64,000 nucleotides of DNA, from positions 96,001-160,000 of IMG/VR virus record IMGVR_UViG_3300032240_001498; one strand, given 5' to 3'. The notes under the pieces are model-generated. The model had not been told where the DNA came from, did no database searches, and worked only from the letters and a program-made list of their open reading frames with translations. The position numbers and the translations under genes are program-made. Positions 1 to 64,000 of this stretch are shown one piece after another (the stretch's first letter is position 1; each line of letters begins with the position of its first letter). The stretch comes from a virus. Lineage: Duplodnaviria > Caudoviricetes.

Positions 1-7878: not shown

Positions 7879-7907
7879 ATTTTAACAAAACTACAGTGGT
7901 AAATCAA
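7879..7907 (-). promoter_or_regulatory. Sigma70-type promoter for gp47-gp46
   Basis: TTGATT (7902-7907), 17 nt spacer, TAAAAT (7879-7884); AGGAG SD before ATG 7861. Confidence 0.65.
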
Positions 7908-8827
7908 GTGGTTTCCTTGCCATCTGTAGTTTCTGCTTCCTCTTCTTCGATAGGATCTTCTTCGCTCTTTGGCATGCGCATGTTCTTATAAAGCTCTGCC
8001 TGACGAGCAATCTCTTCTGCAAACTCTTGACTGTATTGTCTTGTCATAGAAGGGGTTAAACCGTTTTCTTCTAACATGTCGTCTCGAATGTTTTGATTCT
8101 TCTTTTCAATGTTTAGAATACGGGTAAAGCTGTTGGTCACTGCGGCGGTATAGTAAGCAAATGGGTTTTCTGATTTTGATTCGTCAAACTGTAGACCAAT
8201 TTGGCTTAATTGTAGGATAGCCTGTCCTTTCATTTCATCGATGTAAGTATAACCGCGCCAGTTGCTACGCTGTGCGTAACGCTCTGATAACTTGATATAC
8301 ATCTTACCTAGGTTTTCAGTAATGCGTCCGTGATCTTTGCTAAACTTGCCAGTTTTAACTCCGCCCTTCCAATGACTCTTGCCCACACACTCTAAATTAC
8401 CTTGATCATCATACTTCCAATGTTGGAATGGAGGAAAGTTGACTTTATCGTGACTGTCTGCTGTGGTCTTTGTGGTCTTTTTACGACCAGGTGCTAATGG
8501 AATATGTTCAAACGTCATAATGCGTATGACAACATCTTCTTTAGGAATCGTTTTGTAATCGGGTGTAACTTCTGCAAGTTTGGTTTTTTTATCGCCTGCG
8601 ATTCTTAATGCGTTAAATGCTTCAATACCAATTCGCTTTGCTCTTGCACGTTTGGCATCTGCTACTGTGCGAATGTTGATTTTGTCTAAGTTTGTAAGTA
8701 TGATATCGTATTGATGATATTCTGCTTTTGTAAAACTGCAAAAACTTACTTTGCTTTTGTGTATCTCTGCCAATAAATCTCTATTGTTTAGATACTTGAC
8801 TTTTCTTGTTGTTATTATTGATGTCAT
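7904..8827 (-). CDS. gp55: Late-transcription sigma factor, T4 gp55-like
   Basis: YLNNRDLL at the N-terminus; NWRGYTYIDEM and KSENPFAYYT...NSFTRILNIEKK typical of gp55 homologues; large basic insert in the N-terminal half. Confidence 0.8.
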   Translation of the reverse strand: MTSIITTRKVKYLNNRDLLAEIHKSKVSFCSFTKAEYHQYDIILTNLDKINIRTVADAKRARAKRIGIEAFNALRIAGDKKTKLAEVTPDYKTIPKEDVVIRIMTFEHIPLAPGRKKTTKTTADSHDKVNFPPFQHWKYDDQGNLECVGKSHWKGGVKTGKFSKDHGRITENLGKMYIKLSERYAQRSNWRGYTYIDEMKGQAILQLSQIGLQFDESKSENPFAYYTAAVTNSFTRILNIEKKNQNIRDDMLEENGLTPSMTRQYSQEFAEEIARQAELYKNMRMPKSEEDPIEEEEAETTDGKETT

Positions 8828-8847
8828 GTATAGGATCTCCCAGTACT

Positions 8848-8875
8848 ATTATAGCAGAAAAAAGTAAGAAGTCAA
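8848..8875 (-). promoter_or_regulatory. Sigma70-type promoter for the gp55-like gene
   Basis: TTGACT (8870-8875), 16 nt spacer, TATAAT (8848-8853); GGGAG SD before ATG 8827. Confidence 0.7.
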
Positions 8876-8897
8876 GACTTTTATTATCTACGTACAT

Positions 8898-8915
8898 TAT
8901 TTATCAGGGTAAATA
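8898..8915. promoter_or_regulatory. Back-to-back TAAATA boxes: - at 8898-8903, + at 8910-8915 (start of structural block)
   Basis: attatttatcagggtaaataac; the + box is 19 nt upstream of ATG 8935. Confidence 0.6.
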
Positions 8916-8934
8916 ACTGGTAAAGGAAAAACAC

Positions 8935-9696
8935 ATGGCAGAAACTACTGAAGGAAAAGTCTTTGAAAAAACTATGGCAGGTAAAGACCTAGCATCACCT
9001 GCCCCTGCCGGCCCTGCATCTGTAGTTTGGAGTGGAAGCAAAGCACAGGACATTAGAGTAAAGCTGTGTGTTCCAGATATGTATACCTATGGTACACTTG
9101 GCGGCGGCCCATCATTAAAGGGACAAAGACCTTTTGAAGATATTGGCGGCCCTGGTTCTCGCGGCCAAGGTATAGGTCACCCCGGCGGAATTATATTTCC
9201 TTTTACGCCAACAATTAGTTACACTAATCAAGCATCCTATACTAACCTTGCTCCGACACATTCAAATTTTAACAATTATTTTTTTAAAAATTCGCAGACT
9301 GGTGCAATACAGATCACAGGAAAATTTACGTGTCAAAATGAATATGAAGGTTCGTTAATATTAGCAGTTCAACATCTGTTAAGAACTCTAACAAAAATGC
9401 GCTGGGGCGACGATGTTGGTGCAGGTTCACCACCACCTGTGTGTAGATTATTAGCCTACGGTAACAGCATGCTACACAAAGTACCAGTAGTGGTTCAAAG
9501 TTGGAAACTAGATTATCCTGACTCTGTTGATTACATTCAAGTAGGTGATGGTATTACAGATTATGGCGTAAACTTTGTTCCAGTTAATTGTTCTCTTACT
9601 CTAGAATTATTGCCTGTTTATAGTAGAGCGCAACAATTGGCCTACTCAGTTGACAAGTTTGCAAACGGTAAATTAGCAGATAAAGGATATCTATAA
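8935..9696 (+). CDS. Baseplate / tail-tube initiator-like structural protein
   Basis: 253 aa; GIIFPFTPTISY, ITGKFT, PPPVCRL...VPVVVQSW pattern of tube-fold baseplate proteins; first gene of the baseplate module. Confidence 0.55.
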   Translation: MAETTEGKVFEKTMAGKDLASPAPAGPASVVWSGSKAQDIRVKLCVPDMYTYGTLGGGPSLKGQRPFEDIGGPGSRGQGIGHPGGIIFPFTPTISYTNQASYTNLAPTHSNFNNYFFKNSQTGAIQITGKFTCQNEYEGSLILAVQHLLRTLTKMRWGDDVGAGSPPPVCRLLAYGNSMLHKVPVVVQSWKLDYPDSVDYIQVGDGITDYGVNFVPVNCSLTLELLPVYSRAQQLAYSVDKFANGKLADKGYL

Positions 9697-9697
9697 A

Positions 9698-10003
9698 ATG
9701 GCAAATATTACCTATAGTAAAGCAAGTCCTTATTACAACACTCCTTTAAAAGGCAATCATCTAGACATAATGAGCGTTCGAGATATTCCTGCACTTAAAG
9801 ATGATGTCTTGTTTACAGTAACATCGCAGTATAAACATCGCCCAGACCTGTTGGCGTTTGACATATATCAGAATGAACAATTATGGTGGGTATTTGCCAT
9901 GCGTAATAAAGATGTTGTTCGAGATCCAGTGTATGATATGATACCTGGCATTAAAATTTTTATTCCACAACTTTCAACAATCAATAAAGCACTGGGATTA
10001 TAA
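9698..10003 (+). CDS. Baseplate wedge protein, gp53/LysM-like
   Basis: 101 aa; YKHRPDLLAFDIYQNEQLWWVFAMRN motif typical of gp53-like proteins. Confidence 0.75.
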   Translation: MANITYSKASPYYNTPLKGNHLDIMSVRDIPALKDDVLFTVTSQYKHRPDLLAFDIYQNEQLWWVFAMRNKDVVRDPVYDMIPGIKIFIPQLSTINKALGL

Positions 10004-10004
10004 A

Positions 10005-13000
10005 ATGGCGGACACGTTTTATTTAAACACCGGTAGTACATTTGCGTCAGTGGGTGCAACTAACCCACTGAATAATTATAGTTCGTACAACTATGTGTTT
10101 ACTCTTGCGGCGCTAACTCAAGACGAGTTTAACAGTACTTCTTATCTTGCAAAATCTCCTCAGTTAGAACATGTGATATTCAAAACTTCGGGCAAGGGTA
10201 CAAAGGGGATTACTGATAAAGAATTATTTAACTACAATAGTGTGCCTACTGCAAGCGGAGACGCCGATGCACAGGATGGTGGATTCTACGGTACCAAGAT
10301 ATCTAAAAACGATGAATTGAAACAATTGGTAGATGAATTCAATAAAAATGGCACAGGTAGATTTGATCTATTTGTAGAAAGTCTTGAGATGAACGGTCCT
10401 TGGAAATTAACAGAAGGCGCTGTTGTAACACAGATTCAGATGACGGTAATAGAACCTCTTAGTATGAATGGGTTTCTCGAGTCGTTGCGAGTAAATTGCC
10501 TAGCCGCAGGATATGAATCTCATGTCGGAGTACCGCTATGCTTAAAGATAGAATTCTGGGGGTGGAACGATACTACCGGCAAAGCTGAAAAAGTACCAAG
10601 GTCTGAAAGATACTGGACAGTTGGATTAAACAATGTTCAAATTACTTCTGATGAGCGCGGCACCAGCTACAGATGCGGATTTGTCAATATGAATGCAAAC
10701 GTGCTAGGCATGGATGCAGACGTTCCGGTGACCTTAAAGATGAAAGGCAAAAAAATTGGAGATATGCTCACGAGCTTGTTAAAAGAAGTAGAAGATGCCA
10801 AAAAGAAAGGCAATGATTCCGAAGGGGCAAAAGTCTTCAACTCATACGAAATCAAATTTGAACCAGTAAAAGCACCCGACGGATCATCAGAAACTTTTAC
10901 AATAGAAGATAAAGAAATTAATGATTTCCTAAGAGCAAACAATATGTTTGAATATGCGGCGCCTACTGATAAAACAAAGAAAAACAATTATAAATTTGTA
11001 GATGATAAAGTTACTGCTGTTAAGTATGACCCAGCAGGCGGAACAATTTCTGTTAGATCAGGAACTAAGATTTTTGATATTATAGATGCTGTTATTAGAG
11101 ATAGCGCATATACTAAAGATTTTATTGACAATAAAGACAAATGGAAAGACAAGTACAAAGGAAAAGTTCCATGGTATAGGATTCATGTCACGACTAAAGT
11201 AAAAGACAAAGTAAATCCCAAAGAAGAGCGCCCTGCATATACAATTACCTATACAGTTAGAGCCTATTGGATACATTATTCACGGTTACCTGAGGAATTT
11301 GGATCTTGGGATCCCGAGGGCATACGAAAAACTCTATCTAGAACATATAACTATATCTACACTGGAAAAAATGTTGACCTATTAGATTTTAGAATTAGTT
11401 TTAATTCCTTATATTTGCAAGAGCGCCCCTACAAGTTAGGTGTGCAAGATAGGTCGGCGACTTCGCTAGGCGCTTCTCCTAGCAACACGGTGCAAGTGAA
11501 AGCTGGTGACCAAGAGAAGAAAAATCCCAATCTACAGGTTAACACAGCACCGGCTATTGCAGGCAGTACTAACAAAGGCGGCTTGGACGGAAAGCCAATT
11601 CAAATATCACCATACCTTCAACTGGCCCAAGCCATTCAGAACCAGTTGCTTGACAATAATGAGATGCAGGGAATGACCTGTAAAATTATTGGCGATCCGT
11701 ATTATCTAGTCACTGGTGGTATGAGTAACGTAGAATATGAGCTCGAGAACGAAACGCAAACCAAGGGAGGAGAAGCTCCGTGGTTAGACGGAGAAATCTA
11801 TATTAGTATCGATTTTAAAAACCCCAGAGATTATCGCGCAGATGGGTTTATGGATTTTGGCGGAGAAACTATAGACCATTTCAGCGGAATATTTGGAGTA
11901 CGATCAATAGACCATCATTTTAGAGATGGTGAATTCACACAAACATTGAACCTGTGGAGATTAGCAGGACAGCAACCTTCTAAGAAAGTAACACCTTCGA
12001 TACCTTTTAAAGCGACGCCAGAACCCGGCCAACAACAAACAAAAGATTCTGCTCCTGCGTCAGTTAACAAGTACGGTGCTAAGAAAGCAGTTGCTGACAT
12101 AAACAAAATTTTAAATCCTCAAATTCCTAGCCTTGGAGCGATTGGATTTATGAATTCTCTAAATGGGCTCTACAACAGGGCAACAAATACCTTACAATCT
12201 TCAGTTGCAAGATTAGATGCCGCCGCAGCCGAAACACTGGGAGCGGTACAGGGATTACTTGCTCCTGTACAAACACTTGCTACGGTTGGTATGCAAATCG
12301 GAGGACTTGTTGCGGTGGCAGATGCACTATTAAACAATCCGGGCGCCCCGGCAGTTGGCCAAAGCCTGACAGGATATAATCCCTATACCAACGGAATACC
12401 TTTGCAAACAACTACGATTCCTGCACCAAGTAGTAACGCACAAAATCAAGCTAATCAGTCTGCTCAGGCAAATATTATTTCTAGCTTTGTTCAAGATACT
12501 AATAATCTTTACACGTTGGAAACAAATTATAAAAACAATGTGATTACCTCAGATGGTAAAAATTATATTACAAATCCATCGTCTCCTTCTAATTTAAACA
12601 ATGTTGGACAAAAGACTATTGCCGCATTAAATGGAATACCGACTGATCCTACGGCAATTGCCGCACAATTAGGAATCGACCCTGCACAGTTTTCTGGATT
12701 GTCAGCAGATCAACAAACATCACTATTGTCAAGACTACAAAAAGTATTTGCAACAGTTCCGTTAGATGCGAATATTCAAGGATTCCAAGCACTGGGTCTA
12801 AGTTTAAAAAATATCACAGGCGCCGCAATTCCAAAACTACCTGCATTACAGGCATTAACAACAGCACCAATAGCTAATGTTAGTCAATATGATTTACAAA
12901 AAATTCTAGCCAGCGGCGGTAATCCAGCAAACTTACCGGGAGCAACTTCTTTTGCATCTGTTGCCGCGGTACTGGCATTGTTTGGCGGATCTCGAGGGCA

Positions 13001-13277
13001 ATCCGGAGGAACAAGCGGCGGTAACCCATTAGTTGTGCAACAACAAATCGACAAGTTCAGTAGTGCCAGTGCATTAAACAATGCAAGTTTAAATACTGCT
13101 GGGCTACAACCGGCGGTGCAAGGATTAGGATCAGTTGAGTCTAACCAAGCCAATGCAGTCCAGACTGTACAGGGATTTGGCGGATATTATGTACAAGCAA
13201 ATACGGCAAATAGTTTATACGGTACACAAAGAACATTAAGTCCGTTAGATAAACTCATGTTAACAAAACAAAGCTAA
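10005..13277 (+). CDS. Baseplate hub protein (gp27-like) with long low-complexity C-terminal extension
   Basis: 1090 aa between gp53-like and gp5-like genes; KIIGDPYYL and FSGIFGVRSIDHHFRDGEFTQTLNL hub motifs; the last ~400 aa are rich in A/Q/N/G/L. Confidence 0.6.
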   Translation: MADTFYLNTGSTFASVGATNPLNNYSSYNYVFTLAALTQDEFNSTSYLAKSPQLEHVIFKTSGKGTKGITDKELFNYNSVPTASGDADAQDGGFYGTKISKNDELKQLVDEFNKNGTGRFDLFVESLEMNGPWKLTEGAVVTQIQMTVIEPLSMNGFLESLRVNCLAAGYESHVGVPLCLKIEFWGWNDTTGKAEKVPRSERYWTVGLNNVQITSDERGTSYRCGFVNMNANVLGMDADVPVTLKMKGKKIGDMLTSLLKEVEDAKKKGNDSEGAKVFNSYEIKFEPVKAPDGSSETFTIEDKEINDFLRANNMFEYAAPTDKTKKNNYKFVDDKVTAVKYDPAGGTISVRSGTKIFDIIDAVIRDSAYTKDFIDNKDKWKDKYKGKVPWYRIHVTTKVKDKVNPKEERPAYTITYTVRAYWIHYSRLPEEFGSWDPEGIRKTLSRTYNYIYTGKNVDLLDFRISFNSLYLQERPYKLGVQDRSATSLGASPSNTVQVKAGDQEKKNPNLQVNTAPAIAGSTNKGGLDGKPIQISPYLQLAQAIQNQLLDNNEMQGMTCKIIGDPYYLVTGGMSNVEYELENETQTKGGEAPWLDGEIYISIDFKNPRDYRADGFMDFGGETIDHFSGIFGVRSIDHHFRDGEFTQTLNLWRLAGQQPSKKVTPSIPFKATPEPGQQQTKDSAPASVNKYGAKKAVADINKILNPQIPSLGAIGFMNSLNGLYNRATNTLQSSVARLDAAAAETLGAVQGLLAPVQTLATVGMQIGGLVAVADALLNNPGAPAVGQSLTGYNPYTNGIPLQTTTIPAPSSNAQNQANQSAQANIISSFVQDTNNLYTLETNYKNNVITSDGKNYITNPSSPSNLNNVGQKTIAALNGIPTDPTAIAAQLGIDPAQFSGLSADQQTSLLSRLQKVFATVPLDANIQGFQALGLSLKNITGAAIPKLPALQALTTAPIANVSQYDLQKILASGGNPANLPGATSFASVAAVLALFGGSRGQSGGTSGGNPLVVQQQIDKFSSASALNNASLNTAGLQPAVQGLGSVESNQANAVQTVQGFGGYYVQANTANSLYGTQRTLSPLDKLMLTKQS

Positions 13278-13282
13278 AATAA

Positions 13283-16021
13283 ATGGCAATTAATTCAACA
13301 GAATCAGCACATAAGAGTCTTGAAGGCCAAGTCATGGATGCCGGCCCCTACCTAGCTAGGGTAGTAAACCATCTTGATTCTACCATAATGGGCGGATTAG
13401 AAGTATTGTTATATGAAGGCGGAACTGCCGATTCAAATCTACAGTCTAACGTAATTCCTGTTTATTATATGAGTCCGTTCTGGGGAACCACCTCGGTTTC
13501 GTTTGAAGGAAATAATTCAGCTAATTTTCAAGATGTACAAAAATCTTATGGCATGTGGATGGTACCACCTGATATCGGATCCTGTGTTATGGTTATTTTT
13601 GTAAGGGGAATGTCAAATGCTGGCTATTGGATTGGGTGCGTTCCTGATACATATCAAAATCATATGGTACCTGGTATTGCCGCTTCTCGTAATGTTGCAC
13701 TAACAACTGAACAAGAAAGAAAATACGGAACTACGTATCTTCCAGTAGGCGAATTTTTAAAACGCAGTAGGGATTTATCGGGAGCCGAAGTTGACAAATT
13801 TACAAAACCTGTTCATCCATTTGCAGATAGATTATTAGAACAAGGACTTATAGTAGACGACATACGGGGTGTAACATCTAGTTCGGCTAGAAGAGAATAT
13901 CCGTCAAGTGTGTTTGGTATTAGCACACCGGGTCCTATTGATACATCTCAAGGAGCTAAAACAGGTCAAATTGGTTTTGGCGAAAAAGCTACAGCATACG
14001 TAAGCAGGTTAGGAGGTTCTCAGTTTGTTATGGACGACGGAGATAAACAAGGACTTAACGAGCTTGTTAGAATACGTACTCGCACTGGTCATCAAATTCT
14101 TTTACATAACAGCAGTGATTTGATTTACATTGCTAATGCCAAAGGTACTGCATGGATAGAGCTAACCAGTCAAGGTAAGATTGATGCATACTCTGCTGAT
14201 TCTATATCACTTCATGCGGAGGGCGATTTTAATCTACGTGCTGATCGAGACTTTAATATTGAAGCAGGAAGAAACGTAAAAATTGCTGGAGGTGATGATG
14301 TACAACTAGAAGCTGGCGCAAATTTATATGCTAAGGCAGTTAAAACTATAAAAACCAATGCAAGCCAAGAAATACATTTTAGTGCCGGAACTGATTTATA
14401 CATTGGTGCGCAGTCCGATGTAAACATCACCGCCGCAAGTGATAACTTATACCTTACTTCGGGCGGCTCTGCTCACATCAAATCAACAGGTGATATGTTT
14501 ATAGGATCGACGCTTTCTATGAATATCAACGGAGGTTCGACTGCGTTATTGGGTAGCAAAGGTGCTGTTAGTTTTAATTCTAACGCTACAATATCTATTG
14601 CCGCCAAAAATACTGTTAATATACTAGGCGAAGGATCTTTGAATTTAACATCTCCAGATCTTAATATGAATAGCAATCCGGCTACAGCTGGACCAGCGCC
14701 TGGTTCTCCTAATTCTGCACAGCCTCCTACTACTCCTGATCCTCTTCAAAGATATAATCTACCTAACATAAAAATAGGTGCGTGGAGTGATGGAGAACAT
14801 TACAGAGCATCTGATCTTGTAACAATTATGACTCGAGTTCCAACGCATGAGCCATGGCCACAACACGAAAGTGTAAATCCTGATAGATTCAGTTATGATA
14901 AGACTGACTCTGAAAACACCAGTACAAATACATATTCAACAGTTAATATCAAGTATAACAAAGCACCGACTGATACTCCTCCTAAGCCAACTGGAAATAT
15001 TGAAGAAGATAACATTGCGGCATTCTTATGGACTATCCGTGTTGCAGAAGGAACGGCTTCTAAAAATGGATATGTAACTCAATATACTGGAGCTGTGTTT
15101 GATGTAGATAATCCAGGCCTGCCAAACGGAGTTACTGCCCCATCTCGATTCCAATACTATAATAGACAGAAGTTAGGAGTCTACGGAAGTAACTCATATA
15201 GCCAATCTGGAGGAAAGATTGTAGTTGTTGGGGATAGTCTAGCAGTCGGCACCGGCTCTCAAATCGCAGGAGCCACGGTAGTTGCTAAAGAAGGTATCAG
15301 TAGTAGTGCTATTTTAAAGAGTGTGACAGGAAATACAAGTGTCCAAGGCGCAGACCTAGCTATTATTTCTGCAGGTGCCAACGACGGTGCAGGTATATCA
15401 GGCACAAATCCAAATTCTTCATTAACAATCTCTAATATAAAAGCAATTAAAGCGGCTCTTAATGCTAAAAAATATGTATGGATACTGCCATATAACAGAA
15501 GTGTAGCAACTGATATAATAGCCGCAGTAGGCAATGATGATTGTGTTGATTTAAAACAAACAGTTAATGTGAGTAGTGACAATCTTCATCCGTCAAGTTA
15601 TGCACCAGTGGCCGCCTCAGCCATTTCCAAAGGCGGCATAACCAGCGGCGGTAGTGCAGTTACTTGGAATAACAACAGCTACAAATTTAAAGACCATCCC
15701 CGAATTATTCTTGGACCTCCTAACGGTCTTAGGTCGTCTGCCGCAGGCGCCTATCAGTTTATGCCAGATACGTGGGACGATTGTAAGCGTGCCTGTAAGT
15801 TGCCAGACTTTAGCCCAGCCAGTCAAGATAAGGGAGCAATATATCTTATTCAACAAAAGAATGCACTTGAAGATGTTAAAGCAGGTAGATTTGCCAGAGC
15901 GGCTGAAAAAGTTAAAAAAGTGTGGGCAAGTTTCAAAGGTGCAGGTTACGGACAGAGAGAAATTGAAGTTAGTGTATTAGCAACCTATTATAAAGGTGCC
16001 GGCGGAACCATAGTTTCATAA
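13283..16021 (+). CDS. Baseplate spike, gp5/VgrG-like, with C-terminal lambda-type lytic transglycosylase containing a nested SGNH hydrolase
   Basis: OB-fold region (ARVVNHLD...YMSPFWG...GMWMVPPDIG), RIRTRTGHQILLH, beta-helix repeats; then FLWTIRVAEGT ... FKDHPR ... SAAGAYQF ... WASFKGAGYGQ, with GDSL/GAND/DNLH motifs in between. Confidence 0.8.
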   Translation: MAINSTESAHKSLEGQVMDAGPYLARVVNHLDSTIMGGLEVLLYEGGTADSNLQSNVIPVYYMSPFWGTTSVSFEGNNSANFQDVQKSYGMWMVPPDIGSCVMVIFVRGMSNAGYWIGCVPDTYQNHMVPGIAASRNVALTTEQERKYGTTYLPVGEFLKRSRDLSGAEVDKFTKPVHPFADRLLEQGLIVDDIRGVTSSSARREYPSSVFGISTPGPIDTSQGAKTGQIGFGEKATAYVSRLGGSQFVMDDGDKQGLNELVRIRTRTGHQILLHNSSDLIYIANAKGTAWIELTSQGKIDAYSADSISLHAEGDFNLRADRDFNIEAGRNVKIAGGDDVQLEAGANLYAKAVKTIKTNASQEIHFSAGTDLYIGAQSDVNITAASDNLYLTSGGSAHIKSTGDMFIGSTLSMNINGGSTALLGSKGAVSFNSNATISIAAKNTVNILGEGSLNLTSPDLNMNSNPATAGPAPGSPNSAQPPTTPDPLQRYNLPNIKIGAWSDGEHYRASDLVTIMTRVPTHEPWPQHESVNPDRFSYDKTDSENTSTNTYSTVNIKYNKAPTDTPPKPTGNIEEDNIAAFLWTIRVAEGTASKNGYVTQYTGAVFDVDNPGLPNGVTAPSRFQYYNRQKLGVYGSNSYSQSGGKIVVVGDSLAVGTGSQIAGATVVAKEGISSSAILKSVTGNTSVQGADLAIISAGANDGAGISGTNPNSSLTISNIKAIKAALNAKKYVWILPYNRSVATDIIAAVGNDDCVDLKQTVNVSSDNLHPSSYAPVAASAISKGGITSGGSAVTWNNNSYKFKDHPRIILGPPNGLRSSAAGAYQFMPDTWDDCKRACKLPDFSPASQDKGAIYLIQQKNALEDVKAGRFARAAEKVKKVWASFKGAGYGQREIEVSVLATYYKGAGGTIVS

Positions 16022-16026
16022 GCCAA

Positions 16027-16032
16027 TAAATA
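16027..16032 (+). promoter_or_regulatory. TAAATA box 4 nt before gp25 start
   Basis: ccaATAAATAactcATG. Confidence 0.5.
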
Positions 16033-16036
16033 ACTC

Positions 16037-16474
16037 ATGCCATATAAAAATATCATAATCCAACCTGCTAATTACAGCGAACAAAATCGTCAGCAAACGT
16101 CTCAGTTTTATGTAGGATTTTCAACACAAGATCCCTTAGCAAGAACTGTAACAATGTACGATTTTGATGTTGTAAAACAGGACTTGTTGAATTATTTTAA
16201 CACACGCCAGGGCGAGCGTGTGATGAATCCTGGTTGGGGAACTGTTATTTGGGACAAGCTATATGATCCTTTTACCGAAGAAGTTAGATCTGCAATTGAA
16301 GAAGATATTAAAAAAATCATAGCATCAGACCCTAGAGTTAATATTACCTCGGTTGTTATTACAGAAGCAGATTTTGGCCTCGTTTTAGAAATTACCCTTA
16401 CCTTTGTAGCCACGAGTCAAGTTGATGTAATGCGTTTGAACTTTGACAAACAGGCTGGTTTATCCCTACAATAA
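16037..16474 (+). CDS. gp25: Baseplate wedge subunit gp25-like
   Basis: QDLLNYFNTRQGERVMNPGWGTVIWDKLYDP...IIASDPRV. Confidence 0.9.
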   Translation: MPYKNIIIQPANYSEQNRQQTSQFYVGFSTQDPLARTVTMYDFDVVKQDLLNYFNTRQGERVMNPGWGTVIWDKLYDPFTEEVRSAIEEDIKKIIASDPRVNITSVVITEADFGLVLEITLTFVATSQVDVMRLNFDKQAGLSLQ

Positions 16475-16496
16475 TCTACGTAGTTTATTTTACTAA

Positions 16497-16502
16497 TAAA
16501 TA
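16497..16502 (+). promoter_or_regulatory. TAAATA box upstream of gp6-like gene
   Basis: ctaaTAAATAtg, 24 nt before ATG 16527. Confidence 0.55.
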
Positions 16503-16526
16503 TGTTATCCAAATGGCATAACATAT

Positions 16527-19500
16527 ATGATACCAGCAACCAACTCAAAACTACTTGTCGCAGAAGATTGGACAAAAATATACCAATCTTTTAACAATGC
16601 AGACTTTAAATCTTACGATTACGATACACTTCGTAGATCAGCAGTTCAGTATCTAAGAGCAAATTATCCTGAAGATTTCAACGACTACATTGAGAGCAGT
16701 GAGTTTATTGCCCTAGTAGATCTTATCTCCTATCTTGGACAAAACCTAAGTTTCCGTATCGACCTAAATGCCCGTGAGAATTTTTTAGAAACAGCACAAC
16801 GCCGCGACAGTATTCTACGTTTAGCACAGCTGATCAGCTATAATGCACAAAGAAATGTACCAGCCAATGGTATGTTAAAAATCACAGCAATGTCTACTAC
16901 AGACAGCGTTATTGACAACAACGGCACTAATCTAGCCAATCAAATTATCAGTTGGAACGATCCTTCTAACAACAACTGGTATCAGCAATGGATCCTAGTT
17001 ATGAACTCTGCAATGCCTGCAGGTATCAATTTTGGAACCCCGACGCTATCAGATACGATTGAAGGAATCCTAACTGATCAATATAGAATTAACACTGACC
17101 AAACAGGTGTTCCTATATACACGTTTAACAAATCCATTAGCGGTATTGCTATGGGGTTTGAAATAGTAAGTTCAACATTTAAAGATCAAAATTACATTTA
17201 CGAAGAACCTCCACTGCCTGGCAGACAAACAGGCGTAATTTGGAGAAATGATAATCAAGGTGCAGGATCAAAGAACACTGGTTTCTTCATGCACTTCAAA
17301 CAGGGAACACTGGCCAGCTCTGCTTTTTCAGTTGATAATCCTGTACCAAATGAAATCATTGGCATTAATGCAACTGATATTAATAATAGCGATGTGTGGT
17401 TATGGCAGTTGAATGCTGACGGTAGCTATAACAAAGAATGGACTAAGGTTGATGCAACAGTTGGCAACAATGTTATCTATAATAGTTTAAACTTAAACAC
17501 ACGAACATTATATGCAATAACTTCTAGAATTAACGATCAAATTGATTTAAACTTTGCTGATGGTAACTTTGGAGATTTGCCTAAGGGCGGATTTGTCCTA
17601 TACTACAGACAAAGCAACGGCCTATCATATACAATTTCACCCACTGACATAAACGGTTTGTCAGTTAGAATTCCCTACATAAACAAAGCCGGCCAATCAC
17701 ACTCTTTAACACTAACACTAAGTTTACAGTATTCTGTTTACAATAGTTCGCCTGCTGAAACAAACGCATCTATCAAACAAAAAGCTCCTCAAAATTATTA
17801 TCTACAGAATAGAATGATAACAGGAGAAGATTATAATATTGGTCCGGTAACAGTTGCATCTGATGTTATCAAAGTTAAGAGTATCAACAGACAGAGTTCT
17901 GGAATCAGTAAGTACTTTGATTTGAATGATGTTACGGGTAGATATAGTCAAACGGATATATATGCCCAAGACGGCATAATTTATAAAGAAGATCAACAGT
18001 TAAGTTTTACATTTACCTTTGAGAATCGTAATCAAGCATTTGGTGTTTTAAAATCAAAAATTGAACCATTGCTCGAAAATCCAACAACTCGAAACTTCTA
18101 CTTTGACAAATATCCAAGACCCGATTTATCAAACATCAACATCAGTTGGGAACTTGCACAAACAGAATCTGGACAAGTCCGTGGGTATTTTAAAAACACC
18201 TATGATCTTACACCACAGCAGGTTGGTTATTTTAGCAGTAGTAATGCACAGTATATCACAGCAGGCGCCCTAATAAAATTTCAACCGCCCACAGGATATT
18301 TTTATAAACCATCTGGTCAACTGACTCAACAGGCGGATGCTACTACACGTACCTATACGTGGGCTAGAGTATCGTTAGTAACAGGTGACGGATCAAACAG
18401 CGGCAACGGATTGTTAAACGACGGTACAGGTCCTATTATTTTAACAGGGTTTGTAGCAAAAGATTCTATTGCAGTTGAGATAATTCCTCAACTGGTTACA
18501 AATTTACCATTTGCACTAGAGAATCAAATTGTAAATCAAATTGTAGGAAAACTTAATTTTGGATTAAGTTTTGACCGTTTGGCAAGAGCTTGGACTATTG
18601 TCACAGATACCAATGTTGATTTACAAACAAAGTTTAGTTTGATATATCAGGGTGACACCACTAATCAAAACGTCGATGCGTCTTGGATTATTGCGTTTCA
18701 GTGGACAGGATCTTCTTATACTGTTTCTTACAGAAAAACAAATTACATATTTGAAAGTGCAGAGCAGACATCTTTCTTTATAGATGATTATAAAAACAAC
18801 TTTGATTATATTTCTAATACCACTATCAAAGATAAAATTTCTGTACTAGGTATTAATACAATTCCTAATCTTGGAAATACCTGGAGACATGGCTCGGCCA
18901 CTCCGCAAACATCTTTAGGATCTAACGGCGACTTTTATCTTAACACACTTAACGATGTTGTGAGTAGAAAGATAAACGGAGTTTGGGTAGTAATACCTGC
19001 AGGGCAAACTATCAACGAATTAGGAAAAGATCATTCGTGGCAAGTTGATGAGGCTGTGGTTGAAAGCGACGGCTATGTAGAACCTAAAAAAGTATTAGTC
19101 AGTTTTTATGATTCAAAAAATAATGGACAAATAGATGATCCTGATAGTTTTTCAATTATCACAGACAGTCAAAATCCTTTGGTGCAAACAGGCTTCCTTG
19201 GAAACTTTGTTTACTTTGAAACAATGCCCGACGGTAGCCGATACCAGTTGGCAAATGCTTCTAAGTTTATAGCTTACCCTGATGAGAGTTATGTAACTCC
19301 AGTTGACGGTCAGCTGTACTATTTTTATTCAGCAGATGTAATCAAACAATATTCTGCGGCAAACCTAGAATATCTATTGCAACCGCAATATTTTGCTCGT
19401 GCTGGCCGCAGTGATTTAAAATTCCATTATATTCACAACAGCGGGGAAGAAAAGCGTATTGATCCTGCCAAGTCAAATATTATTGACATTTATATGTTAA

Positions 19501-20024
19501 CAAGAGGATATGATACTGCCTATAGAATGTGGTTATTAGATACTACTCAAATGGAACCTATGCCTCCAACAACCGCGGCTCTCGAGGATACGTATAGCCA
19601 GTATCTTGAACCTATAAAAAGTATATCCGATACTATTATCTACCATCCTGCAAAATACAAAGTATTATTTGGCACAGCGGCACAATTAAATTTACAGGCT
19701 ACATTCAGGGCCGTAAAAAATCCTAATATTCCCGTTAGTGACAACAATCTTAAAACAAGAATAATTGCGGCAATTAATGATTTCTTTGCACTTGATAATT
19801 GGAATTTTGGCGACTCATTTAATTTTAGTGAACTATCTACATACATCATGAATACAATGACTCCAGACATTATTAACTTTATTATAGTTTCTAAAAACGG
19901 ATCATCTTTTGGCAACCTATTTGAAGTTGCCTGTCAGAGTAATGAAATATTTGTAAGCGGTGCTACGGTTTCTGACGTAGAAATTATTTCAGCATTAACA
20001 CCTTCAAAACTATCTATTGTATAA
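16527..20024 (+). CDS. Baseplate wedge subunit gp6-like (baseplate J-like)
   Basis: ADFKSYDYDTL, NDYIESSEF, ENFLETAQRRDSILRLA, ETNASIKQKAP...QNRMITGEDY; follows gp25. Confidence 0.85.
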   Translation: MIPATNSKLLVAEDWTKIYQSFNNADFKSYDYDTLRRSAVQYLRANYPEDFNDYIESSEFIALVDLISYLGQNLSFRIDLNARENFLETAQRRDSILRLAQLISYNAQRNVPANGMLKITAMSTTDSVIDNNGTNLANQIISWNDPSNNNWYQQWILVMNSAMPAGINFGTPTLSDTIEGILTDQYRINTDQTGVPIYTFNKSISGIAMGFEIVSSTFKDQNYIYEEPPLPGRQTGVIWRNDNQGAGSKNTGFFMHFKQGTLASSAFSVDNPVPNEIIGINATDINNSDVWLWQLNADGSYNKEWTKVDATVGNNVIYNSLNLNTRTLYAITSRINDQIDLNFADGNFGDLPKGGFVLYYRQSNGLSYTISPTDINGLSVRIPYINKAGQSHSLTLTLSLQYSVYNSSPAETNASIKQKAPQNYYLQNRMITGEDYNIGPVTVASDVIKVKSINRQSSGISKYFDLNDVTGRYSQTDIYAQDGIIYKEDQQLSFTFTFENRNQAFGVLKSKIEPLLENPTTRNFYFDKYPRPDLSNINISWELAQTESGQVRGYFKNTYDLTPQQVGYFSSSNAQYITAGALIKFQPPTGYFYKPSGQLTQQADATTRTYTWARVSLVTGDGSNSGNGLLNDGTGPIILTGFVAKDSIAVEIIPQLVTNLPFALENQIVNQIVGKLNFGLSFDRLARAWTIVTDTNVDLQTKFSLIYQGDTTNQNVDASWIIAFQWTGSSYTVSYRKTNYIFESAEQTSFFIDDYKNNFDYISNTTIKDKISVLGINTIPNLGNTWRHGSATPQTSLGSNGDFYLNTLNDVVSRKINGVWVVIPAGQTINELGKDHSWQVDEAVVESDGYVEPKKVLVSFYDSKNNGQIDDPDSFSIITDSQNPLVQTGFLGNFVYFETMPDGSRYQLANASKFIAYPDESYVTPVDGQLYYFYSADVIKQYSAANLEYLLQPQYFARAGRSDLKFHYIHNSGEEKRIDPAKSNIIDIYMLTRGYDTAYRMWLLDTTQMEPMPPTTAALEDTYSQYLEPIKSISDTIIYHPAKYKVLFGTAAQLNLQATFRAVKNPNIPVSDNNLKTRIIAAINDFFALDNWNFGDSFNFSELSTYIMNTMTPDIINFIIVSKNGSSFGNLFEVACQSNEIFVSGATVSDVEIISALTPSKLSIV

Positions 20025-20035
20025 GAATTTAAAAA

Positions 20036-23000
20036 ATGGCAAAAAACACACGCAATGAATTAACTGATGTTTATAATTTAAACGATCCTAGTCACACAAG
20101 AAAGACCAGCGATCTACTACCTGCCTATCTTCAAACAGATAAAAACATAAAATTTTTATCAAGTACACTAGATAGATTAGTTGAAGTTCCCCGTGTCGAG
20201 AGAATCAGCGGATATGTAGGAAGCAAGATAACATCAACCTACAATCCATTAAAAGATCAGTATATTAGTAGTGTATCAAAATTAACTCAGGATTATCAGC
20301 TAGAACCAGGATTGGTTGTAAGAGACGAAAACAATGAAATAACTCATGCAGTAAGCTACGATGATCTAATAAATCAGTTGTCATATTACGGTGCAACAAC
20401 AAATAATCATGACAAAATTTTACGACCAACTACGTATTCTTATGATCCTAAGATAGACATCGATAAGTTTGTAAATTATACACAATACTATTGGTTAGAA
20501 GGCGGCCCGGATCCAATAGAAATCACAGGCATGCAAAATGCTACGGTCAGTGAGTATACTGTCACTGACGGTGGCGCAACTATTGATACTTTTACAACTG
20601 TTGATCTTAAAACAATCAGTAGTGCAAATAATGCCACAGTTTTTATTTTTACACCAAACGGTTTAACTCCGGATCCAACTGTAACTTTTTACAGAGGTAT
20701 GACCTATGTATTGAATGTTACTTCAGTACATAATCTTTATATAAAGACTGCTCTGTCTTACGGTCAAGCAGATCAATATACAGGTGTAATTAACAACGGT
20801 TCAAAAGACGGACAGATTATTATTACTGTAGACGATCTAACACCAGATGTATTATATTATGTAGCAGGCGACGACACCCGTGTTGCAGGAAAGATTGTTG
20901 TCAAGTCCATGCTCGAGAATACAGAATTAAATGTCGAGACAGATCTTATAGGAAAGAAAGTATATCGTTCTGGAAATAATGTTGTCTTGTCGAACGGAAT
21001 GGTAATCTATTTTCCAGATAGTGTATTTCCAGAATCTTATGCTAGAAAGCGTTGGATAGTTGAAGGTGTAGGTACTGCAATCACATTGATAGATTTTGAC
21101 AGTTTACAAAATAACGTAGATTTATCAAATAATCTTGACACTAATTTTGATGCACAACGGTTTGATGAATACCCGTTTGATGATTTTAGAAACGCACCAA
21201 TAACTCCGGACTATGTTACAATCAATCGTGCCAGTCTTGATAGAAATCCGTGGTCTCGGTATAACCGTTGGTTCCACGCCGGAATAATCGAAGCATCTGC
21301 TAAGGCCAACGGAGTCCCTTCAGTATACCCTCAAGATAAACGTGCCCGCCGACCTATTATTGAATTTCAGCCAAATATCAAACTATTCAACTTTGGAGTG
21401 ATTTCAAAGCCTAATGCCCATTTAATGGACACAGTAACAACTGACACGTTTTTTGCAGTTGAAGGAAGCGCAGGATATTATGTCGACGGCGTACTACTAG
21501 AGGAAGGCTACCGTGTTATTTTTAATGCTGACCTCGATCCATTAGTAAGAGGAAAGACATTTGTAGTTAAAATAGAAACAGTTAATGGTAATCAAATCAT
21601 TAACCTGATTGAAGATCTAACATCTACTCCATCAGTTGGCGATGCTGTTGTTACTGCTGAAGGATCTATTTACAGAGGATCTAGTTGGTGGTGGGACGGC
21701 ACCAGTTGGATTTTGGCTCAACAGAAAACAGGATTAAACCAAGCCCCTGTGTTTGACCTATTCGATCCTAATGGAATAAGTTACAGCGACACTACTCATT
21801 ATCCCGGAAATTTTTCTGGAACTAGACTATTTGGATATACAGACGGTACTATATACGATCCAGTATTAAACCTTAATTTAAAATATCTCAATGTGGCAAA
21901 CATTGGCGATTTTCTTTTTACAAATTATTTTAATACAGATACATTTTCTGTAGCATCGGCAACAGGAACAACCATAGTCCCTGTGTCTTCTGGATTTTTA
22001 AAAATATCAGATAAATTTGCAAATGCCTGGGTTAGATCAGCTACTATTCAAATTCCTATTTTGCAGTATCAAGTAATTGAAACAATAACAAACTCTATAG
22101 AAGTCAACGCTATTGATTATGCAGGTTGGCAAACTGACCTAACAATAGATGTTTTTGTTAACGACGTCAAAAAAATAAAATTTGTTGATTACGAAGTAGT
22201 TCCTGAAAATCAATATTTGATTGTAGTATTCAAGGCTAACTTGGCTATTTCTGATAGGGTCTTATTCAAACTCTACACCACAGCAGTTCCTAATGCAAAC
22301 GGAACCTACGAGCCTAGTTTAAGTTTGACAAACAATCCGTTGAATGGCCCTATTACACAGTTAACGTTGGCAGAATTCACTAACCAACTGCAATCTATTT
22401 CTGAAAAAGTGCCGTTCTTTACAGGATCCGCACTAGGGTCTAATAATTTACGTGACTTAGGAGATACTGCACAATATGGTAAACGGTTAATCTCTCATGT
22501 TAGTCCGTTATCATTTGCCCACTTTTTTATTGGCTTAAAAGAACACAGCATCATTAATGCAGTAAAAAAAGTATCAGACGATTATCAAAATTTTAAATCT
22601 ACTTTCTTAAAGGCAGTCGATGAGATAACAAATGCAATAACTCCTAGAGATGCAGTTGACCAAATCCTATCTACAATTAATGCAGGTAAGGACATAATGT
22701 TTCCATACGGATATTCCGATATGGTGCCATACGGGCAGGATTATGTATTAAGAACTTATACTGTAACAGATTTAAGAATTACAACATACGCTCTTCCTTC
22801 AATTGTTAATCTAGTAGACGTTAATGATAACGCTGTAATAATTTACATCAACGGTTCTCAGGCGATGTTAAACATTGACTATACTATTCCTTCAACAGAT
22901 CCTAGTGTAACGTTTGTTAAAAAATTAAACCTTGGCGACCTTATTGAAATAAGATCCTATGCAACTACCCAAGGATGTTATGTTCCTAATACTCCATCAA

Positions 23001-26000
23001 AATTAGGCCTGTATCCTAGCTTTAGTCCATCAAGGTATTTTGATACAACTTATACAACACCGTCATTTGTAATTGAAGGCCATGACGGAAGTATCATGCA
23101 GGCCTACAATGACTATAGAGATGATATTATTTTAGAATTAGAAAAAAGAATTTTCAATAATATAAAATCAAACTCAGTATACTCTCCTAGTCTAGTTGAT
23201 ATCAATTCTGTATTGCCAGGAGCCTATAGAAATAAAGACTTTAGCTATTCTGAAATTTTTAAAATACTAAGTTCAGAGTTTTTAAAATGGACAGGAGCCA
23301 ACGGAGTTGATTATAGAAAAAATATAATTGCGGTAAACGAACCTCGAACTTGGAATTATAGAACTTCTGCAACTAATCCTACAAACAATTTACAACTTCC
23401 TGGTCATTGGAGAGGAATTTTTAAATATTTTTATGATACCGATCGTCCACATACTCATGCATGGGAAATGTTGGGATTCAGCGAACAGCCAGATTGGTGG
23501 AGATCACAATACGGTCCTGCACCTTTTACATCGGGTAATACACTCCTATGGACAGACTTATCATACGGTATTATTCGCCAAGGCCCTAGAGCCGGTGTTG
23601 ATTTAAATTATGCTAGACCCAATTTATTAGACATATTGCCAGTCACTGAAAACGGAACTCTATTAGATCCGCAAAGTATTGGCTTGGCTCAAAACGTTAT
23701 TTTTAATCAAACAAATGCAGAATGGATCTTTGGAGATCACGGACCTGCTGAAACTGCATGGAGAAGATCAAGCTCTTGGCCATTTGCTGTTCAGATATTA
23801 TTGGCCCTTACTAAACCTGCTGATTACGCCAGCATACTATTTGATACCAGTAGAATTCAACTATCAGTTGCAGGACAAACAGTATACGGACTAAACGAAC
23901 AACTATTGAAACTATCGGACCTTATCTTATACAGAGATACGATTGACGGAAAACTGCAATATGCGGCAGGATATAGTGTAATGCTTATTGAAGCAGGTCT
24001 TCAAAGAAATTTAAATTATATTGACAAACTAAAAGCAGATCTTGCAGGTGTTGATTATAATTTAATTTACAAAGCAGAAGGATTTTTAGATAAAGATAAA
24101 CTGGCAGTACGAATTGATTCAGTAGATCCGTCCAGCGTTAATCCCGGAGTGTTGTTACCTGCAGAAGATTACGCAATTCAATTGAATCAAAGTAATCCTA
24201 TTTTATCATTATCGATTAGTGGCATTATCGTTCAAAAGAGTCAAGGCGCCTACATTGTAAAAGGGTATGATTCTCTCAAACCTTATTTTACCATATTGAA
24301 TCCTATACATAGTTTTCAAGATACCAAAGTTACCCTCGGCGGCACTTCTGAGAATTTTGTAACATGGACTGAAAATAAATTTTATCAAACAGGTCAACTG
24401 GTATCGTATCAAAACAACTATTATAGAACAAAACTAAGTCATACTGCAACTACAACATTTAATTCTAGTAACTTTCAACAGTTAGCTGACTTACCAACAG
24501 TGGGTGGCGTTACTGTTGCAAAAGCAAGACAATATGAAACTGCGACTACTACTGTTTCATATGGTTCTACTCTGTTAACAATACAAGATGTCTACGACTT
24601 TTTAATGGGGTATGGCAAATATCTAGAAAGACAGGGATTCGTATTTGACTATTTTCAAACTGAGCTTAATTCAATACTTGACTGGGATTTTGCAACCAAA
24701 GAGTTCTTATTCTGGACAACACAAAATTGGATAGATGGATCAATAATCGTATTAAGCCCCTTTGCTCAACAAGTTAAATTTAAAACTGTTGATAGTTTAG
24801 GGAATCAGACCCTATACGGAATAGTCGATGATCTAACAGATCCTTACTATCAATACAACCTATTAACCGCAGACGGCACAGTATTTCCGTCCCAGCAATT
24901 TACTCTATCGAGAGAAGATAACCAATTTGTAATTGAGTCTTTGCTACCTAACACTGGTTTCTACTTTGCTCAAGTTAACATTATACAAAAACAACATGCC
25001 GTTATTTTTAATAATTTTAGTATGTTCAATGATATTGTCTACGACAAGGAAACAGGTTATCGTCAACAACGTATTAAACTAACAGGATTTAGAACCGCAG
25101 AATGGAATGGCGGGTTAACAACTCCTGGATTCATCTACGACGAAGCAGTCGTGGCTGACTGGCAACAGTATACAGATTACGCACCGGGGGAAGTTGTGCG
25201 ATATTCTGGAAAATACTATTCGGCCATCATGAAAGTTGATGGTTCTGCGGCCTTTGATTTTACTGGGTGGTGGGGATTAGGATTAAAACCTACTCCATCG
25301 TTGTTGCCAAACTTTGAATATAAGATCACTCAATTTGAAGATTTTTATAGTTTAGACATAGATAACTTTGATGTTGGTCAGCAACGTATGGCCCAGCATC
25401 TTACTGGATACACTCCGAGAATATACTTAGATAATATTTTTGATGATAGAATTGCACAGTATAAATTTTATCAAGGGTACATTAAAGAAAAAGGTACAGC
25501 AAACTCTGTTACTAAATTGGCCAAGGCCAGTCTTAATAACTTGCAAGGTCAGGTTGAATTTTTAGAAACCTGGGCTTTTAGAATTGGAGCATTTGGCGGT
25601 TACAATTCATACAAAGAATTGCAGATTAATTTAAGCGATCAGAAATTTGTTCAGAACCCTCAAATAATACAATTTACAGGATTCTCTAGCGTCAACAATG
25701 ATTTTATATATCGTGTACCGCAGAGCGATGTACTAATTGTACCAGACGACTATGATTATAACAAAGTATTTCCAACATTAGATACTAATTTTTCAGAATA
25801 TATTCCTGAAATACAAACAGCGGGATATGTTCGTGTTGACGATGTAACCGCTACAGCATACAATGTTAATAGTATTTTAGACATTGGTGATCCAAACTTA
25901 ATTGCAGAAGGCAGTACTTTCTGGTTAGGCTTTAGTCCTACCGGTAGTTGGGACGTCTTACGATATACAAGACAGAATGTACAGATTATCGATGTTACGG

Positions 26001-29000
26001 TTACTAATCCTGGTATTGGAATTCAATTTACTACTGCACAATCGCATGGATTATCAGTTGGGGAAATAGTCGCTGTTTCAAGATTTATTCCAGATCTTAA
26101 TAAGGTATATCTTATTACTTCTATTGAATCTAATACACAATTTACTGTTTCTAGCACGTTAACTGCGGTGCCATACTCGTCGGATGTATATATTGGAATT
26201 GTTTCTAAATTTGTTTCAGTTCGCTTTGGTAGCTTTGACGATCTAGCTTCCTTGCCGCGATTGACAACAACCAAGTATGGCGATAAAATTTGGGTTGATA
26301 ATGATGGTACTAAGAAATGGGCAGTTTACGAAAAGATTAACAATTACTCAGCTACTACTTATTCGGATGCAGTTGACAATACTAATCAACTGTATGGATT
26401 TTCGTTCAGCACAAATGAGTCAACTTCAACCTATGTAGTTAGTGCCCCTGGATTTTATGATAACAACTACGGCTACGGCAAAATATTTGTCTATGATAAA
26501 ACATCTACTAGAGATGTTAAAACAAATACAATATTCACTTACTCGTTGAAAGACTCTAGTCACGACTATTATCTAAGTACGGTATCTCCTGAGTTTGGTT
26601 ACAGTTTAAAATATGATGCAACCAATAATATAATTTTTGCAGGGGCCCCTGCAACCAGTAGAGTTCGTGGTGATGCAACAGGCACCGGTGATCTAAGGTT
26701 TGTAAATGATGCAAACAATGTAACGCCACTTGATAGAACTGGTATGATTAAAATTACTGCTATTAATAGAATATTAAATCAGCCAGTAACCTTAGCGGCT
26801 TTAACTACGCCCAACCCTACTTCAAATGGTCGATATGGCAACTCAATCGTAGCAAACTCTTCAGCAACTAACAAACAATTCCTAGTTGGAGCGCCTGGGG
26901 AAGGAATTGGTCACGTTTATAATTATACTATGACCATGGGGCAGTATAATACAAGTACTGTAACAGTTTCTGCGTTAACCGCATTATCAAATGCGAATCT
27001 TCCAACAGGAAGTTTCTTTGGTCAAAGTATTGCGGCCAGCGACGATCTTAGCATAGTGGCAGTTGGCGCACCAGGTGCATATACCGATACTGGTGTTGTA
27101 AGAATCTTTACTAAAAATTCTAACAATACATTTACAGCACTACCAGCTGATATTACAAAAGACACAACCGGCCCTGATGGTAAAGGCGGACTGAAAGGTT
27201 TGATTACATCAGGCGACTTGCTTGGTAACAAACTGGTAATGAGTAAAGACGGTCAATATCTGTTTATTAGTAGCCCAGGAACACAGTACGGATTGTATCA
27301 AGGTATGGTTAGTGTTTGGAAATGGAACGGATCTAAATTTGCATGGTTACAAAATCTAACACAGCCAAATAGAAATTCTAATACAATTTTTGGCTTTGAT
27401 ATTTCTGTTGACGACACCAAAGAAACGTTAGTTATTTCAAGTATCGGTACATTAGAATTACAAAATATTACCTTTGACACCTACATGGGATTATTGCCAA
27501 ATGCAACAGCACTATATGGTACAAAATATGTTAAAGACCCTGCAACAGATGTTCGACATGTAAAAACAACATTTGACAATCAATCAACGCGATTCTATAG
27601 TAATATAGAAGGTGCAGGTTCTGTTAGTGTGTTTAATAGATATCAAACATATTTCTCTTATGCACAGGACATACAATCAAATGCGATTACCACAGGTAGT
27701 GACTTTGGTTATTCAATTACACAATTAGGAGGAAACATTTATGTTGGTGCTCCTACTTCTGATACCTTAGCCGGAAAAAATAACGGACAAACATTTATAT
27801 TCCAAAAAATAGATAGATCTGTAAACAGCTGGAGTTTACTACGGTATGAAGAACCGTTAGTTGATCCTGCAGTTATCAAACGTCTCATGATAATCGATGC
27901 AGATAAAGACGTTATTACACAGTATCTTGAGATATTTGATCCTGTAAAAGGATATGTTCCGGGCGCAGCCGAGCAGGAATTGTCGTATAAAACAATGACT
28001 GACCCTGCCACCTACACTCTAGGAACCGGAAAAATATCAGTTGATACAAATGCCAATTGGACAGATACCCATGTTGGTGAGTTATGGTGGGATACCGGAG
28101 CTGTAAAATACTATTGGTATGAACAAGGTGATTTAGAGTATAGAAAAAATCAGTGGGGAACAACGTTTCCAGGGAGTGCTATTCAGGTATATGAATGGGT
28201 TAGCTCTGATTTATTGCCTAGCGAATGGGCGGCCGTGGCCGATACTAACAATGGATTGCTACGAGGAATAAGCGGTCAGCCTAAGTATCCTGACAATAGT
28301 GTACTATCAGTAAAGCAGGTTTATAACCAAGTTACCAACACATTTAGTAATGTATATTATTATTGGGTTAGAAACAAAACCACATTACCGGCCACTAGAA
28401 ATAGAAGAATCAATGCAATAACAGTTGCAGGATTAATTGCTGATCCTAAAAATCAATTAGTAGAACACGCTACAATTTTAAGACAAGATGCATTAGCGTT
28501 GGTTAATATTAAAGGATTGATCAATAACAATTCAACTAATTTACATATTAATTTTGATAGATTAACAAACTCAACCCCACGTCATACAGAATGGTTGCTG
28601 TTACAAGAAGGAGATCCTTATAGTAGTCCTTCTGTAATGTTAGAGCAAAAACTAATAGACAGTTTGGTTGGCTATGATAAGATTGGTCAACCTGTTCCAG
28701 ATCCTTCACTTTCAGTACAGCAACGATACGGCATTAATGTAAGACCCCGTCAAACAATGTTTGCTGATAGAATAGAAGCATTGAGAACGGTGTTAGAATG
28801 GACTAATACTGTTTTATTAGAAAATAGAATTATAAGTTTAAAATCAATTCCTAACCTAAAGATGATGGAACAAATTCCATCTTCTGAAGAAAATGCTTGG
28901 GATCAAATTGTCGAAACAAACTATCAACTGGACCTCATTGAAACTAAGGCATTAAGACAAGCGCAGTTAGTATGTACTATCAATAGTAATGGCGGAATTG

Positions 29001-32000
29001 ACCGAGTAACTGTGTCTTATTCAGGAAATAATTATCTTTACCCCCCAACTGTTACAGTGGCTGGCAACGGACACGGAGCAGTAATCCACACAATGTTAAA
29101 CGATCTAGGACGAGTTGTTGGTGCAACTATTGTTGAGCCAGGATCTGGCTATACAGCAATACCAAAATTGATAGTTCGACCATACACTGTGTATGTGCAA
29201 ACAGATTCTGAAGCAAACAATATGTGGAGTAAGTTTGAGTGGAATCAAGCAGAACAGTTGTGGATCCGTATACACAGCCAACAATACGATGTAACCAAGT
29301 ACTGGGCTCCTGTGGACTGGACTCGAGCAGATTATAATAATTTACAACTAATTTCTTATACAATAAGTGACACATACGGATTGAATGGTATTACTCCTAG
29401 AATTGGAGACCTTGTAAAAATACAAAATGCCGGTGCAGGCCGCTATGTAGTCTTAAAGAAAGTTGATAAAACAATTAAGGTTGGTACATTTGATACTGAC
29501 TATGATATTATCGCTGAAGAAAAAGGAACAATACAAATTGATCCTGCACTATGGAGCCTGTCCCTAACTGACTTTGGCTTTGATGAAGTTGCCGCATACG
29601 ATTCAACTTTCTTTGACCAAGCTCCTGATGTAGAATTAAAATATATTCTTAAAGCAATTAAAGATGATTTGTTTGTAGGTGATTTAAAACACTATTGGAA
29701 CAAATTTTTCTTCCATGCTGTAAAATATGTGTTCTCAGAACAGACCAATCTTGATTGGGCGTTTAAAACAGCCTTTATCAGCGTTAAGAACAAAGCTGGC
29801 GCATTGGATCAGCGTCCAACATATAAGTTGCAAGATAGTGCGTTCTACGAAAAATGGATCGAAGAAGTAAAACCTTATCATACAAAAATTAGAAACTTTA
29901 CAACAGATTATACATCGTTAGAGCCAACTCATACTTTTAGTACTGACTTTGATCTACCTGCGTACTATGATCAAACTTTAGAAAAATTTACGACACTTAA
30001 ATCTTTTGGAGACCCGTTACTTAACACTTATCCTTACAAGTCATGGGCAGATAATTTCTCTTATGGTGTAGGCGAAGTTCAAGTTACTAACGGCGGATCT
30101 AATTATGTAAGTCCTCCTAGGGTAGAAATTATAACAGCGCCGGGCGACACAGGGTACGGAGCGACAGCAATAGCCTATATTAGTCTCGGAAAAGTCTATG
30201 ATTTTGTTGTGACCAATCCGGGTAGTAATTATACAGTAACTCCTACCGTTGTTTTAATTGGTGGCGGTGGCAAAGATTTTGAACCAGCAAGGGCCAGAGC
30301 ACAACTATATAACGGAAAAGTAAGATCAACTTCTGTAACAATGAAATTTGATCGTATTTCCTACGGAACAGAAATTGTAGATATTAATGCAACTGATTAT
30401 TTTGTAGGCGATGGCGAAACCTATACATGGTTGTTAACTTGGGTACCACAAGCCGAGAAGAATACAATTGATCTTACCATAGATGGATCAATGATACTGA
30501 GCGATCAATACACTATCGAATATTATTCAGACTTGTTTACAAATACCAGCGGAGTTACTGCTCTTAAGAAATTTGCAAAATTGGTATTGAATTTTGTTCC
30601 TGATAAAGAAAAACGTCTAGTATTGAAATATATTAAAGATATCAAATTGTTATCAGCAGTTGACCGAATCAACAATTATTATAATCCTGGTTCCGGAATG
30701 CCCGGCAAAGAGCTAACCCAATTGATGAAAGGCATGACCTTTGGCGGAGTTAAGGTCGATACCCTGCCGTTTAATTATGCATCTGGTTGGGATGCACTAC
30801 CATACTATACCAGCGCCTGGGACAGCTATTCTAGTGAAGCTAATTATGGAGTAGTAACTGATCCGTTGAATAAGGCAGTAGCACAGGCAACAAGCATTAA
30901 TGCAGAATTGGCATCAGCAACAACTGAGCTATCATTCTGGTCAACACGTTTATCTCAGTTACAATCAGCGTTAGCACAGACTCCTACTCTAATACAGGTT
31001 CCGGGAGCAGGGGTGCAATTGATTAACAATCCTGAATATCAGTATATTTTAGGACAAGTCAATGAAGCTCAAATTCAAGTAAACAATTATACAGCAAAAA
31101 TTGCTGAGCTCAATGGTATACTAACCAAAGGAGCGGCACAATTAATACCAATAACTACGCCATTTACAGTTCCTGTTGGTACTAATATCAATGTGTATGT
31201 AACAACAGGCTCAGGAAGAACAACTCGACTAGATCCTACAGTAGTTCCTACAATTATTGGATCTGGAACAACAGCAACAGTCTATATTCCGTTGGCTAAT
31301 TTTACTCAGAGTTTTACCGCGACTCAGTATGTTACATTTAGAGATCAAACAAGTGATGGAACAATCCTTCCTGGTGACCCAGATGCATTAGACGCAGTAA
31401 TCAGTGGTGGCCAACTAGGCGAAATCACACTTGGTATTAAGCCATCTGATATTTTACTAGATGGTAGTGCGTTTTTAGATACAAACTATAGTCATGCACC
31501 GGAAGAATTATTACCAGGACAAGTACAAGAAAGTTTTGCTGTTACTGTATTTGAATCAAAGGGCCAAGCAAGTCCGTTGATTATCAACAGAAAATATCTG
31601 TTAGATAATTTAACTACAACTTTTGAAATTGGTGGTAAGCCTGCAAGCACAGCATCTGTGTTGGTAAGCGTTGGTACTACTCCGTTGCGTTATGCAGTTG
31701 ACTATACAGTAAACACCATTGCTAATACAGTAAGTATAGCATCTAATACTTGGACAGGTTGGTTGAGTGTTAGTGGACTAACTGTTGGCGGAACCGGCCT
31801 AGTTGATACTCAGATAGCAACAACAGTAAATGCTACATCTACTACTATTGTTAGTTCTGTTGCATTGGCAAGTATCAAAGATGCCTATGTCACTGTTAAC
31901 GGACAAGAAACAAAAACATTTGCTATTAATGCGGCTCCTGGTTATCAGAATAAGAAAAAGCCAAAGGGAGCAATCACTGTATATCACAACAACATTGGTT

Positions 32001-33634
32001 CAAAACAAATTCAAGTTTGGTTGTTCAATGCACCTGCTAAAGCCTACAGTCAAGTACACGAACAGGTGTTTACAAATGTAAACCCTCAAAATACTACATT
32101 CTTCTTGGCTCAAGTGCCAAGCACTGCACTACCGCATGAACCGCAGATGATTGTTGAATACAACAAGCAAAGACTAATACCTCCTCAGGTAAGTTACTAC
32201 GTTGTGGAAAACGACCAGTCAGAATTTACGGTTGACTTGAATGATCCGTTATTGCCCGGTCGAATTGACTTGACTAATGTTAAGGTATACAAGAATGGAA
32301 AACCTTTAATTCCAGGAATAGAATTTAACTTTACACCCGCACCTGTAAAAGTCACATTCCCATTGGGAACCACCCAGAACGGAGATGTATTGGCTATTAT
32401 GAGTTTGGTTGGCAATCAATACATGTTTGATGACCAAGATCAATTTTTAACAATACAAAATATACCCAACAGACAAGCTGGTGATACACTAAGAGTTATT
32501 ACATTTAGTAACGATAGTGGCGCCTTTATAAACCCAACAACAGGTGTATCTAGAGATGACACAGCACAAGAAGGCATGTTCCGCAAGGAGAGATATCCTG
32601 CCAATGCAGTTGGCCGTTATGTAATGAGTCGACCTATTTTCAATACAAACTATGTTTGGGTAGAATACAACGGATTGCCGCTACAAAACGACATAGACTA
32701 TGCTGTAGAAGATGACGGAGTTACTGTAAGACTTAGAGAAGGCATCTTCCAAAGTAAAGCTGACAAAGTGGTTATTATGAGTTTGAATGATAGTTCATAC
32801 AACGGAAGCCATGCATACAGAATGTTCACTGACTTGGTTGGACGAACATCTTACAAGCGTTTGAGTCAAGCAAATACAACCGCGCTGGCACAACCTTTGT
32901 TAGCAACTGATACAATAGTGTATGTTACAAATGCATCAGCGTTAACTCCACCTAATACACAGAAGAATTTACCAGGGATTGTATACATTGCAGGCGAGCG
33001 TATTGAGTTCTTCTTAGTAAACAACACATTGAACTCTTTAGGGCAGTTACGAAGAGGCACGTTGGGCACAGGTATTTTAGACGGCCTGCCAGCAGGTACA
33101 GCAGTAATTGACCAAGGTCCGTTACAGAATATCCCAGTTAAAGAAAAAACCGTTATTGAAAAGTTTGTAGGGTCAGCAACAAATAGTGTGTTTACTCTGA
33201 CGCAGATAAATCTAGTTGAAAGCGCACCGTACGGCGATCAAATAGAAGTTCGTGCTAACGGAATTTTACAACTCAAGCCAACTATCAATATATCGACTAC
33301 TGATATCAACATAGCACTTGATTCAGGACAAACTGATTCGTTGGGAAATTCCAACATTTCTACCACAACGTCTTATTATACCGTCACAAAACGGATAATT
33401 AATAATAAGAGTGTCCCAGTGGTTATTTGGAATAACGCCTTTACGGTTACTACCTATATTTCTGTATCACAGAGAATAGGTGAGATCTTTGAAAACACAC
33501 CGGCTATTAGTTTCATAAACGAACAGCCAGCCGCTTTACCAAACGATGCTTATTACCCAGGTGATCCAGTAATTATACTAGAAACTGGCGAAGTATTAAC
33601 AGATGAGAGTCAAGTACCACTTGAAGGAATTTAA
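20036..33634 (+). CDS. Giant (4532 aa) multidomain virion/baseplate protein
   Basis: Uninterrupted 13.6-kb ORF after gp6; gp7-like N-terminus (LLPAYLQTDKNIKFL), CBM/SH3-like W..Y..G.VV.Y modules, FG-GAP-like GAP repeats (~26400-27800), Ig-like GSNY.PP.V repeats, coiled-coil insert (~30880-31130). Confidence 0.8.
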   Translation: MAKNTRNELTDVYNLNDPSHTRKTSDLLPAYLQTDKNIKFLSSTLDRLVEVPRVERISGYVGSKITSTYNPLKDQYISSVSKLTQDYQLEPGLVVRDENNEITHAVSYDDLINQLSYYGATTNNHDKILRPTTYSYDPKIDIDKFVNYTQYYWLEGGPDPIEITGMQNATVSEYTVTDGGATIDTFTTVDLKTISSANNATVFIFTPNGLTPDPTVTFYRGMTYVLNVTSVHNLYIKTALSYGQADQYTGVINNGSKDGQIIITVDDLTPDVLYYVAGDDTRVAGKIVVKSMLENTELNVETDLIGKKVYRSGNNVVLSNGMVIYFPDSVFPESYARKRWIVEGVGTAITLIDFDSLQNNVDLSNNLDTNFDAQRFDEYPFDDFRNAPITPDYVTINRASLDRNPWSRYNRWFHAGIIEASAKANGVPSVYPQDKRARRPIIEFQPNIKLFNFGVISKPNAHLMDTVTTDTFFAVEGSAGYYVDGVLLEEGYRVIFNADLDPLVRGKTFVVKIETVNGNQIINLIEDLTSTPSVGDAVVTAEGSIYRGSSWWWDGTSWILAQQKTGLNQAPVFDLFDPNGISYSDTTHYPGNFSGTRLFGYTDGTIYDPVLNLNLKYLNVANIGDFLFTNYFNTDTFSVASATGTTIVPVSSGFLKISDKFANAWVRSATIQIPILQYQVIETITNSIEVNAIDYAGWQTDLTIDVFVNDVKKIKFVDYEVVPENQYLIVVFKANLAISDRVLFKLYTTAVPNANGTYEPSLSLTNNPLNGPITQLTLAEFTNQLQSISEKVPFFTGSALGSNNLRDLGDTAQYGKRLISHVSPLSFAHFFIGLKEHSIINAVKKVSDDYQNFKSTFLKAVDEITNAITPRDAVDQILSTINAGKDIMFPYGYSDMVPYGQDYVLRTYTVTDLRITTYALPSIVNLVDVNDNAVIIYINGSQAMLNIDYTIPSTDPSVTFVKKLNLGDLIEIRSYATTQGCYVPNTPSKLGLYPSFSPSRYFDTTYTTPSFVIEGHDGSIMQAYNDYRDDIILELEKRIFNNIKSNSVYSPSLVDINSVLPGAYRNKDFSYSEIFKILSSEFLKWTGANGVDYRKNIIAVNEPRTWNYRTSATNPTNNLQLPGHWRGIFKYFYDTDRPHTHAWEMLGFSEQPDWWRSQYGPAPFTSGNTLLWTDLSYGIIRQGPRAGVDLNYARPNLLDILPVTENGTLLDPQSIGLAQNVIFNQTNAEWIFGDHGPAETAWRRSSSWPFAVQILLALTKPADYASILFDTSRIQLSVAGQTVYGLNEQLLKLSDLILYRDTIDGKLQYAAGYSVMLIEAGLQRNLNYIDKLKADLAGVDYNLIYKAEGFLDKDKLAVRIDSVDPSSVNPGVLLPAEDYAIQLNQSNPILSLSISGIIVQKSQGAYIVKGYDSLKPYFTILNPIHSFQDTKVTLGGTSENFVTWTENKFYQTGQLVSYQNNYYRTKLSHTATTTFNSSNFQQLADLPTVGGVTVAKARQYETATTTVSYGSTLLTIQDVYDFLMGYGKYLERQGFVFDYFQTELNSILDWDFATKEFLFWTTQNWIDGSIIVLSPFAQQVKFKTVDSLGNQTLYGIVDDLTDPYYQYNLLTADGTVFPSQQFTLSREDNQFVIESLLPNTGFYFAQVNIIQKQHAVIFNNFSMFNDIVYDKETGYRQQRIKLTGFRTAEWNGGLTTPGFIYDEAVVADWQQYTDYAPGEVVRYSGKYYSAIMKVDGSAAFDFTGWWGLGLKPTPSLLPNFEYKITQFEDFYSLDIDNFDVGQQRMAQHLTGYTPRIYLDNIFDDRIAQYKFYQGYIKEKGTANSVTKLAKASLNNLQGQVEFLETWAFRIGAFGGYNSYKELQINLSDQKFVQNPQIIQFTGFSSVNNDFIYRVPQSDVLIVPDDYDYNKVFPTLDTNFSEYIPEIQTAGYVRVDDVTATAYNVNSILDIGDPNLIAEGSTFWLGFSPTGSWDVLRYTRQNVQIIDVTVTNPGIGIQFTTAQSHGLSVGEIVAVSRFIPDLNKVYLITSIESNTQFTVSSTLTAVPYSSDVYIGIVSKFVSVRFGSFDDLASLPRLTTTKYGDKIWVDNDGTKKWAVYEKINNYSATTYSDAVDNTNQLYGFSFSTNESTSTYVVSAPGFYDNNYGYGKIFVYDKTSTRDVKTNTIFTYSLKDSSHDYYLSTVSPEFGYSLKYDATNNIIFAGAPATSRVRGDATGTGDLRFVNDANNVTPLDRTGMIKITAINRILNQPVTLAALTTPNPTSNGRYGNSIVANSSATNKQFLVGAPGEGIGHVYNYTMTMGQYNTSTVTVSALTALSNANLPTGSFFGQSIAASDDLSIVAVGAPGAYTDTGVVRIFTKNSNNTFTALPADITKDTTGPDGKGGLKGLITSGDLLGNKLVMSKDGQYLFISSPGTQYGLYQGMVSVWKWNGSKFAWLQNLTQPNRNSNTIFGFDISVDDTKETLVISSIGTLELQNITFDTYMGLLPNATALYGTKYVKDPATDVRHVKTTFDNQSTRFYSNIEGAGSVSVFNRYQTYFSYAQDIQSNAITTGSDFGYSITQLGGNIYVGAPTSDTLAGKNNGQTFIFQKIDRSVNSWSLLRYEEPLVDPAVIKRLMIIDADKDVITQYLEIFDPVKGYVPGAAEQELSYKTMTDPATYTLGTGKISVDTNANWTDTHVGELWWDTGAVKYYWYEQGDLEYRKNQWGTTFPGSAIQVYEWVSSDLLPSEWAAVADTNNGLLRGISGQPKYPDNSVLSVKQVYNQVTNTFSNVYYYWVRNKTTLPATRNRRINAITVAGLIADPKNQLVEHATILRQDALALVNIKGLINNNSTNLHINFDRLTNSTPRHTEWLLLQEGDPYSSPSVMLEQKLIDSLVGYDKIGQPVPDPSLSVQQRYGINVRPRQTMFADRIEALRTVLEWTNTVLLENRIISLKSIPNLKMMEQIPSSEENAWDQIVETNYQLDLIETKALRQAQLVCTINSNGGIDRVTVSYSGNNYLYPPTVTVAGNGHGAVIHTMLNDLGRVVGATIVEPGSGYTAIPKLIVRPYTVYVQTDSEANNMWSKFEWNQAEQLWIRIHSQQYDVTKYWAPVDWTRADYNNLQLISYTISDTYGLNGITPRIGDLVKIQNAGAGRYVVLKKVDKTIKVGTFDTDYDIIAEEKGTIQIDPALWSLSLTDFGFDEVAAYDSTFFDQAPDVELKYILKAIKDDLFVGDLKHYWNKFFFHAVKYVFSEQTNLDWAFKTAFISVKNKAGALDQRPTYKLQDSAFYEKWIEEVKPYHTKIRNFTTDYTSLEPTHTFSTDFDLPAYYDQTLEKFTTLKSFGDPLLNTYPYKSWADNFSYGVGEVQVTNGGSNYVSPPRVEIITAPGDTGYGATAIAYISLGKVYDFVVTNPGSNYTVTPTVVLIGGGGKDFEPARARAQLYNGKVRSTSVTMKFDRISYGTEIVDINATDYFVGDGETYTWLLTWVPQAEKNTIDLTIDGSMILSDQYTIEYYSDLFTNTSGVTALKKFAKLVLNFVPDKEKRLVLKYIKDIKLLSAVDRINNYYNPGSGMPGKELTQLMKGMTFGGVKVDTLPFNYASGWDALPYYTSAWDSYSSEANYGVVTDPLNKAVAQATSINAELASATTELSFWSTRLSQLQSALAQTPTLIQVPGAGVQLINNPEYQYILGQVNEAQIQVNNYTAKIAELNGILTKGAAQLIPITTPFTVPVGTNINVYVTTGSGRTTRLDPTVVPTIIGSGTTATVYIPLANFTQSFTATQYVTFRDQTSDGTILPGDPDALDAVISGGQLGEITLGIKPSDILLDGSAFLDTNYSHAPEELLPGQVQESFAVTVFESKGQASPLIINRKYLLDNLTTTFEIGGKPASTASVLVSVGTTPLRYAVDYTVNTIANTVSIASNTWTGWLSVSGLTVGGTGLVDTQIATTVNATSTTIVSSVALASIKDAYVTVNGQETKTFAINAAPGYQNKKKPKGAITVYHNNIGSKQIQVWLFNAPAKAYSQVHEQVFTNVNPQNTTFFLAQVPSTALPHEPQMIVEYNKQRLIPPQVSYYVVENDQSEFTVDLNDPLLPGRIDLTNVKVYKNGKPLIPGIEFNFTPAPVKVTFPLGTTQNGDVLAIMSLVGNQYMFDDQDQFLTIQNIPNRQAGDTLRVITFSNDSGAFINPTTGVSRDDTAQEGMFRKERYPANAVGRYVMSRPIFNTNYVWVEYNGLPLQNDIDYAVEDDGVTVRLREGIFQSKADKVVIMSLNDSSYNGSHAYRMFTDLVGRTSYKRLSQANTTALAQPLLATDTIVYVTNASALTPPNTQKNLPGIVYIAGERIEFFLVNNTLNSLGQLRRGTLGTGILDGLPAGTAVIDQGPLQNIPVKEKTVIEKFVGSATNSVFTLTQINLVESAPYGDQIEVRANGILQLKPTINISTTDINIALDSGQTDSLGNSNISTTTSYYTVTKRIINNKSVPVVIWNNAFTVTTYISVSQRIGEIFENTPAISFINEQPAALPNDAYYPGDPVIILETGEVLTDESQVPLEGI

Positions 33635-33636
33635 TT

Positions 33637-36390
33637 ATGACAAAAATTACGCAATTACCTGTAGTTTCAGCAATGGCAGACCAAAGTCTGTTTGTTGTTG
33701 TTGACAACGGTGTAACTAAAAAACTTACCTATTCAACACTTAAGGCAACCCTTAAGGGAGATAAAGGTGAAACTGGAGCCAAGGGCGATACTGGTGCCCA
33801 AGGTGCAAAAGGTGATACCGGCGCAAAAGGTGATACCGGCGCACAGGGTCCTGTAGGTCCACTTGCTCCGTTTAGTACAGCAACTACGGTTCGTCTTGGT
33901 GGTTTTAAAGTAGGCACCGGTATCAATGTCACTGGTGACGGAACACTTAGCGTTCCTATTGTTACAATTAACACAGCTACAGCCAGCGCATCTGGTACTG
34001 TTGTTCCCGGACTAGGATTAAAATTAGTTGACGGTCTAGCAACAACAATCATATCTCCGAGATTATATTTGAGTGTTTCTGAAGAATATGTTGTAGGAAA
34101 TTCAGCATCTAGTGGGTACACATTTGAAGGATACAACGGATCAAATCCCGTACTTACTGTACAGCCTGGTGCAACATATTCTTGGGTCTTTACATCTAAT
34201 CCGGGAGAGCACCCTTGGCAGGTACGTTCAGCACCTGGTGGTGTTGCAATCACTGAAGGTCGCTGGTGGTTTGTCAGTAACAATGGCACGGTAATTAAAG
34301 GCGGAGCACTTGCAAATATAGGTAGAGATGACGGAACATTGTTCTGGCAAGTTCCAAATAATCCTTCTCAGTACATCTTCTACTATCAGTGTACTCATCA
34401 TCCTGCTATGGTTGGCCAGATCGTAGTACAGAATGATCAGAGTATATTCTTAGGTCGAACTAACACTTACAATAGTGCTGTTCCCACAAACATTATTCCT
34501 GACGGTGATGCTACTAGAAACATTGGATCATTGGCAAAACGAATCGGAACAACGTTCACACAGAACGTTAATTTCTCTGGACTATTGGTAACAAATACCA
34601 ATGGTAGACTAACATCTACAGGTGGCTTTGATGTTGGCAAATCTGTAACAAAGGTTCAAGTAACCACAGGCGGAACATATATCAATACACCGCAAGTTAA
34701 GGTTATAGATATTACAGGAAAAGATTTTGCAGGAACTGCGGCACTATCTCCGACTTCAGTTGATCGTCTTGATGTTAATATAACACCAAGTGTTCCTGAC
34801 ATAGCATCGACTGCTACGGTAGATATTACTATCAGTAATCCAGCGTCAGGTACCCAAGCAACAGCTATTGCAACTGTGGATCTCTACCTAGATGACCTAC
34901 AGGTTAGTTACTCAACTACTCCAACAGCATCTTTGGTAGTCAATGCAAACGTAACATTAGGTGCAGGGGCTACACTACAAATCAGTGATCAAGCACAGGC
35001 AAACTCATTAAATGCGTTTATTGCATATCAAACTCTTGCAGATACTCGTGATGGACTTCCAAAGTTCTTAGATCCTGGTACAAACACACTAAAGACTTTT
35101 AAGATACTATCTGTAGACCTACCAACAAGAACAATTTCTTTTGATCTCTCATTGGCTCGAGCAACAATACCTGCAGGTGTTTATGTGTTTGCTGTACCTC
35201 AGCCCACTATTGCTGATGGGGCATACCCTATCGTTTGTACAGGTATTCAAATTGGACAGTTTGTTGCCAGTAGCGGCCAATACTCAGTGGCTATAGCAGA
35301 TAGATTAGATACTGCTCGACTACCTCAAGGAACTACTGCTACCAGTTATCTGGCAGTCAGTTGTACTCCATTAACTGGACAGCCGGGTTTTTACTTCTTG
35401 TCAAGTGATATCGCAGGAACCAACATTAACAAAGTTAAAGTTCGTTCCGGTGTAACCAGTACTGTATTAGGTACAGGTGGCTCCGGATATACAAGCACTC
35501 CTACTATTAGTGTAACAGTAGATGGCACACCTAATCCTGTATTATCTAATAATATTAGAGCTATCCTAGCTCCAACAACAGTAAGCGGTGTAACGGTTAC
35601 AAATTTTGGTCAACAATATACCGCGGCAGCTCAGGGCATTTTAGTATCGCCATTAAGTAGTGTAGGCACAACTGTATCAAATGCAGATAATAATCTTTGG
35701 AAAGTTACTACAAACTTGTATCCATTAGGTACTGCACGTACAGCAGGAACACAACTCTATGTGTATGCCACTGGATCTTTTGGTAACGGAAAAGGTGACG
35801 GCGCATCACTTGCTATCACCGCAGGTCAAACAGTAACATCTTTAACTAACCCTGGTTCTACTCCCGGAACTGTTGTCAGTGTGACACCTATTTTCAACAA
35901 GAGAAATGGGCTTCGTTTATACAGAGTTAATATGAGTGCAAGCTCATCTGCGGCCGTTGATGAAATCTTAAACTTTGGCGGTACTGCCGGAGCTGTAGCA
36001 ATTACACAAGCAGGTGCTCAACCTGTATTAACTGCTACTACAACTACACCAGGAACTGTTGTAGTAGGAACTGGTCTGGCTGTAGATAACAACGGACTGC
36101 TAACTGTAAATCTAGGATCAGGTACTGTACCATTTGCCGCAATTAACTCAGTGGGAGATATAGATACCCAGGGCGATGTTAATGCCACTGGTAATATATA
36201 TGGAACTAACGTATTTGCCAACACAATAGTTGTAAGCAAAGTATCACCAGCTACTTCTAAAGGAGCTGTTGGGGACAAAGCAGGTATGTTTGCCTACGAT
36301 GCAGGACATTTATCCGTTTGTGTAGCGGACTATACAGACGGCACAGCAAACATTTGGAGACGTATCTCTTGGACAAGTAGTTCGTGGTAA
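33637..36390 (+). CDS. Tail-fibre-like protein with collagen repeat and cupredoxin-like domain
   Basis: 917 aa; MTKITQLP N-terminal motif, Gly-X-Y run, GEHP...YYQCTHHPAM, Thr/Val/Gly-rich beta domains. Confidence 0.7.
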   Translation: MTKITQLPVVSAMADQSLFVVVDNGVTKKLTYSTLKATLKGDKGETGAKGDTGAQGAKGDTGAKGDTGAQGPVGPLAPFSTATTVRLGGFKVGTGINVTGDGTLSVPIVTINTATASASGTVVPGLGLKLVDGLATTIISPRLYLSVSEEYVVGNSASSGYTFEGYNGSNPVLTVQPGATYSWVFTSNPGEHPWQVRSAPGGVAITEGRWWFVSNNGTVIKGGALANIGRDDGTLFWQVPNNPSQYIFYYQCTHHPAMVGQIVVQNDQSIFLGRTNTYNSAVPTNIIPDGDATRNIGSLAKRIGTTFTQNVNFSGLLVTNTNGRLTSTGGFDVGKSVTKVQVTTGGTYINTPQVKVIDITGKDFAGTAALSPTSVDRLDVNITPSVPDIASTATVDITISNPASGTQATAIATVDLYLDDLQVSYSTTPTASLVVNANVTLGAGATLQISDQAQANSLNAFIAYQTLADTRDGLPKFLDPGTNTLKTFKILSVDLPTRTISFDLSLARATIPAGVYVFAVPQPTIADGAYPIVCTGIQIGQFVASSGQYSVAIADRLDTARLPQGTTATSYLAVSCTPLTGQPGFYFLSSDIAGTNINKVKVRSGVTSTVLGTGGSGYTSTPTISVTVDGTPNPVLSNNIRAILAPTTVSGVTVTNFGQQYTAAAQGILVSPLSSVGTTVSNADNNLWKVTTNLYPLGTARTAGTQLYVYATGSFGNGKGDGASLAITAGQTVTSLTNPGSTPGTVVSVTPIFNKRNGLRLYRVNMSASSSAAVDEILNFGGTAGAVAITQAGAQPVLTATTTTPGTVVVGTGLAVDNNGLLTVNLGSGTVPFAAINSVGDIDTQGDVNATGNIYGTNVFANTIVVSKVSPATSKGAVGDKAGMFAYDAGHLSVCVADYTDGTANIWRRISWTSSSW
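33757..33861 (+). repeat. Collagen-like Gly-X-Y repeat (about 11 triplets) with near-tandem 18-bp units
   Basis: GDKGETGAKGDTGAQGAKGDTGAKGDTGAQGPVGP; ggtgcaaaaggtgatacc / ggcgcaaaaggtgatacc. Confidence 0.9.
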
Positions 36391-36411
36391 AGTCTACAGT
36401 TAACAAGCGAA

Positions 36412-36417
36412 TAAATA
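36412..36417 (+). promoter_or_regulatory. TAAATA box 5 nt before ATG 36423
   Basis: gcgaaTAAATAacattATG. Confidence 0.55.
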
Positions 36418-36422
36418 ACATT

Positions 36423-37091
36423 ATGGATCAATCAAAAGACAACAAAATGACAGAAAATCAAGATCAAACAGCTAAACCAGCGACGCCGGACGAACAAGGA
36501 AACTTGTCTATTCGCGGTCATATTAAGATTTTTGACCCAGAAACCAAGGAAGTTATCATTGATAAGCCTAACGCTATTCACTATGAAAATTTTAGCATAG
36601 CTTTAGCAAACAGTATCAGTAATTATGGTCAGGGTTGGATCGCTGAAATGTGCTTTGGCAATGGCGGTAGCCGTGTAGATCCTACTGGTATCATTACCTA
36701 TCTAACTCCGAACGCAATCGGCAACAATGCAAATCTGTATAATCAAACATATATAAAAGTCATTGACAGCAACAGCGTGGATAATTTAGATCCATCACGT
36801 AATTTTATGAATGTGCGTCATATTACAGGTCTTCCTTACACTGATGTTATGATCAGTTGTTTGTTAGACTTTGGTGAACCTTCTGATCAAACAGCATTTG
36901 ATAACTCAACAAACTATTCAGGAAACTATGTGTTTGATGAATTAGGTCTTAGAGCATTTAGTTCTAATGGTGCAGGAACTGGCAACCTTTTAACACACGT
37001 TATTTTTCACCCAGTACAAAAAAGTCTAAACAGAATGTTGCAGATAGATTACACAATTAGAATTCAAAGTTTAACTACAATTACTGGATAA
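36423..37091 (+). CDS. Conserved virion structural protein (baseplate / fibre-assembly type)
   Basis: Start moved to 36423 (after TAAATA); RGHIKIFD, FGNGG, FDELGL, LLTHVIFHPVQKSLNR...DYTIRIQ motifs; precedes the fibre genes. Confidence 0.65.
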   Translation: MDQSKDNKMTENQDQTAKPATPDEQGNLSIRGHIKIFDPETKEVIIDKPNAIHYENFSIALANSISNYGQGWIAEMCFGNGGSRVDPTGIITYLTPNAIGNNANLYNQTYIKVIDSNSVDNLDPSRNFMNVRHITGLPYTDVMISCLLDFGEPSDQTAFDNSTNYSGNYVFDELGLRAFSSNGAGTGNLLTHVIFHPVQKSLNRMLQIDYTIRIQSLTTITG

Positions 37092-37095
37092 TTAG

Positions 37096-38970
37096 ATGTC
37101 TTATACAATAAAATTTACTGACCCGTCAAAATCGCTCGAAGCAATTATAGTGCCGGATAATGGACTTGAAACTTCCAAGACTCCTCTAACCTTAGTTGGT
37201 CGAAACTGGCCTTCATATGGCCAGATTATTGAGACAGATCTAGTACATATTTTAGAAAACTTTGCCAACAGTTCAAGACCTGCACAAAATATTGAAGGAC
37301 AATTATGGTATGACACTTCAAATCCTAATAGTAAAAAATTAAAAGTATTCGACAAGTCTGACTATGCACCAGTAGCAGGCGTACACAGAGAGCCAACCTC
37401 TCCATTAGGAATTTCTCCTGTTTATACTGGAGACATTTGGGTCGACACATCAAATAACCAACTGAGTATTTTTAACGGTTCGAGTTTTACACTAATTGGA
37501 CCAAACTATTCGAGCGCATTAAAAACAGGTAGCTATGCTACAACTTCTACAGCCATTGACGGAACTATTCATAACATTGTTATTAACTACGTTAATGATA
37601 ACGCTGTTGAAATTATATCTCAAGAAAATTTTACACCTATACAGGTAATCGACGGATTTAGCAATATTAAAGCCGGCGTAAATATTTCTGGTAAAAATTT
37701 AGGTACTGCACAAAGTCCATCATATGCAATTTTTAACGGAGTTGCGTATCAATCGAGCAATCTACAACAAACAATTCCAGCACTACAGACAGTCAGTGCC
37801 AACAACTTTGTTCGTAATGATATAGATCAAAAGGTAGCAGGACAACTAACAGTTGGTACAGATGCTGGTATTAAAATTGGGCTTGATCCTACGTTTGTTT
37901 TACAAAGAGATCCGGTTGGCCACACCGCCAGGTTTTTGAACACCGACAACCAAGGAAGATTTATATTTCAAATAACAAGTAACAATATTCAAAATACGTT
38001 ATTAACTCTTGACGGTAATACAGGACCTCAAGGAACTGAGTTTACTAAAGTAAATTTTCATTCTCAACCTAAACCTGGTGCAACTGTAGCTTACGGAACA
38101 TTTCAGGTAACTTCTGGAACTACTATGAATAGCGTAGTAGTAAATTCAACCTTATCAAACTTTGAGATTACTTCAGATAATGCGTTGTATGTTCGCGGCG
38201 GTGCAGGAGTAGATGGTGCGTTAGTTGTTACTAAAGAACATATATTAGTTGGACCACTTGCAGTAGGACGACCCACTGGTCCTGACTCCAACCAAAATGA
38301 ATCATCGGCAGCTGTAATTCCTAGAAAAGATCAATCATACGATATTGGATCAAGCACTCAAACCTGGCTCAATATATGGGGGAAAACTATTCACGGTTCC
38401 TTAGATGGCAACGCTTCGACTGCATCAAAATTAGTTGGTAATTCTTATTTTGGTATAACTGGGGATATTTATCATACGGCATTATTGACGTATGACGGTA
38501 CTCCTCGGGCAAACACCCAGCCTTATAACATAAATGTAAAACTTGACAAAGCGGCAATCTATGGTCAAAATTATGTTCCTAAAGTATCCGGAGTTTCAGT
38601 TACTGGTCCTACATTTGCTGACGATGATTTCATCATGATATATCGCCCATCAGCTCAACCAGACGTTGGCATTCAAGGTAATGGTACCCTATACAAAGAA
38701 TCAAGATACGATTTCCTAAAAGACCTATATGAATATAGACTTTCTACCGGTGCTATAGTTCCGTTTGCACAAGATACTGCTCCTCCTGGATGGTTACTCT
38801 GTGACGGTGCAACATACGATGGCGGCACAGGAACTCCGTACAATAATCTATTCCAAGTAATTAGACAGAAGTTTGGTGGACAAACAAATACACAGCAGTT
38901 TAATGTTCCAAATTTATTGAATCAATTAAGTTGGGGAGCTGGATACATCAAATATTATATAAAGACCTAA
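37096..38970 (+). CDS. Tail fibre paralogue 1, with C-terminal tail-collar domain
   Basis: Shared N-module LTLVGRN..YG...HILENFA...GQLWYD; C-terminal TGAIVPFAQDTAPPGWLLCDG...FNVPNL. Confidence 0.75.
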   Translation: MSYTIKFTDPSKSLEAIIVPDNGLETSKTPLTLVGRNWPSYGQIIETDLVHILENFANSSRPAQNIEGQLWYDTSNPNSKKLKVFDKSDYAPVAGVHREPTSPLGISPVYTGDIWVDTSNNQLSIFNGSSFTLIGPNYSSALKTGSYATTSTAIDGTIHNIVINYVNDNAVEIISQENFTPIQVIDGFSNIKAGVNISGKNLGTAQSPSYAIFNGVAYQSSNLQQTIPALQTVSANNFVRNDIDQKVAGQLTVGTDAGIKIGLDPTFVLQRDPVGHTARFLNTDNQGRFIFQITSNNIQNTLLTLDGNTGPQGTEFTKVNFHSQPKPGATVAYGTFQVTSGTTMNSVVVNSTLSNFEITSDNALYVRGGAGVDGALVVTKEHILVGPLAVGRPTGPDSNQNESSAAVIPRKDQSYDIGSSTQTWLNIWGKTIHGSLDGNASTASKLVGNSYFGITGDIYHTALLTYDGTPRANTQPYNINVKLDKAAIYGQNYVPKVSGVSVTGPTFADDDFIMIYRPSAQPDVGIQGNGTLYKESRYDFLKDLYEYRLSTGAIVPFAQDTAPPGWLLCDGATYDGGTGTPYNNLFQVIRQKFGGQTNTQQFNVPNLLNQLSWGAGYIKYYIKT

Positions 38971-38974
38971 CACT

Positions 38975-40840
38975 ATGTCATACACATTAAAACTAACAAA
39001 TGGCACCATACTTTTAAATCTGTCTGATCAAAAAACAGATCAACTCACTACCAGTCTAACTTTGATTGGTAAAAATGTACCTGCATACGGAACTTATTTT
39101 AATGAAAATTTAATATACCTGTTAGAAAATTTTGCAAGTCCTACACAACCAAGAAGTCCGTTGTATGGACAGTTATGGTATAATTCTGCTCAAGGTAGAA
39201 TGTACTACTACAATAATAATAATCAATTCCGTCCAGTTGGTAGTCCAATTGTAAGCCCTACTCAGCCTACAGGCTCTGTTCCTGGAGATTTATGGCTAGA
39301 TTCTACTAACAAACAACTAACAGTGTTTGACGGCACAGATTTTATCCCTGCAGGCAAGTCATATGCAACTCCGCAAGGGAAAGCAGGTTGGGTTATAGAA
39401 CAGATTATAGACAATACAAACTTACCTAAAACAGTTTCTACATTATATAACAATGGTAGAGTATTGGCAGTATTAAGTGAAGTAGCATTCACTCCGGCAA
39501 CTCCGTACAACGGAATTCCTACAATCGGAGTTGGCCTAACACTAAACAACAGTTTATCAGGCATGCGAATAATAGGTACTGCGACCAATGCGTTGAGTGT
39601 TGCAGGTATTGAGGCAAATAAATTTATAAAAAATTATGGATATCAATATACAACAGGGACTTGGGCGATTTTAAACAATGGCGGTTTGTCAATTGGTCCT
39701 AACGGAACTGAGCTAACACTATCGCTTGGTAATATACTAGGTGGAACAAATCAAGATGCATTAATTTTAAGTGGCAGAATTGGTAATGGCGGAAGTACCC
39801 CTAGCGCCAAGTTGGTTTTTGCCGCTAATGATTTTAATAACGGTACTGTAGTTGGAATGACTATTGATCCGTTTACTAAAAGTGTAAATTTCTTACCCGG
39901 TGTTGCCAGCGGAGCTGTTAACGTATCGGGCGATTTAAATGTAACTGGTAATTTAAATGTTGTTGGTACAGGCACTAACGTACAGGTTAGAAATTTAGAA
40001 GTAGATAACATCAAGATTGAATTAGCATATCCAGTAAACAGTTTACCAGATGCGGCTATTGACGGTGGCGGTATTGTACTACATGGTACTACTGAACATA
40101 CTCTCACATATAAAAACTCTTTGGTAGGTTGGGCATCAAGTGATAATTTCACAGTTGCCTATAATAAAGGCTATTACATCACTAACCAAGCTGGTAATGA
40201 TATCAAGGTAATAGATGCTGGCAATGTATTTGTAGCCAATGCACCAAATTTAACATCTATTGGCGCTTTGGGAAATCTAACAGTTGGCAATCTATTCATT
40301 AGCACCAGCACTATTTCTACAGTAGACGGCACCAGTGATTTAGTTCTAAACAAAACTGGTGTAGGAAATGTAAGTTTAGGTGGTAAGAAACTTTATCAGT
40401 CAGGCACTATCGGTCCAAGTGATAGCACAACTACAGTTGTTACAAAGTACTATGTAGATAATTTACAAGTGCTTAAGAGCTCAGTATCATTTGTATTTTC
40501 TCTAGATGTAACTCAAGTAACTGACGTTAATCTGTTTGCAATTAATTTTCTAAATAAAATTTTACCGATTGGGACTCCTGGTTCTTTCTATTATATTCCA
40601 GAACAGGCTAGATGTAGAATTAACTGTATGAACTATGCTGTGCCTAGTTGGGCACAAGACGGTGTAAGCAACTATGCCGTAACCGCAGTTGATCAAAACG
40701 GCGTTAAAAATGCAGTAAATGTACTAACCGGTGTTACTGTTAGAACAACAAGTCCTGTGGTGTATCCTGTATGCTCGCAAGAAATTAGAGAATATATTGT
40801 TGCCGGCCAGCAGTGGGTCTTTAGCTCTATTATTAGTTAA
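38975..40840 (+). CDS. Tail fibre paralogue 2
   Basis: Shared N-module LTLIGKN..YG..FNENLIYLLENFA...GQLWY; different C-terminus. Confidence 0.75.
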   Translation: MSYTLKLTNGTILLNLSDQKTDQLTTSLTLIGKNVPAYGTYFNENLIYLLENFASPTQPRSPLYGQLWYNSAQGRMYYYNNNNQFRPVGSPIVSPTQPTGSVPGDLWLDSTNKQLTVFDGTDFIPAGKSYATPQGKAGWVIEQIIDNTNLPKTVSTLYNNGRVLAVLSEVAFTPATPYNGIPTIGVGLTLNNSLSGMRIIGTATNALSVAGIEANKFIKNYGYQYTTGTWAILNNGGLSIGPNGTELTLSLGNILGGTNQDALILSGRIGNGGSTPSAKLVFAANDFNNGTVVGMTIDPFTKSVNFLPGVASGAVNVSGDLNVTGNLNVVGTGTNVQVRNLEVDNIKIELAYPVNSLPDAAIDGGGIVLHGTTEHTLTYKNSLVGWASSDNFTVAYNKGYYITNQAGNDIKVIDAGNVFVANAPNLTSIGALGNLTVGNLFISTSTISTVDGTSDLVLNKTGVGNVSLGGKKLYQSGTIGPSDSTTTVVTKYYVDNLQVLKSSVSFVFSLDVTQVTDVNLFAINFLNKILPIGTPGSFYYIPEQARCRINCMNYAVPSWAQDGVSNYAVTAVDQNGVKNAVNVLTGVTVRTTSPVVYPVCSQEIREYIVAGQQWVFSSIIS

Positions 40841-40853
40841 TTAGGAAAAACAA

Positions 40854-42962
40854 ATGGCATACGAAATAAGAAAATCAAACAATACATTAGTTACAAATCT
40901 TCCTGATTACGAAATAGATAATACTACCCTATCGATTAACCTGATAGGAAGAAATGCGTCTAACTTCGGCGATGCGCAAAATGAAAATTTTGTCCGCATG
41001 CTAGAGAATTTTGCAAATCATGTACCACCAGTAAATGCCTTAGCAGGACAGATTTGGTTTGATACAGCAGTAAATGTACTTCGTCCTATTGTTTATGATG
41101 GCGCCGCATGGCGCCCTATTGCTACAATCTTAGTTGCCCCGACCAGCGCAGTCACCGACGAGCAAGGCAATTTAATCACAGCCCAAGAACCGGGTGATCT
41201 GTGGTTTAAATCGGATGATTCTCAACTTTATATTAATACTGGAACAGGCTTTAGTCTAATTGGCCCACAGGCTGTTCCTGGCTTTGGCACAACTAGATTT
41301 GTTTCAACAGCGATGACGTCTATTTCGCAGATAAAGCATCCTACTATTCAAATGCAGGTAGACGGAGAAGTTATTGGGGTTATCAGTAGTGATTCATTCC
41401 AACCTAATGCCGCAGGCTTAGCACTAGGGTTTCCTCAGATATACCGTGGCCTGACATTAAAAAATTACAGTCCCGGAACAAGACAATCGTCAACAACTAC
41501 TGATGTATTGTTCCACGGAATAGTTGAACAGTTAGACAATTCATATACTCGTAGAGAGCAAGACGAGTTGATTACCGGCAATTGGTCTATAGCAGACATG
41601 AAAATGTTCCAGTTTGGATCAGCCGGTAATGCCAAGATAAGTTTCCTTTCAGTGGGAGGCGGCTTTCCTGATAACCTAACTATTGATCATCCTACTGGTA
41701 TTATCACAATTAAGGCAAACGGAAGTTCGTTATTATATTCAGGTGATACGTTATCTCCTAACGCAAACGATGTACAGGATCTTGGTAGCTCTGGAAAAAG
41801 ATTTGATAGTGTTTATGCCAAAACATTAAATTCTGGAGCGCCGACAACATCTGCTAATATTAATGGACAATGGGCTCTTACTACAAACAGTAAAATTCTT
41901 CCACATGGAGATTCTGGAAACGATTTAGGTACTGCCGCATTACGTTTTAGCAACGTATATACCTTTGGTATAAATTCAGGAGCAGACTTAGGAGCATTTA
42001 AAGGAAATTGGCAATTAGACACAGGATCTCAATTCAGTCCTAAGACTGACTTAGGTAACGATTTAGGACAGTCTATTAAACGATTTGGAACTGTATATGC
42101 AAGTGGATTAAGCGCGGCAACTGACGCTGACCGGTTAGTCATTACTGGCGATATCAATACCAACGGTAGCATCAAGCCTGTTGCTGACCAACAGTATAAT
42201 ATAGGTGATCCTACTGCCAAGTGGAACACTATGTATGCTTATGATACACGGTCTGATTCTGCCACAATCGGTGCCTTAAATGCAACAATTTTACAATTAC
42301 AAGACAGTTTTCAGAACAGTATTACACGTTTTGACCGTGATGCACAATTAACAGCAGACTCAGACACCCGTGTTCCTACACAAAAAGCCGTTAAGGCCTA
42401 TGTTGATTCCGCAGGAGTCAATTCCGGAACACAGATCGGGCAAATTGCGCAACAATTACAAGATGCTATAAATGCCCTACAATTACAGGTTAACAATTTA
42501 CAAACAGTTCCAACAGGAACAGTATTTTGGTCTGCTAAATCAGTAGCCCCAGCTGGTTACTTAATTTGTGATGGCGCCGCATATCTAGCAACAGCCTATC
42601 CAAAATTATTCCAGGCAATTGGATATACCTATGGCGGTAGTGGCGGCACATTCCTTGTTCCGGATCTCAGAGGTCAATTTATCCGAGGTTCAGACTTAGG
42701 CCGTGGCGTTGATGCAGGGCGTGTATTTGGTTCAACGCAGGAAAGTAGTTTTGCTTCTCATAGTCACGGAATGCCAGGTGACGATCAATTAGCATTTGCT
42801 AATGGAGTTGCCGGGTGGACTGCTAGAAGTCGCGGTGGATTTGGCTACGATGCTAGATCGGTATCGGGTGGTGGCGCTGCCGTTTGGTCAACCACTGACG
42901 AGGGCGGTGCAGACACTCGCCCAACTAACGTAGCTATGCTACCAATCATTTACTATAGATAA
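40854..42962 (+). CDS. Tail fibre paralogue 3, with DLG...RF..VY repeats and tail-collar domain
   Basis: Shared N-module; internal P..D...DLG...RF..VY repeats; VPTGTVFWSA...APAGYLICDG...VPDLRGQFIRG...TRPTNVAMLPII. Confidence 0.8.
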   Translation: MAYEIRKSNNTLVTNLPDYEIDNTTLSINLIGRNASNFGDAQNENFVRMLENFANHVPPVNALAGQIWFDTAVNVLRPIVYDGAAWRPIATILVAPTSAVTDEQGNLITAQEPGDLWFKSDDSQLYINTGTGFSLIGPQAVPGFGTTRFVSTAMTSISQIKHPTIQMQVDGEVIGVISSDSFQPNAAGLALGFPQIYRGLTLKNYSPGTRQSSTTTDVLFHGIVEQLDNSYTRREQDELITGNWSIADMKMFQFGSAGNAKISFLSVGGGFPDNLTIDHPTGIITIKANGSSLLYSGDTLSPNANDVQDLGSSGKRFDSVYAKTLNSGAPTTSANINGQWALTTNSKILPHGDSGNDLGTAALRFSNVYTFGINSGADLGAFKGNWQLDTGSQFSPKTDLGNDLGQSIKRFGTVYASGLSAATDADRLVITGDINTNGSIKPVADQQYNIGDPTAKWNTMYAYDTRSDSATIGALNATILQLQDSFQNSITRFDRDAQLTADSDTRVPTQKAVKAYVDSAGVNSGTQIGQIAQQLQDAINALQLQVNNLQTVPTGTVFWSAKSVAPAGYLICDGAAYLATAYPKLFQAIGYTYGGSGGTFLVPDLRGQFIRGSDLGRGVDAGRVFGSTQESSFASHSHGMPGDDQLAFANGVAGWTARSRGGFGYDARSVSGGGAAVWSTTDEGGADTRPTNVAMLPIIYYR

Positions 42963-42966
42963 AATT

Positions 42967-44922
42967 ATGTCATACGTACTCAAAAAAACTAACGGAACAA
43001 CATTGGTTACCATTCAAGATGGTAGCATAGATTCAGCCACCGACCTTGTATTTGTAGGCAAGAACTATGCAGGGTACGGTCAAACAATAAACGAAAATTT
43101 TTTAAAGTTATTAGAAAATTTTGCAAATACAAAACAGCCAGCTGATCCTTTAAACGGACAAGTGTGGTACGACTCAGCAAATTTAAAATTAAGATTTTAT
43201 GATTCTGTCAATGCTCGATTTAAGAGCCTTACTGTAACCGATGTTGCAAGTAATAAACCCAGCGATTTAAAAGCAGGAGATCAGTGGTTTGATACAGTAG
43301 ATCAAAAATTATACGTTTACAATGGTATGGATTTTGTGATGATCGGTCCAGAGAAATCTATTACGGCCTTACAAAGTGCTATTGGTCCTAGTATAGTTGC
43401 TGATAATCTCAATAACAACTATACGGTATTAGGTGCAAGTGTTGGTACAGGCGGAGGTTCAACCGTTGCTGTATTTTCACCAAATGCATTTACACCAAAT
43501 ACAAATAGTTTATTAGCAAGTGATCAAAAGTTTGCTAACGTTGCTCGAGGTATTACATTACCTGGTACAAGAGTTGCAAATGGTTCAAAAGATCCAACAG
43601 TTATTGGTGCATTGCCAGATAGAGCAAACAAATGGATATTCTTTGGTGCCGCTGGATCAAGTTGGGGATTATTAGAAAATGATGCTCTAGGTAACATTAT
43701 ATTTTATGATTCAAAGAATTATATTCGCAGAGATGAATTTGCCAGTTTTAGCGGAAGTTTAACAGTTAACAGTGACTTTGGTATCCTTGCAGGAACCAAC
43801 AGAGTCATTCAGATGCACGTAACAAACAACACAATTGGTAATTTATCTAACATTAATTACACCACATTGAAGTTTAACGTTAATCCTGGGACAGGCCTTA
43901 CAAACGTAATTACTCTTGACGGAACAAGCGGATTAAAAGTTTTACCAAGCTCTGTATCAAATGTTGATTTAGGAACATCTGGGGATGGCGGAAGTTTTGT
44001 TAATGGATATATCAAGAATTTATATGCGTCTTCATTAACTACTTCTACGAGTGGTGTAATACGAGGTAATTGGGTATTAGCCGCCGGATCTCAAATTTCA
44101 GGTGGAACAATTACAGGTAGCTCAAGCGCATTAGCAACCAGCTCTACTTATTTAGAAAGCTATGTAAGGGATGCACAAACATTTGTACATACTGATATTA
44201 CAGATGTTCCATTTAGCATTACACAGCGGAATAGTGCAGGCGCGATACAGGTTACAGGCATATCTGTTGCATCAACAGGCACTTCCAAAATTACCGGTGC
44301 TTGGATACTAGATACTGCATCTACTCTACAAGCAACTACAATTTTAGGTGCAGGTACTACTGGTTATGTAACTCCGAGTCAAGGTGTTGCAAATAATTCT
44401 ATTGCTCAAAGAGATGGTACTGGCGGATTATCAGCCACTGCTATTACTACTCCGTGGATATATGCAGGCTCTGGCAATAGCGCAAATGGAAAAATTAGTG
44501 GAACATGGACGCTTGATGGAACCAGTACATTAGAAGCTACCTATTCAGACCTTGCAGAAAAATATCATGCAGACGGACCCTATGAAGAAGGTACTGTATT
44601 AGTGGTTGGGGGAAGTTACGAAGTTACAACTACTACTAAGAGAGCTGATCCTAGCATCGCTGGAATAGTTTCAACCAAGCCGGCATTTAAAATGAATCAA
44701 GCGGCTGGTCCAGAAAGCACACATCCATACATTGCACTCAAAGGCCGTGTTCCATGCAAAGTAAACGGAACAATACGCAAAGGTGATAGATTAGTTTCTA
44801 GTTCATTAAGCGGACATGCAGAAGCATGGAAGCCTGGGGATGATCCAAACGCTGTACTAGGTATAGCCCTAGAAGATCATATAGTAATAGATGGTACAGG
44901 AATAATAGAAGTTAAGGTCTAA
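42967..44922 (+). CDS. Tail fibre paralogue 4, with C-terminal intramolecular-chaperone (peptidase G2/S74-like) domain
   Basis: Shared N-module; C-terminal YSDLAEKY...GTVLVVGG...GIVSTKPAFKMN...IALKGRVPCKV. Confidence 0.75.
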   Translation: MSYVLKKTNGTTLVTIQDGSIDSATDLVFVGKNYAGYGQTINENFLKLLENFANTKQPADPLNGQVWYDSANLKLRFYDSVNARFKSLTVTDVASNKPSDLKAGDQWFDTVDQKLYVYNGMDFVMIGPEKSITALQSAIGPSIVADNLNNNYTVLGASVGTGGGSTVAVFSPNAFTPNTNSLLASDQKFANVARGITLPGTRVANGSKDPTVIGALPDRANKWIFFGAAGSSWGLLENDALGNIIFYDSKNYIRRDEFASFSGSLTVNSDFGILAGTNRVIQMHVTNNTIGNLSNINYTTLKFNVNPGTGLTNVITLDGTSGLKVLPSSVSNVDLGTSGDGGSFVNGYIKNLYASSLTTSTSGVIRGNWVLAAGSQISGGTITGSSSALATSSTYLESYVRDAQTFVHTDITDVPFSITQRNSAGAIQVTGISVASTGTSKITGAWILDTASTLQATTILGAGTTGYVTPSQGVANNSIAQRDGTGGLSATAITTPWIYAGSGNSANGKISGTWTLDGTSTLEATYSDLAEKYHADGPYEEGTVLVVGGSYEVTTTTKRADPSIAGIVSTKPAFKMNQAAGPESTHPYIALKGRVPCKVNGTIRKGDRLVSSSLSGHAEAWKPGDDPNAVLGIALEDHIVIDGTGIIEVKV

Positions 44923-44924
44923 AA

Positions 44925-44948
44925 AAAAGCTACCCTAGGGTAGCTTTT
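44925..44948. terminator. Bidirectional intrinsic terminator (perfect 24-bp palindrome)
   Basis: AAAAGCTACCCTAGGGTAGCTTTT between convergent stops at 44922 and 44950. Confidence 0.85.
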
Positions 44949-44949
44949 C

Positions 44950-45513
44950 TTATGCTTCAACAGTTTCTGCCTTGGCTTTTTTCTTTGGCGGATCTAACTC
45001 ATCTGCTGTCTTACGTAGTTTGGCCGCTTCTTTATATAAAGCATCGGCACGTGAACGCATTTCTGCAGGGGTCATCTCAGTTGTTGAAATTTCCTTTTCA
45101 GCTTTTGGTTCTGTGTTAGTTGCTGGCTTACCATCTTCGGTAGTTGCTAAGTCGTTAACTGACACACCTTTTTGCTGTGCAATGAGCTTATTCAACTCAT
45201 CCAAAGGGATCTCATCGTTTCTTGTTGGTGTAACGATTACACCGTCTGTGGGAACCTTTTTAAGATGTCCGTTGGTATGCAAATGTGCTAACATATTGTT
45301 ACCGTCCGGAAACTTTTTAACAGCCAAGATTTCCGAAACTTCATTTGCCTGCTGGGCTAAGTCACTCTCGACAACACTCATTAGAGCGTCATGGTATGCA
45401 TCTCCAAGCGCATTAGTGCCAATGACTAGGGCACTATTTGCATCTCCGGGGATGGTGCGATATGCAATCACAACCCTTGCCCCGTTATTTTTCATTTTAC
45501 CAACGTGTTTCAT
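44950..45513 (-). CDS. Conserved hypothetical phage protein
   Basis: 187 aa, AGGAG SD, charged helical C-terminus. Confidence 0.7.
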   Translation of the reverse strand: MKHVGKMKNNGARVVIAYRTIPGDANSALVIGTNALGDAYHDALMSVVESDLAQQANEVSEILAVKKFPDGNNMLAHLHTNGHLKKVPTDGVIVTPTRNDEIPLDELNKLIAQQKGVSVNDLATTEDGKPATNTEPKAEKEISTTEMTPAEMRSRADALYKEAAKLRKTADELDPPKKKAKAETVEA

Positions 45514-45525
45514 CGAAGGCTCCTA

Positions 45526-45807
45526 TTATTGAGCGGCCGGTGCTGGTTGCTGTACGCCGTCGGCTACTCCTGGTGATGGAGGAAGCGATTGTGGGTAAAC
45601 TGCTTCCAAGAATTTGTTTAGCTTGTTAAACACAGCGCCAACAGCTTCCATTTCAGCGGCACGGAATGCGCCACGTTGAGCGGCTACGTCAATAACTGAA
45701 CGTAGGTTTGTTAGGTCTGCAATTGATAGTTCTGGGGTTGCCGCAGGGGCTTCTTGTCCACCTACTGGTGCACCTTGTTGAACTTGACCTTGATCTAAAT
45801 CTGCCAT
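45526..45807 (-). CDS. Hypothetical protein
   Basis: 93 aa, AGGAG SD; core LSIADLTNLRSVIDVAAQRGAFRAAEM. Confidence 0.7.
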   Translation of the reverse strand: MADLDQGQVQQGAPVGGQEAPAATPELSIADLTNLRSVIDVAAQRGAFRAAEMEAVGAVFNKLNKFLEAVYPQSLPPSPGVADGVQQPAPAAQ

Positions 45808-45819
45808 TTGTATCTCCTA

Positions 45820-46095
45820 TTATAATTGGTTTAAGTATGGGCATGCCAGACTAAACATAGTTAGTTCAGACGCATCTTCGAAGCCTATTTCTTGAGTTTC
45901 GATCATGCGGTTATCTTCACTAATTTTGAGTGTCCGTTTTATAGCATATCTACTGTTTAAGTTACTGTAAACCCAACTACTTATTTTGTCAGAATCAGCT
46001 TTTATACTCATTCTGACAAAGTGCTTAGGGAAGTGATTTAGTCTTCTTTGTCCTAATACATTCAGCGGATTAACTGTACCTTTTGCAAGTGACAT
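45820..46095 (-). CDS. Hypothetical protein
   Basis: 91 aa in operon; IGFEDASELTMFSLACP. Confidence 0.65.
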   Translation of the reverse strand: MSLAKGTVNPLNVLGQRRLNHFPKHFVRMSIKADSDKISSWVYSNLNSRYAIKRTLKISEDNRMIETQEIGFEDASELTMFSLACPYLNQL

Positions 46096-46107
46096 AATAT
46101 ACCACTT

Positions 46108-47367
46108 TTATTTATAGTAGGCATGAGAGCCAAAGGGTGGAATTATGGTTTCGTTTCCGTGGATAATAAACAGGCTATCACAATAGTGTTCATCACCCCA
46201 GCTACCGCAAGGATAACCGTCTGTAAACATAATGAACTTTTTAGGCTCAATTCCTTCTTCTTTCATAAAGTTAAAGTTAACGTCAAAGTCTGTACCGCCG
46301 CCACCTTTTACTTCATAGTCCATAATTTCGTCTGCGGTATCGCCAGTGAATTTAGCATAGTTGTAGACTTCGGTATCAAAGCACCAAATGTCAAGTTTGA
46401 AGTCTTTGTATTCTTCCATAATACCTTTAACTTCACTCATAAAGTCTTTGGCTTGAACATCTGAAATAGATCCGCTCATGTCAATGGCAATACTTACGTC
46501 AATAGTTTCTTCGTTCATAAGTCCGGGCAAAACTGCACCGCTATGTTGACTTTTACGATTAGGACGACTGAAGCTGAAATTGCTTTTAACAATACTTTGG
46601 ATCTGCATACGCAACAGTTGTCGCCAGTCCATCTTTGGCTCAGTAAAGTCTTTGATCAAACGTGCAACACCTGCTGGAACACGACCGGCTCCTGCTGACT
46701 GTGCCGCGGCAACCATTGCTTCTTTGATCTCGTCACGGATCTGTTTCTTTTCTTCGGCAGTAAGTTTAGGACGGCCCTTGCCTTTACCTTCTTTGTCTCC
46801 ATCTTCATCGCCACCACCTTCGCCTTCACCTTCTTCGTCAAGGTGCTCGTCGAGCAGTTCTCCTAATTTAGAGATGTCAATCTTTTCTGCCTTTTCATAA
46901 ATGTCATCGTAAATTTCTTCATATGACATACCGCGGTATTTGCTGTCTTGGAAAATCTTAATCCAATCAGGCACTTCGCCGATGCGTTCATCTTTAAGAA
47001 TTTGATTGACTGCAAAGTCTGCCGCAATGTTTGACAGTTGAGGATCGCGACCGTTACGGCGACCCATATGGTCAAACACATTATGTAGAACTTCGTGAGC
47101 AAACCCAAACTCTGCTTGTTTAGGAGTAAGTTTATCTACAAAGCCGACATTGTAGTAAAATCTGCGGCCGTCAGTTGCAAGGGTAGAGCACCAGTCACTT
47201 GCATCAATTAGTTGCAGACGAGTTGCCATGTTACCAAAAAATGGATGGCGAAGTAGCAAGCCTACACGGGCTGTAATCAATTTGTCAATTACTTTATTTT
47301 TTTCGGATTCTGTATAGACGCGAGTTTTGTCAACTTTGGTCTTTTCTTGTTTCATTACTTGGGACAT
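46108..47367 (-). CDS. Metallopeptidase-like (HExxH) plus vWA domain protein (DUF2201-like)
   Basis: AHEVLH zincin motif, acidic Gly linker, MIDAS DMSGS, GGGTDF, FTDG. Confidence 0.85.
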   Translation of the reverse strand: MSQVMKQEKTKVDKTRVYTESEKNKVIDKLITARVGLLLRHPFFGNMATRLQLIDASDWCSTLATDGRRFYYNVGFVDKLTPKQAEFGFAHEVLHNVFDHMGRRNGRDPQLSNIAADFAVNQILKDERIGEVPDWIKIFQDSKYRGMSYEEIYDDIYEKAEKIDISKLGELLDEHLDEEGEGEGGGDEDGDKEGKGKGRPKLTAEEKKQIRDEIKEAMVAAAQSAGAGRVPAGVARLIKDFTEPKMDWRQLLRMQIQSIVKSNFSFSRPNRKSQHSGAVLPGLMNEETIDVSIAIDMSGSISDVQAKDFMSEVKGIMEEYKDFKLDIWCFDTEVYNYAKFTGDTADEIMDYEVKGGGGTDFDVNFNFMKEEGIEPKKFIMFTDGYPCGSWGDEHYCDSLFIIHGNETIIPPFGSHAYYK

Positions 47368-47397
47368 GTTAACTCCGTTTCTTTAGTGTATGTATAT

Positions 47398-47426
47398 ATT
47401 ATATACTTTCTTTTTGGTTTTGTCAA
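47398..47426 (-). promoter_or_regulatory. Consensus sigma70 promoter for the vWA gene
   Basis: TTGACA (47421-47426), 17 nt spacer, TATAAT (47398-47403); GGAG SD. Confidence 0.85.
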
Positions 47427-47623
47427 CCTCTAATAAGGCCAAAAATACTGTTTTGGAGATCTGCGACTTCGTCGTTAGGCACATAAAAGTCCGTTCTAGG
47501 ATCCCAATATTCTCCTGCCTTTGTGTCATAATAAAGGACACGGCCGTTTGGATAATGGAAAGGACCTTCTAGGCCTTTTCGAGCGGTGTATTCTTTATTA
47601 TGCTGAAAGACGGTGTAAGACAT
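47423..47623 (-). CDS. Hypothetical protein (66 aa)
   Basis: GLEGPFHYPNGRVLYYDTKAGEYWDPRTDFY; start overlaps the upstream stop (TGATG). Confidence 0.65.
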   Translation of the reverse strand: MSYTVFQHNKEYTARKGLEGPFHYPNGRVLYYDTKAGEYWDPRTDFYVPNDEVADLQNSIFGLIRG

Positions 47624-47799
47624 CAGTAGTTTTCCTTAATAATGTAGTAGTGTGTTGTTGGGTACTTTTCCAAAAGCTCTTGTTCTTTAATCCATTTGTT
47701 CATATCTGGCGCAGTAAAAAACAATTTACTGGTAAGTCCCTGAACTGATTTATTAGTTCCTTTTTCTACTACTGTTAGATACCAAGATTTTACGGCCAT
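47623..47799 (-). CDS. Hypothetical protein (58 aa, below ORF-track cutoff)
   Basis: MAVKSWYLTVVEKGTNKSVQGLTSKLFFTAPDMNKWIKEQELLEKYPTTHYYIIKENY*; AAGGA SD; TGATG coupling to the next ORF. Confidence 0.65.
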   Translation of the reverse strand: MAVKSWYLTVVEKGTNKSVQGLTSKLFFTAPDMNKWIKEQELLEKYPTTHYYIIKENY

Positions 47800-47812
47800 T
47801 TTATTTTTCCTT

Positions 47813-47818
47813 TATTTA
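47813..47818 (-). promoter_or_regulatory. TAAATA box right after the MoxR terminator
   Basis: TATTTA on +, 13 nt upstream of ATG 47799. Confidence 0.5.
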
Positions 47819-47823
47819 AAATG

Positions 47824-47843
47824 AAAAAGGCCCCGAAGGGCCT
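47824..47843 (-). terminator. Intrinsic terminator with UUCG loop
   Basis: AGGCCC-TTCG-GGGCCT-TTTT on -, just after the ATPase stop at 47848. Confidence 0.9.
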
Positions 47844-47847
47844 AATT

Positions 47848-48933
47848 TTAATTCTCCATTGCTGTGATAATGTACTTGCCGTACTTGTCATGGAAACGAT
47901 CAAAGTTATTCATCTTTGATGCATCAAACGGCAATTGATAGTTAGTCAACGCAACCTTGGAACCCATAACAACCAGCTCAGTTGGGAAATTATCCATCAT
48001 AAAGCCAAAGAAGTTGTCTGCCATTTTATTCCAGTCTTTAACCTTCTTTTCATGTGCAGTTTGAAGTTCGTAGCACAGGCTAATTACCAAAGAATACATC
48101 GCTGAAATTTCTTTGATATCGCACTTGGTAACAGATCCATCTAAGATAGATTCTGGCTTAGGCATTTGCTTGGCGACCTTGCGGTGAGCCATAAACTTGA
48201 CAGCAAGTCCATCACCTACCGCACCTGCGATGAGGTCAGTGAGCGTAGATTCAGGCAAGTCATCGTCGCCAAGCAAATCTGATACGAAGCTCCAAGAGCG
48301 TGGAGTAGCAAAACTACGTGCTGAACTCTTTGGATCAAAGTCGTACAAGTCGTTTTTAGCAAAACCAATGTAACCAACAACCTGTTCGTTAATCTTGTTG
48401 GTAACTGCCCATTCTTGCCAGTCATCAAAACTAACCTTCAATTCCAAGTGCAAGAAACGGTTTGCCAACGGAGCAGGCATGCGATATGTAACGCCCTTGT
48501 CAGTTTCACGGTTACCTGCGGCAACAATGCTAACACCTTTTGGCAAGTAATAAGTACCTACACGGCGGTTTAGAATAAGTTGATATGCCGCGGCCTGTGT
48601 AGCAGGAGCCGCTGAGTTAAGCTCGTCCAAGAATAGGACTGCTGTAGATTCTGGATCGCTAGGCAACTCAATCGGAGGAGCCCATTCCATGGAATTTGAT
48701 TTGCTGTTGTAAAACGGAATACCTTTAATATCTGTAGGTTCCCACAAGCTCAAACGAACGTCAATTACTTCACGCCCTGTCTCACCAGCAATCTGGTGAA
48801 CAATATCTGACTTGCCAATTCCGGGAGGACCCCACATGAAAACTGGACGATTTACTTTGAAGCACTTGCGGATAGCCGCTTTAGCTTCATTGGGACTTTG
48901 TGTACGGTTAGTACTGATCTCACCTTTTGCCAT
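47848..48933 (-). CDS. MoxR-like AAA+ ATPase
   Basis: GPPGIGKS Walker A, LFLDELN Walker B, AAGN sensor, PLANRF arginine finger. Confidence 0.9.
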   Translation of the reverse strand: MAKGEISTNRTQSPNEAKAAIRKCFKVNRPVFMWGPPGIGKSDIVHQIAGETGREVIDVRLSLWEPTDIKGIPFYNSKSNSMEWAPPIELPSDPESTAVLFLDELNSAAPATQAAAYQLILNRRVGTYYLPKGVSIVAAGNRETDKGVTYRMPAPLANRFLHLELKVSFDDWQEWAVTNKINEQVVGYIGFAKNDLYDFDPKSSARSFATPRSWSFVSDLLGDDDLPESTLTDLIAGAVGDGLAVKFMAHRKVAKQMPKPESILDGSVTKCDIKEISAMYSLVISLCYELQTAHEKKVKDWNKMADNFFGFMMDNFPTELVVMGSKVALTNYQLPFDASKMNNFDRFHDKYGKYIITAMEN

Positions 48934-48987
48934 TTGTGTAACCTTTCAAAATAAAAACAAATGTAATTTACTACGCTCTAAGTATAT

Positions 48988-49016
48988 ATTATACGGCATC
49001 TTAGCGGAGAAGTCAA
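48988..49016 (-). promoter_or_regulatory. Sigma70-type promoter for the MoxR ATPase
   Basis: TTGACT (49011-49016), 17 nt spacer, TATAAT (48988-48993). Confidence 0.8.
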
Positions 49017-49047
49017 GACCTTTTGGATAAACCAATCCGTTGTATTT

Positions 49048-49437
49048 TTACAACAGATGTTTTGCTTCGTTTGAGCTCCATCCGAATTTATGGACATCGC
49101 CGGAGAAAAGGATTAGTTGGAAGGCAGTTTTTTCTTTGAACACAATGATAGCATCTTTGTCCAAAAAATATGGACAGTCGATAAATCGATCCATCCAAAT
49201 TATTGTTTGCGAAGTTACTTGAAATTCTTCGTCTTTTGGAAATTCAATGCGATAGTCTTTGTAGCCCAACACATCTCGAAGATATTTGTATCCGTCAAAC
49301 GTTAGTCCCCAACCGCCCACTTTTTTATTACGTAGACTTTTCCATACACTTTTGTGGAATTGGTCAAAACTAACATTCTCTGATCTTTCGCCTAGCTCTT
49401 CGTAGAGTTTTTTGCTGAGATCTTTTTTGGTAATCAT
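49048..49437 (-). CDS. Hypothetical protein
   Basis: 129 aa in operon, 4-nt overlap with upstream gene. Confidence 0.65.
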   Translation of the reverse strand: MITKKDLSKKLYEELGERSENVSFDQFHKSVWKSLRNKKVGGWGLTFDGYKYLRDVLGYKDYRIEFPKDEEFQVTSQTIIWMDRFIDCPYFLDKDAIIVFKEKTAFQLILFSGDVHKFGWSSNEAKHLL

Positions 49438-49721
49438 TCTTTGATAAGTTCACCAGTGGTCAATTTGTAAACACCAAAGTCGCTACAGTTGAAAAGTTTG
49501 TTTAATTTTTCTGCGAGATTATGGGCATGACCTGAATTTGAGAAGGATACTTTTTTGTATTTTGGACCAAGTTGTTGTGCTACTAGACTTGTGGTTTTTA
49601 AATTAACCGGTTGTGCTTTATAAAACACCGCCCATATGGCATCAGCTTCAAGTACTTGTTCTGTCTTGTAGTTTTTCTTATTTGTTATTTCTAACAATAC
49701 TTTAGGTTTAGGGCGTGACAT
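49434..49721 (-). CDS. Conserved hypothetical basic protein
   Basis: Start moved to MSRPKPKVLL (GGAG SD); YKKVSFSNSGHAHNLAEKLN; TAAATA box at 49747-49752. Confidence 0.7.
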   Translation of the reverse strand: MSRPKPKVLLEITNKKNYKTEQVLEADAIWAVFYKAQPVNLKTTSLVAQQLGPKYKKVSFSNSGHAHNLAEKLNKLFNCSDFGVYKLTTGELIKE

Positions 49722-49762
49722 AAGTGCATCTCCAAATATACGCACTTATTTATTATATACAG

Positions 49763-49990
49763 CTAGAAATTGCCGCCATCCATTTGTACTTGTGTATCTG
49801 GCTGATCCTGCATTGCGGCCTGCAGAATAGTGTCTAGTTCACCGCTAATACGTGTCATCACTACCGCTAGACTATTGGCCAACTCCGTGGCTTCTAAAAT
49901 GTCTAAAGTGACAATTTTCTGACCTGATTTAGCCGCAATTCTCGCCTTATCTAAGTAGTTTTCGATAGGAATTGTGTTTAATTGTCTCAT
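49763..49990 (-). CDS. Hypothetical protein
   Basis: 75 aa, operon-coupled. Confidence 0.6.
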   Translation of the reverse strand: MRQLNTIPIENYLDKARIAAKSGQKIVTLDILEATELANSLAVVMTRISGELDTILQAAMQDQPDTQVQMDGGNF

Positions 49991-50487
49991 GGGGTAGACT
50001 TGCCTATAGTGCTCAATACTTGACGCATCTCCAGTTCAGTTTTAAATGGACCTTTGTTTGCGTATCGTTCTAGTGTAATCAGTTTTGGGCAGAATGATTT
50101 GACCCAGCCTTTACGGAATTTGATTACATAATATCCTGCACAATACTGACTCTTTGACTTATCGCTCTTTGAGTAGATTGGTAATTTTTGTTGGACGTCA
50201 TAAACAGGATTATAGGGTTTACTTGAACAAGGGAATTCGTATATGCTATAATCTTGATCTTTAGACTTTACGTCCTTTCCAGTTTTTTCTTTCTTCAGTT
50301 GTTCTTCACTAATTGAAATTCCAAATAGTGTTTTAAAAACTGCTAGGTCAGCAAGGTCAACTTTTTGACCTTTGCGCATGAAACTATAACCTTTTTTCTC
50401 TTTGGTTAGGGTTCCTAGTTTTTCACCTTCAACTTCTAACAACCAAAACTTGCCATCAATGATCGGCTTAGTTAATGCTTCTGTCAT
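49987..50487 (-). CDS. Hypothetical protein
   Basis: Start at MTEALTK (GGAGG SD); YCAGYYVIKFRKGWVKSFCPK. Confidence 0.65.
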   Translation of the reverse strand: MTEALTKPIIDGKFWLLEVEGEKLGTLTKEKKGYSFMRKGQKVDLADLAVFKTLFGISISEEQLKKEKTGKDVKSKDQDYSIYEFPCSSKPYNPVYDVQQKLPIYSKSDKSKSQYCAGYYVIKFRKGWVKSFCPKLITLERYANKGPFKTELEMRQVLSTIGKSTP

Positions 50488-50501
50488 ATTTGCCTCCGTG
50501 T

Positions 50502-51485
50502 TCATACTGTGTATCTTGCGTTAAGTGGGTCTGCGTAACTTTGAATTTGTTCCGTAACTTTGATCAAGTCGTAGGTTCCGCAGAACTTCATAAGTCTAAT
50601 TCCAACTTGCGGAATTTCTTTTGGTACTGCATTTTCTGCAATCGTCTGCGCAATAATCGCTTTAATTTCATCTGGCTGTGCAGTAAGATCGCACAACTTA
50701 ACATTACGGATATAGTCGTCCAATACTCTGTGTTCTACACCTTCATGGTCGGTCCAACGTTGGAGCATGAGATTGTTCCAATTATATCCTTTTGAGTTTC
50801 TGTCAGCAAAGGCTTCTCTGAGTCCAACTTTGTTCTTAGTACCTTTTTCTCTAACGCCGGGGAAAGCAGAAAAGATGTTGTCGGAGGTATCTCCTCGTAT
50901 ACACTTCTCGAATAGGAGCCATTCTGGGTCCGGAGCAGGCTTGGTAGTTTTTGTTTTCTTGTCAACAACTGGTTTCCCCTTTTCATCAAAATAACCTTCG
51001 TGTGTAGTAGTAACACCACTTACACCATTATACTGTCTTACGTTAGGCGCAATCAACTGTGCGAAGTCGCCGTCTGTTGAAATGATAACATGGTTATCGT
51101 TTGGATGTGCTTGAATGAAGCCAGCGATCAAATCGTCAGCTTCTAGTTGCTTATGTTGCAATACTGTACAATTGGTCTTTTCATTTAAGAAATTCTTGAA
51201 CTCATCAAATGTTTCCCAAAAAACTTTATCTTCTTCTGCATCACGTGGGCTCAATGCATCACGTGCTACTTGTCTATTTCGTTTGTAAGGCTCATAATGA
51301 TCCTTACGCCACGAGCGACCTTCTAATGCGAATACAACATGTTTCCCATCAAAGTCTTTCCATGCTTTACGAACTGAGTTAAGAATAACGTGCAAGCTCA
51401 TTCCGACCTTTTCGGATATGTCTCCACGAACTACGTGACGGGCACGAAAGAATGTATTTGCTGTATCTACAATAATATATGTCAT
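50502..51485 (-). CDS. rnh: 5'-3' exonuclease / T4 RNase H-like
   Basis: VDTANTFFR, LEADDLIA, ISTDGDFAQL, GDTSDNI. Confidence 0.9.
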   Translation of the reverse strand: MTYIIVDTANTFFRARHVVRGDISEKVGMSLHVILNSVRKAWKDFDGKHVVFALEGRSWRKDHYEPYKRNRQVARDALSPRDAEEDKVFWETFDEFKNFLNEKTNCTVLQHKQLEADDLIAGFIQAHPNDNHVIISTDGDFAQLIAPNVRQYNGVSGVTTTHEGYFDEKGKPVVDKKTKTTKPAPDPEWLLFEKCIRGDTSDNIFSAFPGVREKGTKNKVGLREAFADRNSKGYNWNNLMLQRWTDHEGVEHRVLDDYIRNVKLCDLTAQPDEIKAIIAQTIAENAVPKEIPQVGIRLMKFCGTYDLIKVTEQIQSYADPLNARYTV

Positions 51486-51878
51486 TTAAAATATTTCCGC
51501 CTTGCCATTGCCAAGACTGTTTACGTTGATGTAACCGACACCTCTTTGAGACATGTTAACATTTTCTTCCATTGCAACATCTCTACAAAGATCTTTGAAC
51601 CAGGCGTCAACTATTGCTTCTTCAGTGTCGCCTGTGTAACCGGACTCTCTTAATTTTACTATAAAATACTCGTTCCAGTCAAGCTCAAAAAAGCCATTAC
51701 GAATGTTATCTTCGTTTATATGTGTATTTAATACCGCAACATATGGCTCTTTTTTGAGTGTAGCCGCTTCTTTTGGCGGAAGTGTTTCGGTTACGACTTC
51801 TGCATATTTTTTAGCTTCAGCTTCCATTTCGGATTGGCTAGGCTTTCTTTTAAAAAACTGTTTGATTCTTTCTATCAT
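51486..51878 (-). CDS. Conserved hypothetical protein
   Basis: NGFFELDWNEYFIVKL..GYTG..EEAIVDAWF. Confidence 0.7.
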   Translation of the reverse strand: MIERIKQFFKRKPSQSEMEAEAKKYAEVVTETLPPKEAATLKKEPYVAVLNTHINEDNIRNGFFELDWNEYFIVKLRESGYTGDTEEAIVDAWFKDLCRDVAMEENVNMSQRGVGYINVNSLGNGKAEIF

Positions 51879-52507
51879 AATTCTGTCCTTTGTGGTTTTT
51901 TCCTGTAGTCTACGTTAGAATAGTTAGTAGTAATTACCCAACGATCTTCATCGCTTTGGTTATCCTGTGTTTGATGTTGCAACCATCCGGGAAAGAATAG
52001 CACATCACCTGTAACTGCGGCTACTGGTTGATATTCTTCGAGACTGTTGGGCTGTGTATTTTTACGTTGGATACTACGTAGATCAAAATGCGGATCTTTA
52101 AACAAAATAAATCCACCGTTTTCAGGCATTTGCAAATATGCCGCAATACTTAGACTGCACATTCCGTGAGCATGTGGAAACGTAAATCCGCCTTTCTTGT
52201 GTAGATTAACCCAACTATTAGTGACCCAATAGGGCATGTAACTTTCTAAGAGTAATCGTCCAAACAAAACTTCAACAGCTACTTCATGTTGCCATGCATA
52301 AAACTCTTTAAACATGGGATGATGATGAGGTGGCATTTTTTGATTAGACACAGAACTCCATGCTTGTCCGACTTCTAACTCAAGCTCGCCACCGTTCTCT
52401 GCACCTGCCATAATTTCTCTGGCGGCATCTAAATGGGCATCAGTAAATCCATCATAGTGTGCTTTAAACACTATTGGCGGATAAGGATTGATGGCCTCAA
52501 TCTTCAT
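51875..52507 (-). CDS. 2OG-Fe(II) oxygenase-like protein
   Basis: WVNLH...HAH...AAYL...LFFPGWLQH...RWVI; start at 52507 overlaps the queE stop (TAATG). Confidence 0.75.
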   Translation of the reverse strand: MKIEAINPYPPIVFKAHYDGFTDAHLDAAREIMAGAENGGELELEVGQAWSSVSNQKMPPHHHPMFKEFYAWQHEVAVEVLFGRLLLESYMPYWVTNSWVNLHKKGGFTFPHAHGMCSLSIAAYLQMPENGGFILFKDPHFDLRSIQRKNTQPNSLEEYQPVAAVTGDVLFFPGWLQHQTQDNQSDEDRWVITTNYSNVDYRKKPQRTEL

Positions 52508-53364
52508 TAGGTTCCCCATTCGTTCTTGAAGAGTGGCACTTGTAGTCTATCACTGTATCTCCAGCCTTTTCGCATTGCCATTTCTGCCACTGCACGATTG
52601 TTAAGGGTATACACCCGCTCAACCCCACCAACAGGCATAACATACACAGGCCCTTTAAAACCTGCCGCACGATATTCTTCAACTGCTCGCTCTGCATCTA
52701 CAAGGTCCTCTTCTGTTGCTACGACAAACTTTAAATATGCATAACCAATATCTTCATAACTGCATACTACTTCGGGCTTAATTGCATCTTCCCAAGGTTC
52801 TCCTGAGCAAGGCAGTTTAGCACTGATACTGAATGTTAGAGCATTACGTCCACGGTCTTTATTACCTAGTGTCCAGTTTAACAAATATTGTCTAAAATCT
52901 TTTAATAGCCGCATTGTGCCGTTTGTTTCAAATGTAATTTCTTTTAGTCCTGCCATCTTCGGATGATCTAACAATGCAGGATATGCCTTCTGCCATCCTA
53001 ACATTGGCTCGCCGCCTGTGATAACAAGATGCTCGTCCTGCCATTCACCGTGCGGTAGCATTTCTATAATACGTTCTACAATACCATCAGTTTCGACCAA
53101 TGGACTAAGATCTTTAAAACGGGCATCCCAGCTGGCATAACTGTCACAGCCTGTGCTTACTAATGGCAGTTCATTATAGTCTTTGAATTCTAAAATACGC
53201 TCTGCAATGGCTTCACGTTCATTGGACAGTTCACCACGGGGCATACCAAAACCTTGACAGGTAAAGTTACAACCAAATGTACGCAAGAAAACAGAAGGGA
53301 CGCCCATATAACGTCCTTCGCCTTGTATGCTATAAAATAATTCTGCTAATTTAATCTTGCTCAT
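52507..53364 (-). CDS. queE: 7-carboxy-7-deazaguanine synthase, radical SAM
   Basis: AELFYSIQGEG...PSVFLRTFGCNFTC...CDS, LVITGGEP, ETNGT, RYSDRLQVPLF. Confidence 0.85.
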   Translation of the reverse strand: MSKIKLAELFYSIQGEGRYMGVPSVFLRTFGCNFTCQGFGMPRGELSNEREAIAERILEFKDYNELPLVSTGCDSYASWDARFKDLSPLVETDGIVERIIEMLPHGEWQDEHLVITGGEPMLGWQKAYPALLDHPKMAGLKEITFETNGTMRLLKDFRQYLLNWTLGNKDRGRNALTFSISAKLPCSGEPWEDAIKPEVVCSYEDIGYAYLKFVVATEEDLVDAERAVEEYRAAGFKGPVYVMPVGGVERVYTLNNRAVAEMAMRKGWRYSDRLQVPLFKNEWGT

Positions 53365-53584
53365 CTTCATCCTGTCTTTCTAAAAATTGTGTTACTTGAT
53401 CTTCTGCGTCTTGTAAGAATTCTGCGTATACGGTAAATGTAGCAACACCGTTGCTTGCGTGAATGTCAAACGGAATAGTACCGCGAGGAATCCAATTAGG
53501 TCCTACTTCACGCTTAATTTCAAACATCTGCATATTTTTAATCTTATGCATAGTTTGATCAAATATGTCTTTAGCTGTAGTCAC
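53351..53584 (-). CDS. Hypothetical protein
   Basis: 77 aa, 4-nt overlap with upstream ORF. Confidence 0.6.
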   Translation of the reverse strand: MTTAKDIFDQTMHKIKNMQMFEIKREVGPNWIPRGTIPFDIHASNGVATFTVYAEFLQDAEDQVTQFLERQDEDEQD

Positions 53585-53895
53585 AGGTCACCTTTTAACG
53601 AATCCATAATTACTCTACGTTCTTTATTATACACTTGTTTTTGGAGAAAGTCAAGAAACTCTTGATGCTCCATCTTCTCTGCTTTATTTAGAATATTTTG
53701 ACATGCCCGCAAATAATATCTGCGTCTAGCGGCTTTGGTAATACCTTTAGCATCTTCTACAGCAAATTGGAAACTGCGTACTAGACAGTCTGCGGCCTCA
53801 CTAGGTTTGCCGTGCCATTCTACATCACCATCATTGGTAATAACTAGAACGGGTTTATTGATAGTGCTGTTAAATTGAATACTGTTGCTTGACAT
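53581..53895 (-). CDS. Hypothetical protein (first ATG clear of the HIT gene; true start uncertain)
   Basis: MSSNSIQFNSTINKPVLVITNDGDVEWHG...; the frame stays open upstream through adhesin-like GYQA repeats. Confidence 0.5.
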   Translation of the reverse strand: MSSNSIQFNSTINKPVLVITNDGDVEWHGKPSEAADCLVRSFQFAVEDAKGITKAARRRYYLRACQNILNKAEKMEHQEFLDFLQKQVYNKERRVIMDSLKGDL

Positions 53896-54028
53896 GGGCT
53901 GATTTATACCTATTCCTGCTCCAATAGTGTATCCTGCTTGATAACCTATGGCAGTATTATATGACCCCGATGTAGGATGCTGTAAGGCCTGATAACCAAA
54001 CCCTATGTTTGGATTGTAGCTAACAGGT

Positions 54029-54427
54029 TTAATCTGCTCTATAGTTCGGCGAGCGATAATTTCCTTTCCCCGGGATCGTATTACGGACACCGCCGATCGC
54101 ATCCTCGACGTCACCCTTTCTACGAGGGATAAGGTGGATATGAGGCCAGTTAACAGTTTGACCTGCACTTGGGCCATAGTTAAGTCCAACATTGAAACCG
54201 TCCCAAGTTCCGGCTTCCACCATTGCTTTACCTTCTCGAATCGCGTCTTCAAAAGCATCATTTAAAACTCCAATTGTATTATATTTAGGTACAAACAACA
54301 AATGTCCTGGCGTACACGGATATTTGTCATAGTATACTGCAATATGAAAATCTTCTTTGTAAACATTATCCCAAGGTGCGGTGCTATCCTCAATTGAATC
54401 GGGGATGTCGTTAAAAATCTTATCCAT
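54029..54427 (-). CDS. HIT-family nucleotide hydrolase
   Basis: DKYPCTPGHLLFVPK, GFNVGLNYG..AGQTV..PHIHLIPRRKGD. Confidence 0.85.
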   Translation of the reverse strand: MDKIFNDIPDSIEDSTAPWDNVYKEDFHIAVYYDKYPCTPGHLLFVPKYNTIGVLNDAFEDAIREGKAMVEAGTWDGFNVGLNYGPSAGQTVNWPHIHLIPRRKGDVEDAIGGVRNTIPGKGNYRSPNYRAD

Positions 54428-55169
54428 GTATTTCCTTTAATGTTGGTGCATAGTTTCCGAGATGTTGTACAGTGATAGCACTGGCATTGATAGCAAATAC
54501 AATGGCCTTATGCATGTCTAAAGTATTTAGGTATTCGTATGTTAGTGCAGATAAAAATGTATCACCTGCACCGCATACGTCTGCTACTTCTACGTTCCTT
54601 GCACCGAACGCAAACTTGTCATAAATGACTCCGCGTTCACCGTAGGTAACAACTAATCCAGTAGTTGGAAAACTTGTAGCACGGCTATTTTCGAGTTCGT
54701 TAATTTTAATAAAGCATCCTTCTAATCTTGCTAGGTCTGTTTTCTTTGTATCGACAAAAATTGGACCAGAGAATGTACCACGTAGGTCCTCAATTAAATC
54801 GTAACTAACTGTACCTTTATTATAATCACTAATAACAATAGCATCGTAATCTGATAGTGTATCTTCTATTGTAAGCGGGAGTGATGCAACATCTTTATCA
54901 ATGCGAACTATTTGCTGTTTACTGCGAGTATCAATAAGCCTAGTTTTAGTAGAAGTTTCACGATGTAAAAATTTTACATTGCATCCTAATGCTTCTAAAT
55001 TCTTACGCACATTCCCAGCCATACCTTCTTTGACGATATCGTACTTTGGTACAAACACTGGCACAGGTGCTTCAGGACTTATACGATCTACGCTACCGTA
55101 TCTATAGACGTCGGTGCAATCATCCCCGACTAATAATATCTTGAATGATTTTTGTTGTTGAGTATTCAT
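54420..55169 (-). CDS. PfkB-family sugar kinase, HldE/RfaE kinase-domain-like
   Basis: ILLVGD, RISPEAPVPV, GMAGNV, ISDYNKG, VDTK, DVCGAGDTF. Confidence 0.85.
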   Translation of the reverse strand: MNTQQQKSFKILLVGDDCTDVYRYGSVDRISPEAPVPVFVPKYDIVKEGMAGNVRKNLEALGCNVKFLHRETSTKTRLIDTRSKQQIVRIDKDVASLPLTIEDTLSDYDAIVISDYNKGTVSYDLIEDLRGTFSGPIFVDTKKTDLARLEGCFIKINELENSRATSFPTTGLVVTYGERGVIYDKFAFGARNVEVADVCGAGDTFLSALTYEYLNTLDMHKAIVFAINASAITVQHLGNYAPTLKEIHG

Positions 55170-55521
55170 CGATTCTGTCATACCAAAAGATCTCTTTTAC
55201 ATATTGTCCTGCTACTACGCTCTTGCCTTTCCAATCACTGCCCTTGACCATTATGTCCGGTTTGTAAAGTTTAAGCAATCTGATTAGGTCTTCTTGACTG
55301 TCAAAAAATTCCACAATATCTACAGCCTTGAGATTTTGTAGCATTACCTTACGAAAGACTTGATCGTTAATTGGACGAGTATCGCCTTTGAGCTCTTTAA
55401 CCCTGCGATCAGTATCAATGCATACAATAAGATAATCGCCCAAACTACGAGCGGTGTTTAACATTGCTACATGCCCTGGGTGCAGGATATCAAATGTACC
55501 ATTAACTACTACGGTGGTCAT
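55120..55521 (-). CDS. Nucleotidyltransferase, HldE/RfaE adenylyltransferase-domain-like
   Basis: GTFDILHPGH, LKGDTRPIN, KGSDW, YSTTKII. Confidence 0.85.
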   Translation of the reverse strand: MTTVVVNGTFDILHPGHVAMLNTARSLGDYLIVCIDTDRRVKELKGDTRPINDQVFRKVMLQNLKAVDIVEFFDSQEDLIRLLKLYKPDIMVKGSDWKGKSVVAGQYVKEIFWYDRIDEYSTTKIIQDIISRG

Positions 55522-55877
55522 TTTTGACTGTCACCTTTGCCTACACGATAATTGTCTTCTACAGAGTCTGGAGTAGATACTTCAATAACTGTACCTGCTT
55601 CGATACACTCTAATTGATGTGGCATACAGGGTGTGTTATGCCAAACAGCACCATCACGAACTTCTTTCTCGTGAACTTCGGCAGTAGCAGTATCAATCCA
55701 ACGGATAATAAATTTACCTGATTGTATGTACCAAGTTTCTTCTTTGTCTTTATGGAAGTGCATACTGAATTTTGCACCTGTGTTAAAGTTCATAAACTTT
55801 CCACAGTACTTGTCGTTAGTGGCCCAGATAAATTCTGAACCCCATCCTTTTGGAACTAAGCCTTTTAATTGTGTCAT
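55518..55877 (-). CDS. Cupin-fold protein (sugar-phosphate isomerase-like)
   Basis: KGWGSE, SMHFHKDKEETWY, PHQL, EVSTPDSVEDNYR. Confidence 0.75.
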   Translation of the reverse strand: MTQLKGLVPKGWGSEFIWATNDKYCGKFMNFNTGAKFSMHFHKDKEETWYIQSGKFIIRWIDTATAEVHEKEVRDGAVWHNTPCMPHQLECIEAGTVIEVSTPDSVEDNYRVGKGDSQK

Positions 55878-56113
55878 TCTGGTAATGGGTTAAATCTTTG
55901 TAGGAAACTTTCGAGATAGCAACTGTATTCGCGTACTTCGTTAGTTTCTTCTTTTGTTTCTTTAATATAATGTACCCAAGTGTGTCCTTCTAATTCAATA
56001 GTATGTAACACATGGAATACATCTCGTCCAGTGCCGCCCCACCTGCTTCCATCTTTTGGACGCTTAGGGGGTTCGGTTGCTTTAATTCTATCTTCTGTTG
56101 TAAAAGTTGTCAT
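55874..56113 (-). CDS. Hypothetical protein
   Basis: MTTFTTEDRIK..., 4-nt overlaps on both sides. Confidence 0.6.
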   Translation of the reverse strand: MTTFTTEDRIKATEPPKRPKDGSRWGGTGRDVFHVLHTIELEGHTWVHYIKETKEETNEVREYSCYLESFLQRFNPLPE

Positions 56114-56610
56114 TTTGTCCACCACTCCTCATAAGGAAATTCTATCCAAACATCTTTCTCTGCCTTGTTAACTTCCATGCCGGCAAAGTCCATTTTAACA
56201 TTGCATTCACTTGCAAGGTTATCTACTACTACAGCAAACTTTACAGTTTTGTTCCAAACGTCATTATCCCAACGTATGGCACTCGGTAATGCACTAGAGC
56301 GCCAATCTTCCATGAGCCAGTTAAATGTAGCACCAGTATCGTTGATGTCGTCTACAACAAGAATATTTGCGCCATCATATGCATCTGAGGCTAGGCCACA
56401 ATTACTTACAGTATCACCACCGTCACGTAGACTGATATCTAGACTATTCATCTTAATATTAAAATATTGACTGATCATGACAGCAGGCAACAGCCCACCA
56501 CGACCGATGCCTACTATGATATCAGGCCGCCAATCACTGAGCATGATATCTCTACATATTTTTGCAATTAAGCCATTAAACTGTGGCGGTGTTAGTATTA
56601 GCTTGTTCAC
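56110..56610 (-). CDS. Type I phosphoribosyltransferase (xanthine/guanine PRT-like)
   Basis: VGIGRGGLLPA, PRPP loop ILVVDDINDTGAT, C-terminal WIEFPYE. Confidence 0.85.
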   Translation of the reverse strand: MNKLILTPPQFNGLIAKICRDIMLSDWRPDIIVGIGRGGLLPAVMISQYFNIKMNSLDISLRDGGDTVSNCGLASDAYDGANILVVDDINDTGATFNWLMEDWRSSALPSAIRWDNDVWNKTVKFAVVVDNLASECNVKMDFAGMEVNKAEKDVWIEFPYEEWWTK

Positions 56611-57067
56611 GTCTGCCTTTCAAATAAGTTTCGTTATGTATCCATTTGTTGTTAACTAAAAATCCCCATTCACGCTTTTTAGGACCTGGCATGAATAGTG
56701 TCCAAGGTGTAACACCTGGCTCTAATTCAATACGGTGATAGCTTTCTGGTTCGCAGGTTCTAAAATGACCTGGACCGCGCCATACCTTATACTCACCCCA
56801 CTTTTCACCTAGGGTATTAATCTTAGGAATCCATTCCCAGTAGCCACCTTTAAGGATTAGGGTAGCATATGGCCAAGGGTGATCATGGACTTCGTCCGGA
56901 TCGGATTTTAAAAATTTATGTAGGAACACGTTGAACGGAAACCATGTACGTTCTTTGAGAAATATATAATATCTCTCTAGGTACGGCTCATCGTCAACAC
57001 GATCCATAATAATTCGTTTACGTCCTAGTTTGTCTAGGGTATCAAGTAGTCTGTCTGTTAGTTTCAT
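56576..57067 (-). CDS. Cupin-like hypothetical protein
   Basis: LHKFLKSDPDEVHDHPWPY, YHRIEL, WTLF, REWGF. Confidence 0.6.
   Translation of the reverse strand: MKLTDRLLDTLDKLGRKRIIMDRVDDEPYLERYYIFLKERTWFPFNVFLHKFLKSDPDEVHDHPWPYATLILKGGYWEWIPKINTLGEKWGEYKVWRGPGHFRTCEPESYHRIELEPGVTPWTLFMPGPKKREWGFLVNNKWIHNETYLKGRREQANTNTATV

Positions 57068-64000: not shown

Follow-up and report, generated by a model that had tools for sequence, protein, structure and literature searches.

In the T4 gp27-gp5 complex, a hub, an OB fold and a beta-helix bring a muramidase-type domain to the periplasm, and in gp5 a T4-type lysozyme precedes the beta-helix. "Evolved" VgrG spikes carry C-terminal peptidoglycan-degrading effectors. 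The endolysin R of phage lambda (1AM7, 3D3D) is a soluble enzyme. The O-acetylation of MurNAc is known to protect bacteria against host lysozymes and to control their own lytic transglycosylases, while to our knowledge its consequences for the entry of phages and for lysis have barely been explored.

A lytic transglycosylase depends on the C-6 hydroxyl being free; O-acetylation blocks it, and the O-acetylpeptidoglycan esterase Ape has to act beforehand (PMC1199599). Ape1 of Neisseria (4K3U/4K7J) and of Campylobacter (8GLD) is an SGNH-fold enzyme whose Ser-His-Asp triad is accompanied by an oxyanion hole of Gly and Asn, and it clears O-acetyl groups before a lytic transglycosylase cuts (PMC1199599). 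Neisseria Ape1 needs the transglycosylase LtgA for optimal function and has been described as LtgA's binding partner (PMC7083599). A preprint describes C. jejuni Ape1 as bi-modular, with a CBM35 beside the SGNH domain (bioRxiv 10.1101/2021.09.23.461501).

SGNH domains have also been described in virions. Tal of the S. aureus phages 80alpha (gp59) and phi11 (Gp44), siphoviruses with a Gram-positive host, combines a gp27-like hub with an SGNH/GDSL domain of about 240 aa, which is plainly C-terminal and presumed to act on the wall (PMC7048315; PMC5380687). Shigella phage Moo19 gp82 (9D81) and Acinetobacter phage Aristophanes gp41 are peripheral receptor-binding spikes with SGNH esterases for envelope glycans, i.e., O-antigen or capsule. 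No paper describing a phage peptidoglycan de-O-acetylase was found in the literature, in which the idea appears as a speculation about Proteus phage 309 (PMC9229222).

The baseplate spike and its lysozyme domain

The window, i.e., the whole stretch of 64,000 nucleotides that was analysed, contains a gene for a protein of 912 aa, P0002 (Table 1), which is the central cell-puncturing baseplate spike of an uncultured jumbo myovirus. The genome of this phage was about 55% complete. The spike body matched phrog_13211, "baseplate hub subunit and tail lysozyme" (E 2e-46), DUF2345 was found above its cut-off (E 1.6e-9, 38.2 bits) and Phage_base_V weakly (15.1 bits). A tblastn search led to the hub proteins of PA5oct-like, Rak2/121Q-like and Atu_ph07 jumbo phages, and the syntenic counterpart of the gp25-like gene in locus L032 has PF04965 (GPW_gp25). 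Hub, OB fold, beta-helix and baseplate neighbours were thus all present, as expected for a gp27/gp5-type hub and spike, and the gp25-like and gp6-like neighbours are a further likeness to T4. In contrast to T4 gp5, the lysozyme is of the lambda type, follows the beta-helix and has a second catalytic domain inside.

Table 1. Features of the spike gene and its neighbours (positions in the window).
Feature	Residues	Position (nt)	Strand	Basis or remark
Spike gene P0002	912 aa	13283..16021	+	single ORF; gp27/gp5-like or VgrG-like hub and spike, C-terminal lysozyme
Hub, OB-fold and beta-helix body	20-435	13340..14587	+	phrog_13211, DUF2345, tblastn
Motif IMTRVPTHEPW	515-525	14825..14857	+	near-invariant in alignment A1; Pro-rich linker from beta-helix to lysozyme
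Lytic transglycosylase, N-terminal piece	577-606	15011..15100	+	lambda R alignment; catalytic helix, GY..F hairpin
FLWTIRVAEGT	581-591			Glu589 codon at 15047-15049
GAVF		15089-15100
Older loop expansion	607-644	15101..15214	+	common to sister spikes without esterase; low-confidence beta-hairpins
Compact SGNH domain (predicted esterase)	645-793	15215..15661	+	149-residue gap opposite in L040-L049; model, fold matches
GDSL (block I)	650-653	15230-15241		nucleophile Ser652 at 15236
Block II Gly671	671	15293
GAND (block III)	698-701	15374-15385		Asn700 at 15380
DNLH	766-769	15578-15589		Asp766 at 15578, His769 at 15587
Lytic transglycosylase, C-terminal piece	794-912	15662..16018	+	phmmer, Foldseek, phrog_90
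FKDHPR		15686-15703		followed by SAAGAYQF, DFSPASQD, WASFKGAGYGQ, AGGTIV
gp25-like baseplate wedge gene		16037..16474	+	just 3' of the spike; phrog_261, phrog_43
Large baseplate wedge subunit (gp6-like)		16527..20024	+	phrog_10646, E 8e-284

The sequence-only reading had claimed that the C-terminus tracks lambda R motif by motif. In alignment A5 the order of the motifs was indeed identical along both proteins, with 35 invariant columns that include E19, G20 and T21 of lambda, and the identity was 36% over the shared parts. Glu589 pairs with lambda E19 at the end of the first helix and was invariant in alignments A1 and A5. A phmmer search of the PDB with the part behind the insert yielded lambda lysozyme (1am7/3d3d, residues 44-153) with an E value of 3e-19, far beyond chance. 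The best Foldseek match of the lysozyme was 3d3d (E 1.4e-7, rmsd 1.2 over 108 columns), and phrog_90 (endolysin) matched the C-terminal piece (E 1e-33). Insert-free relatives align with lambda R end to end; one of them, P0027, was 40% identical to lambda residues 31-153 (E 1e-31). Judged from alignment and model, the C-terminal domain of the spike is a lambda-R-type (GH104-like) lytic transglycosylase, for which the product chemistry is predicted. It has the fold, the motif order and the Glu in EGT of lambda R, but instead of a soluble endolysin it is a domain of a virion spike and has 187 extra residues after the first hairpin.

An intact SGNH domain within the lysozyme

The extra material is located between lambda F42/T43 and D44. 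It had been proposed to be one insertion of 195 aa; an excess over lambda R was indeed found, but it turned out to be composite, with about 38 aa of an older loop expansion (pLDDT 50-68) and an SGNH domain proper of 149 aa. When spike homologues with and without the insert were compared, as had been suggested, ten loci of sister phages (L040-L049) showed a gap of exactly these 149 residues, while the loop expansion was present in them. The best explanation is that the loop had already grown in sister phages ahead of the SGNH insertion.

Structure prediction, also a suggested check, revealed that both parts fold confidently. The model of the insert alone had a pLDDT of 90.6 and a pTM of 0.86 (AF2), the lysozyme parts were above 90 overall (92-97 for the N-terminal piece), and the linkers that join the two were modelled at low confidence. 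All motifs of the lysozyme and of the SGNH domain were located exactly where the sequence-only reading had placed them, including the four SGNH blocks. The fold is supported by a VIA match to the GDSL esterase 7e16 (Z 14.4, rmsd 2.8, 145 residues aligned); the best 50 VIA matches were all SGNH-type or GDSL-like entries, and the 46 Foldseek matches at E<=1e-3 were exclusively SGNH. Alignments and models thus confirmed that an intact SGNH domain is nested within the lambda-type lytic transglycosylase of the spike.

The Pfam GDSL models stayed below their cut-offs for the insert (E 0.017-0.07), e.g., Lipase_GDSL_2, which reached 16.0 of the required 32.9 bits (E 0.017), DUF459 was weak, and there was no match to the insert in NCBIfam or in PHROGs. 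The family profile A4 reached solved GDSL proteins (E 6e-6). The insert therefore represents a divergent SGNH branch outside the existing Pfam families.

A homologue search with the insert alone yielded E values from 1e-23 to 7e-51, and 27 homologues with 29-65% identity were used to determine conservation. The Ser and the Asn were present in 27/27, the His in 26/26, the Asp in 24/26 and the block II Gly in 24/27. The dN/dS ratio was about 0.27 for the insert and 0.22 for the lysozyme part, values that are rough because dS was saturated (>1.3). At the level of the sequences, the insert is under purifying selection and its catalytic residues are intact. Exposed loops can tolerate domain insertions, an argument that is not specific to this case, and the insert could be imagined as a structural or binding passenger without a catalytic role; with the triad and the oxyanion residues kept across 27 diverged homologues and with purifying selection, such a passenger is hardly credible.

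Distribution, partners and bacterial relatives of the module

The nested layout was found in only one other protein cluster, P0003, which has about 60% identity to P0002 and syntenic baseplate genes. P0003 is present in two independent metagenome assemblies (ENA and JGI), and thus an assembly artefact is not the cause of the layout. Two further candidates for the nested form were rejected, P0091 because it carries the lambda-type lysozyme as a tandem duplicate and P0178 because its N-terminal extension is unrelated. In the tree of the spike body the forks in the eight-member clade were unsupported and a sisterhood of P0002 and P0003 was not resolved; their history may comprise one insertion event, or transfer or loss.

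A tblastn search of 50,697 GenBank phage records with the insert yielded one weak match (MW202640, an uncultured phage), and a search with the module of P0075 one additional record, so that the module is essentially unseen among cultured phages. For the insert region, a word-based search retrieved three proteins in total. In the phage's own genome, at about 55% completeness, one copy of the module was found and Phage_lysozyme2 had no match.

In other phage proteins the module was accompanied by Phage_lysozyme2, alone or together with PG_binding_1 or LysM (P0058, P0059, P0075, P0145, P0011), in other spikes by a T4-type lysozyme (PF00959; L018-L021, L025), in L030 by Hydrolase_2 and in L027 by a weak match to an M15 peptidase. 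Within spike proteins it occupies at least four other positions, and in some spikes (L022) it is present without a recognisable lysozyme. Clusters of the AlphaFold DB contained bacterial entries that have an SGNH fold and whose names refer to an SLT transglycosylase, LysM or phage tail lysozyme domain. The repeated fusion to lysozymes, LysM and PG_binding_1 points to a link with peptidoglycan. Partners unrelated to peptidoglycan were a superoxide dismutase (13 loci), a GNAT protein and giant amidoligase-deaminase proteins.

The spikes in which no lysozyme was recognised would also agree with a lipid or lipoprotein esterase, i.e., a GDSL lipase or lysophospholipase with which the passing spike would weaken the outer or inner membrane. 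Many of the nearest folds are annotated as lipase or acylhydrolase, and the 80alpha hub protein Tal has an SGNH domain whose activity is not established (PMC7048315). However, the neighbours in the same proteins are the cell-wall-binding PG_binding_1 and LysM, and the domain, with about 140 aa, is a minimal one without the added lid elements of the larger GDSL proteins that it matched (195-234 residues), which makes a lipase quite improbable.

The nearest cellular homologue found with the A4 profile was a LysM-SGNH protein of Limnohabitans (E 7.5e-37). Like the insert, the LysM-SGNH proteins of Limnohabitans, Polaromonas and other Comamonadaceae have a compact domain with GDSIAVG, GxND and D..HP; these uncharacterised proteins are free-standing, carry LysM and are 30-35% identical to the insert. 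In Limnohabitans the gene is clustered with genes for an MBOAT and a PatB1-like DHHW O-acetyltransferase and with a weakly glucosaminidase-like gene. The layout mirrors that of the patA-patB-ape cluster, and the cluster is conserved in seven Comamonadaceae-type genomes with identities as low as 43-47%. Among 301 genomes sampled in the order of Limnohabitans, the module was found in the starting genome only. The DHHW O-acetyltransferase matched the PatB1 structure (PDB 5v8d, E 1.7e-15).

PatB1 of B. cereus, the solved relative of this transferase, is known to acetylate a secondary wall polysaccharide and not peptidoglycan, and this agrees with the view that the SGNH domain takes acetyl groups off a different envelope glycan (O-antigen, capsule or exopolysaccharide) and aids adsorption or the passage of surface layers. 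SGNH tailspikes and tail fibres were among the fold matches (9d81, Moo19 gp82, and several BFVD tail-fibre entries), and structural polysaccharide deacetylases of phages have been documented (PMC11058221; PMC5380687). Unlike the peripheral receptor-binding spikes Moo19 gp82 and Aristophanes gp41, the domain studied here resides on the central spike inside a peptidoglycan-cleaving fold, and its usual partners are lysozymes, LysM and PG_binding_1 instead of beta-helix depolymerases. An envelope glycan other than peptidoglycan is considered an unlikely substrate.

Predicted activity and implications

Fold comparison did not separate esterases from transferases. C. jejuni Ape1 (8gld) matched the insert with Z 11.2, below the 14.4 of generic esterases, and the A4 profile matched N. 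meningitidis Ape1 (4k3u) with E 0.047 over 50 residues. S. aureus OatA-C, which is equally compact and ranked with the best fold matches, reached Z 14.2 (rmsd 2.5, 133 of 155 residues) and PatB Z 12.4, as would be expected if the domain were an OatA-C- or PatB-type O-acetyltransferase that acetylates the wall, e.g., against host autolysins or superinfecting phages. In OatA a Val/Ile precedes the block III Asn, and Ala or Gly at this position raises esterase activity (PMC6174289). In P0002 the residue before Asn700 is Ala, and among the 27 homologues it is Ala in 6, Thr in 8 and Ser in 13; the replacement of Val/Ile in 27/27 favours an esterase over an OatA-type transferase. In addition, the 912-aa protein has no membrane acyl-donor domain (AT3, MBOAT), the adjacent genes encode baseplate proteins, the periplasm lacks an activated acetyl donor, and acetylation of the wall would block the enclosing lysozyme (PMC1199599). 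A transferase is thus highly improbable.

That the insert strips O-acetyl groups from peptidoglycan, so that the lysozyme of the spike can cut, is a predicted activity to which somewhat better than an even chance is given. The sequence-only reading had proposed such a nested de-O-acetylase on the spike; the nesting was verified by alignment and models, and the function is the best-supported reading in view of the partners, the bacterial cluster and the residue preceding the Asn. We infer that the host wall would be O-acetylated and that the two domains would act in a fixed order. Tail contraction would drive the spike across the outer membrane, the esterase would then remove the 6-O-acetyl groups from MurNAc, and the transglycosylase would attack via the freed C6 hydroxyl and form a 1,6-anhydro product, so that a hole would be opened in O-acetylated peptidoglycan. 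As the transglycosylase needs the same C6 hydroxyl, prior deacetylation would permit cutting, and the spike may thereby counter a host defence. The proposed role is that of Ape1, with which the insert shares the fold, the triad and the oxyanion hole; the Ape1-LtgA pair is a partnership of two proteins, while in P0002 the link is covalent and nested and the esterase role is predicted. The insert is a minimal domain without a CBM35-type domain, unlike Ape1, and it differs from the larger C-terminal domain of Tal in being nested in a lysozyme. The wider proposal, a virion-borne two-step de-O-acetylase ("deprotect, then cut") that belongs to a so far overlooked family of compact SGNH esterases in phages, is tentative, with a little less than an even chance.

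If true, this would be the first peptidoglycan de-O-acetylase delivered by a virion. O-acetylation of the wall would then stand in the way of phages that enter freshwater bacteria, e.g., Comamonadaceae, and phages would have countered it several times independently, with a family that would span spikes, endolysin-like proteins and large multi-enzyme proteins. If the predicted peptidoglycan activity of the insert is correct, P0002 would be a directly testable phage counter-measure to wall modification, and its natural single-chain combination of esterase and transglycosylase could guide the engineering of lysins against bacteria with O-acetylated walls. The cluster of MBOAT, PatB1-like and LysM-SGNH genes in these abundant freshwater bacteria may represent a new system for the O-acetylation of peptidoglycan.

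Spike gene and its surroundings

The surroundings of the spike ORF are a myovirus baseplate block (see the table). Residues 20-435 of the encoded protein P0002 matched phrog_13211, 'baseplate hub subunit and tail lysozyme' (E 2e-46), and the beta-helix family DUF2345 was also matched with a score above the cut-off. In addition, tblastn analyses revealed that its N-terminal 450-570 residues share 28-36% identity with hub proteins of several jumbo phages (PA5oct-like, Atu_ph07, Rak2/121Q-like). From these similarities, P0002 is thus the central spike. The otherwise variable, Pro-rich linker from the beta-helix to the lysozyme contains the motif IMTRVPTHEPW, followed by xxHE (window 14825-14857, spike residues 515-525), which is nearly invariant across all spike relatives and may function in processing or as an apex that binds metal.

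Coordinates of the virus record, the baseplate block and the bacterial gene cluster
Feature	Position	Strand	Remarks
Virus record (IMG/VR), 200,604 bases	window = bases 96001-160000		completeness estimate ~55%
Baseplate protein, 101 aa	9698-10003		
Structural protein, 1090 aa	10005-13277		
P0002 spike ORF, 912 aa	13283-16021		
gp25-like wedge protein	16037-16474		
Large wedge subunit	16527-20024		phrog_10646, E 8e-284
Virion protein, 4532 aa, one ORF	20036-33634	+	just past the baseplate wedge genes; phrog_10938 'virion structural protein' matched in four stretches
Tail-fibre genes	3' of the 4532-aa virion protein gene		
Limnohabitans cluster	L105:1-5540		same order in L104, L106, L107, L108, L109 and L112

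An SGNH domain nested in a lambda-type lysozyme

A sequence-only reading had assigned lambda endolysin motifs to 15011-16021, and a re-check of the sequence verified all motifs and coordinates. An alignment of lambda R and the C-terminal 336 residues of P0002 was collinear throughout (catalytic helix, GY..F hairpin, DHPR, AAGxYQ, DFSPxSQD, WASxPGAGYGQ, GGT), and Glu589, on the catalytic helix, corresponds to lambda Glu19. Uninterrupted relatives align with lambda R from end to end, and a phmmer search against the PDB with the part after the insert retrieved 1am7/3d3d at E 3e-19. An AlphaFold2 model of residues 565-912, based on a 27-sequence alignment, had a mean pLDDT of 84.7, with values >90 for both lysozyme pieces, and its top Foldseek match was 3d3d (E 1.4e-7, rmsd 1.2 over 108 columns). 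The linkers between the two domains had low model confidence, and thus the relative orientation of the domains in this model is unreliable. The insert folded alone with 27 homologues yielded a pLDDT of 90.6 and a pTM of 0.86, so that two folded domains were obtained, as had been proposed. Another protein, P0091 (341 aa), consists of two lambda-type lysozyme domain copies in tandem.

The 195 extra residues that had been noted in comparison to lambda were confirmed, and the alignment with relatives split them into two layers. A loop of about 38 residues is common to the nearest sisters, which comprise P0004-P0009 as well as ten IMG/VR loci (L040-L049) that match over 186 aa where P0001 has 336 aa; in the more distant spikes P0027, P0010 and P0013 this site has no extra residues or about 10. 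Among the relatives aligned, only P0002 and P0003 had 149 residues more (aa 645-793, nt 15215-15661), and exactly this segment is missing from the ten sister loci. The loop after the first hairpin (window 15101-15214, same site in the aligned spike relatives) is an insertion hot spot, with 0, ~10, ~38 or ~187 extra residues depending on the spike lineage. The P0003 gene was found on two independent contigs (ENA, JGI) with identical gene order, which excludes an assembly artefact as the source of the nested form. The dN/dS between P0002 and P0003 was ~0.27 for the insert and 0.22 for the lysozyme around it, at saturated dS, which indicates that the insert evolves under constraint, like the enclosing lysozyme.

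An exhaustive structural comparison of the insert model placed SGNH/GDSL proteins on top (7e16: Z 14.4, rmsd 2.8, 145 residues aligned), Foldseek agreed, and a family sequence profile matched solved GDSL acylhydrolases (E 6e-6 to 9e-4). Pfam GDSL models matched the insert only below their cut-offs, and therefore it was regarded as a divergent, minimal SGNH branch. Conservation was counted in 27 insert homologues with 29-65% identity: the nucleophile Ser and the block III Asn were present in 27/27, His in 26/26, Asp in 24/26 and the block II Gly in 24/27.

Domain partners and relatives of the module

The SGNH module is mobile. It was found together with Phage_lysozyme2, either by itself or combined with PG_binding_1 or LysM (P0058, P0059, P0075, P0145, P0011), with an M15-like peptidase (L027, weak match) and with a SleB-type Hydrolase_2 (L030). 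In other spikes it accompanies a T4-type lysozyme, either between OB fold and beta-helix (L018-L021) or mid-protein (L025), or it is located at the C-terminus (L022/L023). Not counting the nested one, there are thus at least four different positions at which the puncturing spike has recruited the module. In AlphaFold DB clusters, the SGNH fold was also present in bacterial proteins whose entry names refer to an SLT, LysM or phage tail lysozyme domain.

Some further partners do not agree with a peptidoglycan target. In 13 IMG/VR loci (L003, L004, L005-L008, L010-L015, L017) a Fe/Mn superoxide dismutase (Sod_Fe_N + Sod_Fe_C) carries the module at its C-terminus (336-347 aa, e.g., L005:3392-4435), a pairing for which the peptidoglycan reading gives no explanation. 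One protein is a fusion with GNAT. In several giant phage proteins, amidoligase and cytidine-deaminase domains are joined by the module, which lies close to the N-terminus (L009:3155-8438, L016, L002, and P0128 with 2006 aa), and P0063 (1221 aa) combines it with PG_binding_1, PolyA polymerase and NUDIX. These giants may be multi-enzyme polyproteins that are packaged into virions or co-ejected with the DNA.

In Limnohabitans sp. T6-20 the family profile matched one protein of 356 aa with LysM and SGNH domains (E 7.5e-37). Adjoining the LysM-SGNH gene, on the opposite strand, are three genes for a weakly glucosaminidase-like protein, an MBOAT protein (PF03062, E 8e-27) and a DHHW/AlgX-type SGNH protein with homology to PatB1 of B. 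cereus (5v8d, E 1.7e-15). The cluster also encodes a 321-aa protein, for which no match was found, and the LysM-SGNH protein has no obvious signal peptide. The same gene arrangement recurs in Comamonadaceae-type genomes, among them Limnohabitans and Polaromonas, at identities as low as 43-47%. The layout equals that of the patA-patB-ape cluster of peptidoglycan O-acetylation, i.e., MBOAT and SGNH transferase plus a distinct SGNH protein, with the LysM-SGNH protein in the esterase position. The cluster is a candidate for an uncharacterized peptidoglycan O-acetylation/de-O-acetylation system of freshwater Comamonadaceae.

The probable substrate of the esterase

The sequence-only reading had proposed a built-in peptidoglycan de-O-acetylase. 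The SGNH domain nested in a lambda-type transglycosylase on the spike was upheld; the function was supported only in part, by four indirect lines. Two of these are the domain partners and the bacterial relatives. The third is the residue before the block III Asn: in OatA it is Val/Ile, and Ala or Gly there increases esterase activity and decreases transfer (PMC6174289); in 27/27 module sequences it is Ala, Thr or Ser. The fourth is transglycosylase chemistry: lytic transglycosylases require a free MurNAc C-6 hydroxyl and are blocked by O-acetylation, so that Ape must act first (PMC1199599). These four lines suggest an O-acetylated wall glycan as the target, most likely peptidoglycan; a function of the insert as peptidoglycan de-O-acetylase is predicted with slightly better than even confidence. 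The fold itself did not discriminate between esterases and the transferases OatA-C (Z 14.2) and PatB (Z 12.4), to which its similarity was equal, and it was less similar to Ape1 (Z 11.2).

A weaker lead came from Proteus/Providencia phages. Providencia phage PS3 encodes a small GDSL protein that was the best viral fold match of the insert, and the related ORF3 of Proteus phage 309 (L101:1663-2295) is a remote homologue of the module family (hhalign probability 92%, E 6e-7). Some P. mirabilis strains have O-acetylated peptidoglycan according to the study of phage 309, in which a link was only speculated about (PMC9229222). Within Novosibovirus and related Providencia phages, the small early-region G-D-S-L protein represented by ORF3 is conserved.

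Lysozymes borne on the spike or hub, like that of P0002, are of a well-known kind, represented by T4 gp5. Evolved VgrGs are spike-borne lysozymes as well. Phages with SGNH tailspikes that remove acetyl groups from O-antigen or capsule have been described, virion lysins with two catalytic domains were already known (PMC5380687), and in the S. aureus phages 80alpha and phi11 the C-terminal part of a gp27-like hub is an SGNH domain of putative activity (PMC7048315). New are the domain-in-domain topology within a lambda-type transglycosylase and the compact SGNH family itself, for which no PHROG family was found and which was practically absent from the 50,697 GenBank phage records searched. Also new is the circumstantial case for the insert as a peptidoglycan de-O-acetylase, of which no phage example was found in the literature. 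Neisseria Ape1 needs the transglycosylase LtgA, described as a protein-binding partner, for optimal function (PMC7083599), and in the nested spike protein this pairing would be covalent.
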